In this document: positions 1 through 52,122 of the stretch, piece after piece
How positions within the stretch are numbered: the stretch's first letter is position 1
How the letters are laid out: each line of letters starts with the position of its first letter
Sequence record: SRR20825006_1712
Direction: 5' to 3' (one strand)
DNA: 52,122 bases
Translations under genes and position numbers: made by a program
The notes under the pieces: model-generated
Seen by the model: only the letters and a program-made list of their open reading frames with translations
Told to the model about the DNA's origin: nothing
Databases searched by the model: none

Positions 1-1
1 C

Positions 2-613
2 CTCTCTTTTCAACACGCCCCTACTCTTGAAACTTTGCGGTTTCCGGATATTCTTTTGGAAAGAGAGGAAAATCTGCTGATTTTGGGAAAATCAGGAATA
101 GGCAAGACAACCCTGCTGCATCTTTTAGCGGGGTTGCTCCAGCCTAAAACAGGGACCGTAAACCTTGAAAATATTGCACTGCACTCACTTTCCGCTAAAA
201 AAAGAGACCGGTTTGTGGGCCAGCATATCGGGTTGGTTTTTCAAAAAAACTATGCGATTCGCTCGCTTGATGTGATGCAAAATTTAGAAGCCCGATTGTT
301 TTTTGCCGGGCTTAAAGCTAAAAGAGAACGCTTACACGACCTTCTTGACCAACTGGATTTAGCAGCGCATAAAAACAAAAAAATACATCAGTTGAGCGAA
401 GGACAGCTGCAGCGCCTAGGTATTGCTCTTGCAGTGGTGCATCAGCCTCAGGTGATTCTCGCAGACGAACCTACTTCAAGTCTGGATGATGAAAATTGCG
501 AAGTAGTGATGCAATTGCTTTTAAAACAAGCTGAGCAGCAAAATGCCAACCTGGTGGTCATCACCCACGACGCCAGAGTAAAACCCCTATTTCAAAACCA
601 AATTACCCTATGA
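2..613 (+). CDS. ABC transporter ATP-binding protein (LolD/MacB-like), 5'-truncated by the window edge
   Basis: Walker A GKSGIGKT, signature LSEGQ, Walker B ILADEPT, H-loop ITHD. The frame is open from base 2 (LSFQHAPTLETLRF...), so the true start lies upstream of the window. Confidence 0.9.
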   Translation, partial: LSFQHAPTLETLRFPDILLEREENLLILGKSGIGKTTLLHLLAGLLQPKTGTVNLENIALHSLSAKKRDRFVGQHIGLVFQKNYAIRSLDVMQNLEARLFFAGLKAKRERLHDLLDQLDLAAHKNKKIHQLSEGQLQRLGIALAVVHQPQVILADEPTSSLDDENCEVVMQLLLKQAEQQNANLVVITHDARVKPLFQNQITL

Positions 614-1869
614 ATATCTGGAAAATCAGCTTAAGCAATATTTTTCACAAACCGCTCTATGCTTTGCTGAGCGTGCTTTCGCTTTCCATCAGTATTGGTT
701 TGTTGTTGGGAATTCAACAGTTGGATGCTTCTATTAAATATCAATTTGAAAACAGTTTGGGTGATGTTGATATGGTGCTTGGGGCGAAAGGGAGTCCGCT
801 ACAATTGGTGCTCGCCAGTGTGCTGCATATGGACAACCCTACCGGAAATATTTCTTTGGCGGAAGCCGAAAAAATTACCAAGAATCCGCTTATCAAAAAA
901 GCGGTACCCATCTCTTACGGCGACAATTATCAAGGGTATAGAATTTTAGGAAGCAACGAAGAATTTGCCGGTTTGTATGAAGCGGAACTCGTGGAAGGTC
1001 GTGAACCGTCAAAATCTATGGAAGTAATCTTGGGCAGCACCGTGGCAGAAGAAACCGATTTAAAAATAGGCGATACCTTTATGAGTTCGCACGGACTTAC
1101 AGAAAATACGGTAGAAGTGCACAACCACCCATTGACCGTTGTGGGTATCTACAAACCTACCTACAAGGTCATTGATAAACTTATCGTGACCCGGTTAGAA
1201 AGCATCTGGGATGTTCATGAGCACGGAGAAGAACATAATGAGGAAGCGCACGCAGGCACTGCTAGCCATCAAGAAGAAGAACACCATCACGATGACAAGG
1301 AACATCATCATAAGGAATCAGACAAGGAAATTACCGCTATGCTTGTTTCTTTTCGCAATGCGATGGGAATGTTAACCATGCCCAGACGCATTAATAAAGA
1401 AACCAATATGCAGGCGGCGCTACCCAATTATGAGCTGGAGCGCTTGTTTAATTTCACCGGGGTTGGTGTCAGGGCTGTATCGTGGATTGCCTATATCATC
1501 CTGGCGATTTCCTGTGTCACCATTTTTATCAGTCTGTTTAAAATGGTGCGCGAGCGTGCTTTTGACCTCGCATTGATGCGCACGTACGGCGCGAGTAACT
1601 TTCAATTGGTGCGCATCGTCGCGTACGAAGGATTCCTGCTTGTAATCGTTTCGCTACTTGTTGGCGCACTGCTTTCGCAAGTAGGTTTGCACTTTGCATT
1701 TTCGGCGTTTCAAAGTGGTTACAATCAAGATATACTTTTAAAACTCCCCTACGCTCAAATGGTCAAAACGGTGGTTCTAATTCTCACAATGGTAGCCATC
1801 GCCATTTTACTCGCCATACTGCCCATTTTAAAAATGAACGTTTCAAAAATATTAAGTAATGAAAAGTAA
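610..1869 (+). CDS. FtsX/MacB-type ABC permease with a His/Glu-rich extracytoplasmic loop
   Basis: N-terminal TM, large periplasmic domain (GAKGSPLQLVL, PISYGDNY), three C-terminal TMs, ER..DLALMR.YGAS motif. ATGA overlap with the ATPase gene. Confidence 0.88.
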   Translation: MNIWKISLSNIFHKPLYALLSVLSLSISIGLLLGIQQLDASIKYQFENSLGDVDMVLGAKGSPLQLVLASVLHMDNPTGNISLAEAEKITKNPLIKKAVPISYGDNYQGYRILGSNEEFAGLYEAELVEGREPSKSMEVILGSTVAEETDLKIGDTFMSSHGLTENTVEVHNHPLTVVGIYKPTYKVIDKLIVTRLESIWDVHEHGEEHNEEAHAGTASHQEEEHHHDDKEHHHKESDKEITAMLVSFRNAMGMLTMPRRINKETNMQAALPNYELERLFNFTGVGVRAVSWIAYIILAISCVTIFISLFKMVRERAFDLALMRTYGASNFQLVRIVAYEGFLLVIVSLLVGALLSQVGLHFAFSAFQSGYNQDILLKLPYAQMVKTVVLILTMVAIAILLAILPILKMNVSKILSNEK

Positions 1870-2392
1870 ACAACATCAGAGCAATCCTAGTAGGCATTGT
1901 TTGAAAACCAATTTTCAATTTCCAGGCAAGCCACGGAGTATTAAACCTTTTGGCGGCGCCAATAAAATTTGTTTAGGCCTGTTCCTACTGGTTTCATTTT
2001 TTGGCTATAGCCAAAAAAACATCATCTGGCAGGATCTTGCCCAAGTGAACTTTGAAGAGAAATATTTTGAAACATATGGAGAATATTTTCTGTATCCACA
2101 TTTTGAAGATTCACTCAAAGCGATGGAAGGAAAACAAGTGACCATTACCGGCTTCTTCTTAAATATCGATCCGGAAAACGACATTTATATTCTCTCAAAA
2201 TCACCAATGGCTTCTTGTTTTTTCTGCGGTGCTGCAGGCCCGGAAACCGCCATAGAATTACAGTTTGACAATCCATCAAAGTATAGAACTGATGACGTGG
2301 TGACCGTTACGGGCGTACTTAACCTCAACGCCGATGACATCAACCATTTCAATTACATTTTAACCGATTGCACCGTAAAACGTGCTAAATAA
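1859..2392 (+). CDS. DUF3299-family exported protein with a 32-codon repeat-derived N-terminal insertion
   Basis: W.DL, 'GKQVTITGF', SCFFCG motif and OB-fold-like C-terminus. Lies in the usual position after the ATPase and permease. Confidence 0.75.
   Translation: MKSKQHQSNPSRHCLKTNFQFPGKPRSIKPFGGANKICLGLFLLVSFFGYSQKNIIWQDLAQVNFEEKYFETYGEYFLYPHFEDSLKAMEGKQVTITGFFLNIDPENDIYILSKSPMASCFFCGAAGPETAIELQFDNPSKYRTDDVVTVTGVLNLNADDINHFNYILTDCTVKRAK
1867..1966 (+). repeat. MITE-like dispersed repeat, copy 1 (in frame inside the CDS)
   Basis: Aligns by eye with 17929-18041 and 19042-19156 (taaac...gca...aattttYaattt...ggca...gagtat...ggc). Bounded by TAAA at 1867-1870 and 1963-1966. Confidence 0.7.
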
Positions 2393-2414
2393 CCCCCTAT
2401 AAAATCAATTAAAA

Positions 2415-3827
2415 ATGAACAGAAGACACTTTTTTAGAAATACGACTTTAGGAGCGCTAGGTACATCGTTACTTACCCCTTTTGACTCGCTACAAGCTGC
2501 GGAGCACGCCCTGAGTTTCAAGAACAAAAAGGCTAAAAACATCATTATGCTAGTGAGTGACGGGATGAGCACCGGAACGCTAAATATGGCCGATTTACAC
2601 CTGCGTAGACACACCGGAAAAAGCAGTAACTGGATGCAATTGTACAGCGACAATAAAGTGACCCGCGCATTGATGGATACCGCTTCGGCGAGTTCAATAG
2701 TGACTGATTCGGCGGCGGCGGCTTCTTCCTGGGGTGGCGGTGTGCGCGTGCCCAATGGCGCACTCAACGTGAGCCAAAACGGGGAACAGCATTTACCCTT
2801 GTGGCAAAAGTTTAAAAAAGCAGGAAAAAAAGCGGGAACGGTAACCACCGTTCCGGCGACACACGCTACACCAGCTGGTTTTTGTGTGAATTCTAAATCG
2901 CGAAATGCGATGGAAGATATTGCCGAAATGTATCTGGAACATCGATTTGATGTCGTGATGGGCGGTGCTCAAAAGTATTTTTCCGCGGAAGCGAGAAAAG
3001 ATAAAAAAGATGTATTCGCTGCTTTTGAAAATGCCGGCTATCAAGTTTTTAAAAACCGTAAGGAAATGCTCAATGCTAAACGCAAAAAACCAATTCTTGG
3101 TGTTTTTGGCAATGATGCCCTGCCCTACGCCATTGACCGTGAAAATGAGGAAACGCTAAAAAAGGAAACTCCATCTCTCGCAGAAATGACCCAAACAGCA
3201 ATCGATGCGATGAAAGACCACAAACAAGGATTTACCTTACTCGTAGAAGGTGGAAAAGTGGACTGGGCCGCACACGCCAACGACATTGCCGGTCTTATTT
3301 TTGACCAGATCGCTTTTGACGAAGCCATTAAGACAGCGATTGATTTTGCCGAAAAGGAAAAAGAAACCCTCGTGATCATCACTACAGACCACGGAAATGC
3401 CAATCCCGGTGTGATTTATGGCGGGGATGCCAATGACCATTTTGATTCTATACAGCACTACAAACATTCCAACGAATGGATTTTAAATGGTTTTAATCCG
3501 GATACGACTTTAAGTCAAATCAAAGAACGTATCAACTATGCTAATGGAATAGGTATCACCGATGAAGAAGCGCAGACTATTGTGCGGTATTATGATGATT
3601 TGGTTGCTGAAGATGGTTTGTACAACCCGCGGCATTTACCTTTTGGCGTGCTTGCAGATATTCAAAAACGCTACAACTCCGTAGGATGGATCAGTATGCA
3701 GCACTCAGCAGATTATGTTGAACTCGCGATGTATGGCCCGGGTAGCGAACTTTTGCAACCTTTTGTAAAAAATACAGATCTACACTATTTAATGCTCAAA
3801 GCCGCAGAGGTTGAAAATGTGTTTTAG
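2415..3827 (+). CDS. Alkaline phosphatase (PhoA family) with twin-arginine signal
   Basis: NRRHFF Tat motif; SDGM, VTDSAAAAS (catalytic Ser), HATPA, VEGGKVDWAAHAND and TTDHGN metal-ligand motifs. Confidence 0.92.
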   Translation: MNRRHFFRNTTLGALGTSLLTPFDSLQAAEHALSFKNKKAKNIIMLVSDGMSTGTLNMADLHLRRHTGKSSNWMQLYSDNKVTRALMDTASASSIVTDSAAAASSWGGGVRVPNGALNVSQNGEQHLPLWQKFKKAGKKAGTVTTVPATHATPAGFCVNSKSRNAMEDIAEMYLEHRFDVVMGGAQKYFSAEARKDKKDVFAAFENAGYQVFKNRKEMLNAKRKKPILGVFGNDALPYAIDRENEETLKKETPSLAEMTQTAIDAMKDHKQGFTLLVEGGKVDWAAHANDIAGLIFDQIAFDEAIKTAIDFAEKEKETLVIITTDHGNANPGVIYGGDANDHFDSIQHYKHSNEWILNGFNPDTTLSQIKERINYANGIGITDEEAQTIVRYYDDLVAEDGLYNPRHLPFGVLADIQKRYNSVGWISMQHSADYVELAMYGPGSELLQPFVKNTDLHYLMLKAAEVENVF

Positions 3828-3866
3828 ATATTCATTGAACTAATGATGAAGTGGCGCAAAAAGTTT

Positions 3867-3874
3867 TACTTTTG
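3867..3874 (+). promoter_or_regulatory. Bacteroidota -7 promoter element (TACTTTTG), implying a nearly leaderless mRNA for the Cys-rich ORF
   Basis: Matches TAnnTTTG and ends 5 nt before ATG 3880. Confidence 0.5.
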
Positions 3875-3879
3875 AAGTG

Positions 3880-4182
3880 ATGAAAATCCTAGTGATACTT
3901 TTTGCGCTACTTACTTTTTCCCTTTCGACGGTTACCTGCTGCGTGGGGAATATTACGGGCGTTGAGTATCATCAAGACGATGAGGATGATTGTGAAGATG
4001 GTCCGTGTGATGAGCCTTGCTCTCCCTTTTTCAACTGCGGTACTTGTACAGGGTTTTCAGTGCAAGAATTTGAAAATCTTGACTTTCAGCAAGAACAAAT
4101 CCCTACTCAAAAAATCGTTTCCATCAGTTATTTAAGAGCTGGAGAATTTCACGATTCTTCCTTTCGGCCTCCCCGGGCGTGA
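3880..4182 (+). CDS. Small Cys-rich exported protein (DUF6660-like), candidate regulatory leader ORF
   Basis: Signal-like N-terminus, acidic/Cys segment, CSPFFNCGTCTGF, C-terminal FRPPRA. Lies directly upstream of the TonB receptor. Start is GTG 3877 or ATG 3880. Confidence 0.7.
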   Translation: MKILVILFALLTFSLSTVTCCVGNITGVEYHQDDEDDCEDGPCDEPCSPFFNCGTCTGFSVQEFENLDFQQEQIPTQKIVSISYLRAGEFHDSSFRPPRA

Positions 4183-4235
4183 TTAAAATTGACTTTGTTT
4201 TTTCGCTTTAAGCGAAATGAAATCTCATTTTAATC
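4181..4235 (+). promoter_or_regulatory. Nested RNA hairpin between the leader ORF and the TonB receptor
   Basis: GATTAAAAT (4181-4189) is complementary to ATTTTAATC (4227-4235), enclosing TTTCGC-ttaa-like loop-GCGAAA (4201-4217). Confidence 0.55.
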
Positions 4236-4251
4236 CTCTTAAATTCTTTAA

Positions 4252-6420
4252 ATGAAACATCTTCATTTATGGCTGTTGCTGCTGTGTTGCAGTGCGGCTT
4301 TTGCCCAAAATACCTTTGTGGCAACCCTTAAAAATGCTGAAACGCAAGAACCGCTTTATGGCGTTTCGGTAAGTATTATAACATTAAATAAAGGCGCAAT
4401 TTCTAATGCTGAAGGACTCGTACGCATCGAGAATATCCCTAACGGAACCTATGCGCTCGAGCTGCGCTATGTAGGTTTTAAAACCCAAAATATCACCAGA
4501 ACTTTTCCGTTGAGCGCAGAAGAAAACAATCAGACCTTTTACCTGCATCACGCAGAAGAAGAAATGGACGAAGTCGTTATCCAGTCGACCCGTAGTTCGC
4601 GTACCTTTCAAGATATTCCCACACGTCTGGAATTTATTGCTGGCGAAGAACTTGCCGAAAAAGGCAATATGAAACCGGGCGATATCAGGATGTTGCTCAA
4701 TGAAAGTACGGGTATTCAAACGCAGCAAACCTCTGCAACGAGTTACAATTCTAGCATTCGTATCCAGGGGTTAGACGGGAAATACACGCAATTGCTGCGG
4801 GATGGACTCCCACTCTATTCGGGATATTCCGGCGGATTGAGTTTAATGCAGATCGCTCCGCTTGACCTCAAGCAAGTGGAAGTGATAAAAGGAGCTTCGT
4901 CTACACTTTACGGTGGCGGTGCAATTGCCGGACTCGTCAATCTGATCTCGAAGACCCCGGAAGACGAACCCGAATTGAGTTTTATGGCGAACGGAACTTC
5001 TGCACTAGGACTGGACCTTAGTGGGTTTTACTCCCAAAAATACGGCAAGACCGGAGCAACGGTTTTTGCTTCCTATAATCTGGGAACACCTTACGACCCC
5101 GCAGACAACGGACTGACGGCTATTCCAAAATTTGAGCGCTTTACGTTGAATCCTAAGTTCTATCTGTATCTCAATGAGAAAACCAATTTGAATGTAGGTT
5201 TTAACTATGTAAACGAGGATCGCTTGGGTGGCGCGATGGATTATGTAAAAGGAGATAGCGAAACCGGTTATTTTGAGCGGAATAAAACAGACCGACTTTC
5301 AACACAAGTATTGGGCAGTCATCAGTTAAGCGATAACACGGCACTGACGGTAAAAAACAGTATCAGCTTTTTTGAACGCGAAATTGATATTCCCAGTTAT
5401 ACTTTCGCCGGAAGGCAAACCTCATCATTTTCTGAAGTCAATATTGCAACAAGCCTTGCAAAAACTGAATGGGTTGTCGGTGCTAACTTATGGACCGAAA
5501 ATTTTAAACAACAGCAAGGTGATCCTGCTCAGGACTTAAGTTTTACCAATTATACTGCTGGAGTTTTTGCACAAAATATTTGGGATATTCAAGAACAATG
5601 GACGCTGGAAACCGGCTTGCGTACCGATTATCAGAGCGATTATGGTGTGTTTGTTTTGCCGCGTTTATCGCTAATGTTTGAGCCTACTAACTTGCTCACC
5701 TTTAGAATAGGCGGTGGTATGGGCTATAAAACGCCCACGGTTTTTACTGAAGATGTGGAGCGCTTGCAGTTTAGAAGTGTGCAACCCATCAATATCGATG
5801 AGACTGACGCTGAACGTTCGATTGGCTTCAACCTGGACGGAAATTACAAATGGTCTATCACTAATGACCTGAATTTGTCAACTAACGTGCTTCTGTTTTA
5901 CACACGTATTGACGATCCTATAGTACTTAACCGCACCTCTGGAGCAATGTATGAGTTCATTCAACCGGGTGGTCATATTGAAAGTAGTGGTATTGAAGCA
6001 AATATGCGCTGGAAGTACAAAGATTTTAAACTGTTTGTAGGTTATACTCTGGCCGATGTCAATCAGCATTACAATGGGGCAAGCGAGCAATACCCTTTGG
6101 TGTCTCAGCATCGTCTTAATAATGTGTTGATGTATGAAAAACACGACAACTTCTGGATAGGTTTAGAAGGGTATTATTACAGTCCGCAGAAGTTGAATGA
6201 CGGCACCACCGGTCAATCCTATTGGATTTTAGGCGTGATGACCGAAAAGAAACTGGGTGAGAAATTTTCAGTATTTCTCAATTTTGAGAACTTTTTAGAT
6301 ACGCGTCAATCCCGTTTTGACACGATTTATACCGGTACGCTGAATGACCCAAATTTCAGGGATATTTACGCTCCAGTTGATGGCTTTGTGATCAACGGCG
6401 GTTTTAAATTAAAGTTATAG
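4252..6420 (+). CDS. TonB-dependent outer membrane receptor with N-terminal carboxypeptidase-regulatory-like domain
   Basis: Signal peptide; N-terminal extension (YALELRYVGF); 'MDEVVIQSTR'; plug motifs IRIQGL and VEVIKGASSTLYGGGAIAGLVNLISK; C-terminal beta strand GGFKLKL. Confidence 0.93.
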   Translation: MKHLHLWLLLLCCSAAFAQNTFVATLKNAETQEPLYGVSVSIITLNKGAISNAEGLVRIENIPNGTYALELRYVGFKTQNITRTFPLSAEENNQTFYLHHAEEEMDEVVIQSTRSSRTFQDIPTRLEFIAGEELAEKGNMKPGDIRMLLNESTGIQTQQTSATSYNSSIRIQGLDGKYTQLLRDGLPLYSGYSGGLSLMQIAPLDLKQVEVIKGASSTLYGGGAIAGLVNLISKTPEDEPELSFMANGTSALGLDLSGFYSQKYGKTGATVFASYNLGTPYDPADNGLTAIPKFERFTLNPKFYLYLNEKTNLNVGFNYVNEDRLGGAMDYVKGDSETGYFERNKTDRLSTQVLGSHQLSDNTALTVKNSISFFEREIDIPSYTFAGRQTSSFSEVNIATSLAKTEWVVGANLWTENFKQQQGDPAQDLSFTNYTAGVFAQNIWDIQEQWTLETGLRTDYQSDYGVFVLPRLSLMFEPTNLLTFRIGGGMGYKTPTVFTEDVERLQFRSVQPINIDETDAERSIGFNLDGNYKWSITNDLNLSTNVLLFYTRIDDPIVLNRTSGAMYEFIQPGGHIESSGIEANMRWKYKDFKLFVGYTLADVNQHYNGASEQYPLVSQHRLNNVLMYEKHDNFWIGLEGYYYSPQKLNDGTTGQSYWILGVMTEKKLGEKFSVFLNFENFLDTRQSRFDTIYTGTLNDPNFRDIYAPVDGFVINGGFKLKL

Positions 6421-6431
6421 CCTTAAAATAG

Positions 6432-6463
6432 AAAACCCGCCAAGAGCACTCTTAGCGGGTTTT
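6432..6463. terminator. Bidirectional intrinsic terminator
   Basis: AAAACCCGCCAAGAG-ca-CTCTTAGCGGGTTTT between convergent genes. Confidence 0.8.
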
Positions 6464-6483
6464 ACAATTACTATCGCAAGCTT

Positions 6484-6990
6484 TTACATTTCTGCAGTTG
6501 TAGTGGTATCTACTTTAGCCATAATAGCCTGATGCTCATCCATCATCATGTTGTGTTCACTTTCCATTTCTTCGTGTTCACTCATAAGTTGCTGATGATT
6601 ATCCATCATTTCTTCAAGTTGTGCTTCCATTTCAGCTTCAGATTTTTCTTCAAAACCTGCCTTTAATTCTTCATGTGCTGCAATCATTGCATCGTGACCC
6701 TCAATAGTAGCCTCGTGTTTTTTCAAAATTGCCTCGTGTTTAGCAACATCTTCAAGAATGGTAGAATCTTGTAATTCCATCCCGTCTAGTGCAGTTGTGA
6801 ACTCTTCATGTTTCTGAGTCATTTCACTATGCACCGTTTTGAACTCGGCGTGCACCTGCTCAAGACTGTCGTGTTGCATTTCTAACTTGTCAAACTTTGC
6901 GGCAAGTTCTTTCTTTTGAGTATTCTCACAACCTACTAATACCAGTAGGAATGTAGAAAAGCTAAGTAATGTTCTAGATATAGTTTTCAT
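6484..6990 (-). CDS. His/Met/Glu-rich helical lipoprotein, probable metal-binding protein
   Basis: Lipobox LVG-C21; 12 His in three runs with exact 7-residue spacing. Confidence 0.75.
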   Translation of the reverse strand: MKTISRTLLSFSTFLLVLVGCENTQKKELAAKFDKLEMQHDSLEQVHAEFKTVHSEMTQKHEEFTTALDGMELQDSTILEDVAKHEAILKKHEATIEGHDAMIAAHEELKAGFEEKSEAEMEAQLEEMMDNHQQLMSEHEEMESEHNMMMDEHQAIMAKVDTTTTAEM

Positions 6991-7375
6991 AATTTTTAAT
7001 TTGGTCGAAATATAGTAAAATACTAGACTTGAGTATCTTAAAATTTATAAAAGCACAAAACATTTTGCTTTAAGCCAAATAACTACTTCTAGTATTCAAG
7101 CCTTTGCTCTGCATGTAAATTCCGCCAACAATAAATTCTACAACAATAACGTTTTCGTTGTAACAGTGCTTCTTCTTAAGAAGAGTGTTGACTTCTATAA
7201 AATTCTACAAAAGTGTAGAATAAGTCCACACTTTTGCTCTTAACAGCGCACACGGCACTTGAACACCTTTCCCCGTAAACTCTTGTTTTACAAGCGAAAC
7301 AGATTAAATCATTCAATTCTTCAGTTTGGGTCTTATTCTTGAATAATTCTATTCGGAAACCTAAAAAATTGAAAA

Positions 7376-8521
7376 ATGAATTATTTGAATAACCCTAATA
7401 CAAAGTTTGCTATACTCCTAGCGCTTTGTCTTACCGTTTTTGCTTCTTGTCGTGAAGAAGAAGTAGAAGACGAAGGATTACCGCTTCCGGTAATCAGTTT
7501 ACAAGAAACCAGCGCAGCTAAAAATTTTGAATACATCGGCTCGATAGAAGGTGTTGAATCTGTTGAGATCAGACCTCAAGTAGATGGAATTCTAGAAGAA
7601 ATATATGTTGATGAAGGAGAGTTTGTTGAAAAAGGACAGCCACTTTTTAAAATCAACAGTCAACCGTATATGGAAGACTATAAAAACGCAATGGCCAATG
7701 TAAACCTAGAGAAGGCTAAACTTGAAAAAGCACAAAGTGATGTTGAGCGTTTACAGCCATTAATTGATAATGAGGTAATTTCTGAAGTGCGTATGAAATC
7801 TGTAAAAGCAGATTATCAGGTAGCACTTTCTTCGTTGCAACAAGCACAGGCTCAGGCGGCCAACATGCGTATTAATCTTGATTTTACAACCATCAAAGCG
7901 CCGGTAAACGGTTTTATGGGACGTATCCCAAAATCTATTGGTAACGTGGTTAAGAAAACAGATTCTGAGCCATTGACCAATCTTTCAAACGTAAATGACA
8001 TTTACGTGTATTTTTCTATGAGTGAATCTGATTATCTTTATTTTGAGCGTGCTAAAAATGATACGCTTTCTAAAAAGAATAAAGTTAACGATCAGGTAAA
8101 ACTTGTTTTGGCCGACGGTTCAATCTATGAGCACGGAGGTAAAATTGATGCAAATTCAGGTCAGATTGACCGTTCTACAGGTTCGATCACACTGAGAGCA
8201 AAATTCAACAATCCAGATACTTTATTACGATCAGGGAACACCGGTAAAATTCTTATGGAAGAAATTTATCAAAGCGCCATCCTTGTTCCTCAGAGTGCCA
8301 CCACCTTTATTCAGGATAAGAAATTCGTCTTTATTCTTGATGAAAACAATATTGCTCAACGCCGTGAGATCATTACAAAAGGACGCTCAGGTGACAACTA
8401 TATTGTTGACTCTAAAAGCTTATCTCCTAAAGATCGCATTGTTGTTTCGGGCTTAGATAAATTGGCTTCAGGCATCAAAGTTAAACCGCTTCAAAGAGGT
8501 CAACTTACCAGCAGTCTGTAA
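7376..8521 (+). CDS. RND efflux periplasmic adaptor (MFP) lipoprotein
   Basis: Lipobox FAS-C; VEIRPQVDG, V.KGQPLFKI and TIKAPVNG motifs. Confidence 0.93.
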   Translation: MNYLNNPNTKFAILLALCLTVFASCREEEVEDEGLPLPVISLQETSAAKNFEYIGSIEGVESVEIRPQVDGILEEIYVDEGEFVEKGQPLFKINSQPYMEDYKNAMANVNLEKAKLEKAQSDVERLQPLIDNEVISEVRMKSVKADYQVALSSLQQAQAQAANMRINLDFTTIKAPVNGFMGRIPKSIGNVVKKTDSEPLTNLSNVNDIYVYFSMSESDYLYFERAKNDTLSKKNKVNDQVKLVLADGSIYEHGGKIDANSGQIDRSTGSITLRAKFNNPDTLLRSGNTGKILMEEIYQSAILVPQSATTFIQDKKFVFILDENNIAQRREIITKGRSGDNYIVDSKSLSPKDRIVVSGLDKLASGIKVKPLQRGQLTSSL

Positions 8522-8584
8522 CATTTCAGACCCATATTAAGAGTTCTTATTTCGTATTAAGTCTAATACCGAAACAACTAACCT

Positions 8585-11500
8585 ATGTTTAAAAAGATTA
8601 TAAAAAAACCGGTGTTTACGCTGGTGATCACGATAGTATTGGTACTTGCGGGAGCCGCCAGTATCACTTCCCTACCCGTTGAACGTTTCCCGGAAATTGC
8701 ACCGCCTAGTGTGAGTGTCGCAGTATATTACCCTGGTGGTAATGCCGAGACCGTAGCAAAATCAGTTTTGTTACCCATTGAAGAAGCGCTTAACGGTACC
8801 GAAAATATGACCTACGCTAACTCTACAGCGACCAACTCTGGTCGTGGGCGAGTTACCATTTACTTTAAACCGGGAACCAACCCCGATCAGGCAGCCGTAG
8901 ATATCCAAAACCGAATTTCTGTAATTACTGAAAAAATACCGCCCGAGGTTACTGAGGCCGGTATTTCGGTGACCAAAAGGATGAAAGGTAGTATTATGAC
9001 CATTAATATTTTTAGTCGTGATTCTACTTATGACGAAACCTTTCTTAACGCATACACCCGGATCAATATTCGACGTGAGCTTAAGCGTGTAGAAGGTTTA
9101 GCCGAAGCATCCATCTTACGTCAAAGAGATTATGCGATGCGTATTTGGTTGAATCCGCAAAAAATGGCTTCGTATAACCTCACCCCAAGAGAGGTTTACA
9201 ATCAGGTAAAAGATCAAAACTTTGAAGCAGCACCGGGTAAATTCGGTGAAAATTCTGATGAGCTTTTTGAAATTGTAATGAAGTATGACGGGCGTTTCAG
9301 CGAGATCGAAGAATATGAAAACCTCGTCATTAAAACCAATGAAGATGGTGCGCAATTACGTCTTAAAGATGTCGCGCGTATTGAGTTTGGTGCCTCTAAC
9401 TACACCAGTGAAAACCGTCTTGACGGTAAACCTTCGGTAACTATTGATATTGTGCAAATGAATGGTGCAAACGCAAAAACCATTGATGAGCGCATTAGAG
9501 AAATACTCGAAGAACAGAAAAAATTATTCCCTGAAGGTATCGATTATGAGATTACCTACAGTGTACGAGACCAGATCGATGAGTCTATGAGTCAGGTGAT
9601 GCACACCCTTGTAGAAGCCTTTATTCTGGTATTTATTGTAGTATTTATATTCCTGCAGGACTTCCGTGCAACCATTATTACAGCTATTTCAATTCCGGTT
9701 TCCCTTTTAGGTACGTTTTTCTTCCTAAATATAATTGGCGCCTCGATGAACGTACTTAGTATGTTATCGCTGGTACTTGCCATTGGTATTGTGGTAGATG
9801 ACGCGATTGTAGTGATGGAAGCAATTCACGAAAAAATGACGCATCACGGCCTTTCTGCCCGAAAAGCAGTTTCTGCCGCAATGGATGAAATTACAGGCGC
9901 AATTATCTCTATTACAGTGGTTATTGCTGCGGTATTTTTACCGGTTGCGTTCTTGAGTGGTCCTGTGGGAGTATTTTATCAAGAGTTTGCGTACACCATT
10001 ATATTTGCCGTACTGATCTCTGCAATTAATGCATTAACGCTTACGCCGGTATTGACTAAGATTTTCTTCGGAAAGAAAAAGCGTACCAAGAAAAAACGCG
10101 GAATGGCAAAAACCGTTTCTGAACTGCGCCAGGTACGTAAAGCTAAAGTAGCGAAGCGTAAAGGACTGCGTAAGTTTGACAGTGGTTTTGACAAATTCAC
10201 CGGCAAATACCTTAACGTGGTTCGCTGGTTCTTAAATCATAAATGGATTGGTGTAGGATCGTTAGTCTTGATCATCGTTGCAACGGTGTTGCTTTCTAGA
10301 ATTACACCAAGTGCATTTATTCCTACTGAAGATGATAACTTCTTGATTTTCTCGATGAAAATGCCTGAGGGTTCTTCACTTCACAGAACTAATGCTGCCT
10401 TGAGAAAAGCAGATTCTATCTTGCAACGTGATCCCGCTGTAAAAGGCGTAAATACCGTATCTGGTTTTAATGTTGTTGATAATGCAAACAGTCCGTCTTC
10501 AGGTTTAGGATATGTGCAATTGAAACACGCTGCAGATCGAGGGGAAATTCAAGAGATTCAAGAGGTAATTAAACACTTACTATCGGAATTAGATCAAATC
10601 CCTGAAACCGACTTTAATATGTATCCCAGACCTACCATTCAAGGTTTTGGTAACTTTGACGGGGTTCAGTTTATGCTGCAAGACCGTGCTGATGGTGACT
10701 TAGGAGAGTTTGGGCAGATCGTAAATGAGTTCATCAACACATTGAGCAATCAGAAAGAAGTGGATAACGCATTTACCTCTTTTAATCCTAACTTCCCACA
10801 ATATCGTCTTAAGATCGACTATGAAAAAGCTAAGGCTTTAGGCGTAAGTGTAAAGGATATGATGTTTACGGTGCAGTCCTATTTTGGACGTGTACAACCG
10901 GGGGATTTTAACCGCTTCAGCCGTCAGTACGGTGTGTATATGCAGGCCGATATTCCATATAGAGAATCACCGGAATCCTTCAACAATATTTTTGTGAAGA
11001 ATGATAAAGGTGAAATGGTTCCTGTTAACACTATTGTACGTCTGGAGCAGGCTTATGGTCCTGAGGTGGTGAACCGTTATAACCTGTATAACGCAGCAAA
11101 AATTAACGTGACACCGGCAAAAGGATACAGTACCGGTGACGTGATGAAAAAGATTGAAGAATTAACCAGCGAAAAACTGCCTGCGAGTTTAAGTTATGAG
11201 TGGACCAGTATGAGTTTAGAGGAGAAAAATTCAGGTGGTGATACCATCATTGTATTCATCATCATTATTCTTCTCGTTTACTTTATTTTGGCTTCACAAT
11301 ACGAGAGTTTCTTACTTCCGTTAGCGGTAATGTTATCGCTTCCTGTTGGGATCTTTGGTGTATTTGCTGCGATCAATTTAGCCGGACTAGACAATAATAT
11401 TTACGTACAAATAGGTATTATTATGTTGATTGGTCTTCTTGCAAAGAATGCGATTCTAATTGTAGAATTCGTTGCGCAAAAAAGACGTGCCGGCCTTTCA

Positions 11501-11770
11501 GCTTTTGATGCGGTGCTCGAGGCGAGTGCGCTGCGTATCAGACCTATTATAATGACATCGCTGGCATTTACCGTGGGGCTTGTTCCGCTTATGTTTGCTG
11601 AAGGTTCTTCGGCGCAAGGAAACCACTCTGTAAGTATAGGTACTGCCGGCGGAATGGTAGGTGGTATTGTTTTAGGAATTTTTGTGATTCCTGTAATGGC
11701 TTACATCTTCCAGATGTTGCACGATAAGTATAACTTAGAGCGCTATGGAGATAAAGAAATTGAAGAATAA
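8585..11770 (+). CDS. RND efflux permease, HAE1 (AcrB-like) family
   Basis: LPVERFPEIAPP; AIGIVVDDAIVV, LLAKNAILIVEF and RPIIMTSLA proton-relay motifs; 1061 aa. Confidence 0.95.
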   Translation: MFKKIIKKPVFTLVITIVLVLAGAASITSLPVERFPEIAPPSVSVAVYYPGGNAETVAKSVLLPIEEALNGTENMTYANSTATNSGRGRVTIYFKPGTNPDQAAVDIQNRISVITEKIPPEVTEAGISVTKRMKGSIMTINIFSRDSTYDETFLNAYTRINIRRELKRVEGLAEASILRQRDYAMRIWLNPQKMASYNLTPREVYNQVKDQNFEAAPGKFGENSDELFEIVMKYDGRFSEIEEYENLVIKTNEDGAQLRLKDVARIEFGASNYTSENRLDGKPSVTIDIVQMNGANAKTIDERIREILEEQKKLFPEGIDYEITYSVRDQIDESMSQVMHTLVEAFILVFIVVFIFLQDFRATIITAISIPVSLLGTFFFLNIIGASMNVLSMLSLVLAIGIVVDDAIVVMEAIHEKMTHHGLSARKAVSAAMDEITGAIISITVVIAAVFLPVAFLSGPVGVFYQEFAYTIIFAVLISAINALTLTPVLTKIFFGKKKRTKKKRGMAKTVSELRQVRKAKVAKRKGLRKFDSGFDKFTGKYLNVVRWFLNHKWIGVGSLVLIIVATVLLSRITPSAFIPTEDDNFLIFSMKMPEGSSLHRTNAALRKADSILQRDPAVKGVNTVSGFNVVDNANSPSSGLGYVQLKHAADRGEIQEIQEVIKHLLSELDQIPETDFNMYPRPTIQGFGNFDGVQFMLQDRADGDLGEFGQIVNEFINTLSNQKEVDNAFTSFNPNFPQYRLKIDYEKAKALGVSVKDMMFTVQSYFGRVQPGDFNRFSRQYGVYMQADIPYRESPESFNNIFVKNDKGEMVPVNTIVRLEQAYGPEVVNRYNLYNAAKINVTPAKGYSTGDVMKKIEELTSEKLPASLSYEWTSMSLEEKNSGGDTIIVFIIIILLVYFILASQYESFLLPLAVMLSLPVGIFGVFAAINLAGLDNNIYVQIGIIMLIGLLAKNAILIVEFVAQKRRAGLSAFDAVLEASALRIRPIIMTSLAFTVGLVPLMFAEGSSAQGNHSVSIGTAGGMVGGIVLGIFVIPVMAYIFQMLHDKYNLERYGDKEIEE

Positions 11771-11785
11771 CCTAACCTAACCACA

Positions 11786-13312
11786 ATGAAAAAGATAATT
11801 GATATACATACGATAAAAAGAAAACCGAATATAAACCGCTATCTGAGTGCTAGTTGCATCTTGTTGATCTTATTGATCCTCGGAAGTTGTAAAGTAGGTC
11901 AACAATACGAGCGTCCTCAATTTGACGATGTTTCTGAAGAGTTTTATGTAAAAGATTCTGTTTTGAATGATTCTCTGGCCGAAGCTGCAATTACGCGTGA
12001 TAGCCTGATGATGTCACACATTCCTTGGAGAGAGTTTATAGAAGACAGCACCTTGATTGCTCTTATAGATACCGCTTTGGTAAACAATATCGACTTGCAA
12101 AAAGCAATGCGCAATATGGACATTGGGATGGAATATTTAGCCCAATCTAAAGCAAACTTTTTGCCTTCAGTAAATGCGACTCCGGCCGGATTTAGAAGAG
12201 AATATTATTCTGAGAATTACAATAATTACGGTTCTAACCGTGCCAGACGTAACCACGGTGAAACGCCGCCTACCAGTTTGTATACCGAAAGATTAGAATA
12301 TACTTCTGCACTGCAAGCTGATTGGGAAATTGACATTTGGGGAAAACTGAGATGGCAAAAAGAAGCGGCTCGTGCCGATTTTATGAAGAGCCAGGAATTT
12401 AAAAAAGCTGTGCAAACCGAATTGATCGCCGAAGTTGCTTCGACCTATTACAACCTGATTATGCTGAAGTCTCAGGTTGAAGTTGCCGAAAAGAACTATG
12501 CACTTAATGATAGTACCTATAATATTGTAAAGCTGCAATACGATGCGGGCGAGACTACTTCGCTAGCGCTGCAACAAACCAAGTCGCAGCAGTTAAAAGC
12601 ACAGTCTTTAATTCCGCAATTGGAGCGTCAATATACCGTTCAAGAAAATAAACTGAACCGTCTTTTAGGAAGATCGCCTCGTGCCATTGAGCTTACTGCC
12701 AATTTTGATGATATTCAATTTCAGGAAAAATATAAAACCGGTGTTCCTATCGAATTGGTTAAAAACCGTCCTGATGTGGCGATGGCGGAGTACGAACTTA
12801 TCGCTCAAAATGCACGCACGGGCGTAGCTGAAGCTTTAAAATATCCATCGCTAAGTATTGGTGCGGGATTGGGTTTAAATTCGTTTGAATTGGAAAATTT
12901 TTTCGATCCGGTAAGTTCGGCTTTTGCATTGCTCAACGGTTCTATTTTTCAGCCAATATTCAATAACCGAAAACTGAAAACCAATTATCGTGTCGCTCTT
13001 ACAGAACGTGAGATCGCACAATTGGAGTTTAAGGATAATTTAATTGGTGCGGTTGAAGATGTATCTAATTCGCTTACCCGAATCAATAAACTGACTCAGG
13101 AATATAAGATCGCGCAAGAGCGTATCGAGGTTACGCAAAAAGGACTTAAAGATGCTGCTTTGTTGTTTAGAGGTGGATTTGCCAATTATCTCGAGGTGAT
13201 CACCGCACAGAGCGATGCCTTAGAAAGTGAATTGAATGAAATCAATACTAAAAAGCAGATCTTAATTGCAAACATTGAACTCTACCGCAGTCTTGGTGGT
13301 GGATGGCAATAA
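11786..13312 (+). CDS. Outer membrane efflux lipoprotein (NodT/OprM family)
   Basis: Lipobox LGS-C; WEIDIWGKLR, RPDV..AE and LYRSLGGGW. Confidence 0.93.
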   Translation: MKKIIDIHTIKRKPNINRYLSASCILLILLILGSCKVGQQYERPQFDDVSEEFYVKDSVLNDSLAEAAITRDSLMMSHIPWREFIEDSTLIALIDTALVNNIDLQKAMRNMDIGMEYLAQSKANFLPSVNATPAGFRREYYSENYNNYGSNRARRNHGETPPTSLYTERLEYTSALQADWEIDIWGKLRWQKEAARADFMKSQEFKKAVQTELIAEVASTYYNLIMLKSQVEVAEKNYALNDSTYNIVKLQYDAGETTSLALQQTKSQQLKAQSLIPQLERQYTVQENKLNRLLGRSPRAIELTANFDDIQFQEKYKTGVPIELVKNRPDVAMAEYELIAQNARTGVAEALKYPSLSIGAGLGLNSFELENFFDPVSSAFALLNGSIFQPIFNNRKLKTNYRVALTEREIAQLEFKDNLIGAVEDVSNSLTRINKLTQEYKIAQERIEVTQKGLKDAALLFRGGFANYLEVITAQSDALESELNEINTKKQILIANIELYRSLGGGWQ

Positions 13313-13331
13313 ACTGAAGTTTACAAAAAGC

Positions 13332-13363
13332 AAAGCCGCAATCTTGTGATTGCGGCTTTTTTT
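13332..13363. terminator. Intrinsic terminator (bidirectional)
   Basis: AAAGCCGCAATC-ttgt-GATTGCGGCTTT followed by a T tract. Confidence 0.85.
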
Positions 13364-13366
13364 AGT

Positions 13367-14062
13367 TTAAAACTCAAAATTAAATCCCTTTTCTAACAAC
13401 TTTTGATAGGTTTCAGGATTGAATTTATATAGTGTGGCGGCACGATGCGAGACGTCTTTCTGCTTTTCATCTAGCGCCGTTAGTAAATTCATTCTAAGAA
13501 TTTTTCTTCTGAAGTTGGGCTTGTCCATTTCATAACCTAGAATCTCTTCGTACAAATGCATCAACTGAAGCAACGTAAATTTTTCGGGTAATAAATTGAA
13601 TCCAATAGGCTCTTGTTTAATTCTCCGGCGCAATCTGCGCAAGCCAACCTCTAAAATATGAAGGTGGTCATAAATTAGCGTTTCCACTTCAGAAACCTTA
13701 AACCACGCTACTTCAGAAGCGGTAGCTCCGGGTTTTAAGCCCGTCCAGTCTTGCTTTTTTATTAACGCGTAATATCCCACTGTAATCACTCGAGAAACCG
13801 GAAAACGATCAGGTTCGCTAAAAGCGCGCAGCTGCTCGAGATAAACATCTTTAATTCCGGTAAGTTCGAGCAGCAATCGGTTAGCAGCAGCATCTGTGCT
13901 TTCATCAGTAAAAATCCATCCTCCGGGCAGCCCCCATTTATCTTTACTAATACCATCTGCGTGCTTAACTAAAAGCACTTCTAAAGCTCCTTGATTGAAC
14001 CCAAATATGACACAATCAATGGTTATACTGTCTAAAATGGTCGCTTCGTATTGTTTTGCCAT
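13367..14062 (-). CDS. NrtR-family (Nudix + wHTH) transcriptional regulator, probable xylose regulator
   Basis: TIDCVIFGF, WGLPGGW, YLEQL..F..PDR, FTLLQL..LYE.IL and DKPNFRRK. Divergent from xylB-xylA. ATG 14062 preferred over TTG 14077. Confidence 0.88.
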   Translation of the reverse strand: MAKQYEATILDSITIDCVIFGFNQGALEVLLVKHADGISKDKWGLPGGWIFTDESTDAAANRLLLELTGIKDVYLEQLRAFSEPDRFPVSRVITVGYYALIKKQDWTGLKPGATASEVAWFKVSEVETLIYDHLHILEVGLRRLRRRIKQEPIGFNLLPEKFTLLQLMHLYEEILGYEMDKPNFRRKILRMNLLTALDEKQKDVSHRAATLYKFNPETYQKLLEKGFNFEF

Positions 14063-14136
14063 AATTCTGGTTATCAATCGCTAATATCGATAAATTTTTT
14101 AGAGCGGTTATGAGATTTCATATTTTATAAGTATAC

Positions 14137-14176
14137 TTGTAGTCACACAAACCATAAGTTGTCTTCTGGACTAAAA
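14137..14176. promoter_or_regulatory. Two tandem NrtR-type operator boxes
   Basis: ttgtaGTcacacaaACcataa (14137-14157) and aagttGTCttctgGACtaaaa (14156-14176) both fit the GT-N7-AC core. A -7-like TATACTTG sits at 14132-14139. Confidence 0.6.
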
Positions 14177-14199
14177 TAAGAGATTTAATTTAAACGCAT

Positions 14200-15690
14200 A
14201 TGTATTTTTTAGGAATCGATCTGGGAAGTTCTTCAATCAAGCTTGCCGTACTTGATGCCAACACCGGCAAATCAATAGGCAGTTGCACGGTTCCTGATCA
14301 CGAGATGATCATCAAAGCCCCTCAAAGCGGTTGGGCTGAGCAAGATCCGCAGCTTTGGTGGGAGTACACCTGTACGGGAATAAAAAAATTAAAAGGTCAA
14401 GGTGTTGACATTAGCCTAATTAAAGCGATTGGGATTTCGTATCAGATGCACGGTCTGGTGCTTACCGATAAAGATCTTAATGTATTGCGGCCCTCTATCA
14501 TCTGGTGTGATAGCCGTTCTGCGCCTATTGGCGAAAAGTACTATCAGGAAAAAGGAGCAGCATTTTTTCAAGACCGGGTTCTGCAAAGTCCGGGGAATTT
14601 TACCGCAGCAAAATTAAAGTGGGTACAGCAACACGAACCAGAGCTTTTTGATCAGGTCGCGCATATGATGCTTCCGGGAGATTATCTGGCCGCTAAATTT
14701 TCGGGCGTAGCACAAACCAGCAAATCGGGGCTTTCTGAAGCAGCGCTTTGGGATTTTAAAAAGAATGCCTTAGCCGAAGAAGTCCTTGATGCTTTAGATC
14801 TTCCGCGTGCGGTGATTCCGGAGGTCGTGCCTAATTTTAGTCATCAGGCGACTATTGCACCTCAAATCGCTGAGCGTTTGGGCCTTTCTAAAGACGTAGC
14901 AATCACCTATCGCGCAGGAGATCAACCCAATAATGCACTCGCACTTAACGTAAATCAACCCGGAGAAATCGCCACTACTGCCGGAACTTCCGCAGTGATC
15001 TATTCGGTGACCGATCAAGATGCTTTTGATACCGAAAATCGCATCAACACCTTTTTGCACGTCAATAATACTGAAGCTCAAAAACGCAACGGCGTATTAC
15101 TCTGCATTAATGGTTCTGGGATCTTGTACCAGTGGTTACGCAAAATACTTTCCACCGGAAAAGATGAGTTGTTGTCCTACGATTTCCTTAATGCGCAAGC
15201 AGCGCAGGCTGGTCCGGGTAGTGCCGGACTTAACTTTTATCCTTTTGGCAATGGAGTGGAACGCATTTTTAATAATAAGAAATCCTTCAGCGGATTGCAG
15301 AATTTAGATTTCAACAGGCACGGAGCCACCCATATGGTTCGCGCTGCTTGTGAAGGAATTGTTTATGCCATGAACTACGGCTTTGAGGTAATGCAGCATA
15401 TTGGCGCCGGGGGACATTCCGTAAAGGCAACAAAAGCCAACTTATTTCTAAGTCCGGTATTCAGAGATATTTTTGTAAATACCACGCAAACTACCTTAGC
15501 GCTGTACAAAACGAATGGCGCTGAAGGCGCTGCGCGAGGAGCAGCCCACGGCTATGGATTTTATACCAGTCTGGATGAAGCCGCTCACGGACTAGAGTTA
15601 TTAAGCACTCAGGAACCTCAACCCGAATTAAAACAACAGTATACCGATTTATATCAAACCTGGAAAAATAATATTCAAATAATAGAATAA
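14200..15690 (+). CDS. xylB: Xylulokinase (FGGY family)
   Basis: [39 protein letters not shown]; adjacent to xylA. Confidence 0.92.
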
Positions 15691-17000
15691 TGAGCACCTA
15701 TTTTAAAAACATAGACCCAATCAAATTTGAAGGAAAAGAAAGCGACAATCCGCTTGCCTTTAAATACTACGATGAAAACAAAGTTGTCGCCGGAAAAACC
15801 CTAAAAGAGCATATGCGTTTTGCGATGGCCTACTGGCACACGCTTAACAATAAAGGTGGAGATCCTTTTGGCGCTCCCACCGAAACTTTTGCTTGGGATG
15901 CCAATCCTGATCCTATTGTACGTGCCAAGGATAAAATGGATGCAGCATTTGAATTTATGACCAAGCTAGGTCTGCCGTACTACTGCTTTCACGATGTAGA
16001 TCTTGTAGATGAAGCTCCTAGTCTTGGGGAGTTTGAAAAACGCATTGCTGCGGTTGTAGACTATGCAAAAACCAAACATCAAGAAAGCGGTATTAAACTG
16101 CTTTGGGGAACATCAAACCTCTTTAGTAATCCGCGTTATATGAATGGTGCTGCAACCAATCCTAATTTTGATGTGGTGGCCTATGCCGGTGCGCAGCTTA
16201 AAATTGCCATTGACGCAACTCTTGCGTTGGGTGGTGAGAATTATGTGTTTTGGGGTGGTCGTGAAGGCTATATGAGCTTGCTGAATACCGATATGAAACG
16301 AGAGCAGGATCATCTGGCGCAGTTTCTTACCATTGCCCGTGATTATGCGCGTAAACAAGGGTTTAAAGGAAACTTTTTAATCGAACCTAAACCTATGGAA
16401 CCAACCAAGCATCAATATGATTTTGATGCAGCAACGAGTTTAGGTTTCATCAATAAATACGGACTACAAGATGATTTTAAACTGAATCTTGAAGTGAATC
16501 ACGCAACCTTAGCAAGTCATACATTTGAGCACGAATTGCAAGTAGCTGTTGACGCTGGAATGTTAGGCAGTATTGATGCCAATCGTGGCGACTACCAGAA
16601 CGGTTGGGATACAGATCAGTTTCCTATTGATGTGTATGAAGCGACTCAAGCGATGCTGGTTATTCTTGAAGGTGGTGGAATTCAAGGCGGCGGCATCAAC
16701 TTTGACGCTAAAGTGCGCCGTAATTCTACTGATCTCGAAGATAAATTTATCGCCCACATCGCCGGGATGGATACTTTTGCCCGCGGACTGATCGCTGCAG
16801 ATCACGTGCTTCAGCATACTTCTTATAAAGAACTACGCAAAAACCGCTATGCTTCTTTTGATCAGGGGAATGGAGCAAAATTTGAATCTGGCGCTTTATC
16901 GCTAGAAGCGCTCAGTACCTTGGGACACCAAACCGGAGAACCAAAACCATACAGCGGAAAGCAAGAGTTGTTCGAGCAGCTTATTGCTAATGCATTTTAG
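15690..17000 (+). CDS. xylA: Xylose isomerase (class II)
   Basis: [46 protein letters not shown]. Confidence 0.97.
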
Positions 17001-17019
17001 GTATCTACCCCTAGAATTG

Positions 17020-17046
17020 AAAAGCCTCCATCCGGAGGCTTTTTTT
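17020..17046 (+). terminator. Intrinsic terminator after xylA
   Basis: AAAAGCCTCC-atcc-GGAGGCTTTT followed by a T tract. Confidence 0.85.
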
Positions 17047-17160
17047 ATTTACTTCAATTTTTATGTTCACGGTTCACTACTATTAAATCCCTGTTAATTG
17101 GCACGACGCTTACAGTTCTTAAAATTTTCTTTTATAACCTTTAGATCAAAAATTAGCGCT

Positions 17161-17538
17161 ATGAGTTTATTAGGAAGAATATTAGGGAACGCCAGTGAGA
17201 TCCCTGCGGAAGAATTAAGTACTAAATATGAACGCTTACTTACCGATAGTGAACAGGTAGAGCTTGGCTTTAAACTGCTGAGAGACGTTTTTATATTTAC
17301 TACAAAGCGCTTAATTCTTATTGATGTGCAAGGTGTCACCGGTAGCAAAGTGGAATATAAAAGCTTACCGTATAAGAATATTTCACGCTTTTCATTAGAA
17401 ACAGCAGGAACTTTTGATTTAGATGCCGAATTAAAAATCTGGATCAGCAGTGAAAATGTGCCTAGTGTAAGCAAAAAGTTCACCAAACAAATAGATGTTT
17501 ATGCAATTCAGCGGTATTTAGCGGCAAAAGTGCTCTAG
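17161..17538 (+). CDS. Bacterial PH-domain protein (bPH_1/YvbH-like)
   Basis: RDVFIFTTKRLILIDVQGVTGSKVEY.SLPY..I..FS.ETAGTFDLDAELKIW. ATG 17161 preferred. Confidence 0.88.
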   Translation: MSLLGRILGNASEIPAEELSTKYERLLTDSEQVELGFKLLRDVFIFTTKRLILIDVQGVTGSKVEYKSLPYKNISRFSLETAGTFDLDAELKIWISSENVPSVSKKFTKQIDVYAIQRYLAAKVL

Positions 17539-17712
17539 TGTAAGCCAAACACTTGTAAAATGTGCTTTTCGGCTAAACCGGTTTAGCTTAAAATTTTAAC
17601 ACTAAAACCTTGTAAATCACTGTTTTTGCAACGTTTTATTAACACTACTTAAACAAACCTGTTGTACTTTTATAAGACCGCTTCAGTCTAACCGCCAATT
17701 ATTTAAGAATTT

Positions 17713-17931
17713 ATGAAAGCTACGCTTCAAATTTCCGAAAAGAACTTCACCGGTTCGCAAGATGCGATCAGCCGCTGTTTAAACCGAATTATGGAGGTTC
17801 GCGTTTTAGAGATCAACCTCAAAAAAAACATTATCGCTGTTGATTATGCAAAACCCAGCGTTTATGAACGCATTAAAAATGAACTGAATTGCCTAGGGCT
17901 TTCGGTTGGAGAATATAAACCAATCAAGTAA
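17713..17931 (+). CDS. Small HMA-fold-like protein lacking the CxxC motif
   Basis: 72 aa with the beta-alpha-beta-beta-alpha-beta hydrophobic pattern of heavy-metal-associated domains; NFTGS replaces xCxxC. Confidence 0.5.
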   Translation: MKATLQISEKNFTGSQDAISRCLNRIMEVRVLEINLKKNIIAVDYAKPSVYERIKNELNCLGLSVGEYKPIK

Positions 17932-18041
17932 ACTACCTCGGGGCAAGCTCACTCGGTATTCGTTGCGAACAAATTTTTAATTTCGTGGCATCCCTATAAC
18001 TATCGGGATTGAGTATAAAACCCATTGGCGGTGCCAATGAA
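17929..18041 (+). repeat. MITE-like dispersed repeat, copy 2, with internal 20-bp REP-like palindrome
   Basis: Shares aacaaatttttaattt..ggcatccc.ata.cta.cgg.attgagtat with copy 3 and ttggcgg.gccaat with copy 1. Confidence 0.75.
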
Positions 18042-18061
18042 CCCAAATCAATGTATATCTG

Positions 18062-18087
18062 AGCCTGCTTTTTAGCAGGCTTTTTTT
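18062..18087 (+). terminator. Intrinsic terminator
   Basis: AGCCTGCT-tttt-AGCAGGCT followed by a T tract. Confidence 0.8.
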
Positions 18088-18135
18088 ATACTAATTACTT
18101 GTTTTCACGTTATACTTTTAAACCCTTGCCCTATT

Positions 18136-19008
18136 ATGAAAAATGCTTTGCTTATAGTTCTTATCTGCATCTTATGGTCCTGTACTAATGAGGATGTGCC
18201 GGCAACAATAGATGTAGCCACAGATCTGCCAGCCCAAACGTTGTCCAACACTTCTTATGGGCCGGGAAATCAGCAAATCTATGACCTGTATCTTCCCGAA
18301 GCACGTAGCCGCAATAAAACCAAAGTGCTTGTGCTGATTCACGGAGGTGGCTGGATTGACGGTGACAAAAGAGATATGCAAGCGTATATTCCTTTTTTAC
18401 AAGAGAATTTTCCTGATCATGCTATTCTGAATATGAATTATACTTTGGCAAATCCTCCGGAGACTACGGCCTTTCCACAACAATTTGAAGAAATTGGTCT
18501 CGCGCTGACCGAAATTTCAAAAAATGTAGAAACTCTTCAAGTACGTGCAGAATTCATCTTAATTGGGGTGAGTGCAGGAGCACATCTCGCACTGTATTAT
18601 GATTCGGTTTATGATGAAAATGATCAGGTCAAAGGCGTTTGCAGTATTGTAGGTCCTACAAATCTCGACGATGAATTCTATCAAAATCATCCTGAATATA
18701 GCGTCGCCATCCCGCAACTCATTGATGCAAACGCATATCCCGAAGCAGATACGTTGGCACAAGCGGTGAGTCCGGCATATCAGGTAAGTACAGCTACTAG
18801 CCCTACGCTAATGTTTTATGGCAACGATGATCCTTTAGTACCGGTAACCAACGCGACTTTTATGCAAGAACGCTTAGAGGAATTCAGCGTAGTCAATAGC
18901 CTAACTACTTATAACGGCGGCCACGGGAACTGGAGCAACGAAGATCAATTAGACCTTCAATCTAAATTGGAAAACTTTATTAATATTTACCTCGAAGTGA
19001 GTGAGTAA
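18136..19008 (+). CDS. Alpha/beta hydrolase (HSL-like esterase) lipoprotein
   Basis: Lipobox LWS-C; HGGGW oxyanion motif, GVSAG nucleophile elbow, DPLVP Asp and GGH His. Confidence 0.88.
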   Translation: MKNALLIVLICILWSCTNEDVPATIDVATDLPAQTLSNTSYGPGNQQIYDLYLPEARSRNKTKVLVLIHGGGWIDGDKRDMQAYIPFLQENFPDHAILNMNYTLANPPETTAFPQQFEEIGLALTEISKNVETLQVRAEFILIGVSAGAHLALYYDSVYDENDQVKGVCSIVGPTNLDDEFYQNHPEYSVAIPQLIDANAYPEADTLAQAVSPAYQVSTATSPTLMFYGNDDPLVPVTNATFMQERLEEFSVVNSLTTYNGGHGNWSNEDQLDLQSKLENFINIYLEVSE

Positions 19009-19041
19009 GATGGAGCAGGCTGTGATTGCTTTTCTTCCAAG

Positions 19042-19156
19042 TAAACTATATTAGGGCAGGCCCGTGAGGTAATGTACTTGGCAACAAATTTTTAATTTTA
19101 AGGCATCCCGATAGCTACCGGAATTGAGTATTCAATCCTTCGGCAGCATCCATAAA
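19042..19156 (+). repeat. MITE-like dispersed repeat, copy 3
   Basis: Same orientation as copy 2 and similar to it; palindrome ATCCCGATAGCTAcCGGaAT at 19105-19124. Confidence 0.72.
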
Positions 19157-19332
19157 TTGCTTCCATTTCCAAAATTCAGAAATCTGCAAACGATGCGTTT
19201 GCTTATACATTTATACAAAAATCCAGATTTTGCTTTTATGTTGAAAAGCGTTTAAGAAATTCTTATTTGAAATCTTTTTTTTGGAACAAGAGAAATGTAT
19301 CTTTCGAATTCAACCACCCGAAAAACAATACT

Positions 19333-19791
19333 ATGTTAAATCTTGTACGTACCGATTCAAAAAATCCTGATTTTTTGAAAATGGTAAAAGAACTGGATCA
19401 AACCCTCAAAGTCACTGATGGTGATGATCACGCATTTTACAATCAGTTTAATGCTTTAGACCGAATTAAGAATGTAATAGTCGCGTATGACAGCGGAATT
19501 CCTGTTGCTTGTGGCGCATTTAGAGAATATGGCCCCAGAAGCGTTGAGATCAAACGCATGTATACTAAGCCATTGTACCGCAAACGTGGATATGCCAGCG
19601 CCATTCTTGAGGCTTTAGAAAACTGGGCTATCGAAATAGGATACAATAAATGCGTGCTTGAGACCGGAATTTTTCAGCCACCTGCAATCGCTTTATACAA
19701 AAAGCGCCAGTATGATGTAATCCCTAATTACGGGCAATACAGCGGTGTTGGCGGCAGTATGTGTTTCTTAAAATACCTAGCAGCAAGTTAA
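19333..19791 (+). CDS. GNAT family N-acetyltransferase
   Basis: VACGAFR, EIKRMY, RKRGYA, LETG..Q..AI.LY.K. ATG 19333 preferred. Confidence 0.9.
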   Translation: MLNLVRTDSKNPDFLKMVKELDQTLKVTDGDDHAFYNQFNALDRIKNVIVAYDSGIPVACGAFREYGPRSVEIKRMYTKPLYRKRGYASAILEALENWAIEIGYNKCVLETGIFQPPAIALYKKRQYDVIPNYGQYSGVGGSMCFLKYLAAS

Positions 19792-20678
19792 ACCACACGA
19801 GCGATATCAACCTCAACGCTCAGTCTGCTTTTTCCACTACCATAAACCACTCCTTTTAACGGAGGGACATCATAATAATCTCTTCCCCAACCTACGACCA
19901 GATGCTGGTCGCCGGGGATTTGATTATTGGTAGGATCAAAATCTACCCATCCGAAACCCGGAATAAAAATAGAAAACCACGCGTGAGACGCATCTGCTCC
20001 TATTAGCTTTTCATGACCGGGCGGCGGAAGCGTTTCAATATACCCGCTTATGTAACGCGCCGGTAAGCCAATTGCTCGGATGCAAGCGATCGCGATTTGA
20101 GCAAAATCCTGACAAACGCCTTTGCGTTCTTGCATCACCACGTCTATAGGCGTTGACACACTGGTAAAGCCAGATACGAACTTAAAATCTGTATAAATGC
20201 GCTGCATTAATTCTTCTGCAGCTTCAAAAACAGAACGGTTGGGTTTAAAGCTTTCACGGGCATATTTTTCAACGGCCTCACCTGTTTTATTGATAAAAAT
20301 AGAATCTAAAACAAACTGTTTTGCATCAAGAATTTCAAGTTCTGTTTTCAATAAATTTTCCTTAGCCTGCTCGAGGCTTACTTTAGTACAACGGTCTGAT
20401 CTAAATTCGGTTTTATATTGCTCATACTCTCTGAGCAGTTTACTTTTAGTAGTTACTTTGAGCTGTTTGTGCTCTTTCTGAATTGAAAAGCGCGTGATGT
20501 AATTTCCGAAGAAATCTACACGCTCAGAAACTTCATCGGCTTCCGGCGCTATGCTCATTTTATATTCTAGCAACTCCTGCCCTAGCGAACGCCTTGGCTT
20601 TAATACTGCGATATTATGACAGTAGCTCACAGCCGCATCATAATCATATTTTGTGGTATGCGTAACGGAATACAACAT
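19788..20678 (-). CDS. Transglutaminase-like protein (Bact_transglu_N + core)
   Basis: H.T.Y.Y N-terminus; triad motifs GVCQDFA, SHAW and DFDPTN; GRDY.DV.P. Confidence 0.92.
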   Translation of the reverse strand: MLYSVTHTTKYDYDAAVSYCHNIAVLKPRRSLGQELLEYKMSIAPEADEVSERVDFFGNYITRFSIQKEHKQLKVTTKSKLLREYEQYKTEFRSDRCTKVSLEQAKENLLKTELEILDAKQFVLDSIFINKTGEAVEKYARESFKPNRSVFEAAEELMQRIYTDFKFVSGFTSVSTPIDVVMQERKGVCQDFAQIAIACIRAIGLPARYISGYIETLPPPGHEKLIGADASHAWFSIFIPGFGWVDFDPTNNQIPGDQHLVVGWGRDYYDVPPLKGVVYGSGKSRLSVEVDIARVV

Positions 20679-23242
20679 TAGAGCGGAAAGTTTTGATCTA
20701 CAAGCTGACTCTGCTTATATGTATGATTAAAGTAGGTGTTAGAAATTGCCTGAGAAGTAGCAAATAATAAATCGCTCAATTCTTCTAAAAGTTTATCCAG
20801 ATCCTTTCGAATATTTCCGTCGTTTTCCTTTACTGTAGCCAACTGATCTGAGTTCGCCAAGCGCAGTTTAGAAAAGGCTTCAAATACATATTTTTCGTAA
20901 TGCATAAGCGCGTCAGACTTTTGTGAATGTGGTAAACGCGAAATATCTTTTTGTAACCGCCCAAGCTGAAAGGTCAACGATCGTGGATATTTTAAATCCA
21001 TCAACAAAAGACTAATTACCGGTTCTACGCGTATATACGATCTGTAACTATAGCGGTAAATGTTTAAACTTTCGTGACTGCTTAACAAGGATTCTAGCAC
21101 TTCATATTCGGTTTGCCCAGATTGTTTGATCACCAGAAGCGAGCGGCATTTTGTAATCGTAAGCATACTCTGCTCTAACTGAAGGCCTATAAAATAAAGC
21201 AATAAGCCTTGTTCGACCATTATGCTTTCTTCAATAAGTCCCATAAAAGCGATCAAGCGCGTGATCAATTGATTTAAGGTTTTGATCATTTTATTGACGG
21301 TGATCTCTTTCTCATTTTCAAGATTGCGCCACAACTTTTGAATATTCTCAAAAACCCGCCACATATCGCTGCTCCACAGATTTCTGATCGAATAATAGCT
21401 GTTGCTGAACATCATCATCGAGTTGGCCAGGCTTCCTATTTTATTTCGGTCGAGCACTACGGCCATCATTTCTTTCAACGGATTATCTATCGCGTAAACA
21501 CCCTCTTTGTTTTTCTTCATAAAGCCGGGATACGTACCGGTCATCTGCGTCACTGCTTTATAGAGAATATTCATCTTTACCGAGCAGGTTTGCTGATTTG
21601 AAGATATCTCAGGCGTGTTCATTTGCTTGAGCACCATTCTTAGAAAACGGGCGTTGACTAAAGTGCGTCCCACATAACGTCCTGCCCAATATAAATTTTC
21701 TGCAGTTAGACTAGGCAGGTCATCAAGACCACTCGCCGATACAGCCGATTTACGATTCCAGCTGTAATTTGCGGTTTCTTCACTTTTAAGATCTCCAATG
21801 ATCCAAAAATCTTTGCTAGTCCCTCCGCGTTGGTTCGAAACTCGCAATTTACCACGTTCAGGAGCCACACGCACCAATCCGCCGGGCATCACATTATATC
21901 CGTTTTTACCTGCAATAGTAAATGTACGCGCAACCATATTACGCGGTTCAAAAGTTCCTTTTGAATAATTAGGCGCTGTTGAAAAACTTATACGTTCCTG
22001 CGCAACAAAATGATAAGGCTTCTTTAAAATTTCTTTCCGAAGTGTTGCCAGCTCTTCATCGGTCATTTGAGAACCAAAATGTATATGTTCGCGATTGGTA
22101 CGATCAATCGGCTTAATCACCAGATTTGCTAAATTCTTCAGCACATAATCTTTCTCTTTTTCTTGCCCACACCACCAACTCGCAATTTGCGGAAGCTGTA
22201 ATTCTTCCTTCAAAAAATATTTACAAATAGCCGGCATAAAAGGAATAAGACCCGGATTTTCTAATACGCCGCTCCCAATAGGGTTTACCACCGCCACATT
22301 CTGTCTACGTACCACGTCAAGTAAGCCGGCGACTCCCAAGTGAGAATCTTCACGCAACTCCAAAGGATCTGTAAATACATCGTCAACGCGCCGCAAAACC
22401 ACGTGTACTTTTTTCAACCCCTTGAGTGATTTCATAAAGAGAAATCCATCACGCACCACCAAGTCATTTCCCTGAACTAACGGATAACCTAAAAAGGACG
22501 CTAAATAGGCGTGTTCAAAATAGGTCTCGTTATGCGAGCCCGGAGTGAGAATAACAATATTGGGGTTTTCGACTTTATCAGGAGAAGCTTCAAGCAACAA
22601 CTCATTGAATTCTTTAAAGAATTCTGAAAGCCGCTTGATGTTCATCTCAGCAAAAATATCAGAAAGTACCCGGTTTGCTGTTGAGCGGTTTTCGAGGGCA
22701 TATCCCATTCCTGAGGGTGCCTGAGAACGATCATTTACCACCCACATTCTACCATCAGTTCCGCGGGCGAGATCTGCAGCATACAGCAATAAATGCTTAT
22801 CAATCTTATACTGAATTTTATCACATTGCCTTAAAAACCCGCGATGCCCGTAGATCACTTCGTGCGGGACAATACCTTCTTTGATCAACTTGCGCTCTCC
22901 ATAAACATCTTTTAGCACTAAGTCTAACAAGTGCGCCCGTTGCTTGAGGCCTTTTTCAATTTTCTGCCATTCCTTAGCCTGAAGAATTAAAGGAACTACA
23001 TTAAGATTCCAAGGGCGGTTTAACCCATTGGGATCATTATATACATTATACGTAACCCCGTTTTCTTCCAGCAGCCAGTTGATATCGTTTTGACGTTGTG
23101 TCAAACCGTCAATCCCTATGCGCTTAAAGTTCTCTAAAAGCTCCTGCCAATCTTCCTTAACGCTGAGATCTGGGGTAAACATCTCGTCGTAGGTATAATC
23201 TGTAAAATACTTGGTGAACCAAGCATTAGTAGCCACGGTCAT
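20678..23242 (-). CDS. Circularly permuted type 2 ATP-grasp protein fused to an alpha-E domain
   Basis: NGVTYNVY, QAPSGMGYALENR, YFEHAYLA, RRVDD, MPGGLVRV, GGTSKDFW; then alpha-E motifs AENLYWAGRY and PRSL.F.L. Confidence 0.9.
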   Translation of the reverse strand: MTVATNAWFTKYFTDYTYDEMFTPDLSVKEDWQELLENFKRIGIDGLTQRQNDINWLLEENGVTYNVYNDPNGLNRPWNLNVVPLILQAKEWQKIEKGLKQRAHLLDLVLKDVYGERKLIKEGIVPHEVIYGHRGFLRQCDKIQYKIDKHLLLYAADLARGTDGRMWVVNDRSQAPSGMGYALENRSTANRVLSDIFAEMNIKRLSEFFKEFNELLLEASPDKVENPNIVILTPGSHNETYFEHAYLASFLGYPLVQGNDLVVRDGFLFMKSLKGLKKVHVVLRRVDDVFTDPLELREDSHLGVAGLLDVVRRQNVAVVNPIGSGVLENPGLIPFMPAICKYFLKEELQLPQIASWWCGQEKEKDYVLKNLANLVIKPIDRTNREHIHFGSQMTDEELATLRKEILKKPYHFVAQERISFSTAPNYSKGTFEPRNMVARTFTIAGKNGYNVMPGGLVRVAPERGKLRVSNQRGGTSKDFWIIGDLKSEETANYSWNRKSAVSASGLDDLPSLTAENLYWAGRYVGRTLVNARFLRMVLKQMNTPEISSNQQTCSVKMNILYKAVTQMTGTYPGFMKKNKEGVYAIDNPLKEMMAVVLDRNKIGSLANSMMMFSNSYYSIRNLWSSDMWRVFENIQKLWRNLENEKEITVNKMIKTLNQLITRLIAFMGLIEESIMVEQGLLLYFIGLQLEQSMLTITKCRSLLVIKQSGQTEYEVLESLLSSHESLNIYRYSYRSYIRVEPVISLLLMDLKYPRSLTFQLGRLQKDISRLPHSQKSDALMHYEKYVFEAFSKLRLANSDQLATVKENDGNIRKDLDKLLEELSDLLFATSQAISNTYFNHTYKQSQLVDQNFPL

Positions 23243-23260
23243 ATTCAGGGTTGTAAATAA

Positions 23261-26200
23261 TTATTTCTTTCGCAAATCTAGCAAATGTGGGAATTCTGGA
23301 TTCACCGGAATTTCCTTAAAATTAAAGGTTTTATCTGAAGAAGTTGATTTTAAAGTTCGGCCTGCCAGCTTGGTGTCGGGTTCCTTTTCGGTATACACTA
23401 AAGTTCCTTGTGTATGACCAATATCCCAAAAACGATTGATTCTTCTAGATTCAGCTTCTAAGCTATTAATTGGGTACGTCTCATAATTGCGCCCTCCCGG
23501 ATGTGATACAAAATACGTACAACCGCCTATGGAGCGTTGATTCCATAAATCAACAATATCAAAAACCAGAGGCGTATCTACCGGAATCGTTGGGTGCAAA
23601 GCAGACCAAGGCTGCCAAGCTTTATAGCGCACGCCGGCAACATATTCTCCTTTAACACCGGTGTTGCTCAGTTGTACTTTCACGCCGTTGCAGGTCAACA
23701 CATAGCGCTCGTCATTAAAGTTTGAAACTTTGATCTGCACGCGTTCTAAAGACGAATCAACATAACGCGATGTCCCGCCACCATTCATTTCTTCTCCCAG
23801 TACATTCCACGGTTCTATCGCGGCGCGCAATTCGACCTTCATATCTTTAATATCGACCAAACCGTACAATGGGAAACGGAATTCAAAAAACGGATCAAAC
23901 CAATCTAATTTGAATGGATATCCTGCTGCGTTAAGTTGTGCAACAATATCCTTTATATCTTCTCGCACATAATGTTCCATCAAGAATTTGTCGTGCAATT
24001 GTGTGCCCCAACGGGTGAGTTTGTGCTTGTACGGTTCATTCCAAAACCAGCTGACCAGTGTGCGTACAAGCAGCATTTGCATCAAACTCATTTGTGCGTG
24101 TGGCGGCATATCAAACGCGCGTAGTTCAAGAATTCCTAACCTGCCGGAAGACGAATCTGGCGAATATAATTTATCGATACAAAACTCTGCACGATGCGTA
24201 TTTCCGGTGATATCAGTAAGCAAATGCCTGAACAAACGATCGGTCAACCAAAACGGCACATCTTCATCCTCCGGAATTTGATTGAATGCAATTTCCAGTT
24301 CGTATAAATTTTCCTGGCGGCCTTCATCTACTCGTGGCGCCTGACTCGTAGAACCAATAAATCCACCGGAAAATAAATAAGAAAGTCCCGGATGATGCTG
24401 CCAGAATGTAAGCAAGCTGCGCAACAAATCAGGTCGGCGCAACAACGGACTATTAGCCGGGGTGACACCGCCTAAAGTCACGTGATTTCCGCCGCCGGTG
24501 CCGGTGTGTTTTCCATCAAGCATAAATTTTTCAGTACCCAAACGGCTCTTTTTAGCCTCTTCATACAGCGTAAGCGTATTTTTGGTAAGTTCGTCCCAAT
24601 TCTTCGCCGGGTGAACATTCACTTCAATAACTCCGGGATCTGGCGTAACTTTCAATACCTCAAGACGATTATCTCGTGGCGGCTCGTAACCTTCGATCAA
24701 TACAGGCACGCTTAGCTTTTTTGCTGCTGCTTCCACCGAAGCCATCAGGTCAATAAACGTTTCCGCGTTGTCTAAAGGCGGAAGAAATAAATAAAGCTTT
24801 TTATCCCGAACCTCAGCACAAATCGCAGTTCGAGCAAACGGATTCTTTTCTTGCTTATCTGCATTGTAATCAACCTTGCCATTTTTCTTTTTAGGCTTTT
24901 CTGCGGCTTTACGTTTTTCTAAAGCTTCACCGTACGGCCCAAAAGGCTTTCGCTTGTCAAAAAGATCAGGATCTGCAATGGGTTGTGTAGGCACATCGGG
25001 TTCTTCAATAAGCGAATTAAGCGGTAATCGTAAACCTACCGGAGAATTCCCAGGAATGAGGAAAAGATGATTTCTTCGGAAACGCCACGGACTCGTGACC
25101 CATTTTCCTTGAATATTGGCAAGTGGCATTACGTGGCCTATCTTTTTATCCAATCCTTGTTCTAAAACTTTATTGAGACGATTACGCACCGAAGTCGCAA
25201 CATCATCGCCTTTTAACGGATCAACATCTATAGGCAGCCTTCCTTCTTCCCACATAAAATAAAATACGTCTTCATACGCCGGTGTGATGTATTCTAAACG
25301 AATCCCGAGGTTCAGCGCTAATTCTTGTAAAAAAGTCTTGGTAATTCCTTCCGGCAGATCATATTCCTCATTAAAAGATGCCATAAGCGACTCGTCTTTC
25401 CAAATAGGAATGCCGTCTTTACGCCAATGTAAACCTATAGACCAGCGTGGAATAGGTTCGCCGGGATACCATTTTCCCTGCGCGTGGTGAAACATTCCAC
25501 CTTGACCAAATTTATGCAACAAGCGTTTAGAAAGTCCTTCAGAAAGTTTGCGCTTTTCAGGACCATCTGCAGCGGTATTCCACTGATCTGATTCCATATC
25601 ATCTATAGAAACAAAAGTCGGTTCCCCTCCCATCGTAAGACGTACATCGCCAGCTTGCAATTCTTTTTCAACCTCAAAACCTAGCTCATAAATTGCTTTC
25701 CATTGAGATTCTGTATACGGCTTGGTGACTCGCGGAGATTCAAATATTCGGGTAACGGAATTATCAAATTCAAATTCAGTTTCCGCAGGATCAGAAAAAC
25801 CAACCACCGGCGCAGCGCTTTCAAAAGAAGGTGTACACGCTAACGGAATATGTCCTTCTCCCGCCAATAAACCTGAAGTTGAATCGAGACCAATCCAGCC
25901 GGCTCCGGGAATATAGACTTCTGCCCAAGCGTGCAAATCAGTAAAATCTTCTTCTGGACCAGAAGGACCATCTAACGATTTTTCGTCAGATTTTAACTGT
26001 ACCAAATAACCCGAAACAAAGCGTGCCGCCAGTCCTAAATGCCGTAAGCTTTGTACCAGTAACCAGGCAAAATCACGACAAGAACCTAATTTTTTCTCCA
26101 GCGTTTCTTCACAAGATTGTACGCCCGGCTCCATACGCACCGTATAATTGAGGTACTCGTTGATGTGACGGTTGAGACCAATCAAAAAGTAAATCGTGAG

Positions 26201-26610
26201 CTGCTCTGAAACATCAATAGTTTTTAAAAACTTCTTCAGTAGCGGACCGTCGTCTGTTATTTCTAGATACGGAAGTAATTCTTTTTTTAGTGAATCTTTG
26301 TATTTAAACGGAAATTCTTCCACCGAATCTTCCACAAAAAAATCAAACGGATTGATCGTTTTAAGGTCGGCTATGATTTCAACATCTATAGAAAGTTCAT
26401 CTGTTTTTTCAGGAAAAACCACACGCGCCAGGTAATTTCCAAAGGGATCTTGCTGCCAGTTAAAAAAGTGATTTTCCGGCTTTATTTTAAGCGAATAAGC
26501 CTCAATGGGAGTTCTGCTATGGGGCGCAGTCTAAAAATATGTGGCGAAAGCGAAATACGTTTATCATACTTGTATTTCGTCTTATGAGAGATCGCAACTT
26601 TTAAGGCCAT
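23261..26610 (-). pseudogene. Transglutaminase + DUF2126 (putative amidoligase) fusion gene, frameshifted near codon 29
   Basis: ATG 26610 reads MALKVAISHKTKYKYDKRISLSPHIFRLRP and then leaves frame. The main frame resumes APHSRTPIEAYSLKIKPENHFFNWQQDPFGNYLARVVFP. Motifs GSCRDFAW, DLHAW, TMGGEPTF, TPDPGVIEVN and GTGGGNH are present. Confidence 0.85.
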
Positions 26611-26832
26611 AAAGAACTGGTTTTATATTGAATAACGCACAAAGCGCCCGCGGGTTTACTATATACTAAGATAGCATACCACACAGTAAATTAAGCAGGA
26701 AGCTTAAAAAACTAATTCTTTACGACCTATTTTTGAGTAATTAATAATTTAAGCCTGCATCAGACTTATATCATTAATCAATTACCAGCATTTATTCTAA
26801 AAATCAGAATATCAAAAACCAAAAAGTGTGGT

Positions 26833-27852
26833 TTATTCTTGTTTTAAAAATGCCAAAAAATGCTGATGCATCGCTTCGGTATAATCGTAATGTGTTACGA
26901 TACGAAGTTTACCTTTTCCTAAGGCACTGATGTGTATATCTTCGGCTTTGAGGCGTTCTATAAACTGTAACTCATCTGCATCTGCGCGCAGGTTAAAAAT
27001 CAAAATATTGGTTTCTACCGGCTCTACGTGCGCTACTTCTGCATGCTGATTTAAAGCAATTGAAAGTTCTTGAGCGCGCTTGTGATCATCTGCCATACGC
27101 TGCCAATGATGCTCAATACCGTACAGCCCAGCCGCCGCAGCAAAACCTACCTGACGCATACCGCCACCTAAAACTTTGCGTACGCGCATCGCTTTATCCA
27201 TAAATTTTTGTTTACCCACAAGCACAGAACCCATTGGCGCACCTAAGCCTTTAGACAAGCACACTGAAATCGTATCAAACGCAGCCCCATAATCTTTAGG
27301 AGATTCATCGGTTACTACGAGCGCGTTCCATAGACGTGCTCCGTCAAGATGAAAACCTAAACCGTGATCGTCACAGATCTTTCTGATTTTTAAAATCTCT
27401 CTAAAATCATAACAGGCTCCGCCTCCTTTATTGGTGGTATTTTCAAGGCACACCAGAGACGTCAACGGACTGTGATAAAAATCTGGCGGATTGATATGTT
27501 CTTCAACCTGATCTGCCGTGATCATACCGCGATGCCCATCAACGAGTTTGCACGAAACGCCGCTGTTAAACGAAACGCCGCCTCCTTCATAATTGTAAAC
27601 GTGCGCGTATTTATCTGCTATAAGTTGCTCGCCAGGTTGCGTATGAATTTTAATCGCCGCTTGATTGGTCATCGATCCTGTTGGAAAATACAGCGCCGAG
27701 TCCATCCCAAATAATTCAGCAATATGCGCTTCTAGTTTATTAACGCTGGGATCTTCTTTATATACATCATCACCAACTTCGGCGTGCATCATTGCATCTA
27801 ACATTCCCGGAGTGGGTTTTGTGATCGTATCGCTACGCAGGTCTATTTTCAT
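26833..27852 (-). CDS. ltaE: Low-specificity L-threonine aldolase (PLP)
   Basis: DLRSDTIT.PT, GDDVY.EDP, LENT.N, HLDGARL.NA, CLSKGLGAP.GS. Confidence 0.92.
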   Translation of the reverse strand: MKIDLRSDTITKPTPGMLDAMMHAEVGDDVYKEDPSVNKLEAHIAELFGMDSALYFPTGSMTNQAAIKIHTQPGEQLIADKYAHVYNYEGGGVSFNSGVSCKLVDGHRGMITADQVEEHINPPDFYHSPLTSLVCLENTTNKGGGACYDFREILKIRKICDDHGLGFHLDGARLWNALVVTDESPKDYGAAFDTISVCLSKGLGAPMGSVLVGKQKFMDKAMRVRKVLGGGMRQVGFAAAAGLYGIEHHWQRMADDHKRAQELSIALNQHAEVAHVEPVETNILIFNLRADADELQFIERLKAEDIHISALGKGKLRIVTHYDYTEAMHQHFLAFLKQE

Positions 27853-27872
27853 TCTATATTATTTTTTCTTAA

Positions 27873-28682
27873 TTATCTTAAATGTTCCCCGCCATCAACC
27901 GGAATCACCGCTCCGTTGATCCAGTTGGCTTCGGGTTTGGTCAACAAGTACACCACATTGGCAACATCCTCCGGAGTGGTCAATCGCTTTTGCGGGTTGC
28001 GTTCTAGTGCCTGAGCTATAAGCTGATCACTTCCCGGGATCAATTGTAAACTTTCGGTATTGGTTACACCGGCTTGAATACAATTGGCTGTAATTTTCAA
28101 TGGTGCCAACTCAAATGCTAAACTGCGAATTATGGCTTCTAAAGCTGCTTTTGCTGCGGAAACTGCCGCGTAATTGGGTAAAGGTTTTGTGCTTCCTTCG
28201 CTTGTAAAAGTTAGGATTTTCCCGTTTTCTTCAAATAAACCAGCGTTTGCAAATGCGCTCGCCCAGTCGTATAAACTCACCGCCATCGCTTCGGCAGTAA
28301 GTATAAAATCCTTCCCGGAAAGTTTAGCTACGGAAGCGTCCTCTGCATAAATAGGTTTGAGATTTCCTTTGGCAATACTGTGCAATAACACTTTTACTGA
28401 AGCATTGCGCTCTGTAAAGAAATCTTTTACCTTATCAATAGTTGCCGGGTTGAGCGCATCAATATTAAAGCTTTCGATCTGAATTCCTGTTTCGCGCAAA
28501 ACTTCAATCGTATGGTTAAATTCCTCGAGTTTGCTTCTGCGCGTGCGGTGCACGATGCAAAGATGTAAACCCTTAGCGGCGAGTTTTTTTGCCGAAGCAA
28601 AACCTAAACCGCTGCTTCCACCTAAGATCAGTGCCCAACTATTAGACGTGTCTTCGGTATTAAATTCAAAAGTATTTACCAT
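27873..28682 (-). CDS. SDR-family oxidoreductase (enoyl-ACP reductase FabL-like)
   Basis: GGSSGLG, Y(AAVSAA)K YX6K spacing typical of enoyl reductases, PEDVANVV, VDGG. Confidence 0.82.
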   Translation of the reverse strand: MVNTFEFNTEDTSNSWALILGGSSGLGFASAKKLAAKGLHLCIVHRTRRSKLEEFNHTIEVLRETGIQIESFNIDALNPATIDKVKDFFTERNASVKVLLHSIAKGNLKPIYAEDASVAKLSGKDFILTAEAMAVSLYDWASAFANAGLFEENGKILTFTSEGSTKPLPNYAAVSAAKAALEAIIRSLAFELAPLKITANCIQAGVTNTESLQLIPGSDQLIAQALERNPQKRLTTPEDVANVVYLLTKPEANWINGAVIPVDGGEHLR

Positions 28683-29743
28683 TGTAACAATATACGTTGT
28701 GCTGAAAAACCGGGACCAAAACTAAGCATCAATCCATAATCTTCGGCAGGAATTTTTCTATTTAAAAAACGTTCTAGAACATACAACACGGTTACACTGC
28801 TCATATTGCCATAAAGTCGAAGAACTTCTTTAGTATCGTCAATATTTTTTCCGGAAGCGCCAAACAAGCTTTCCACGGTCTGAACGATCTTCTTTCCGCC
28901 GGGATGAAATACCAAATTATTAACTTCTGAAATACTTATGTCATTCTTTGCGAGAAACGGATTGATAATCTGTGGAAAGTGCGCTGCTATAGTTTCTGGA
29001 ACCGATTTATCAAGAATCATTTTGAGTCCGTTGTTTGTCAGGTCAAATCCCATCATCTGTTCGGCATCGTAAAAATGATACATTTCGGTATCGATGATTT
29101 TTGGTCCTAACGCCTGTTCTTCTGAAGAAAGCAATACGCAGGCCGCGCCATCACCAAAAATCGCCGCGCTCACTATATTAGCCATCGAAAAATCATCTAG
29201 CTGAAAAGTCGCCGTTGGACTTTCTACCGCGATAACAGCAGCACGTTTACCGGGATTGGCTTTAAGAAAATCATTCGCATACAAGATCCCCGAAATTCCT
29301 GCGGCGCAACCCATTTCGGTGACCGGTAATCGGGTAATGTCTTGTTTCAGCTTTAAGCGGTTAATGAGATAGGCATCAAGCGACGGAATCATAATTCCCG
29401 TGCAACTCACGGTGATGATGTAATCTAGCGATTGCGCCTCCCAACCTGTTTTTTCAAGTGCTGAGCGCAAGGCATCTCCTCCAAGTTTGATTGCCTCACG
29501 TTTATAAATGTTGTTTTTATGCTCAAAGGAAGTCGCGGTAAACACCTCATCGGGAGCCATAATGCTATACCGCTTATCTACCCCGGCATTGCTGAAAATC
29601 TTTTTTACTTTACGCTGAAAACGCTCTTCATGCCCTGCCATCCATTGCGTGACCAACGGGAGAATCTCTTGGGTTTCGCGACTGTATTTTGGGACAGCTT
29701 TGGCTACACCTGCGATTGCTACTTTTGATTTTCTAATATCCAT
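28676..29743 (-). CDS. Type III polyketide synthase (chalcone-synthase-like)
   Basis: Catalytic triad EMGCAAG, HPGG, GNMSS; FGDGA; FGPGF. ATG 29743 preferred over 29767. Confidence 0.93.
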   Translation of the reverse strand: MDIRKSKVAIAGVAKAVPKYSRETQEILPLVTQWMAGHEERFQRKVKKIFSNAGVDKRYSIMAPDEVFTATSFEHKNNIYKREAIKLGGDALRSALEKTGWEAQSLDYIITVSCTGIMIPSLDAYLINRLKLKQDITRLPVTEMGCAAGISGILYANDFLKANPGKRAAVIAVESPTATFQLDDFSMANIVSAAIFGDGAACVLLSSEEQALGPKIIDTEMYHFYDAEQMMGFDLTNNGLKMILDKSVPETIAAHFPQIINPFLAKNDISISEVNNLVFHPGGKKIVQTVESLFGASGKNIDDTKEVLRLYGNMSSVTVLYVLERFLNRKIPAEDYGLMLSFGPGFSAQRILLQW

Positions 29744-30420
29744 AAATATCTGAACGCCCAGCGCCATTTTATACTAAACGACTGTACCCCGAGTTTTGAT
29801 GTAAAAGATAGCAATTCGTTTTTTGTAAAAGCGCGTTCTATAGAAATTAAACCATCGTGTCGTGCCATTTCGCTTCTCATAAATACACGACTATACGCCT
29901 GAAACAATCGATATGCAATCGTACTTCGCTGTAAATCATTGATCACTACTCCTAAGTTAGCCAACTTTAAAAACTGCGCTAGAAACTTTAAAATTTCAGC
30001 ATCATTAAAGTGGTGCATGGTTAAGGTTGAAGTGATTATGTCTATTTCCAGATGGGTTTCATTCAGCTTAAAAACATCTTGAACTTGAAACGACAGCTCC
30101 AGAAAATCTTGTGAGCGTTTTTGTGCTAAAGCAATACTTTTAGGATTGATATCAATCCCTATCAATGTTACAACAATAGAGCGTTGTCTGGCAAAGTTGG
30201 CGATGCTGCGCAGCATTGCTCCGTCGCCACATCCTACATCGAGAATGGTGTAACTTTTTTGTGGAAACCGATCAAAAAAATAGCGTAACCCTTCCAAAGT
30301 GACTTGCTGACCACCCAAGTATTTATTCACCCGAGTCACTTCTGCCAACGCGTCTTTTAAAGTAGCTTCATCCACGTTGGGGTCGTCCATCAATTCCGGG
30401 GTTAACTTACGAGACTTCAA
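29719..30420 (-). CDS. SAM-dependent methyltransferase
   Basis: ELMDDP, ILDVGCGDG, GIDIN, TMHHF, NDLQR, HDGLISI.RAF. Confidence 0.9.
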   Translation of the reverse strand: MKSRKLTPELMDDPNVDEATLKDALAEVTRVNKYLGGQQVTLEGLRYFFDRFPQKSYTILDVGCGDGAMLRSIANFARQRSIVVTLIGIDINPKSIALAQKRSQDFLELSFQVQDVFKLNETHLEIDIITSTLTMHHFNDAEILKFLAQFLKLANLGVVINDLQRSTIAYRLFQAYSRVFMRSEMARHDGLISIERAFTKNELLSFTSKLGVQSFSIKWRWAFRYLWILENQK

Positions 30421-31541
30421 ATTTTTAAAGGTTTTCCGTGGGTTGTTTGAATGAGTTTTTGTGTCACTTTTGGCAGGTGTTTTAGCACTTGTATTCCTGT
30501 GGATGTAAGCGCATCGTTTTGCAACGCATGCTGCAGCAGGTTTCCGGCAAGCAAGCGATTGGTAAACGTACGCTTCCAGAGCCGCTCATAATGTTGCTCT
30601 AGTTCGCCACGAGACCAATCTTGATTCGCGTACTCACAAATACATTCTGAAGCTAATTTAGCCGAAATAACCGCCATCGCCATTCCGTTTCCGCATAAGG
30701 GATGAATAAGTCTAGCGCTGTCGCCACACATCAACATATGATTTTCTACGCTCGGTTTTGATTGAAAAGCGATCTGACTGATACTTACCGGTTGATCAAA
30801 AAGAGATTCTGATTGGGAGAAAAACTTACTCAAATGCGGATTTTCACAAAGCACCTTCTGTTGAAAGTCTTCAATATTCTTACAAGGCTTGAATGCTTCG
30901 GTACGGGTTAGATAGCAGACATTTATTTTATGATCTTCCACCCTAGAAATTCCGCAGTAACCTCCTTTAAAATTATGCAGACTCACTTGATCTGAACGAA
31001 TTTCCCCAGCATAGTGGGCTTTAACCGCCAACCAATTATTCTTAGAATTTGTGAAATTTCGGTCCAGTTTAAAGTCTAAATTAGAACGCTTTCCAAAGGC
31101 GCCAATTACCAAATGAGCTTTAAACTCTTGCTGATGTTTAGTTGAAATAGAAAATGTATTTTCAGCAAAATGAACATTCTCAACAGTCTGAGCGATCAAG
31201 GTGCATCCTAAACTAAGGGCATATTCTAAAAGATGATGATCAAGTTTAAAACGACTGATCCCAAAACCTCCCAACGGCAGTTTAATGTTGAGCGATTTTC
31301 CGTTTACAGCAGATAGCGCTAAATGATCAATTGCGACCGCGCCCATCTGAAAAGGATCAAAACCCAAATAGTTCCAATACGGTAAAATTTCGTTAGAGAG
31401 GTATTCACCGCAAACTTTGTGTTTTGGGTAGTGCTCTTTCTCAAAAAGCAAGACATCAAATCCAGACTTGCGCAAATGAATTGCGGCAGTTAAACCGGCC
31501 AGTCCTGCACCAATAATTGCTATGTTAAACGACTTTTTCAA
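30417..31541 (-). CDS. FAD-dependent oxidoreductase/monooxygenase
   Basis: GAGLAG, KVCGEYLS, GD.A..IHPLCGNGMAMA. Confidence 0.88.
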   Translation of the reverse strand: MKKSFNIAIIGAGLAGLTAAIHLRKSGFDVLLFEKEHYPKHKVCGEYLSNEILPYWNYLGFDPFQMGAVAIDHLALSAVNGKSLNIKLPLGGFGISRFKLDHHLLEYALSLGCTLIAQTVENVHFAENTFSISTKHQQEFKAHLVIGAFGKRSNLDFKLDRNFTNSKNNWLAVKAHYAGEIRSDQVSLHNFKGGYCGISRVEDHKINVCYLTRTEAFKPCKNIEDFQQKVLCENPHLSKFFSQSESLFDQPVSISQIAFQSKPSVENHMLMCGDSARLIHPLCGNGMAMAVISAKLASECICEYANQDWSRGELEQHYERLWKRTFTNRLLAGNLLQHALQNDALTSTGIQVLKHLPKVTQKLIQTTHGKPLKI

Positions 31542-31600
31542 TCGAGATTCAAATTACGATTTAAACAACATCAGGACAAGCCTAGGACGATTAGGCATAT

Positions 31601-31635
31601 AAAAAAACTCCTTACATCAACCAATGTAAGGAGTT
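31601..31635 (-). terminator. Intrinsic terminator after the OmpA-family gene
   Basis: AACTCCTTACAT-caacca-ATGTAAGGAGTT with an A7 tract on the left (U tract on the minus strand). Confidence 0.8.
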
Positions 31636-31679
31636 CTCTCAATTAAGCATCCTAAAAAAGGAATCTTAGTATAAGCTTT

Positions 31680-32381
31680 TTAATTTTCACCTGCTTCTTG
31701 CTTAGCTTCGTTTACCATCTCTTGGTTAGGTACGATTGCTAAAGTTACACGACGGTTTTTAGAACGTCCTTCTGCAGTGTCATTAGTATATTTTGGTTGC
31801 TCTTCACCATACCATTGCGTAGTAAAACGACCGGAAGCAATCCCTTGCGTTACTAAATAGTTAGTAACCGCTTGAGCACGGTTTTTAGAAAGCGTCATGT
31901 TATAATCTGCAGAACCGGTACTATCAGTATGCCCAACTACTAAAACATTGGTTTGGGGATATTCTTGCATTACGCGCGCAAGACCATTTAAAGTTTCTTG
32001 AGATGCGCTGTTGATGTCATATTTGTTGGTTGCAAAATACACCCCACTATTCTCATCAAAATTCACTACGATACCATCATCTACACGCTCCACTTCAGCC
32101 CCAGGAATTTCTTCCTCGATACGTTGAGCTTGTTTATCCATTTTTTTACCGATCACGTTACCGGCAGCACCACCTACAACACCACCTATAACAGCTCCTA
32201 ATTCACCACCGTCACCTTTTTTTCCAACATTATTACCAATTACAGCGCCTAAAATAGCACCACCGGCTGCACCAATTACAGTACCTTTTTGTTGATTATT
32301 TGCATTTCTTGTGGCCTCACATCCCGTTAGCATCGTGATAGCGATCGCAAGTACCGAAACATTTTTAAGTATATTTTTCAT
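31680..32381 (-). CDS. OmpA-family lipoprotein with glycine zipper (YiaD-like)
   Basis: Lipobox LTG-C; Gly-zipper; GHTDSTG, N..LS..RA..V..YL, NRRV. Confidence 0.93.
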   Translation of the reverse strand: MKNILKNVSVLAIAITMLTGCEATRNANNQQKGTVIGAAGGAILGAVIGNNVGKKGDGGELGAVIGGVVGGAAGNVIGKKMDKQAQRIEEEIPGAEVERVDDGIVVNFDENSGVYFATNKYDINSASQETLNGLARVMQEYPQTNVLVVGHTDSTGSADYNMTLSKNRAQAVTNYLVTQGIASGRFTTQWYGEEQPKYTNDTAEGRSKNRRVTLAIVPNQEMVNEAKQEAGEN

Positions 32382-32466
32382 AATTGTTTTATTGATTATT
32401 TATATAAAAATATGCTTTTAGCTTGAAGTTTTAGGTTCAATCTAAAAGCATATCAATTTATTAAAC

Positions 32467-32952
32467 TTATTCAGAGATTTTAGAAAAGTTCATTACAATC
32501 GTAAATGGTTTTCCATCTACTTGAACCGTCTGCGTAAAGGTTAATTCGTTATCAGACAAATAGTTGATATTTAAACGAAAACCGGCATTGTTCATTGTTG
32601 ATTTCATTTTCTCATCTGTGGGCTTTAGCAAAATATCATATGAAGTTGCACTCTCTTGAGCGGGAATACTCCATACAAAATAGCGTTTGCCTAATGCACA
32701 GCTTCCATCGGTAATTTCATAATTACCAAAGTTGTTATTTGGGATAAACCTCCAGGTACTTCCCACCATACATTCAGATGAAGCATCGCCAAAAAGCGTC
32801 ACATCGTAAACTCCCGGAGCGTTGTTGTAATTGATATTATCTAAATTCCAATAACCTTTAAGGGTTTTTCTAGATTGTTTTACAACTTGATCGCTGCTTC
32901 CGCAAGAGACCAAAAACACACTCAAAAGTAATACTGTGATAATCCGTTTCAT
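32467..32952 (-). CDS. Lipocalin-like lipoprotein
   Basis: Lipobox LVS-C; 'LKGYWNL' G.W motif; beta-rich; upstream of the OmpA-family gene. Confidence 0.7.
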   Translation of the reverse strand: MKRIITVLLLSVFLVSCGSSDQVVKQSRKTLKGYWNLDNINYNNAPGVYDVTLFGDASSECMVGSTWRFIPNNNFGNYEITDGSCALGKRYFVWSIPAQESATSYDILLKPTDEKMKSTMNNAGFRLNINYLSDNELTFTQTVQVDGKPFTIVMNFSKISE

Positions 32953-32978
32953 AAATTAAATATTGATTAAACTAAGTT

Positions 32979-33137
32979 TTATCTAAATAGTCTTGAAAGT
33001 AAACTAATCAAGAATAAAACGATAAAAATGAAGAAAAGTATTTTAGCAATACTTTCTGCACCAGATGCGATTCCACCGAATCCAAAGATTGCTGCTACGA
33101 TCGCAATAATGATAAATATAACTGTCCACTTCAACAT
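32979..33137 (-). CDS. DUF1328 (UPF0391/YtjA-like) small membrane protein, absent from the ORF track
   Basis: Manual translation [52 protein letters not shown] (52 aa). TATTTTTG -7 motif at 33176-33169. Confidence 0.9.
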
Positions 33138-33283
33138 AATTTTTAAGATTTATTGGTTAGTAATAGTCCAAAAATATAGAGAAGCCGCAGTGGATTTTTT
33201 AGAATTAATAGTGTTTAACTTTGCGCTGTTAAAATGCGTTAAGGAATAGTTTACGCTCTTTTGATTCCGATAAAATTTTAACA

Positions 33284-35284
33284 TTAATACGCGAGTAATG
33301 CTTTGATACTCTCTGCCAATTTGCGCTTTGCCAGGTACTGATTTTCAAGAGGCTGCGCAAAAGGTATGGGCGTATCTAAACTTGATAATCGCTTGATCGG
33401 GGCGTCTAAATAAGTGAAACACTCATCTGCAATGTAGGCCGAAATATCAGCAGTTATGCTTCCGAAGTTTACATCTTCGGTCACCAATAAAACCTTCCCT
33501 GTTTTTACTACGGAAGCTTTAATCGTATCATAATCTAATGGAATCAAACTACGCAAATCTATGAGTTCAACAGACCAATCTATATGATCATTCAAAACTT
33601 CTATCGCCCAATGCACCGGAGCGCCGTAAGTGATGAGTGTAATTTTTGAGCCTTCCTGCACCATCGAAGCTTTCCCCAAAGGCAAGGTGTAATAGTCTTC
33701 AGGAATCTCCTGAGTAATGGTTCTATACAACGCTTTATGCTCAAAAAATAACACAGGATTCTGATCTTCTATTGCCGCTGCGAGTAAGCCTTTGGCATCA
33801 TACGGAAAAGCGGGATATACGACTTTAAGGCCGGCCGTATGGGTAAACCACGCTTCGTTAGTCTGACTGTGAAACGGTCCTGCCCCTACTCCGGCTCCAC
33901 AAGGCATTCTGATCACCACGTCTGCCGGTTGGCCCCAGCGGTAATAACTTTTGGCCAAATAATTAACGATAGGATTAAAACCACTACTCACAAAATCTGC
34001 AAATTGCATTTCTACAATGGCTTTGTAACCATTAATGGCCAAGCCCATTGCGGTCTCAACGATTGCCGACTCACAAATAGGAGTATTTCTGATGCGTTCT
34101 GTACCAAATTGCTCCACAAAACCTTCAGTAATTTTAAACACACCGCCGTATGCTGCTACGTCTTGCCCCATTAAAACGAGATTCGCAAAACGCTCTAAAC
34201 TTTGACGAAGTCCTAATTGAATGGCATCTATAAAGCGAACCTGTTGTGTAACCTCGCCGGGTTTTATTTGCGCAAATTCAACTGGAGCAAAAACATCGTT
34301 GAGTTCGGTATGTAGATCAGCATTTACAGCTGGTTCTGCAGCAACCTTTTGCAAAGCTTGTTCAATTTCTTGATGAATCTTATCCTCAATCTCGTGCTTT
34401 AAAGCTTCGGTTAACAAGCCTTTTTCTATTAAATACGATTCGAAATTAGTCACAGGATCGCGCAATGCCCAAGTGTCTAATAAGGCTTCCGGTACATATT
34501 TAACACCACTCGCCTCCTCGTGCCCGCGCATTCTAAAGGTTTTAAATTCGATCAAAACCGGTCGTGGTCGCTCTCTTACTGATTGCGCAATAGTGCTGAG
34601 CTTTGTATACACTTCAAGAATATTGTTGCCATCTACAATGTGACTTTCCATCCCATAACCTTTGGCTCGATCTGCCAGATGCTCACAGCGATATTGCTCT
34701 GATGTGGGGGTGGAAAGTCCGTAACCGTTATTCTCGATACAGAATAACACCGGTAAATCCCAAACTGATGCTACATTTAAAGCCTCGTGAAAATCACCCT
34801 CGCTGGTACCGCCTTCGCCCGTAAAAACGGCAGTGACCTTTGCTTCATTGCGCAACTTGTGGGCTAAAGCGATTCCGTCTGCGACTCCAAGTTGTGGACC
34901 CAGATGCGAAATCATACCCACTATTTTATAGTCTTGCGTTCCAAAATGAAAACTGCGGTCTCTGCCTTTAGTAAATCCATTAGATTTTCCTTGCCATTGA
35001 CTAAAAAGCCGATCTAGCGGAATTTCCCTGCTCGTAAAAACCCCCAGATTGCGATGCATAGGTAAAATATATTCATCGCTATGCAACGCCAAGGTCACAC
35101 CAACCGCAATCGCTTCTTGCCCAATTCCACTAAACCATTTAGAAATTTTTCCTTGGCGTAAAAGAATCAACATCTTTTCTTCAATGCCTCTTGGTCGCAA
35201 CACATGCTCATACAGTTTTAATAAAGTCTGGCTGTTCAAATCATAAGACTGTAATGCGTGCTGCAGGTTTTCTTCTATATTCAT
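33284..35284 (-). CDS. 2-oxoacid (probably branched-chain) dehydrogenase E1, fused alpha/beta subunits
   Basis: GQEA, GEGGTSEGDFHEALN, ENNGYGLST, GQDV..YGGVFK, EMQFADF, GPFHSQ. Confidence 0.92.
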   Translation of the reverse strand: MNIEENLQHALQSYDLNSQTLLKLYEHVLRPRGIEEKMLILLRQGKISKWFSGIGQEAIAVGVTLALHSDEYILPMHRNLGVFTSREIPLDRLFSQWQGKSNGFTKGRDRSFHFGTQDYKIVGMISHLGPQLGVADGIALAHKLRNEAKVTAVFTGEGGTSEGDFHEALNVASVWDLPVLFCIENNGYGLSTPTSEQYRCEHLADRAKGYGMESHIVDGNNILEVYTKLSTIAQSVRERPRPVLIEFKTFRMRGHEEASGVKYVPEALLDTWALRDPVTNFESYLIEKGLLTEALKHEIEDKIHQEIEQALQKVAAEPAVNADLHTELNDVFAPVEFAQIKPGEVTQQVRFIDAIQLGLRQSLERFANLVLMGQDVAAYGGVFKITEGFVEQFGTERIRNTPICESAIVETAMGLAINGYKAIVEMQFADFVSSGFNPIVNYLAKSYYRWGQPADVVIRMPCGAGVGAGPFHSQTNEAWFTHTAGLKVVYPAFPYDAKGLLAAAIEDQNPVLFFEHKALYRTITQEIPEDYYTLPLGKASMVQEGSKITLITYGAPVHWAIEVLNDHIDWSVELIDLRSLIPLDYDTIKASVVKTGKVLLVTEDVNFGSITADISAYIADECFTYLDAPIKRLSSLDTPIPFAQPLENQYLAKRKLAESIKALLAY

Positions 35285-35505
35285 ACTTTAAATTTATACA
35301 ATGCCTGTGCTTTGAAAAATAATTGTTTTTCGACTGAGGCTTATATTTCACCTAAACTTCACCTGCTTTTATATATTTCGCCACTAAAATTTAAATTATA
35401 CATAAATGATAGTGAGCGACTTATATTTTAAGGATTGTTTAAAAATTGGAGCCGTAAATATTTAATATCTTTACATATTGCAAACATTGAATGTACCTCT
35501 AAATT

Positions 35506-36456
35506 ATGAATAATATACCCAGCGTTAACCTCGCAGACTTTTTAAGTGAAGACCCGGTAAAGAAGCAAAAATTTGTTGATGAGATTGGTAAAGCTTACGA
35601 AGAAATAGGATTTGTTTCCTTAAAAAATCATTTTCTTGATGACTCTTTAGTCGAAGCTTTATATAGTGAAGTAAAATCCTTTTTTGACCTTCCCGAAGCA
35701 ACAAAACAGAAGTATGAAATTGACGGTCTTGGTGGCCAGCGCGGTTATATCTCCTTTGGAAAAGAACACGCTAAAGGCAAAAAAGAAGGGGATCTAAAAG
35801 AATTTTGGCATTTTGGTCAAGAACCGGATGCTGATGCTAATTTGATCGAAGAATATCCTGAAAATGTTGAAGTCAAAGAACTAGAAAACTTCAATAAAAC
35901 CGGGATGGAAGCGTATAAAATGCTTGAAAAAACAGGAATTTACGTATTACGCGCTTTGGCCCTTTACATCGGTTTAGACGAGTTTTACTTTGATAAATGG
36001 GCAAGAAACGGCAATAGTATTTTGCGCCCTATACACTATCCTCCCATTACTGAAGAACCTAAAGGCGCTGTGCGTGCCGGTGCACACGGTGATATCAACT
36101 TAATCACATTGTTGATGGGTGCCTCAGCAGGTGGGCTGCAAGTTTTGAGAAATGATGGCGAGTGGATTGATGCCATTCCTAACGAAGACGAACTGGTGAT
36201 CAACGTGGGTGATATGCTGGAGCGTCACACCAATAATAAATTAAGATCCACAATTCACCGCGTTACCAATCCGCCTAAAGAGCAGTGGGATACACCGCGT
36301 TATTCCATTCCGTTTTTTATGCATCCGCGCAGTGAAATGCCATTGAATTGTTTAGAGGAATGTGTTGATGATGCTCATCCAAAAGCCTATCCTGATATTA
36401 CAGCAGGCGAATTTTTACACCAACGTCTTGTTGAAATAGGCTTGATTAAAAAATAA
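35506..36456 (+). CDS. 2OG-Fe(II) dioxygenase, isopenicillin N synthase family
   Basis: HGD...H facial triad (GAHGDIN, STIHRV) and RYS motif. Confidence 0.9.
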   Translation: MNNIPSVNLADFLSEDPVKKQKFVDEIGKAYEEIGFVSLKNHFLDDSLVEALYSEVKSFFDLPEATKQKYEIDGLGGQRGYISFGKEHAKGKKEGDLKEFWHFGQEPDADANLIEEYPENVEVKELENFNKTGMEAYKMLEKTGIYVLRALALYIGLDEFYFDKWARNGNSILRPIHYPPITEEPKGAVRAGAHGDINLITLLMGASAGGLQVLRNDGEWIDAIPNEDELVINVGDMLERHTNNKLRSTIHRVTNPPKEQWDTPRYSIPFFMHPRSEMPLNCLEECVDDAHPKAYPDITAGEFLHQRLVEIGLIKK

Positions 36457-36460
36457 TTGA

Positions 36461-36793
36461 ATGGACTTACAAGACCAGCTCAAAAATTTATTTCCTGATC
36501 ATGAACCCGAACCGGATCAACACGAGGAAGATCCTAATGATCTAGGGATCTGGATGCAAGAAGATCCGCTACTGTGTAAATATGAAAAACGCAAAGGAAA
36601 GCCCATTACCATTATTGAAGGCTATACCGGTGCCGATTCAGATTTTAAAATTCTGTCTAAAGAGCTCAAAAAAATGTTAGGCGTAGGCGGAAGTTTTAAA
36701 AAAGAACAAATAATAATTCAAGGAGATTATCGCGATAAAATCATGACGTTTTTAAAAGACAAGGGTTTTAAAGTGAAACGTGTAGGCGGCTAA
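36461..36793 (+). CDS. SUI1/YciH-family translation initiation factor
   Basis: RKGKPITII.G, LK..LGVGGSFK, IIIQGDYRDKI. Confidence 0.9.
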   Translation: MDLQDQLKNLFPDHEPEPDQHEEDPNDLGIWMQEDPLLCKYEKRKGKPITIIEGYTGADSDFKILSKELKKMLGVGGSFKKEQIIIQGDYRDKIMTFLKDKGFKVKRVGG

Positions 36794-36809
36794 TTAAGAA
36801 CCCTTTCTT

Positions 36810-37745
36810 ATGAAAAAAAACACATTGCATATCACCAATGGTGACAGTCTTACTGATCGTTTAAACACGCTAGATTTAGACGGTGATCTGGTTATTTGGC
36901 GTGAAATGCTTTGTGAAGGCCCTACGGTTGAAAAAGTAGGTTCTCCTGAATTTATCGCAGCGCGAAAGAAATTCCTTAAGGAAACCTATAAAATCTCTGA
37001 AGCAGACTACGAGCAAAAATTTGTGAGTCAGTTGAAGAAGCTGAATGCAATCAACGCGTACGATGAAGTGATTCTCTGGTTTGAGTTTGACTTATTTTGT
37101 CACATCAATATGCTGGCTGCGATAAGTTATCTTATTCAGCACAAGAGCGCTATGCCCATTTATATTGTGTGTAGCGGTTGGGTAAAAGGACAATCCCAAT
37201 TAAAAGGTCTTTCAGAGTTGACAGATGAGCAGCTTTTTATGCATTACGATAAGAAGATTAGACTAGCTCCTGAAGATCTAAAAATCGCGCATCACATCTG
37301 GCAGTTGTATTGTGATGAGAAACCCATTGAACTTAAAGCAGAGATTAAAAAAAGCTCTAATTTCAAATATTTGTCCAGCTGCATCAGAGCACATATTGAA
37401 CGTTTTCCTAACAAGAATACCGGTCTCAACACCCTTGAGACTAATATTTTAAAACTTATAGATCTACATGATATTACTTCTAAGCAGCAACTTTGCGGTT
37501 TTGTCTTAAACTATCAAGGCTATTACGGCTACGGCGATATGCAAATCAGTAGAATGATCAAGGCGCTCAAGCCCTTTTTTAGAATGCACGAAGGCAAATT
37601 AGTTTTAAGTACCAAAGGTAAAAACGTGCTGGAAGGATCTGAGAATTATTATGACATCGTAAAAGACCAATCTACCTACGGCGGAACTCACAAATATTCC
37701 TTTTTATACAATCCTGCAAGTCACGAACTTTTAAAATACAGCTAG
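36810..37745 (+). CDS. DUF1835 domain protein
   Basis: LHITNGD, WREMLCEGP, LWFEFDLFC, GYGDMQ. Confidence 0.75.
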   Translation: MKKNTLHITNGDSLTDRLNTLDLDGDLVIWREMLCEGPTVEKVGSPEFIAARKKFLKETYKISEADYEQKFVSQLKKLNAINAYDEVILWFEFDLFCHINMLAAISYLIQHKSAMPIYIVCSGWVKGQSQLKGLSELTDEQLFMHYDKKIRLAPEDLKIAHHIWQLYCDEKPIELKAEIKKSSNFKYLSSCIRAHIERFPNKNTGLNTLETNILKLIDLHDITSKQQLCGFVLNYQGYYGYGDMQISRMIKALKPFFRMHEGKLVLSTKGKNVLEGSENYYDIVKDQSTYGGTHKYSFLYNPASHELLKYS

Positions 37746-37746
37746 A

Positions 37747-38619
37747 ATGAAGCTAGCCCCTTCTGAATTTATACTCAATGAAGATGGTAGCATTTATCAC
37801 CTTCACCTCCTACCCCATCAAATCGCGCAAACCATAATCACCGTTGGAGATCAAGATCGGGTGGATACGATTACACAACATTTTGACAGCATTGAATGTT
37901 CTGTTCAAAAGCGGGAGTTTAAAACCACAACCGGTGTTTATAAAGGAAAGCGAATCACGGTTATTTCAACGGGAATTGGCACAGATAATATTGATATTGT
38001 ATTAAACGAACTAGATGCGCTTGTCAATATAGATTTTAAAACGCGGATGCTTAAACCTGAGCATACCGCACTGCAAATTATTCGGTTGGGTACTAGCGGG
38101 TCTATACAGAAAGATATTCCGGTTGATGCAGTTTTGTTAAGCGAAAAAGCTTTAGGCTTTGATGCTTTACTTCATTTTTACCAAAGCAAAACCGTAAGAG
38201 ATCAAGATCTTGAACAAGCTTTTGTTGCTCATACCAATTGGAATGCGGAAAAAAGTATTCCATATGCTGTTTCGGCAAGTGCTTCCCTCTTAAAGCATTT
38301 TAAAACAGAAGCACATTATACAGGAATCACAGCTACTAATGTCGGATTTTATGGTCCTCAAGGCAGACAACTTCGATTAAAAACCGAAGACAGCACGCTC
38401 AATAATAAGCTAGAAACCTTTGAACACAAAGGAGAACGCATTACCAACTTGGAGATGGAAACTTCAGGGATTTACGGCTTGAGTAAACTTCTAGGGCATC
38501 AGGCACTTTCTGTAAATGCGATCTTAGCCAACAGAGCTACCGGTGTTTTTAGTAAAAATCCTGCCAACACCGTAAATCAGATGATCATCGCCGCGTTAGA
38601 CCGTATTGCATTGCTCTAA
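37747..38619 (+). CDS. Nucleoside phosphorylase (uridine phosphorylase-like)
   Basis: SIYHLHL, VGDQDRV, STGIGTDNIDI, RLGTSG, GFYGPQGR, NLEMET. Confidence 0.9.
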   Translation: MKLAPSEFILNEDGSIYHLHLLPHQIAQTIITVGDQDRVDTITQHFDSIECSVQKREFKTTTGVYKGKRITVISTGIGTDNIDIVLNELDALVNIDFKTRMLKPEHTALQIIRLGTSGSIQKDIPVDAVLLSEKALGFDALLHFYQSKTVRDQDLEQAFVAHTNWNAEKSIPYAVSASASLLKHFKTEAHYTGITATNVGFYGPQGRQLRLKTEDSTLNNKLETFEHKGERITNLEMETSGIYGLSKLLGHQALSVNAILANRATGVFSKNPANTVNQMIIAALDRIALL

Positions 38620-38688
38620 CCTCTTTTAACAAAAGCTTAATTCAGACCGTTAAGGGCTTTCGTATTTTTGAAGAAAACCTATCAAAAT

Positions 38689-40743
38689 ATGGAAAATGAT
38701 CTGGCTGATAATTTAATTCACAGAGATTTAAACTGGCTCAGTTTTAATGCTCGTGTTTTACAAGAAGCTCAAGATAAAGAGAACAACCCGCTTTATGAGC
38801 GGATGAAATTTTTAGCCATTTATTCCTCAAATCTTGATGAATATTTTAGGGTACGTGTTAGTCAGCTTCGCCAGATGAAACGCGTTGAAAAAAGCATCAG
38901 AAAAAAGCTTGCGCTGAAGCCTAATAGAACCGTAAAACAAATTCTCGCGATAGTTAAGGAGCAACAAGAGGCTTTTGGTAAAATTTACAATGATGAGATT
39001 TTACCTGAACTTGCCAAGAACAATATTGTTTTGGTTCCTTCAGAGCAGTATACTAACATTCAGGCGCAATTGGCTAACATTTGGTTCATTGCACACATCA
39101 AGAATAATCTGGAAACCAAAGTCATTGATCCTTCAAAAGAAAAAGAGATTTTTCTTGAAAATCAGAACTTGTATCTATGCGTAACCTTTTCTGATTCAAA
39201 AAATATAGGTTTTGTAAAAATCCCAACACAAACTAACGATCGCTTTGTAGATCTAGGAAAAGTTGAAGGCACCTATCACATCACGTTTCTAGATGATATC
39301 ATTAGGTACGAAATTCATAATATCTTTAATTCTGAGACCATTGATGGTGTTTATGAGATCAAACTTTCTCGTGATGCCGAACTTTACATTGATGATGAAT
39401 TAGGCGGAATTTTAGCCGAACGTATTTATAAATCTTTAGAACAACGCCAGGAAGGACAACCCACACGGTTGCTCTATGATGCAGCAATGCCAAAACCGGT
39501 GGCAAAGCGCTTGCGCAAACTACTAAATTTAGGGAAGATCGATATGATGCCCGGCGGGCGCTATCACAACTTTAATGACTTTTTTAAATTCCCAGATCCT
39601 ACCAATAATCCTGAGCTGCATTACGAGAACAAAGCCTTTATAAAACACCGTACTCTCGAGAAAGCTCCGGACTTCTTCAAAGCAATTGCCGAAAAAGACC
39701 AACTCGTACACTTCCCGTTTATGAGTTTTAATTACGTAGAACGCTTTGTAGAGCAAGCCGCAGCAGATGATGCTGTGACGCATATTAAAATTTCGTTATA
39801 TCGCGTTGCTGATGAATCTGTTCTTACTTCGGCACTGCTGAAAGCCATCAAAAACGGGAAGAAAGTAACGATTTTCATTGAAGCCAAAGCGCGTTTTGAT
39901 GAAGAGAATAACATCACTTGGGGACGCAAATTTGAAGAACAAGGAGCCCGCGTAATCTATAGCTATCCGCGGATTAAAGTGCATTCAAAAATTTTGATGA
40001 TCATTCGTGAAGAGCAAGACAAACCGGTACGTTACGCTTACATCGGCACAGGAAATTTTAACGGTGAAACGTCTAAAATATACTGTGATCACGGTTTATT
40101 TACTGCGCATAAAAAAATCACTAAAGAGTTGGGCCGCGTTTTTAGAGTGCTTGAGGGAGAGCTAATTATTCCACGGAATAAACACCTCTTGATTTCTCCT
40201 TTTACGACGCGTAGAACTTTTGAGAAACTCATTCATAATGAGATCGAGGCCGCTCAAGCCGGTAAAAAGGCTCAGATCACTGCAAAAATGAACAGTCTTG
40301 AAGATCCAGATATGATTCAGCTGTTGTATAAAGCGAGTCAGGCCGGCGTACAAATCAGACTAATTGTACGTGGATTCACGTGCCTTATTCCGGGAGTTAA
40401 AGGCTTGAGTGAAAACATATATATGACTTCTATTGTTGACCGTTATTTAGAGCACGGTCGTATTTACCTGTTTTATAATGGTGGCGATGAGCAAATGTAT
40501 ATGGGCTCTGCCGACTGGATGACGCGCAATCTTGACCGTAGAATTGAGGTGCTTACTCCTATCTATGACAAAGACCTATTTGCTGAACTTAAAGATATTT
40601 TAGTGCTTCAACTGGCTGATAATGTCAAAGCCAGAATTCAAGATGAAGCAGAAAGTAATGTGTATGTAAAACAGAAATCTGGAGATAAGCGCATACGGTC
40701 ACAATATGAAATTTATGATTATCTCAAACTTAAAAATCACTAG
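38689..40743 (+). CDS. ppk1: Polyphosphate kinase 1
   Basis: RDLNWLSFNARVL, SSNLDEYF.VRV, ARFDEENN, KVHSK, LEHGR, SADWMTRNL. TATTTTTG at 38663-38670 supports ATG 38689. Confidence 0.95.
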   Translation: MENDLADNLIHRDLNWLSFNARVLQEAQDKENNPLYERMKFLAIYSSNLDEYFRVRVSQLRQMKRVEKSIRKKLALKPNRTVKQILAIVKEQQEAFGKIYNDEILPELAKNNIVLVPSEQYTNIQAQLANIWFIAHIKNNLETKVIDPSKEKEIFLENQNLYLCVTFSDSKNIGFVKIPTQTNDRFVDLGKVEGTYHITFLDDIIRYEIHNIFNSETIDGVYEIKLSRDAELYIDDELGGILAERIYKSLEQRQEGQPTRLLYDAAMPKPVAKRLRKLLNLGKIDMMPGGRYHNFNDFFKFPDPTNNPELHYENKAFIKHRTLEKAPDFFKAIAEKDQLVHFPFMSFNYVERFVEQAAADDAVTHIKISLYRVADESVLTSALLKAIKNGKKVTIFIEAKARFDEENNITWGRKFEEQGARVIYSYPRIKVHSKILMIIREEQDKPVRYAYIGTGNFNGETSKIYCDHGLFTAHKKITKELGRVFRVLEGELIIPRNKHLLISPFTTRRTFEKLIHNEIEAAQAGKKAQITAKMNSLEDPDMIQLLYKASQAGVQIRLIVRGFTCLIPGVKGLSENIYMTSIVDRYLEHGRIYLFYNGGDEQMYMGSADWMTRNLDRRIEVLTPIYDKDLFAELKDILVLQLADNVKARIQDEAESNVYVKQKSGDKRIRSQYEIYDYLKLKNH

Positions 40744-40744
40744 C

Positions 40745-41596
40745 ATGACCACGATACGTATTGGTGGAGTACCAGAACATTTTAATCTTCCTATTCATTT
40801 ATGTATTGAAGAAGGGCTTTTTGCCGAAAAAGAAATTCACGTAGAATGGGTTGAATTTCCGGGAGGAACCGGCGCTATGAACGCGGCTTTACGCAATGAT
40901 GAAATTGACCTTGCCATCATTCTCACCGAAGGGATTATCAAAGATATCGCAAACGGAAACCCGTCTAAAATCATTCAGAATTATGTTTCTAGTCCGTTGC
41001 GCTGGGGAGTTCACGTAGCTTCAAAAAGTGATTTTCACACCATCGCAGATCTTGAAGACAAGCGTCCTGCCATAAGCAGATATGGCTCCGGAAGTCACGT
41101 GATGGCTTACGTACAGGCCAATGAATTAGGTTGGGATACTTCAAAAATTGAATGTGTAGTCGTCAACAACATAGATACTGCAGTTGAGGCATTAGCTCAA
41201 AAAGATGCTGATTATTTTATGTGGGAACACTTCACGACTAAACCTTTAGTCGATAAGGGAATCTTTAGACGCGTAGGAGATTTCCCCACACCTTGGTCTA
41301 GTTTTGTGATTGCCGCCACCGATAAAGCCATTGAAGATCAATCAGAAATTTTGCGTATTGTCTTAGAAGTTATAAATGCAAAAACAAGTGTGTTTAAAGG
41401 CCTCAGCCGTATAGAAACGCAACTTGCTGAGCGGTACCAGCAAAATTTAGAAGACATTAAAAAGTGGTTATCGATAACGAGTTGGTCTCAAAATCAATTA
41501 GAAAATTCTGAGCGCGATTTGGTTTTGAAATACCTTAAAAAACTAGATATGGTCGATAAAACGTCTGATTCTCAACAATATTTAAAAAAGATTTAA
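40745..41596 (+). CDS. Type 2 periplasmic-binding-fold protein (SsuA/THI5-like) with no signal peptide
   Basis: GVPEHFN.P, PGGTG.M, LTEG, ISRYGSGSH.M, FMWEHFTTKP. ATG 40745 preferred. Confidence 0.8.
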   Translation: MTTIRIGGVPEHFNLPIHLCIEEGLFAEKEIHVEWVEFPGGTGAMNAALRNDEIDLAIILTEGIIKDIANGNPSKIIQNYVSSPLRWGVHVASKSDFHTIADLEDKRPAISRYGSGSHVMAYVQANELGWDTSKIECVVVNNIDTAVEALAQKDADYFMWEHFTTKPLVDKGIFRRVGDFPTPWSSFVIAATDKAIEDQSEILRIVLEVINAKTSVFKGLSRIETQLAERYQQNLEDIKKWLSITSWSQNQLENSERDLVLKYLKKLDMVDKTSDSQQYLKKI

Positions 41597-41684
41597 TATA
41601 AGTTTTATCTTTTTTTAGCGATTAGCTGGAAAAAAATGTACAATTTTACCCCCGAATTAATTGAGCAATCAAAATTTTTGAACT

Positions 41685-41846
41685 ATGGTTACATTTTTAA
41701 TTATTTTGGGTGCCCTGCTGATCATTAATGTTTTGTTATTCAAATTTAGTGTAGCAGGGGGTCCGGTGGCTGAAAAACCACGAAAGCATGTAACCCCTAA
41801 ACAAAAGGATTTAAGACAGCCTTTAGCTTTTAACAAAGCGTCTTAA
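41685..41846 (+). CDS. Small single-TM protein (53 aa), absent from the ORF track
   Basis: MVTFLIILGALLIINVLLFKFSVAGG...NKAS; followed by a terminator. Confidence 0.6.
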   Translation: MVTFLIILGALLIINVLLFKFSVAGGPVAEKPRKHVTPKQKDLRQPLAFNKAS

Positions 41847-41871
41847 TTTTGACCTCAAATCCAACATCTAG

Positions 41872-41902
41872 AAAAGCAGCTTTTTTGAAAGCTGCTTTTT
41901 TT
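41872..41902. terminator. Intrinsic terminator (bidirectional)
   Basis: AAAAGCAGCTTT-tttg-AAAGCTGCTTTT followed by a T tract. Confidence 0.85.
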
Positions 41903-41998
41903 ATTTGGCTCCGCCAAAGAAGCTAATCCTTAGGCTTACTTTGAAATTAAAATGGTATTCCTGCACACCAACTAGAGAACTCGCATCGAGATTGATCT

Positions 41999-42664
41999 CT
42001 ACCATTGTATAGGCACTAGACCTTGCTGCTGCAAAAGTGCATTTGTTTTGCTAAAATGCTGATTCCCGAACCAATACCCGCGGTTTGCACTTAAAGGTGA
42101 TGGGTGGCCGCTAGTAAGAATATGATGTTTTTGCTTGTTTACTTTTGCAGCCTTTTTCTTTGCAAAACCTCCCCAAAGTAAAAACACCACGTTTTCTTTT
42201 TGTTCTGAGATCAATTCAATTACTCGGTCTGTAAACTGCTCCCAGCCTTTGCCTTGATGAGATCCCGCTTGATGCGCACGCACGGTAAGCGTAGCATTAA
42301 GCAGCAAAACACCTTGCTCAGCCCAACGCTCCAGATTTCCGTTTGCAGGAGCACTTATGCTTAGATCTGTCTCAAGTTCCTTATAAATATTGATCAATGA
42401 CGGCGGTGGCGCAACTCCATTGGGCACCGAAAAGCAAAGTCCGTGCGCCTGGCCCGGACCGTGATAGGGATCCTGACCTATAATGACCACTTTAAGATCA
42501 TCAAAACTACACAGATCAAAAGCTTTAAAAATATCTTTCCCTTTAGGATAACACGTATGCTGTGTATACTCAGTTTTTACAAAGTCTACCAAATCCTTAA
42601 AATACGGTTTATCAAATTCTTCAGCTAAAAGTGCTTTCCAGCTTGGGTGTATGTCAACGTTCAT
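41999..42664 (-). CDS. ung: Uracil-DNA glycosylase family 1
   Basis: GQDPYH, PPSL.NI, GVLLLN, HPSPLS. Confidence 0.97.
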   Translation of the reverse strand: MNVDIHPSWKALLAEEFDKPYFKDLVDFVKTEYTQHTCYPKGKDIFKAFDLCSFDDLKVVIIGQDPYHGPGQAHGLCFSVPNGVAPPPSLINIYKELETDLSISAPANGNLERWAEQGVLLLNATLTVRAHQAGSHQGKGWEQFTDRVIELISEQKENVVFLLWGGFAKKKAAKVNKQKHHILTSGHPSPLSANRGYWFGNQHFSKTNALLQQQGLVPIQW

Positions 42665-42837
42665 GAAAATCTTAAATTTGCAGTAAAAGTCGGTAAAGGA
42701 GCTTTAGAACCAAAGCAGAATACTCATTAAATACAAGAGGGCTGCTTAAAGACTAGTGAACATGGTGTTCTACACACTCTTTTCCATTTTTAATTTGTAA
42801 AAAAGCTAATTAAGCTCTTAAGCCTTGACGGCAGACT

Positions 42838-45015
42838 ATGATAAAGATCCATCCTAAAACCCTTTCAGATTTAGAATTCCACACGGTTTGTGCGCAATTG
42901 AGTGCGCTTTGCATCACCGATATGGGCAAAGTAAAAGCCTTAAAACTGGCACCTCAGCGCAATTATAGAAAGACATTATTTGTTCTTGATCAAACCCAAG
43001 AATACATTAACGCTGATACGCACGAAACGCCCATTCCTAATCATGGTTTTGATGCGCTTGATCACGAACTCAAGATGCTGGGGATAGAAGATACGGTGCT
43101 TGAGGTGGGTAGTTTTAGAAAAATAGGTAGCCTTTCAGAAACGGTAAATACACACTTAAGATACTTTAGAAAATTTCAGGAAACATTTCCAGTGCTGCAT
43201 CAAACCGTTCGCGATACTGAATATACCACTGCCTTGACCGATGAGATCAACACCATCGTTGATCGCTATGGCGAAATTAAAGATGATGCCTCACCGGTAC
43301 TTTTACAAACCAGAAGAGCCATCAATGAGGTAAAGGGTAAAATCAACAGCAGCTTTGCTTCGGCGCTATCGCGCTACGCCTCTTATGGTTATCTAGATGA
43401 AATACGCGAGTCAATTGTAGATAACGTACGTGTTCTGGCGGTTTCTGCAATGCACAGACGCAAGGTAAAAGGTTCAATTCTCGGGAATTCAAAAACCGGA
43501 AGCATTGTTTACATTCAGCCGGAAGCAACCCAGTCTCACCAGCGCGAACTCAACAATTTGTTGTATGATGAGCAGGAAGAGGTTAAACGCATTTTAAAAG
43601 CACTCACAGATTTTGTGCGGCCTTTTAGTCCGTTATTAAAAGAGTATCAAAAGCTGCTGAGTACAATAGACGTCATTGCAGCAAAAGCAAAGTACGCCAA
43701 GAAGCTTGACGCGGTGCTGCCAAAAATCACTAAAGATCGCGAACTAGAGATTAAAGAGGCCTATCACCCACTCTTGCTTTTAAACAACAGAAAACGCGGG
43801 GAGAAAACCTATCCGCAGGATATCAAACTGGATGCAGACAATCGTATCATTGTCATCAGCGGCCCCAATGCCGGCGGAAAGAGTATTACTTTAAAAACCG
43901 TGGGCTTGCTTCAAGTGATGCTCCAAAGTGGGCTCTTGATTCCTGTACACGAATACTCTCGTTTTTGCCTTTTTGACAAAATTCTTACGGATATTGGGGA
44001 CAATCAAAGTATAGAGAATCACTTGAGTACCTATAGTTACCGTCTGAAAAATATGAACTATTTTCTGCGGAAATGTGACGATAAGACCTTATTTCTTATT
44101 GATGAATTTGGTACCGGTAGTGATCCTGAATTGGGTGGTGCTTTAGCCGAAACCTTTCTCGAAGTATTTTACGAGCGCAACAGCTATGGAATTATCACAA
44201 CCCATTATGCCAATTTAAAGATGATGGCAAACGAGACCGAAGCGATCACCAATGCCAATATGCTTTTTGACTCACGCACGCTTGAACCGCTTTATAAATT
44301 ATATGTAGGTGAAGCCGGAAGCTCGTTTACTTTTGAAGTGGCACAGAAAAATGGGATTCCCTATTCGCTGATCAACCGCTCTAAAAAGAAAGTAGAACGG
44401 GGAAAAATACGTTTTGATAAAAGTATAGCCAACTTGCAAAAAGAACGCAGCAAGCTAGCCAAAACCACTACTTCTTTAAAAACTAAAGAGCAAGAAGCGG
44501 CAAAACAACAGCAAGAGCTGAATAAAACCAATGCTCGCATTCAGGAGAAGTTAGAAAGCTATCAAGAGCTTTACGACAGTAACCAGCGTTTGATCTATTT
44601 GGGTCAAAAACTAGATGATCTGAGCGAGAAGTTTTTCAGCAATAAGAATAAAAAATTGCTTCTAGACGAACTTTACAAAGTGGTTCAGATTGAGAATTCA
44701 AAACGGCAAAGGCAGAATGCAAAACAAAAACGCGCTCAGAAGGCTAAGGAGCGTCGCATTCAGCAAGAAGCTGAAAAGAAGGTTGAAGTAATCCGTCAAA
44801 AGAAGAAGGAGGAAAAACAGAAAGAAATTCAGATTGAAAAAGCAAAACCTAAAGTAAGCCTGCAAGTTGGCGATCAAGTACGCCTGCCAGACGGTAGAGC
44901 TGTAGGCAGTATCGACAAAATTGAAAAAGGCAAAGCAACCGTAGATTATGGTATGTTTACTACCCAAGTGGACGTTGACACGCTTGAATTTGTTAAAAGA
45001 CCTAAAGCAAAATAA
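42838..45015 (+). CDS. mutS2: MutS2-family ATPase (no C-terminal Smr domain)
   Basis: SKTGSIVYIQP, SGPNAGGKS, DIGDNQSIEN.LSTYS, DEFGTGSDP, TTHY; coiled coil; C-terminal KOW-like segment. Confidence 0.9.
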   Translation: MIKIHPKTLSDLEFHTVCAQLSALCITDMGKVKALKLAPQRNYRKTLFVLDQTQEYINADTHETPIPNHGFDALDHELKMLGIEDTVLEVGSFRKIGSLSETVNTHLRYFRKFQETFPVLHQTVRDTEYTTALTDEINTIVDRYGEIKDDASPVLLQTRRAINEVKGKINSSFASALSRYASYGYLDEIRESIVDNVRVLAVSAMHRRKVKGSILGNSKTGSIVYIQPEATQSHQRELNNLLYDEQEEVKRILKALTDFVRPFSPLLKEYQKLLSTIDVIAAKAKYAKKLDAVLPKITKDRELEIKEAYHPLLLLNNRKRGEKTYPQDIKLDADNRIIVISGPNAGGKSITLKTVGLLQVMLQSGLLIPVHEYSRFCLFDKILTDIGDNQSIENHLSTYSYRLKNMNYFLRKCDDKTLFLIDEFGTGSDPELGGALAETFLEVFYERNSYGIITTHYANLKMMANETEAITNANMLFDSRTLEPLYKLYVGEAGSSFTFEVAQKNGIPYSLINRSKKKVERGKIRFDKSIANLQKERSKLAKTTTSLKTKEQEAAKQQQELNKTNARIQEKLESYQELYDSNQRLIYLGQKLDDLSEKFFSNKNKKLLLDELYKVVQIENSKRQRQNAKQKRAQKAKERRIQQEAEKKVEVIRQKKKEEKQKEIQIEKAKPKVSLQVGDQVRLPDGRAVGSIDKIEKGKATVDYGMFTTQVDVDTLEFVKRPKAK

Positions 45016-45185
45016 TGAATCGTGGGTTAGCTAAATCATTACTATTTCTAGGAGCCTTATTACTGGTTCTCAATATACTTTTTACTACTAGCTTTACAGA
45101 TATTGGTTTTATTTTACGTGTTACCGCTAACCTATTGTTGGTCTTGGCAATGATTCAAGTGCTTTATTTTAATAAACAACGGTAG
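45015..45185 (+). CDS. Small two-TM membrane protein (56 aa), absent from the ORF track
   Basis: TAATG coupling to mutS2; MNRGLAKSLLFLGALLLVLNILF...VLYFNKQR; ends 2 nt before the next ATG. Confidence 0.7.
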   Translation: MNRGLAKSLLFLGALLLVLNILFTTSFTDIGFILRVTANLLLVLAMIQVLYFNKQR

Positions 45186-45187
45186 CT

Positions 45188-45586
45188 ATGAAAGGTAAAA
45201 TCATTCTGTTTGACGGGGTATGTAATTTATGTAACGGCGCTATCAATTTTATCATCAAGCACGATCCTAAAGGTATTTTCAAATTTGCTTCGCTACAAGG
45301 AGAGACCGGTAAACAACTGCTTGCACAACACAACATAGATCCGCAGGAGACTGATTCTATTGTATTAATCGATAACGATCAGGTTTCTGTGAAGTCTTCG
45401 GCGGCATTGCGCATTGCAAAAAATCTCAATCAGGGTTATCCATTACTTTTTGGTTTTATGATCATCCCAACCTTTATTAGAAATAGCGTGTATGATTTTA
45501 TTGCTGCAAACCGCTACAAGTGGTTTGGCAAAAAAGAAAGTTGTATGCTTCCAACTCCCGAGTTGCGCTCTCGCTTTCTAGATTAA
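45188..45586 (+). CDS. DCC-family thiol-disulfide oxidoreductase (DUF393)
   Basis: FDGVCNLC, FASLQ, YDFIA.NRY.WFG...C..P. Confidence 0.92.
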   Translation: MKGKIILFDGVCNLCNGAINFIIKHDPKGIFKFASLQGETGKQLLAQHNIDPQETDSIVLIDNDQVSVKSSAALRIAKNLNQGYPLLFGFMIIPTFIRNSVYDFIAANRYKWFGKKESCMLPTPELRSRFLD

Positions 45587-45737
45587 ATAATTGCTATGAA
45601 TAATACTATTGGCGCTTAGCTTAAACTTTTCTCTTATATTTAAGCTAATTTGATTTAGGTCAATTCAATTTAAAAACTGCTCACAACGCGATCAATGACT
45701 AAGCCATTGCACTTGATGATCGTTTAATATATCGTTT

Positions 45738-47651
45738 ATGAAAAAATACTACGCGATTGCCTTTATCGCCCTGCTCTGCTCAAATCTTCTTAGCGCCTCA
45801 GAAAAACCGCTGATCGCTCAAAACTCTAAAATTGAAAAAGTCACTGTGTTTTTGCAAGGCGCAACTATTGAACGTAGTGCTTCGGTACAATTGAAAACAG
45901 GTGTTAACGAACTCGTTTTTGACAATCTATCCCCAGATATTATTGAAAACAGTATTCAGCTGAGAGGCCTTAAAGACGCCAGTATTTTGTCTATTGCTTT
46001 TAATCTGGATTATCTGGATAAAAAAAATGTTTCCGCAGAATATGAATCGCTAGAAACCAGATTAGACGAACTTCTTTTTGAAAGGAATGCTATTCAAAGT
46101 ACGATTGAAGGTTACGAGCGTGAGCTCAAATTGCTTTCAGAAAACCAGCGTATCAATAGCGATAACACTGATTTATCCTTAGAAAAAATCAAACAAATAA
46201 GTACCTACTATCGGCAACGCAGCACCGAAATTCAGAATACGATTTACAAACAAAAAAGAGCACTGCAAGACTTGGAACGCGATATTAATGATCATCGCCA
46301 GCAAATGAATAATCTTGAAGATTCTCGTAAAGAAATGCGCGGCGAGATCACCGTAAAACTTCAAGCAGAAAGCGCTTCTTATCTAAATATGGAGCTCTCT
46401 TATAATATTGAGAATGCAGGCTGGTTTCCATTTTATGATATTCGCGCCAACAATACGGCAGACCCCATTGAACTCAATTATAAAGCTAGTGTTTACCAGC
46501 AAAGCGGCATAGATTGGGACGACGTGAATCTCGTGTTGTCTACAGGTGACCCAAATACTAATAACCTCAAACCCGACTTGCAACCTAAATACCTCAATTT
46601 CGTTAATAGAAATTACAAGCGCTCAAGCGCGGTAAGCCGAAGTAATTTTAAACACAATCCTACAGTAAGAAGTGTTTCTGGTATCGTTACCGACGATTCA
46701 GGTGCGCCGCTTCCGGGAGTTAATATTGCTCAAACCGGTTCGACTAATGGTACAACTAGTGATTTTGATGGAAAGTATCGAATTGCCATAAACAATTCTG
46801 GAGGTAATGAATTAAGGTATTCTTATGTGGGATTTGAAACCCAATCGATCCCGGTTTATGCATCGATGATGAATGTGCGATTAGAAGCAAATCAGGAAGT
46901 TTTAGAGGAAGTTGCTATAGTTGGCTATGAGACGACAGATGTATCAAGAGCCTTGGCAGGTAAAGCTGCTGGGATTAATATTAGAGGTTCAAATTCTGTG
47001 GCTCCTGCTTCTTACAATGAAAATGTTCAGGCCAAGGAAGAAAGTTTAACAAACACTCGTTTTGAAATCAAAAAGCGCTATACGATCGTTTCTAATTCAG
47101 ACATCACGACTATAGAGATTGATGCGTTCAACCTTCCCGCAAACTATCAACATTACGCGGCACCAGAGCTCAATGAGAATGTGTTTTTAACCGCAACCGT
47201 GACTGATTGGGAGCGCTATGATCTGCTGCAAGGCGAAGCCAATATTTATTTTGAAGGAAGCTACGCAGGCAAAACCGCTATCAGTCCGTTGGCTACAACA
47301 GACAGTCTTGAAATCTCTCTGGGCATCGATCCTAACATTATTGTCAAACGCGAGAAAAAAGACAATTTTAAAAGCAAATCTTTGTTAGGCGGCACTCGCG
47401 TGGTTACAAACGCTTATGAAATTTCGGTGCGTAATTCTAAAAGCTCAACGATTAACTTGCTCCTAGAAGATCGCATACCTGTTTCTCAAAATAAGGAGAT
47501 TAAAATCTCTGACCAAGAAACTGCTGATGCTGATTATGATGAACAAACAGGAATTCTTAAATGGAAATTAGAATTGGCTCCTAAAGCTTCAGCAACTAAA
47601 AATTTCTCGTACGAAGTGCGCTATCCTAAAGACCGCTATATAAACTTATAA
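45738..47651 (+). CDS. DUF4140/DUF4139 (MuiA-like) exported protein with inserted carboxypeptidase-regulatory-like domain
   Basis: VTVFLQGA.I.R, AGW.P.YDIR, Q.SG.DW.DV.L.LSTG, LG.DP.I.VKR; internal PLPGVNI...GT.SDFDG.Y...SYVGF. Confidence 0.8.
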   Translation: MKKYYAIAFIALLCSNLLSASEKPLIAQNSKIEKVTVFLQGATIERSASVQLKTGVNELVFDNLSPDIIENSIQLRGLKDASILSIAFNLDYLDKKNVSAEYESLETRLDELLFERNAIQSTIEGYERELKLLSENQRINSDNTDLSLEKIKQISTYYRQRSTEIQNTIYKQKRALQDLERDINDHRQQMNNLEDSRKEMRGEITVKLQAESASYLNMELSYNIENAGWFPFYDIRANNTADPIELNYKASVYQQSGIDWDDVNLVLSTGDPNTNNLKPDLQPKYLNFVNRNYKRSSAVSRSNFKHNPTVRSVSGIVTDDSGAPLPGVNIAQTGSTNGTTSDFDGKYRIAINNSGGNELRYSYVGFETQSIPVYASMMNVRLEANQEVLEEVAIVGYETTDVSRALAGKAAGINIRGSNSVAPASYNENVQAKEESLTNTRFEIKKRYTIVSNSDITTIEIDAFNLPANYQHYAAPELNENVFLTATVTDWERYDLLQGEANIYFEGSYAGKTAISPLATTDSLEISLGIDPNIIVKREKKDNFKSKSLLGGTRVVTNAYEISVRNSKSSTINLLLEDRIPVSQNKEIKISDQETADADYDEQTGILKWKLELAPKASATKNFSYEVRYPKDRYINL

Positions 47652-47653
47652 TT

Positions 47654-48316
47654 ATGACGCAACCCCGACTACTTATTTTTGATGTTAATGAAACGCTTTT
47701 AGATCTAAAACCCTTAGCACGCCGAATCAATGCTGTATTAAGCGATGAGCATGCTTTTGAGCTTTGGTTTAGTACGCTGTTGCACTATTCTTTAGTGGAA
47801 ACGGTAAGTGGAAAACATCAAGATTTTAGTAAGATCGCTAAAGCCACGTTTAAAATGACAGCGGCCAAATACAAAAAAGTGCTGGCGGAAGAAGAAATAG
47901 ATACCATTCTGGGTTTGATTACGCAACTTCCTGCTCACAGAGATGTTCCTAAAGCTTTAGCCAAGCTGAAGAATAAATACACTTTAGTGGCCTTAACTAA
48001 CGGAAACAGTCAGGTTGCAAAAGAACAATTGAATTTTTCCGAAATAGCACCATTTTTTGATCGCATTTTTAGCGTAGATGAAGCCGAAGCTTTTAAACCG
48101 AATGCAAAACCATATCAATTTGTGCTCAGCGAGATGCAAGTTGATGCCGCAAATGCTATGTTGGTTGCAGCCCACGGTTGGGATATCACCGGTGCACAAC
48201 GCGCCGGACTTCAAACCAGCTTTATTGCTCGTGAAGGAAAATTCAAATATCCACTTGCAGAACAGCCCACTTACGATTGCAAGGATTTAAATGAGTTAGT
48301 TGAACGTTTGACCTGA
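47654..48316 (+). CDS. Haloacid dehalogenase type II
   Basis: FDVNETLLD, LTNG, FKP, VAAHGWD..GA. Confidence 0.88.
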   Translation: MTQPRLLIFDVNETLLDLKPLARRINAVLSDEHAFELWFSTLLHYSLVETVSGKHQDFSKIAKATFKMTAAKYKKVLAEEEIDTILGLITQLPAHRDVPKALAKLKNKYTLVALTNGNSQVAKEQLNFSEIAPFFDRIFSVDEAEAFKPNAKPYQFVLSEMQVDAANAMLVAAHGWDITGAQRAGLQTSFIAREGKFKYPLAEQPTYDCKDLNELVERLT

Positions 48317-49426
48317 GTTGATAGCATCTATGGTATCTGGCTTGATTTCCCATGTAAAATCGCTGTAGGTATTCCCCGTTCCGGTAAGTTGCATTGATTC
48401 ACCAACCTCGGCTTGTGATTCCGGATGTTGGTCTATTGGCAGAAGAACTGATGTCATACCTGCTGCCGGACCGTTTGTTGCGGTCACTTCTCCTTCATAA
48501 CTTAAGAATTGAATAACGTTGCCGGAAGGGTCCACAATGGCGATGCCTTCATCATCATTTTGTAGCCCTTCAATGAATATATTTTTCACACCTAGGCCGT
48601 TAGAAATTTCAACGATAACACCAGTTAATGATTGTTCTTCTAAAACTAGACCGTTTCTTCCATTGTAATGAAAAATAGTATAGCCCGTTAAATCAATTCC
48701 GGCCGAACCTGCAATCTCCACGCGCTCATTAACATCACTTCCCACATTATCATAATGAATCTCATTAATCCAAAGGTTCACATCATTATCTACTACAGTA
48801 AGATCAAAGGCTAAGTTCGTACCAATAGTCGGTGCGCCTGAGCCGCCACTCGCATTGGTTATCGAAAATAAGATCTGTTCATTACCCTCAACTTCTGTGT
48901 CATCTACCAACGTGAAAACTTCGGTAGCGTTAAAGACCTGAGTATCCGGTGGAATCGTGATTACTTGAGCGGTAGTTTCGGCTAAGTCGGCATAAGATGA
49001 TGCCGCAACAGTTAGGGTGAGTCCGTTGGTTGCTGAAGGATTTGTGATATTAAACTCTAAGTCAATTGCTGCATCACTTTCGCTTTGCGAAGTTTCCGTT
49101 ATCGTAAAAGATACTTCAGTGGGCTGGACAGAGTTTTGAAGTAGATAAATATTTTCCCAAAAGGTTCCGTTGTAAACCTGCAAACCATAAATAGAAGCAT
49201 CAGGGTCGTTCACAAAAACCATCAACCCGGTATCTGCATCTGTAGGATTGATCAAATCTCGTTGGGCTACGGTAACCCGCGGAGGCATCATACCTTTAAA
49301 ACTTCCATCCGACGCTTCGCTGTTAATTTCCAGCATAGAAGATTCGCTAGGACTTGTAGTACCAATCCCTACTTGAGCATAAAGAAAGTAATTTCCGAAA
49401 AGTAAAAGGAGTAAAAATGTTTTCAT
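48296..49426 (-). CDS. Secreted protein: VGIGT-type N-terminus, Calx-beta-like and lamin-tail-like domains
   Basis: AQVGIGTTSP...G..PPR.T..QR; DDTEVEGNE...V.DND; WINEIHYDN.G.D..E.VEI. Confidence 0.65.
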   Translation of the reverse strand: MKTFLLLLLFGNYFLYAQVGIGTTSPSESSMLEINSEASDGSFKGMMPPRVTVAQRDLINPTDADTGLMVFVNDPDASIYGLQVYNGTFWENIYLLQNSVQPTEVSFTITETSQSESDAAIDLEFNITNPSATNGLTLTVAASSYADLAETTAQVITIPPDTQVFNATEVFTLVDDTEVEGNEQILFSITNASGGSGAPTIGTNLAFDLTVVDNDVNLWINEIHYDNVGSDVNERVEIAGSAGIDLTGYTIFHYNGRNGLVLEEQSLTGVIVEISNGLGVKNIFIEGLQNDDEGIAIVDPSGNVIQFLSYEGEVTATNGPAAGMTSVLLPIDQHPESQAEVGESMQLTGTGNTYSDFTWEIKPDTIDAINSGQTFN

Positions 49427-49553
49427 ACTTACACATTTAAAATTAAATGGTAAGTCAAGCTGCTGATAGGGGACAGCTTACAGTAGATTGGGTCAATCTA
49501 AATTAGAAAAAATCTACACCAAAACAAATTATAATCTGAAAATCAACGGATTA

Positions 49554-51002
49554 CTATTTTTCATCAATATCAAAAGCAGCATCAGGCTCTTTGTTAGGAT
49601 TATAATTGAACATCCCTTCACCTTTAGCAATCACCGAAGAAACCGTAGCATCACCAGTAACGTTTACCACAGTTCTACACATATCAAGAATACGGTCTAC
49701 CGGGAAAATAATACCAATCCACGCCGGATTTAAACCTACAGACTCCAATACAATTATTAGCATCACTAAGCCCGCGCTAGGTACCGCTGCTGACCCAATA
49801 GACGCTAAAGTAGCGGTCAATACTATAGTAAGTTGTTGGCCAATGGTAAGGTCAATCATATGCAACTGCGCTAGAAAAACCACGGCCACCGCCTGATACA
49901 AGCAGGTACCGTCCATATTTACTGTGGCACCAATGGGCAATACAAAACTGGTCACCTTTTTATCGACACCTAGATTGTCTTCAACACATTCCATAGTTAC
50001 GGGAAGTGTCGCCGCGCTACTTGAAGTTGAAAACGCCAAGGTTTGTGCAGGTCCCATCGCTCTGAAAAAACCGAAATATGAAACTTTTCTCACAAAGATT
50101 TTAAATATCAGCGGGTAGATCACAAAGATCATAAGCCCTAGCCCTCCAAAAACAGTGAGCGAATACCAACTCAAGCCTTTAAAGATCTCTACTACTTTAC
50201 CAATGTCGTTACCGGCCATTTGGCTGACCACACCGGCAAGTAAGGCGAATACAAAAAATGGCGCAGCTTGCATAGTAAAGTCGACCATTTTTAAGAAGAC
50301 TTCCATAATACCATCAACTGCTTTGGTGACCGGGGCTACTTTTTTCTGATCTATAAACAGCATACTGATGCCAAAAAATAAACCGAAAAAAATGACCTGA
50401 AGCATCAAGCCATTATCTGCCAGCGAACTGAAAAAATTATCTGGTACAATATCAACTAACGGCTGCAATGGTCCAGCATCTTTTGTAGCATCTGCGGCCT
50501 GCATTTTATCATTCATCGAAGCGTCTTTCAGATCGCTTTTAGTAAGGTCTGAAATTTCCCGCGCGCGATCCATAAATTCAGGATCTTGTAGGTAGTTGAT
50601 ACCGTCTTTGATTACATAGCCTTCTTCGGCAGCCCAAATCTCATAACTGATACGGTTGTCAATTCGGCTTTGCTCATCAACTAGTTTACCAGGGCCAATA
50701 AGATTTACGAGAAATAACCCCATCCCAACCGCGAGCACGGTTGTTACCAGATAGGCGAGTAAGGTCTTCCCTCCCATTCTACCCAAACTTGCAGGATCAC
50801 CTAGATTAGCAACACCACTTATTATCGAAAAAAGTACTAGCGGAACCGCAATGAGTTTCAGAAGATTGATAAAGATCTTTCCAAAAGGAGCGATCCAATC
50901 TATGGTAAACTGACTCCATCCTAATTGGCTAGAAATTAAGGCCCAAATTATACCCAGAACGAGACCAATAATTATCTTCCAATGTAGTGCGATTTTCTTC
51001 AT
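49554..51002 (-). CDS. Dicarboxylate/amino acid:cation symporter (DAACS, GltP-like)
   Basis: AFSTSSSAATLP, LPIGATVNMDGT, DRILDMCRTVVNVTGD. ATG 51002 preferred. Confidence 0.93.
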   Translation of the reverse strand: MKKIALHWKIIIGLVLGIIWALISSQLGWSQFTIDWIAPFGKIFINLLKLIAVPLVLFSIISGVANLGDPASLGRMGGKTLLAYLVTTVLAVGMGLFLVNLIGPGKLVDEQSRIDNRISYEIWAAEEGYVIKDGINYLQDPEFMDRAREISDLTKSDLKDASMNDKMQAADATKDAGPLQPLVDIVPDNFFSSLADNGLMLQVIFFGLFFGISMLFIDQKKVAPVTKAVDGIMEVFLKMVDFTMQAAPFFVFALLAGVVSQMAGNDIGKVVEIFKGLSWYSLTVFGGLGLMIFVIYPLIFKIFVRKVSYFGFFRAMGPAQTLAFSTSSSAATLPVTMECVEDNLGVDKKVTSFVLPIGATVNMDGTCLYQAVAVVFLAQLHMIDLTIGQQLTIVLTATLASIGSAAVPSAGLVMLIIVLESVGLNPAWIGIIFPVDRILDMCRTVVNVTGDATVSSVIAKGEGMFNYNPNKEPDAAFDIDEK

Positions 51003-51216
51003 AAATAAGTGCTTTGTTACTTTGAGCTGAAAGATAAACAAAATCCCTATCTAGTGTAAGCTTCCGCGCGGTTTTGATGCGGAATTGTTAGTAAATCCTT
51101 GATTTTGTCGAAAAATAAATAAGAAGATTTTAAGTTCATCCTCTAGTGGTAAACGCACAAGGTAAACGCTCGAAACCTATTTCAATTTTGAGGGAGTATG
51201 ACCCTTTGACCGCGTC

Positions 51217-51250
51217 AAAAAAAAAGCTCCAGTGATTAACTGAAGCTTTT
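51217..51250 (-). terminator. Intrinsic terminator after aroC
   Basis: AAAAGCTCCAGT-gatta-ACTGAAGCTTTT with an A tract on the left. Confidence 0.7.
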
Positions 51251-51269
51251 GCATATAACATAATAATGG

Positions 51270-52122
51270 CTAAATCTTTGAGCCTTTGTTTAATAGCATA
51301 TAATCTGCCAGAACCAATGCTGCCATTGCTTCTACAATTGGCACTGCACGCGGTACAACACACGGATCGTGGCGCCCCTTTCCTTGCATTTCGGTGGCGT
51401 TTCCTTCTTTATCAATAGTTGGCTGATTTTGCATAATGGTCGCAACCGGTTTAAACGCTACTCGGAAATAAATATCCATCCCATTACTGATTCCGCCTTG
51501 AATACCACCGCTCAGATTGGTCTTCGTGCTTCCATCTGCATTAAAAAGATCGTTGTGCTCACTACCCAGCATAGAAGACCCGTGAAAACCGCTTCCGTAT
51601 TCAAAACCCTTGACAGCGTTGATTGAAAGCATTGCTTTGCCCAGCTCAGCGTGCAGTTTGTCAAAAACCGGTTCGCCGAGACCAACAGGCACATTTTGAA
51701 TCACGCACATCACGGTCCCGCCAATGGTATCTCCTGCTTTACGTATTTCTTTGATCTTATCGATCATTTTTTCTGCGAAAGCCTCATCAGGACAACGCAC
51801 GATATTGGATTCGATCTTATCAAAATCCAATTCCTGATACGGCGTCGTCATATGAATTTCTCCTACCGAATCAACAAACGCATTGATCTTGATGTCTTTT
51901 AAAAATTGCTTAGCGATCGCTCCTGCCGCTACTCTACTCGCAGTTTCCCGCGCTGAAGATCTTCCGCCGCCGCGATAATCACGTACACCGTATTTTTGAT
52001 CATAGGTATAATCTGCGTGTGAAGGTCTATAGGTATCTTTGATATGGCTGTAATCGTGTGACTTTTGATTGGTATTCACAATATTGAATCCAATAGGAGT
52101 TCCTGTAGTTTTTCCTTCAAAA
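51270..52122 (-). CDS. aroC: Chorismate synthase, 5'-truncated by the window edge
   Basis: [37 protein letters not shown]. Confidence 0.97.

Follow-up and report, generated by a model that had tools for sequence, protein, structure and literature searches.

The locus raises the question of why a 100-codon ORF stands directly ahead of a TonB-dependent receptor gene in the window (the whole stretch of DNA analysed, 52,122 nucleotides): does it encode a protein that works beside the receptor, or is it translated in order to regulate the receptor gene, as an earlier note on this DNA had proposed by analogy with CruR of Bordetella? Our analysis favours regulation. We consider it reasonably probable that the ORF acts in cis as a regulatory leader (upstream ORF) for the receptor gene, and, judged on sequence, its features fit a nascent-chain regulator.

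The proposed leader ORF, its promoter and the receptor gene

As read from the sequence, the ORF starts with ATG at 3880, with an in-frame GTG at 3877, and stops with TGA at 4180-4182. The peptide, its promoter and the gene behind it are made up as follows:

3867..3874 (+), Bacteroidota sigma-A -7 promoter box TACTTTTG (TAnnTTTG), from sequence and conserved placement
3880..4182 (+), leader ORF, 100 aa plus TGA, treated as a divergent DUF6660 member
3880..3939 (+), hydrophobic N-terminus (residues 1-20), export signal or membrane anchor, from alignments and an AlphaFold helix
4018..4047 (+), Cys module CSPFFNCGTC, C47-C56, conserved in 119 sequences
4048..4167 (+), spacer of 40 residues from the last Cys to the first Pro, fixed in length and variable in sequence
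4168..4173 (+), Pro97-Pro98, candidate ribosome pause site, invariant in three family alignments
4252..6420 (+), TonB-dependent receptor, 722 aa, the proposed regulated gene, from Pfam domains and linkage

Translation bears out the earlier description of an ORF of ~100 aa upstream of the receptor with a CGTC motif (C53-C56, nt 4036-4047) and a C-terminal F-R-P-P-R-A (R96 at 4165-4167, P97 at 4168-4170, P98 at 4171-4173), except that the eight Cys claimed for it are in fact seven (residues 20, 21, 38, 43, 47, 53 and 56); both of its His lie outside the Cys module. The signal peptide described earlier is likewise recognizable, as the N-terminus consists of MK and then ~17 hydrophobic residues, is modelled by AlphaFold as a helix over residues 2-17 (pLDDT 93) and terminates, in the alignments, in a conserved (P/T)CC. 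Past this helix AlphaFold, supplied with 119 sequences, predicted no fold (pLDDT 68, pTM 0.31), with moderate pLDDT values of 73-85 at residues 61-90. In the same number of sequences C47, F50 and C53 of the Cys module never vary, and conservation reaches at least 90% at S48, P49, C56 and G58.

The -7 motif reported 5 nt from the leader ATG is present, and although a single TAnnTTTG is not rare (50 in the window against 60 expected by chance), its placement is conserved, the box ending 3-6 nt ahead of the start codon in 29 of 43 receptor-type loci and in 23 of 30 PF20365 loci. The F. johnsoniae box lies at -12 to -5 and is separated by 4-5 nt from the start site (PMC6847099, excerpt). This position implies a transcript that begins at the ATG or 1 nt before it, and thus a putatively leaderless mRNA; leaderless mRNAs are a minority in flavobacteria (5.5%, PMC9723704), where 87% of leaders exceed 10 nt (PMC6847099, excerpt). 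The earlier reading also supposed that the receptor has no separate promoter inside 4183-4251, and we found no exact TAnnTTTG there; a one-mismatch candidate (TGACTTTG, 4191-4198) was rejected since it is not conserved in the alignment of relatives. Public metatranscriptome contigs, which derive from relatives and cannot show transcript starts, cover pieces of 3759-4800, and no single contig from these public RNA runs joins leader, intergenic region and receptor. One contig covers 3759-3969, crossing the proposed start site, and may represent read-through, DNA or a relative.

Pfam confirms the downstream gene as a TonB-dependent receptor (CarbopepD_reg_2, Plug and TonB_dep_Rec_b-barrel). Using leader-only patterns from a 5-sequence alignment, in which the receptor played no part, we found 43 loci, and a receptor orthologue follows the leader in all 43 (51-97% identity, two copies broken; 51-81% across three orders). 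The other neighbours vary among loci. Metal genes lie near some of them (MerT-HMA in three; a CDF transporter, a Fur-family gene, an ArsR-family gene and PepSY_TM in one each), too variably for this neighbourhood analysis to name one metal, and a PDB sequence search of the receptor gave generic matches only (Cir, BtuB, CntO; E 1e-13 to 1e-8). A RiPP precursor was rejected because no modifying enzymes are conserved nearby.

Peptide constraints across the DUF6660 family

A word-index homologue search returned 4 proteins only, and a profile search returned 539 representatives at E<=1e-3, each standing for a cluster at 50% identity; on this conservation a spurious ORF was rejected. The leader matches PF20365 (DUF6660) over its full length (residues 1-100 to model positions 1-102) with an E-value of 0.021 and 15.7 bits, short of the gathering threshold of 27 bits. 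Among its close relatives 39 of 40 match PF20365 at E<=10, the best at 6e-11, and two relatives, P0003 and L035, carry PF20365. The leader also has the DUF6660 architecture of signal, PC(C/x)D, acidic linker, CSPF Cys module, 40-residue spacer, PP and short tail. On these grounds we treat the leader ORF as a divergent branch of the DUF6660 superfamily, which Pfam gives as a large Bacteroidota family of unknown function and on which we found no paper. The Pfam-core branch carries CSPFCxCHCCH, has a module rich in His and Asp, and stands mostly ahead of CzcA-type pumps (CzcA-like RND pumps are downstream in 22 of 29 PF20365 loci), whereas the leader's branch carries PCC...CSPFxxCGxCxGF and stands ahead of one receptor.

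Conservation of the xPP terminus and of the CxxC spacing had been proposed as checks on the arrest reading, and both are found in the homologues. PP occurs near the C-terminus in 148 of 152 representatives and 2-5 residues ahead of the stop in 128 of them, within a consensus of I, W, Q or K, P, P and then K or R. The leader itself is unusual in this respect, as its R at -1 of PP is rare (5% of the family) and its F at -2 is found in 11%. Across 43 loci PP is encoded by 13 different codon pairs, which places selection at the level of the peptide. Between CxxC and PP lie 39-44 residues in 169 of the 169 sequences with both motifs (40 in 102, 41 in 45), a count from which 14 further sequences are absent as they lack the search pattern; the standard deviation of this spacer is 0.8, against ~20 for the N-terminal spacer, and the length of the tail varies too.

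Predicted RNA helices between leader and receptor

The RNA elements predicted around the junction of leader and receptor are:

4130..4138 (+), ATTTAAGAG, 5' arm of another perfectly paired helix of 9 bp, with 4236-4244 as its partner
4181..4189 (+), 5' arm of the long-range helix, GATTAAAAT, overlapping the stop codon
4201..4217 (+), inner hairpin TTTCGCTT/AAGCGAAA, kept in relatives with changed stems (TTCAC/GTGAA, TTCCG/CGGAA)
4227..4235 (+), ATTTTAATC, 3' arm that completes the long-range helix and ends 16 nt ahead of the receptor ATG
4236..4244 (+), CTCTTAAAT, 3' partner of 4130-4138 in the second helix, 7 nt ahead of the receptor ATG
4249..4269 (+), local 8-bp hairpin TAAATGAA/TTCATTTA enclosing the receptor start codon

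The long hairpin of the earlier note, with its overlap of the stop codon and its distance to the receptor ATG, is there as described: the two arms pair perfectly (9/9 bp), and the Pro98 codon has its first base 10 nt upstream of the start of the 5' arm. Folding of 4150-4270 gives -25 kcal/mol (z = -3.45), a value that 1 of 200 shuffles equals, and the conservation of the inner hairpin was judged by eye from the alignment rows. The only Rfam match over 3700-4400 was RT-9 on the opposite strand (E 0.47), which is not relevant. The intergenic region of 69 nt between leader and receptor is A/T-rich and C-poor. RNA of such composition is a poor loading site for Rho.

The same note held that a ribosome at RPP would cover the 5' arm and open the hairpin, which stands only in part. 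Of the nine nucleotides in the arm such a ribosome would cover no more than the first 3-4, and a footprint at PP lifts the predicted unpaired fraction of the initiation region from 0.26 to 0.35, a modest opening because the second helix (4130-4138/4236-4244) and the start-codon hairpin (4249-4269) persist. A ribosome 30 nt upstream of PP opens more (0.51), with the receptor ATG staying in its own hairpin. The freed 3' arm can also pair with the start region (4225-4233/4247-4255, 8/9), an alternative that could reverse the polarity of control.

To place the helix in related loci we scanned the post-PP region against the 35 nt before the receptor start for contiguous helices, as RNA.duplexfold absorbed the inner hairpins, and used cross-locus pairings as the control. 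The best own-locus helix lies at or above the 95th percentile of the control in 18 of 41 loci and at or above the 99th in 9 of 41; these figures, like all statistics across the loci, are overstated because the loci are related to one another. A significant long-range helix is absent in the other 23 of the 41 receptor-type loci, including Algoriphagus, Cyclobacterium and most Chitinophaga. In the 18 loci the arms start at +5 to +13 nt and the stop lies at +9 to +24, both counted from the second Pro codon; after the search had been extended to -45, the same range of +5 to +13 held the arms of 16 of the 21 loci with scores >=8, in a scan that pooled receptor- and pump-type branches and whose cross-locus control is inflated because pump-type loci share arm sequence. 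In L035 the homologous arm, likewise at +10, falls within the coding sequence.

Covariation of the hairpin across homologues, another of the proposed checks, was borne out in a 9-sequence alignment, where the share of cells that pair is 67%, compared with 56% after shuffling (67% is reached by 2 of 500 shuffles), and 7 of 11 helix pairs are changed on both sides. Forcing a footprint at PP to be unpaired raised the predicted accessibility of the initiation region in 20 of 40 receptor-type loci and lowered it in 5, and it did the same in 19 and 1, respectively, of the 23 pump-type loci, while a control footprint 30 nt upstream of PP had no net effect across loci. The Pfam-core, pump-type branch of DUF6660 has the same helix design. 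Together this points to a masking helix in the family, with one arm in the ribosome's reach and the other in the initiation region, that is conserved by covariation.

Known arrest leaders, a proposed mechanism and its rivals

Two DUF2946 proteins offer the closest comparison. CruR (Bp2923) of Bordetella pertussis is the leader of the bfrG TonB-dependent transporter gene and acts through Rho-dependent termination (PMC9426467, excerpt), and CutF of Rhodobacter capsulatus serves as leader to the cutO multicopper oxidase gene, whose start lies under a stem-loop that melts when the ribosome stalls (10.1101/2025.02.05.636593, excerpt). As far as the excerpt of PMC9426467 describes it, CruR is likewise an upstream ORF before a TonB-dependent transporter; it carries an export signal, and its CXXC keeps a conserved spacing to a diprolyl motif a few residues from the C-terminus. 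It differs in its RAPP, its 45-residue spacing, its G+C-rich intergenic region of 162 bp and its use of Rho, where the present locus has FRPP (WQPP or KPP in the family), 40 residues from last Cys to first Pro, and 69 nt of A/T-rich sequence with a long-range helix. CutF, too, is small and exported and combines a Cys motif with a proline motif at its C-terminus, and the helix geometry here agrees with its logic more closely than with that of CruR. In the excerpt at hand, however, CutF has PPP, CxxxC, a shielded Shine-Dalgarno site and DUF2946, in place of which we find xPP, CSPFxxCxxC, a presumably leaderless mRNA and no sequence relationship; Bacteroidota are described as being without Shine-Dalgarno sites (PMC6847099, excerpt).

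Of the traits common to CruR and CutF, the leader has CxxC at a fixed distance from the prolines (C53-x-x-C56 plus 40 residues, against 45) and an export signal at the head of what is probably a metal-transport operon. The idea of a Bacteroidota analogue of CruR is thus supported by the family traits, the receptor linkage and the helix, but finds no support in DUF2946 homology: none of 40 subfamily members matches PF11162 even at E<=10, and hhalign of the 40-sequence alignment against six RAPP/RGPP DUF2946-like proteins gave 24% probability over the signal peptide only. We read the leader as an analogue of CruR and CutF that is, by sequence, not a DUF2946 member. The RAPP/RGPP arrest peptides (ApdA, ApdP, SecM-like) likewise pair a C-terminal diprolyl with a small protein, a localisation signal and a position upstream of the proposed regulated gene (PMC12992588, excerpt). 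Their defining R-(A/G)-P-P is not in the leader, whose motif is RPP and not RAPP, as stated earlier; neither RAPP, RGPP nor PPP occurs in its F-R-P-P-R-A or the family's I-W-Q/K-P-P-K/R, and (W/F/L)(Q/K/R)PP is not among the RxPP sequences that the excerpt of PMC12992588 reports as arrest-prone.

The scheme we propose would start with leader and receptor transcribed together from a 5' end at the leader ATG, and with the N-terminal hydrophobic segment targeting the nascent leader for export. On reaching Pro97-Pro98 the ribosome would pause with the CSPFxxCxxC module 40 residues behind. As the exit tunnel is ~40 residues long, the module would then be at or near its exit, and its state (thiophilic metal bound or disulfide formed) would set the duration of the pause. 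A ribosome on PP, or crossing the last ~20 codons, would block the arms 4181-4189 and 4130-4138 (the latter when further upstream) from 4227-4244 and so expose the A/U-rich initiation region of the receptor; once it departs the helices would re-form and less receptor would be translated. On the model of CruR, whose target is likewise an importer, sufficient metal would make the pause shorter and turn the receptor off, although both this polarity and which metal is sensed are guesses.

We give about even weight to the wider reading that DUF6660 and the receptor branch are Bacteroidota-wide, leaderless co-translational metal sensors without detectable sequence relationship to DUF2946, in which a new arrest motif (I/L, W/F, Q/K, P, P, K/R) would stand exactly 40 residues behind a Cys or Cys/His module. 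A ribosome at the foot of a helix that masks the initiation region of the following gene, a region without Shine-Dalgarno site, would switch importers (the one conserved TonB receptor) as well as exporters (CzcA-type pumps). If true, metal-sensing arrest leaders would reach from Proteobacteria into Bacteroidota, on leaderless mRNAs and in organisms without Shine-Dalgarno initiation, and a function would be assigned to DUF6660, which comprises at least 539 clusters at 50% identity. This reading would also supply a new arrest sequence with a natural "40-residue ruler", useful for feedback from the tunnel exit or translocon onto the peptidyl-transferase centre, and mark the conserved receptor as a probable metal importer.

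Small periplasmic metal proteins adjoin czc and cus pumps, and the leader could be such a protein, a stable exported Cys-rich metal-binding accessory that serves as chaperone or capture partner, with PP as a protein contact and the helix as ordinary coupling or a matter of mRNA stability. The export signal and conserved Cys module, the strict linkage with one receptor and the pLDDT of residues 61-90 suit this explanation. We nevertheless think it unlikely, as no fold or secondary structure is predicted past the signal helix, the spacer is constant in length and not in sequence, the position of the RNA arm follows the Pro-Pro codons rather than the stop, one family precedes both importers and exporters, and the leaderless promoter is conserved. 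Improbable in our view is an arrest-type leader that senses a non-metal signal, either export capacity or periplasmic thiol/disulfide status: SecM and similar leaders monitor export (PMC12992588, excerpt), the CutF model invokes disulfide formation as a pulling force (10.1101/2025.02.05.636593, excerpt) and the leader has seven Cys with both His outside the module, but the regulated genes are metal-type transporters (the CzcA-like RND pumps and the TonB receptors), some neighbours are metal genes (MerT-HMA, CDF, Fur, ArsR, PepSY_TM) and the pump-type module is rich in His and Asp. Transcriptional control through termination between the two genes, whether Rho-dependent or intrinsic, in place of masking of the initiation region, is very improbable even though CruR works via Rho (PMC9426467, excerpt), pump-type loci have a terminator-like hairpin and T-run right after the stop and Algoriphagus loci a 5-6 bp hairpin at the stop followed by a T-rich tract, for the window holds no terminator-like site in 3750-4350, its intergenic composition disfavours Rho and the 3' arm sits in the initiation region.

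Apart from the family to which we assign the leader, a few of the Bacteroidota genomes in the sample searched carry weak PF11162 matches that have a RAPP or RGPP tail, and the survey of RAPP/RGPP uORFs, in its excerpt, places Bacteroidota among the exceptions for Cu-related uORFs (PMC12992588).

The leader ORF and its family

The earlier note described a short ORF upstream of a TonB-dependent receptor gene and proposed that it is a metal-sensing, ribosome-stalling leader comparable to Bordetella CruR. The observation holds save for one number, as the ORF, its motifs, the helix and the receptor were all re-read as described and the leader has seven cysteines (residues 20, 21, 38, 43, 47, 53 and 56) rather than the eight reported. 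The features concerned are:

3867–3874: -7 promoter box TACTTTTG (Bacteroidota TAnnTTTG), by sequence match
3880 (ATG) to 4180–4182 (TGA), + strand: leader ORF, 100 residues, with an in-frame GTG at 3877
4252–6420, + strand: TonB-dependent receptor, 722 aa, with CarbopepD_reg_2, Plug and beta-barrel domains

The leader begins with MK followed by ~17 hydrophobic residues, carries CGTC at residues 53–56 and ends in F-R-P-P-R-A, both prolines being encoded at 4168–4173. Its one Pfam match, to DUF6660 (PF20365), spans the full length but stays below threshold (E 0.021; 15.7 bits against a cut-off of 27), and NCBIfam gives no match. A word-index search returned four relatives, and their profile, compared with 1.84 billion representatives, retrieved 539 proteins at E ≤ 1e-3, of which 45 reached E ≤ 1e-10. 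Among 40 close relatives, PF20365 is matched by 39 at E ≤ 10, with a best value of 6e-11, and DUF2946 by none in the same comparison. Among named records the nearest is that of Leeuwenhoekiella palythoae DSM 19859, with an identical leader protein and a 97% identical receptor; a full-text literature search for 'DUF6660' found no paper. Judged by these homology searches, the leader ORF is a real, widespread gene.

A survey of C-termini covered 152 of the best 153 representatives (one 4702-aa protein was left out) and found Pro-Pro near the C-terminus in 148, followed by two (n = 15), three (n = 89), four (n = 9), five (n = 15) or 6–23 (n = 20) residues; the four without it are apparently truncated. 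At this site the family favours I (51%), then W (66%), then Q (64%; K in 26%), ahead of the two prolines, and K (49%; R in 25%) behind them; F-R-P-P-R in the window is a rarer version. Since Pro-Pro is encoded by 13 different codon pairs across 43 loci, selection acts on the peptide. In all 169 sequences with both motifs, 39–44 residues separate the last Cys of CSPFxxCxxC from the first Pro (40 in 102, 41 in 45); 14 further sequences lay outside the search pattern and hence are not among the 169. This spacer has a length sd of 0.8 and a barely conserved sequence, whereas the N-terminal spacer has an sd of ~20 and the tail beyond Pro-Pro varies from 2 to 23 residues. Both the Pro-Pro terminus and the CxxC spacing, which the earlier note had singled out for checking, are thus conserved. 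The available text of Roy et al. makes the same argument for CruR, with CXXC at a fixed spacing from the proline motif, although that spacing is 45 residues and mostly 40 in the window's family (PMC9426467). AlphaFold2 (119 sequences) predicts an N-terminal helix only (residues 2–17; mean pLDDT 68, pTM 0.31). By its constraints and this model, the leader peptide looks like a nascent-chain device rather than a folded protein, and we consider the main rival to a regulatory role, namely that the ORF encodes a stable accessory protein, unlikely.

The regulatory reading invites comparison with two DUF2946 (PF11162) leaders. CruR carries CXXC and RAPP, and copper relieves its arrest, upon which Rho terminates before bfrG (available text of PMC9426467); the arrest was demonstrated in vitro (available text of PMC12992588). 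In CutF, copper-induced stalling at a C-terminal PPP melts a stem-loop on the cutO ribosome-binding site (bioRxiv 10.1101/2025.02.05.636593, available part). On paper the window system is like both, CutF being closest in RNA logic. However, its motif is not the RxPP of the arrest sequences in the available text of PMC12992588, it has neither a PF11162 profile match nor RAPP, and an hhalign comparison with six RAPP/RGPP DUF2946-like proteins reached 24%, confined to the signal peptide. By these searches the window system is not a DUF2946 member, and we conclude that it is an analogue, as the earlier note proposed, with a family, a motif and a spacing that differ from those of CruR and CutF; independent origin and divergence beyond recognition are both compatible with this.

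PF11162 itself is above cut-off in 2 of 201 sampled Bacteroidota genomes, the weak matches bearing RAPP or RGPP tails. In other Bacteroidota lineages (loci L075–L081) small ORFs with weak PF11162 matches combine tails such as SRAPP.., HRGPP.. and VRGPP.. with His-rich and CxxC motifs, and therefore RAPP/RGPP-type leaders do occur in a few Bacteroidota genomes.

The long-range RNA helix and the putative pause

Around the leader stop, GATTAAAAT (4181–4189) is perfectly complementary to ATTTTAATC (4227–4235), the 5′ arm overlapping the TGA and the 3′ arm ending 16 nt before the ATG at 4252, as the earlier note had it. The fold of 4150–4270 is predicted at -25 kcal/mol (z = -3.45). For each receptor-type locus (leader before a receptor orthologue) we scanned for the strongest uninterrupted helix joining a 5′ region, which runs from the codon following Pro2 (the second Pro codon) as far as stop+15, to the 35 nt that immediately precede the receptor start. 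Of 41 loci, 18 have an own-locus helix at or above the 95th percentile of cross-locus pairings, 9 have one at or above the 99th, and in 23 the same scan found no significant long-range helix. Arm sequences vary with lineage (GATTAAAAT, ATAATTAAAA, TTTGAAGTAT, TTTTGAAATAT, GGATTTAGAA, TAAGCTGA and others). Among the 18, the 5′ arm begins +5 to +13 nt from the first base of Pro2, with the stop codon at +9 to +24. In a Leeuwenhoekiella MAG (L035), whose leader extends seven residues past Pro-Pro, the arm GATTAAAAA lies within the coding sequence at +10, the same place that is occupied by the window's stop-overlapping arm. When the 5′ search was widened to -45, 16 of 21 loci scoring at least 8 remained at +5 to +13. 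A MAFFT alignment of nine Flavobacteriaceae loci shows the covariation that the earlier note had listed as a check, as the helix is paired in 67% of cells versus 56% after shuffling (2 of 500 reach 67%), 7 of 11 pairs have changed on both sides and every slid register scores lower. Pump-type loci (PF20365 leaders mostly before CzcA-type RND pumps) have the same design in stronger form, with 10–19 bp that include the stop codon (TAATTCAGTT.../...AACTGAATTA; in L021 TGATTCAACAC/GTGTTGAATCA), beginning +3 to +12 from Pro2 and ending 7–13 nt before the pump ATG. On this positional evidence the predicted helix is anchored on the Pro-Pro codons.

The leading edge of the ribosome, with its helicase, lies ~11–13 nt beyond the first P-site base, and therefore a ribosome stopped at Pro-Pro would abut the base of the helix. 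We modeled such a footprint by forcing the covered stretch to be unpaired and reading out what fraction of the initiation region downstream (-18 to +6) is then predicted to be open. With the footprint on Pro-Pro, predicted opening goes up in 20 of 40 receptor-type loci (down in 5) and in 19 of 23 pump-type loci (down in 1), and moving the footprint 30 nt upstream leaves no net change across loci in the same folding prediction; the cross-locus p-values are overstated because the loci are kin to one another. For the window, the proposal that a ribosome paused at Pro-Pro opens the hairpin agrees with the model in direction, but the rise is only from 0.26 to 0.35, and a ribosome 30 nt upstream gives 0.51. 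In the free RNA a second perfect 9-bp helix (4130–4138/4236–4244) is stacked on the first and the receptor ATG is held in its own 8-bp hairpin (4249–4256/4262–4269). The freed 3′ arm could also pair with the start region (4225–4233/4247–4255, 8 of 9), so the polarity of control is not readable from sequence. No terminator-like site was found in the window at 3750–4350.

Several loci vary this arrangement. At 4197, within the T-run that precedes the inner hairpin, one contig of metatranscriptome run X2 and the L. palythoae record have an additional T; the loop region of the helix is thus polymorphic in length. Pump-type loci L001–L019 contain an intergenic terminator-like hairpin AGGATAnnnTATCC with a T-run, ~12 nt past the leader stop and within the long-range helix, which hints at an attenuation layer besides masking of the initiation region. 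The L005 leader lacks the Pro-Pro ending, continues to …LLPTVIIQFPRRGFFDF and looks frameshifted; a second palindrome, a promoter and a 131-aa ORF follow in place of the pump. Five Algoriphagus receptor-type loci (L038, L043, L045, L048 and L051) are without the long-range helix; their leader extends 8 residues beyond Pro-Pro and its TAG stop is part of a short hairpin (AGCTC...GAGCT) with a T-rich tract behind it, possibly a transcription-termination variant of the switch.

Promoter placement and downstream genes

The -7 box ends 5 nt before the leader ATG, as noted earlier. TAnnTTTG is not rare (50 in the window versus 60 expected), and the weight of the box rests on conserved placement, not on a single occurrence: the exact motif ends 3–6 nt before the leader start codon in 29 of 43 receptor-type and 23 of 30 PF20365 loci, the latter frequently starting with GTG. 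In F. johnsoniae, according to the available text of PMC6847099, the box spans -12 to -5, 4–5 nt before the start site, a geometry that predicts a transcript start at 3879 or 3880 in the window, which would make the mRNA leaderless. Leaderless mRNAs are a flavobacterial minority (5.5% in F. psychrophilum, PMC9723704; in F. johnsoniae, 87% of leaders are longer than 10 nt, available text of PMC6847099), and the conserved placement is therefore a family feature. Metatranscriptome contigs of relatives give partial coverage only, one spanning 3759–3969, over the predicted start site. A separate promoter within 4183–4251 would, by the earlier account, speak against leader control, and no exact -7 box was found there.

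Patterns drawn from the leader alone, applied to one genome per species, yielded 43 loci in Flavobacteriales, Cytophagales and Chitinophagales. In all 43 the next gene is an orthologue of the window's receptor (51–97% identity; two copies broken), and the remaining neighbours differ from locus to locus. Metal genes nearby (MerT-HMA in three loci; CDF transporter, Fur-family, ArsR-family and PepSY_TM in one each) are too few to assign a metal. A separate search with the PF20365 model matched 32 of 61 related genomes, and 28 of 30 loci fetched terminate in Pro-Pro plus 2–11 residues. Downstream of the 29 leaders with a downstream ORF are 22 CzcA/AcrB-type RND pumps, five TonB-receptor-like genes and two unrecognisable ones; thus one leader family heads importers and exporters alike. 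DUF2946 is likewise two-sided, CruR preceding a receptor and CutF a detoxifying oxidase.

These comparisons argue strongly for a cis-acting, nascent-chain-dependent leader, and uphold the earlier interpretation in part; the simple model is weakened by the non-RxPP motif, the 23 loci with no significant helix and the modest opening predicted in the window. We regard the ORF as probably the regulatory leader of the receptor gene, with arrest at Pro-Pro and metal sensing as candidate steps.

Among 41 aligned receptors (the window's and 40 orthologues) Met140, Met147, Met627 and Met663 are invariant, His620 is 95% conserved and no Cys is conserved; the Met/His set weakly hints at a soft-metal site. 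Upstream of the PF20365 leaders L001–L019 lies a 15-nt palindrome, TGCA-N7-TGCA (e.g. TGCAACACAGTTGCA, TGCACACCCTGTGCA), ~24–38 nt before the leader start. Of 30 loci, 16 have its end exactly 24 nt ahead of the start codon, and one further locus has it at 30 nt. The palindrome overlaps the -33 region, is absent from the window's leader and is probably an operator to which a dimeric transcription factor binds; control of pump-type leaders may therefore act at two levels.

Other genes of the window

Convergent with the receptor, a 168-aa ORF (6484–6990, - strand) starts like a lipoprotein (…LVGCENT), and its body (…HEEMESEHNMMMDEHQAIM…) is very rich in His, Met and Glu. It belongs to no Pfam family, and its product may bind metal in the periplasm. 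The region at 610–2392 (+ strand), a short way upstream of the leader, includes an FtsX/MacB-type permease with a His-rich loop HEHGEEHNEEAHAGTASHQEEEHHHDDKEHHHKE; next come a 177-aa ORF, which contains CFFCG and weakly matches DUF1980_C/TIGR03943, and an alkaline phosphatase gene (2415–3827). The permease region could be a metal-related ABC system. At the position of the phosphatase, L038, L045, L048 and L051 have a PLC-type phosphoesterase gene. Finally, a small biosynthetic cluster at 27876–31541 (- strand) comprises a chalcone-synthase-like type III polyketide synthase together with a methyltransferase, a short-chain dehydrogenase and an FAD oxidoreductase.

Follow-up and report, generated by a model that had tools for sequence, protein, structure and literature searches.

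The lipoprotein gene and its locus

The window, by which we mean the whole analysed stretch of DNA of 52,122 nt, carries on its minus strand a complete ORF whose product begins with MKTISRTLLSFSTFLLVLVGC (Table 1). This ORF is a real gene. An orthologue with 95% identity is present in the nearest genome compared, and three short contigs of one marine metatranscriptome (run X18) match positions 6674-6931 with 95-99% identity. Inside the ORF, nine of the ten variant sites of these contigs are located at third codon positions, which points to a coding sequence shaped by purifying selection and suggests that closely related strains carry the gene under such selection. There is also a weak hint that the gene is transcribed, given by contigs that cover only part of the ORF and belong to a kind of library (RNA) that can contain DNA.

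In the preliminary description, which was made from the sequence alone, the product was called a lipoprotein, and our analysis bears this out. The signal peptide ends with the lipobox L-V-G-C21, which fits the bacterial consensus [LVI][ASTVI][GAS]C, and the Cys of the lipobox is conserved without exception in all 47 aligned relatives. This residue, the only Cys of the protein, is the lipid anchor. The mature form has 148 aa, a mass of approximately 17 kDa and a pI of 4.6. It contains 12 His and 14 Met, and its 38 Asp and Glu stand against 12 Lys and Arg (net charge about -27 at pH 8).

Table 1. Features at the lipoprotein locus and at related loci. Positions are those of the window unless a locus is named.
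Feature	Position	Strand	Basis or remark
ABC ATPase	2-613	plus	
MacB-type/FtsX permease (MacB_PCD/FtsX)	610-1869	plus	
177-aa protein with CFFCG motif	1859-2392	plus	
PhoA-family alkaline phosphatase	2415-3827	plus	
Cys-rich 101-aa protein	within 2-6420	plus	weakly like DUF6660 (E 0.02, below cut-off)
TonB-dependent receptor	4252-6420	plus	convergent with the lipoprotein gene
Terminator-like hairpin	6432-6463	minus	14-bp stem, then T-rich tail; 21 nt past the stop codon
Lipoprotein gene, complete ORF	6484-6990	minus	ATG start, 168 aa
Predicted helix 3, residues 118-167	6490-6639	minus	AlphaFold2; His132/139/146/153
Predicted helix 2, residues 76-115, antiparallel	6646-6765	minus	AlphaFold2; His85/92/99/106
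Predicted helix 1, residues 24-69	6784-6921	minus	AlphaFold2 and heptad profile; His40/47/54/61 at heptad ‘a’
Signal peptide and lipobox, residues 1-21 (LVG-C21)	6928-6990	minus	sequence and alignment
Divergent intergenic region	6991-7375		common to the lipoprotein gene and the RND adaptor gene
MerC-family proteins	L049:9829-10248, L051:8569-8976, L061:4059-4472		
Approximately 270-aa GQHIHF lipoprotein	L049:10279-11091, L064:6899-7711, L066:15072-15878, L051:15905-16456		
Low-His paralogue loci	L058 (G001:C8), L057, L068		

Downstream of the gene, the terminator-like hairpin separates it from the convergent TonB-dependent receptor gene. Upstream, its promoter is presumably located in the divergent intergenic region. 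The same region harbours a 22-bp palindrome at positions 7140-7161 with the half-sites ACAAC...AACG / CGTT...GTTGT, which occurs once in the window versus 0.03 occurrences expected by chance. This palindrome is probably an operator.

The preliminary description placed the gene between a metal-linked uptake cluster and an RND pump. Our analysis contradicts the idea of a metal pump: the divergent RND system scores 966 bits with TIGR00915 (HAE1), which is over the cut-off, and 339 bits with the CusA/CzcA model TIGR00914, for which the cut-off is 701. Judged by these models, the adjoining pump is clearly of the multidrug HAE1 type. The gene row at 2-6420 on the plus strand is tightly packed, and its ABC system is split as in MacB-type systems. 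This arrangement recalls the Zur-regulated PA4063-PA4066 cluster described for Pseudomonas aeruginosa (PMC11481552), the likeness of the ABC part being to PA4064-PA4066. The 177-aa CFFCG protein was considered as an analogue of PA4066, but it has no Pfam match above 0.03 and no PDB sequence match, and thus the link to PA4063-PA4066 stays a resemblance. No named-family copper or zinc efflux or uptake gene was found beside the lipoprotein gene, and no metal genes were found in the rest of the window. Two unrelated clusters on the minus strand are located there, one with circularly permuted ATP-grasp, DUF2126 and transglutaminase-like genes (19788-26422) and one with genes for a type III polyketide synthase, a methyltransferase, a short-chain dehydrogenase and a beta-eliminating lyase (26833-31541).

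When the 16-kb neighbourhoods of 20 family genes were compared with the window, the family gene turned out to be monocistronic in most cases and set off by spacers of 100-300 bp, and the genes around it change from genus to genus. The uptake cluster next to the gene is suggestive only. The neighbourhood is not conserved across genera. Those neighbours that do recur sit among the members with many His residues. At 3 of the 20 loci, in three genera, small membrane proteins of the MerC family with His-rich loops (e.g. HGHSHP) are encoded a few genes off. An unnamed lipoprotein of approximately 270 aa with conserved GQHIHF, HH and YHES motifs is encoded near ladder genes in four genomes, one of these four loci being the syntenic region of the nearest genome; it has no Pfam match and no PDB sequence match, and may be another metal-binding lipoprotein. 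The trio of ABC, FtsX and CFFCG genes lies beside a family member in two genera (the window and locus L051), and DUF5829, DUF5916 and DUF3526 ABC-2 genes are found near two loci. A TonB-dependent receptor gene adjoins the family gene in the window and once elsewhere, there together with a gene for a PepSY_TM protein. Taken together, these scattered neighbours are suggestive of a metal-related neighbourhood. In the upstream 220 bp of 14 family genes, we detected neither a Zur/Fur-like or other common motif nor a common palindrome; the best 8-mers are AT-rich and occur in 14 of the 14 genes, not exceeding the maximum of 13-14 in shuffled sequences.

Histidine ladders in an uncurated lipoprotein family

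According to the preliminary description, every His of the protein belongs to one of three heptad ladders of four steps. This was confirmed at the exact positions: the 12 His residues are found at 40/47/54/61, 85/92/99/106 and 132/139/146/153, with no His elsewhere, and when the mature sequence was shuffled 200,000 times, no shuffle attained the nine His-His pairs at spacing i/i+7 seen here. The residues at His+3 are L, F, M, F in the first ladder, I, T, M, L in the second and L, M, M, I in the third. Thus, the additional claim of a hydrophobic residue or Met at each His+3 is valid for 11 of 12 positions and fails for T95 of the motif HEAT. Four of the motifs are of the HxxM type (HSEM, HDAM, HEEM and HNMM), and the third helix is Met-rich (HQQLM, HEEM, HNMMM and HQAIM).

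A word-indexed search retrieved only two relatives, including a ‘lipoprotein’ of Christiangramia crocea with 48% identity, in which 10 of the 12 His residues are kept. With phmmer, 65 relatives were found among 1.84 billion cluster representatives at E<=1e-3, 25 of them at E<=1e-10 and 3 at E<=1e-30, the majority being lipoproteins 156-187 aa long in which His forms heptad ladders. The best Pfam match is a generic coiled coil with 19.1 bits (cut-off 25.2), and the best NCBIfam match reaches 17.9 (cut-off 99.75). A Pfam scan of 47 aligned members gave coiled-coil noise only. The 30 nearest clusters in the ESM Atlas are without a common Pfam family, and all are unannotated ‘hypothetical protein/lipoprotein’ entries of Bacteroidota. 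By these comparisons the protein is a member of no curated Pfam or NCBIfam family, and the concern that it might belong to an already characterised one was not substantiated, as no model of either collection reaches its cut-off. In the PDB, a phmmer search of the chain sequences with two members found no relative, and a profile of 47 sequences run against all chains gave 113 matches, the best 60 of which include no His-zipper entry. Among these best 60 are the Cu-3SCC and Cu-4SCC designs as weak matches (E 0.01-0.3). The literature library searched yielded nothing on this lipoprotein family.

At E<1e-20, the family profile matched over the full length in 20 of 301 Flavobacteriaceae genomes, a sample of about one genome per genus. 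Of 401 genomes sampled across the phylum, 12 match at E<=1e-12, and these are distributed across three taxonomic families. Members outside the Flavobacteriaceae keep the ladders, for example at 35-63, 74-109 and 123/137/144. Since the occurrence is phylum-wide but scattered, we consider this unnamed family of lipoproteins of approximately 160 aa in Bacteroidota to be old but patchy.

The first alignment comprised 47 of 67 sequences, i.e. the window protein and 46 of the relatives P0001-P0066, after removal by eye of 20 sequences that were fragments or too long. The number of sequences with His at the successive ladder columns is 14, 27, 32 and 35 in the first helix, 37, 34, 35 and 37 in the second and 30, 28, 26 and 33 in the third, and His is almost absent from the other columns. 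In a wider set (n=74), which contained all sequences of 140-200 aa and the members derived from genomes, the corresponding numbers are 26, 49, 54 and 54; 61, 52, 52 and 60; and 45, 42, 42 and 48. Thus, the suggested search of homologues for a conserved pattern of three times four His had a positive outcome, with His in 42-61 of the 74 sequences at 11 of the 12 columns. The columns of helix 2 are best conserved (52-61 of 74).

All 12 columns are filled with His in only 7 of the 74 sequences. The number of His residues per member ranges from 1, in P0058, to 20, and a relative from another genus, G035, shows three ladders of six (29-64, 74-109 and 123-158). A paralogue type that is common in the genus of the window has His at only 4 of the 12 columns (47, 54, 85 and 106); the nearest genome carries such a low-His paralogue in addition to its orthologue with 12 His. 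The existence of members with few His implies that the function of the scaffold does not depend on full ladders. In the genus of the window the low-His paralogue is located in a conserved gene row, between a gene for a DEAD-box helicase and genes for an S9 peptidase and a tricorn-like S41 protease.

The profiles of the three helices can be aligned with each other in register (hhalign probability 93-96%). An origin by triplication was considered but is not proven by this result, because the common periodicity of His-x-x-hydrophobic alone could align the helices.

Predicted fold and layering of the histidines

To describe the environment of the ladders, a heptad profile was pooled over 12 heptads and 74 sequences. 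Position ‘a’ is occupied by His in 66% of the cells (585 of 886) and by charged residues in 3%; its non-His residues are mostly Gln, Leu, Asn and Tyr, with Gln and Asn making up 113 of 301. At position ‘d’, 94% of the residues are hydrophobic (Leu 29%, Ile 25%, Met 25%), the share of Met being unusually high. Position ‘b’ is 61% charged, with 47% Asp/Glu, positions ‘c’, ‘f’ and ‘g’ are polar or charged, and ‘e’ is about half hydrophobic. Compared with the 3% at ‘a’, the charged share at ‘b’, ‘c’, ‘e’, ‘f’ and ‘g’ is 35-61%. At the sequence level, this profile is characteristic of a coiled-coil core that has His in alternate layers. It marks the ladder position as buried, which speaks against the possibility, named at the outset as one that would undermine the idea, that the His residues face the solvent. 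Four residues before His132, Met is found in 35 of 47 sequences.

AlphaFold2, when supplied with the 47-sequence alignment, predicted the three helices listed in Table 1 with a mean pLDDT of 93.4 and a pTM of 0.80. For the distant relative with three ladders of six His it predicted helices at 26-65, 72-110 and 116-171 (pLDDT 92.7, pTM 0.78). Although AlphaFold2 can be over-confident on idealised helical repeats, a single-chain three-helix bundle, as proposed in the preliminary description, is supported by the confident models of these two members. Searches with the models led to no specific natural family. Foldseek against the PDB gave no match at E<=0.001 for either model, the lists consisting of hairpins and bundles of a generic kind, FadA and Vipp1 among them, without a His-zipper entry in the top 50. 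VIA-align retrieved only generic or designed antiparallel three-helix bundles, with a best Z of 12.8, which is within the stated noise of the tool for helical bundles; among them, the designed single-chain antiparallel coiled coil sc-apCC3 (9rgv) superimposes with 1.8 A rmsd over 97 residues. A complex prediction with two copies of residues 22-168 and four Zn gave run scores of 0.42, 0.00 and 0.00 and no verdict.

If His residues touch each other across helices, they are expected to be gained and lost together. We therefore calculated sequence-weighted correlations of His presence in the 74 sequences (effective number about 61). The strongest pairs between helices are r(92,146)=0.72, r(99,139)=0.71, r(61,153)=0.59 and r(106,132)=0.53, and these are the partners expected of an in-register up-down-up bundle with the layers 40/106/132, 47/99/139, 54/92/146 and 61/85/153. 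The mean r is 0.37 for the 12 pairs within these layers and 0.135 for the 36 other pairs between helices (Mann-Whitney p=9e-4, an optimistic value, since the 74 sequences are related and their independence is overstated). Of the 576 possible assignments of the helix 2 and helix 3 His residues to those of helix 1, the up-down-up scheme ranks first. The correlations of the helix 1 His residues are weaker than the other ones between helices. Those between helix 2 and the next rung of helix 3 are lower than within the layers (r 0.46-0.50), and there may be some interdigitation of His between rungs. Lost His layers are typically replaced by combinations of Gln/Leu or Met/Leu, which again indicates that the ladder columns are core positions.

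Cross-helix layering of the His residues is thus supported by their co-variation. That the ladder His residues point into the core of the bundle is likewise supported, the evidence here being the heptad logic and co-variation alone. In this respect the proposal of four His layers in the core held up well, with the buried character of position ‘a’ and the top rank of the scheme both in its favour.

Relation to known coiled coils and a possible role in metal binding

Natural coiled coils with regularly spaced His have been described by Hartmann and Lupas as His zippers (PMC8616854), the first one seen being Dld1 of Serendipita indica, a DELD protein (PDB 5LOS). Bacterial examples from Nitrosococcus, Meiothermus and Methylobacter, which were the CASP14 targets T1083, T1084 and T1087, are described there as antiparallel homodimers with His interfaces within and/or between chains. 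The same report gives 15-23% identity of the known His zippers to one another, states that HHpred missed them, and says that its authors ‘can only speculate’ on metal-ion scavenging (PMC8616854). The DELD family is presented as a set of secreted fungal proteins, 101-135 aa long, in which His and Ala recur at regular spacing and for which a bundle of two helices is predicted (PMC3192844). Like these proteins, the lipoprotein is small and, by prediction, an extracytoplasmic coiled coil with regular His between antiparallel helices; their defining trait, regular His at an antiparallel interface, was found here in the His content of position ‘a’ and the co-varying His residues of helices 2 and 3. 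It differs from them, in that His zippers are two-helix hairpins of approximately 100 aa, monomeric or homodimeric, whereas the lipoprotein is a predicted single-chain three-helix bundle of 148 aa. Moreover, DELD proteins are rich in His and Ala, whereas the lipoprotein has His at ‘a’, Leu, Ile and Met at ‘d’, and a lipid anchor. By analogy, it may work like the His-zipper coiled coils and may be distantly related to them. The architecture had been called distinct in the preliminary description, and this is right for the three helices and the lipid anchor; the His zippers were overlooked as the closest precedent, and with them the architecture is less unprecedented than claimed. If the models are correct, what is new in comparison with the known His zippers would be the three helices, the core of His and Leu/Ile/Met rather than His and Ala, and the lipid anchor.

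Three-stranded coiled coils designed with a single His layer are described to form His3 sites that bind Co(II)/Zn(II) (PMC13262294), which shows that such chemistry is feasible. In the de novo His3 coiled coils (TRI/GRAND and alpha3D-type), each of the three helices carries His at a core heptad position, as in the lipoprotein, and the three residues make up a site for Zn(II), Co(II) or Cu (PMC13262294); the designs have one layer, in contrast to the four to six natural, conserved layers of the family, and the likeness lies in the presumed working and not in ancestry. With the copper storage proteins Csp1 and Csp3 the lipoprotein would share the concept of a helical bundle that holds many ions by means of metal ligands lining its core. 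The Csp proteins are four-helix bundles lined by Cys, unlike the three predicted helices with His and Met and the single anchor Cys of the lipoprotein. The periplasmic Ag/Cu binders SilE/PcoE and CopM are acidic, disordered proteins with HxxM-type motifs on helices. The lipoprotein resembles them in the motifs, in the envelope location and in the acidic character, and differs by its predicted stable bundle and by the lack of sil, pco and cop genes nearby. Profiles for SilE/PcoE and CopM (DUF305) were absent from the Pfam matches of the protein even at E<=10, and from those of the 47 relatives.

Based on our observations, we give a probability of roughly 0.5 to the reading that the protein is a lipid-anchored, His-layered three-helix bundle which binds several metal ions and acts as a buffer, scavenger or store in the envelope. 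It would be an envelope protein with a single-chain up-down-up coiled coil about 45 residues long. In its core, ‘d’ layers of Leu, Ile and Met would alternate with ‘a’ layers to which each helix contributes one His, with four His layers in the window protein and none to six in its relatives. The stacked His layers, embedded in a very acidic shell, would bind borderline transition-metal ions, roughly one per layer, with Zn(II) most likely and Cu, Ni or Co possible, and the protein, tethered to the membrane, would buffer, scavenge or store metal of the envelope. We infer metal binding, like the metal identity, the stoichiometry and the physiological role; the reasons for metal binding are the layers, which resemble sets of ligands and come and go as units, the Met-rich layers next to them, the acidic shell, the design precedents and the metal-flavoured neighbours. 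Zn(II)-type divalent ions are favoured because the sites would consist of His only, without Cys, in an acidic shell, and the Met content makes Cu(I)/Cu(II) the main alternative. Against a metal role stand the low-His members and the fact that neither a conserved operon nor a regulatory signal was observed. A further-reaching view, which we put forward only tentatively and hold to be somewhat doubtful, is that the family constitutes a natural multi-site metal store with one ion per His3 (or His/Met) layer, its capacity being tuned by whole layers from 0 to 6.

The same bundle might also do its work without metal. Buried hydrogen-bond layers of His, Gln and Asn would then set the register of the helices, or allow an opening driven by pH or a partner, in a structural or adaptor lipoprotein. 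In line with this, Gln and Asn often take the place of His at ‘a’, P0058 is left with a single His and the paralogues of the genus with four columns, the conserved gene row of these paralogues contains nothing metal-related, no metal regulon signal was found upstream of the 14 family genes, and the structural matches include designed helical bundles that contain hydrogen-bond networks (5j0l). However, His is strongly preferred over Gln/Asn at ‘a’ (585 versus 113) and is gained and lost as whole layers, and the Met-rich ‘d’ positions and very acidic shell are expected for cation binding but unneeded by a polar core; we hold this explanation to be unlikely, if still a serious one. Somewhat less probable to us is a soft binder of Cu(I)/Ag(I) that uses mixed His/Met sites (HxxM, MxxxH) as an envelope copper sponge of the SilE/PcoE or CopM kind. 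The Met share at ‘d’ throughout the family, the conserved Met before His132, the four HxxM motifs and the 14 Met in 148 mature residues would fit such a protein, but Met may simply be a hydrophobic core residue, no Cu/Ag-binding family appears among the Pfam matches at E<=10, and no P-type ATPase, multicopper oxidase, CusCBA or CopC/D was found near the loci examined.

Two other explanations assign the His faces to partners. The protein could be a true member of the His-zipper family, with His faces acting between the chains of a homo-oligomer, as in the antiparallel homodimers reported for bacterial His zippers (PMC8616854). The correlation between helix 2 and the next rung of helix 3 is what interdigitation predicts, but AlphaFold2 puts the three helices of two distant members into one chain-internal bundle, the co-variation of the layers takes in all three helices, and a sequence match among PDB chains is lacking (for the profile, among the best 60 of 113 matches). 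We regard this as improbable. Less credible still is that haem or a different tetrapyrrole is held by bis-His ligation across helices, as in designed maquettes, and is transferred to the TonB-dependent receptor. It is true that the strongest co-variation is that of helix 2-helix 3 His pairs, and that the receptor gene adjoins the lipoprotein gene here and, with the PepSY_TM protein gene, in one other genus. Nevertheless, a tight three-helix core has no room for a porphyrin, the receptor gene is convergent here with the terminator-like hairpin between the two genes, such adjacency was seen in only two independent loci of 20 compared, and no haem-uptake family was detected.

To return to the reading as a metal-binding bundle: if the His layers bind metal, the protein would give marine Bacteroidota, whose trace-metal handling is, to our knowledge, poorly known, a compact means of buffering or storing metal in the envelope that is also genetically simple. 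It would also provide a natural template for the design of multi-site metallo-coiled coils and the first functional handle on His-cored coiled coils, the role of which has so far been a matter of speculation. As a multi-site store, it would do with His what the Csp stores do with Cys, and would give the designed His3 coiled coils a precedent in nature. Last but not least, the family is without a Pfam or NCBIfam model, and its definition would improve the annotation of many ‘hypothetical lipoproteins’.
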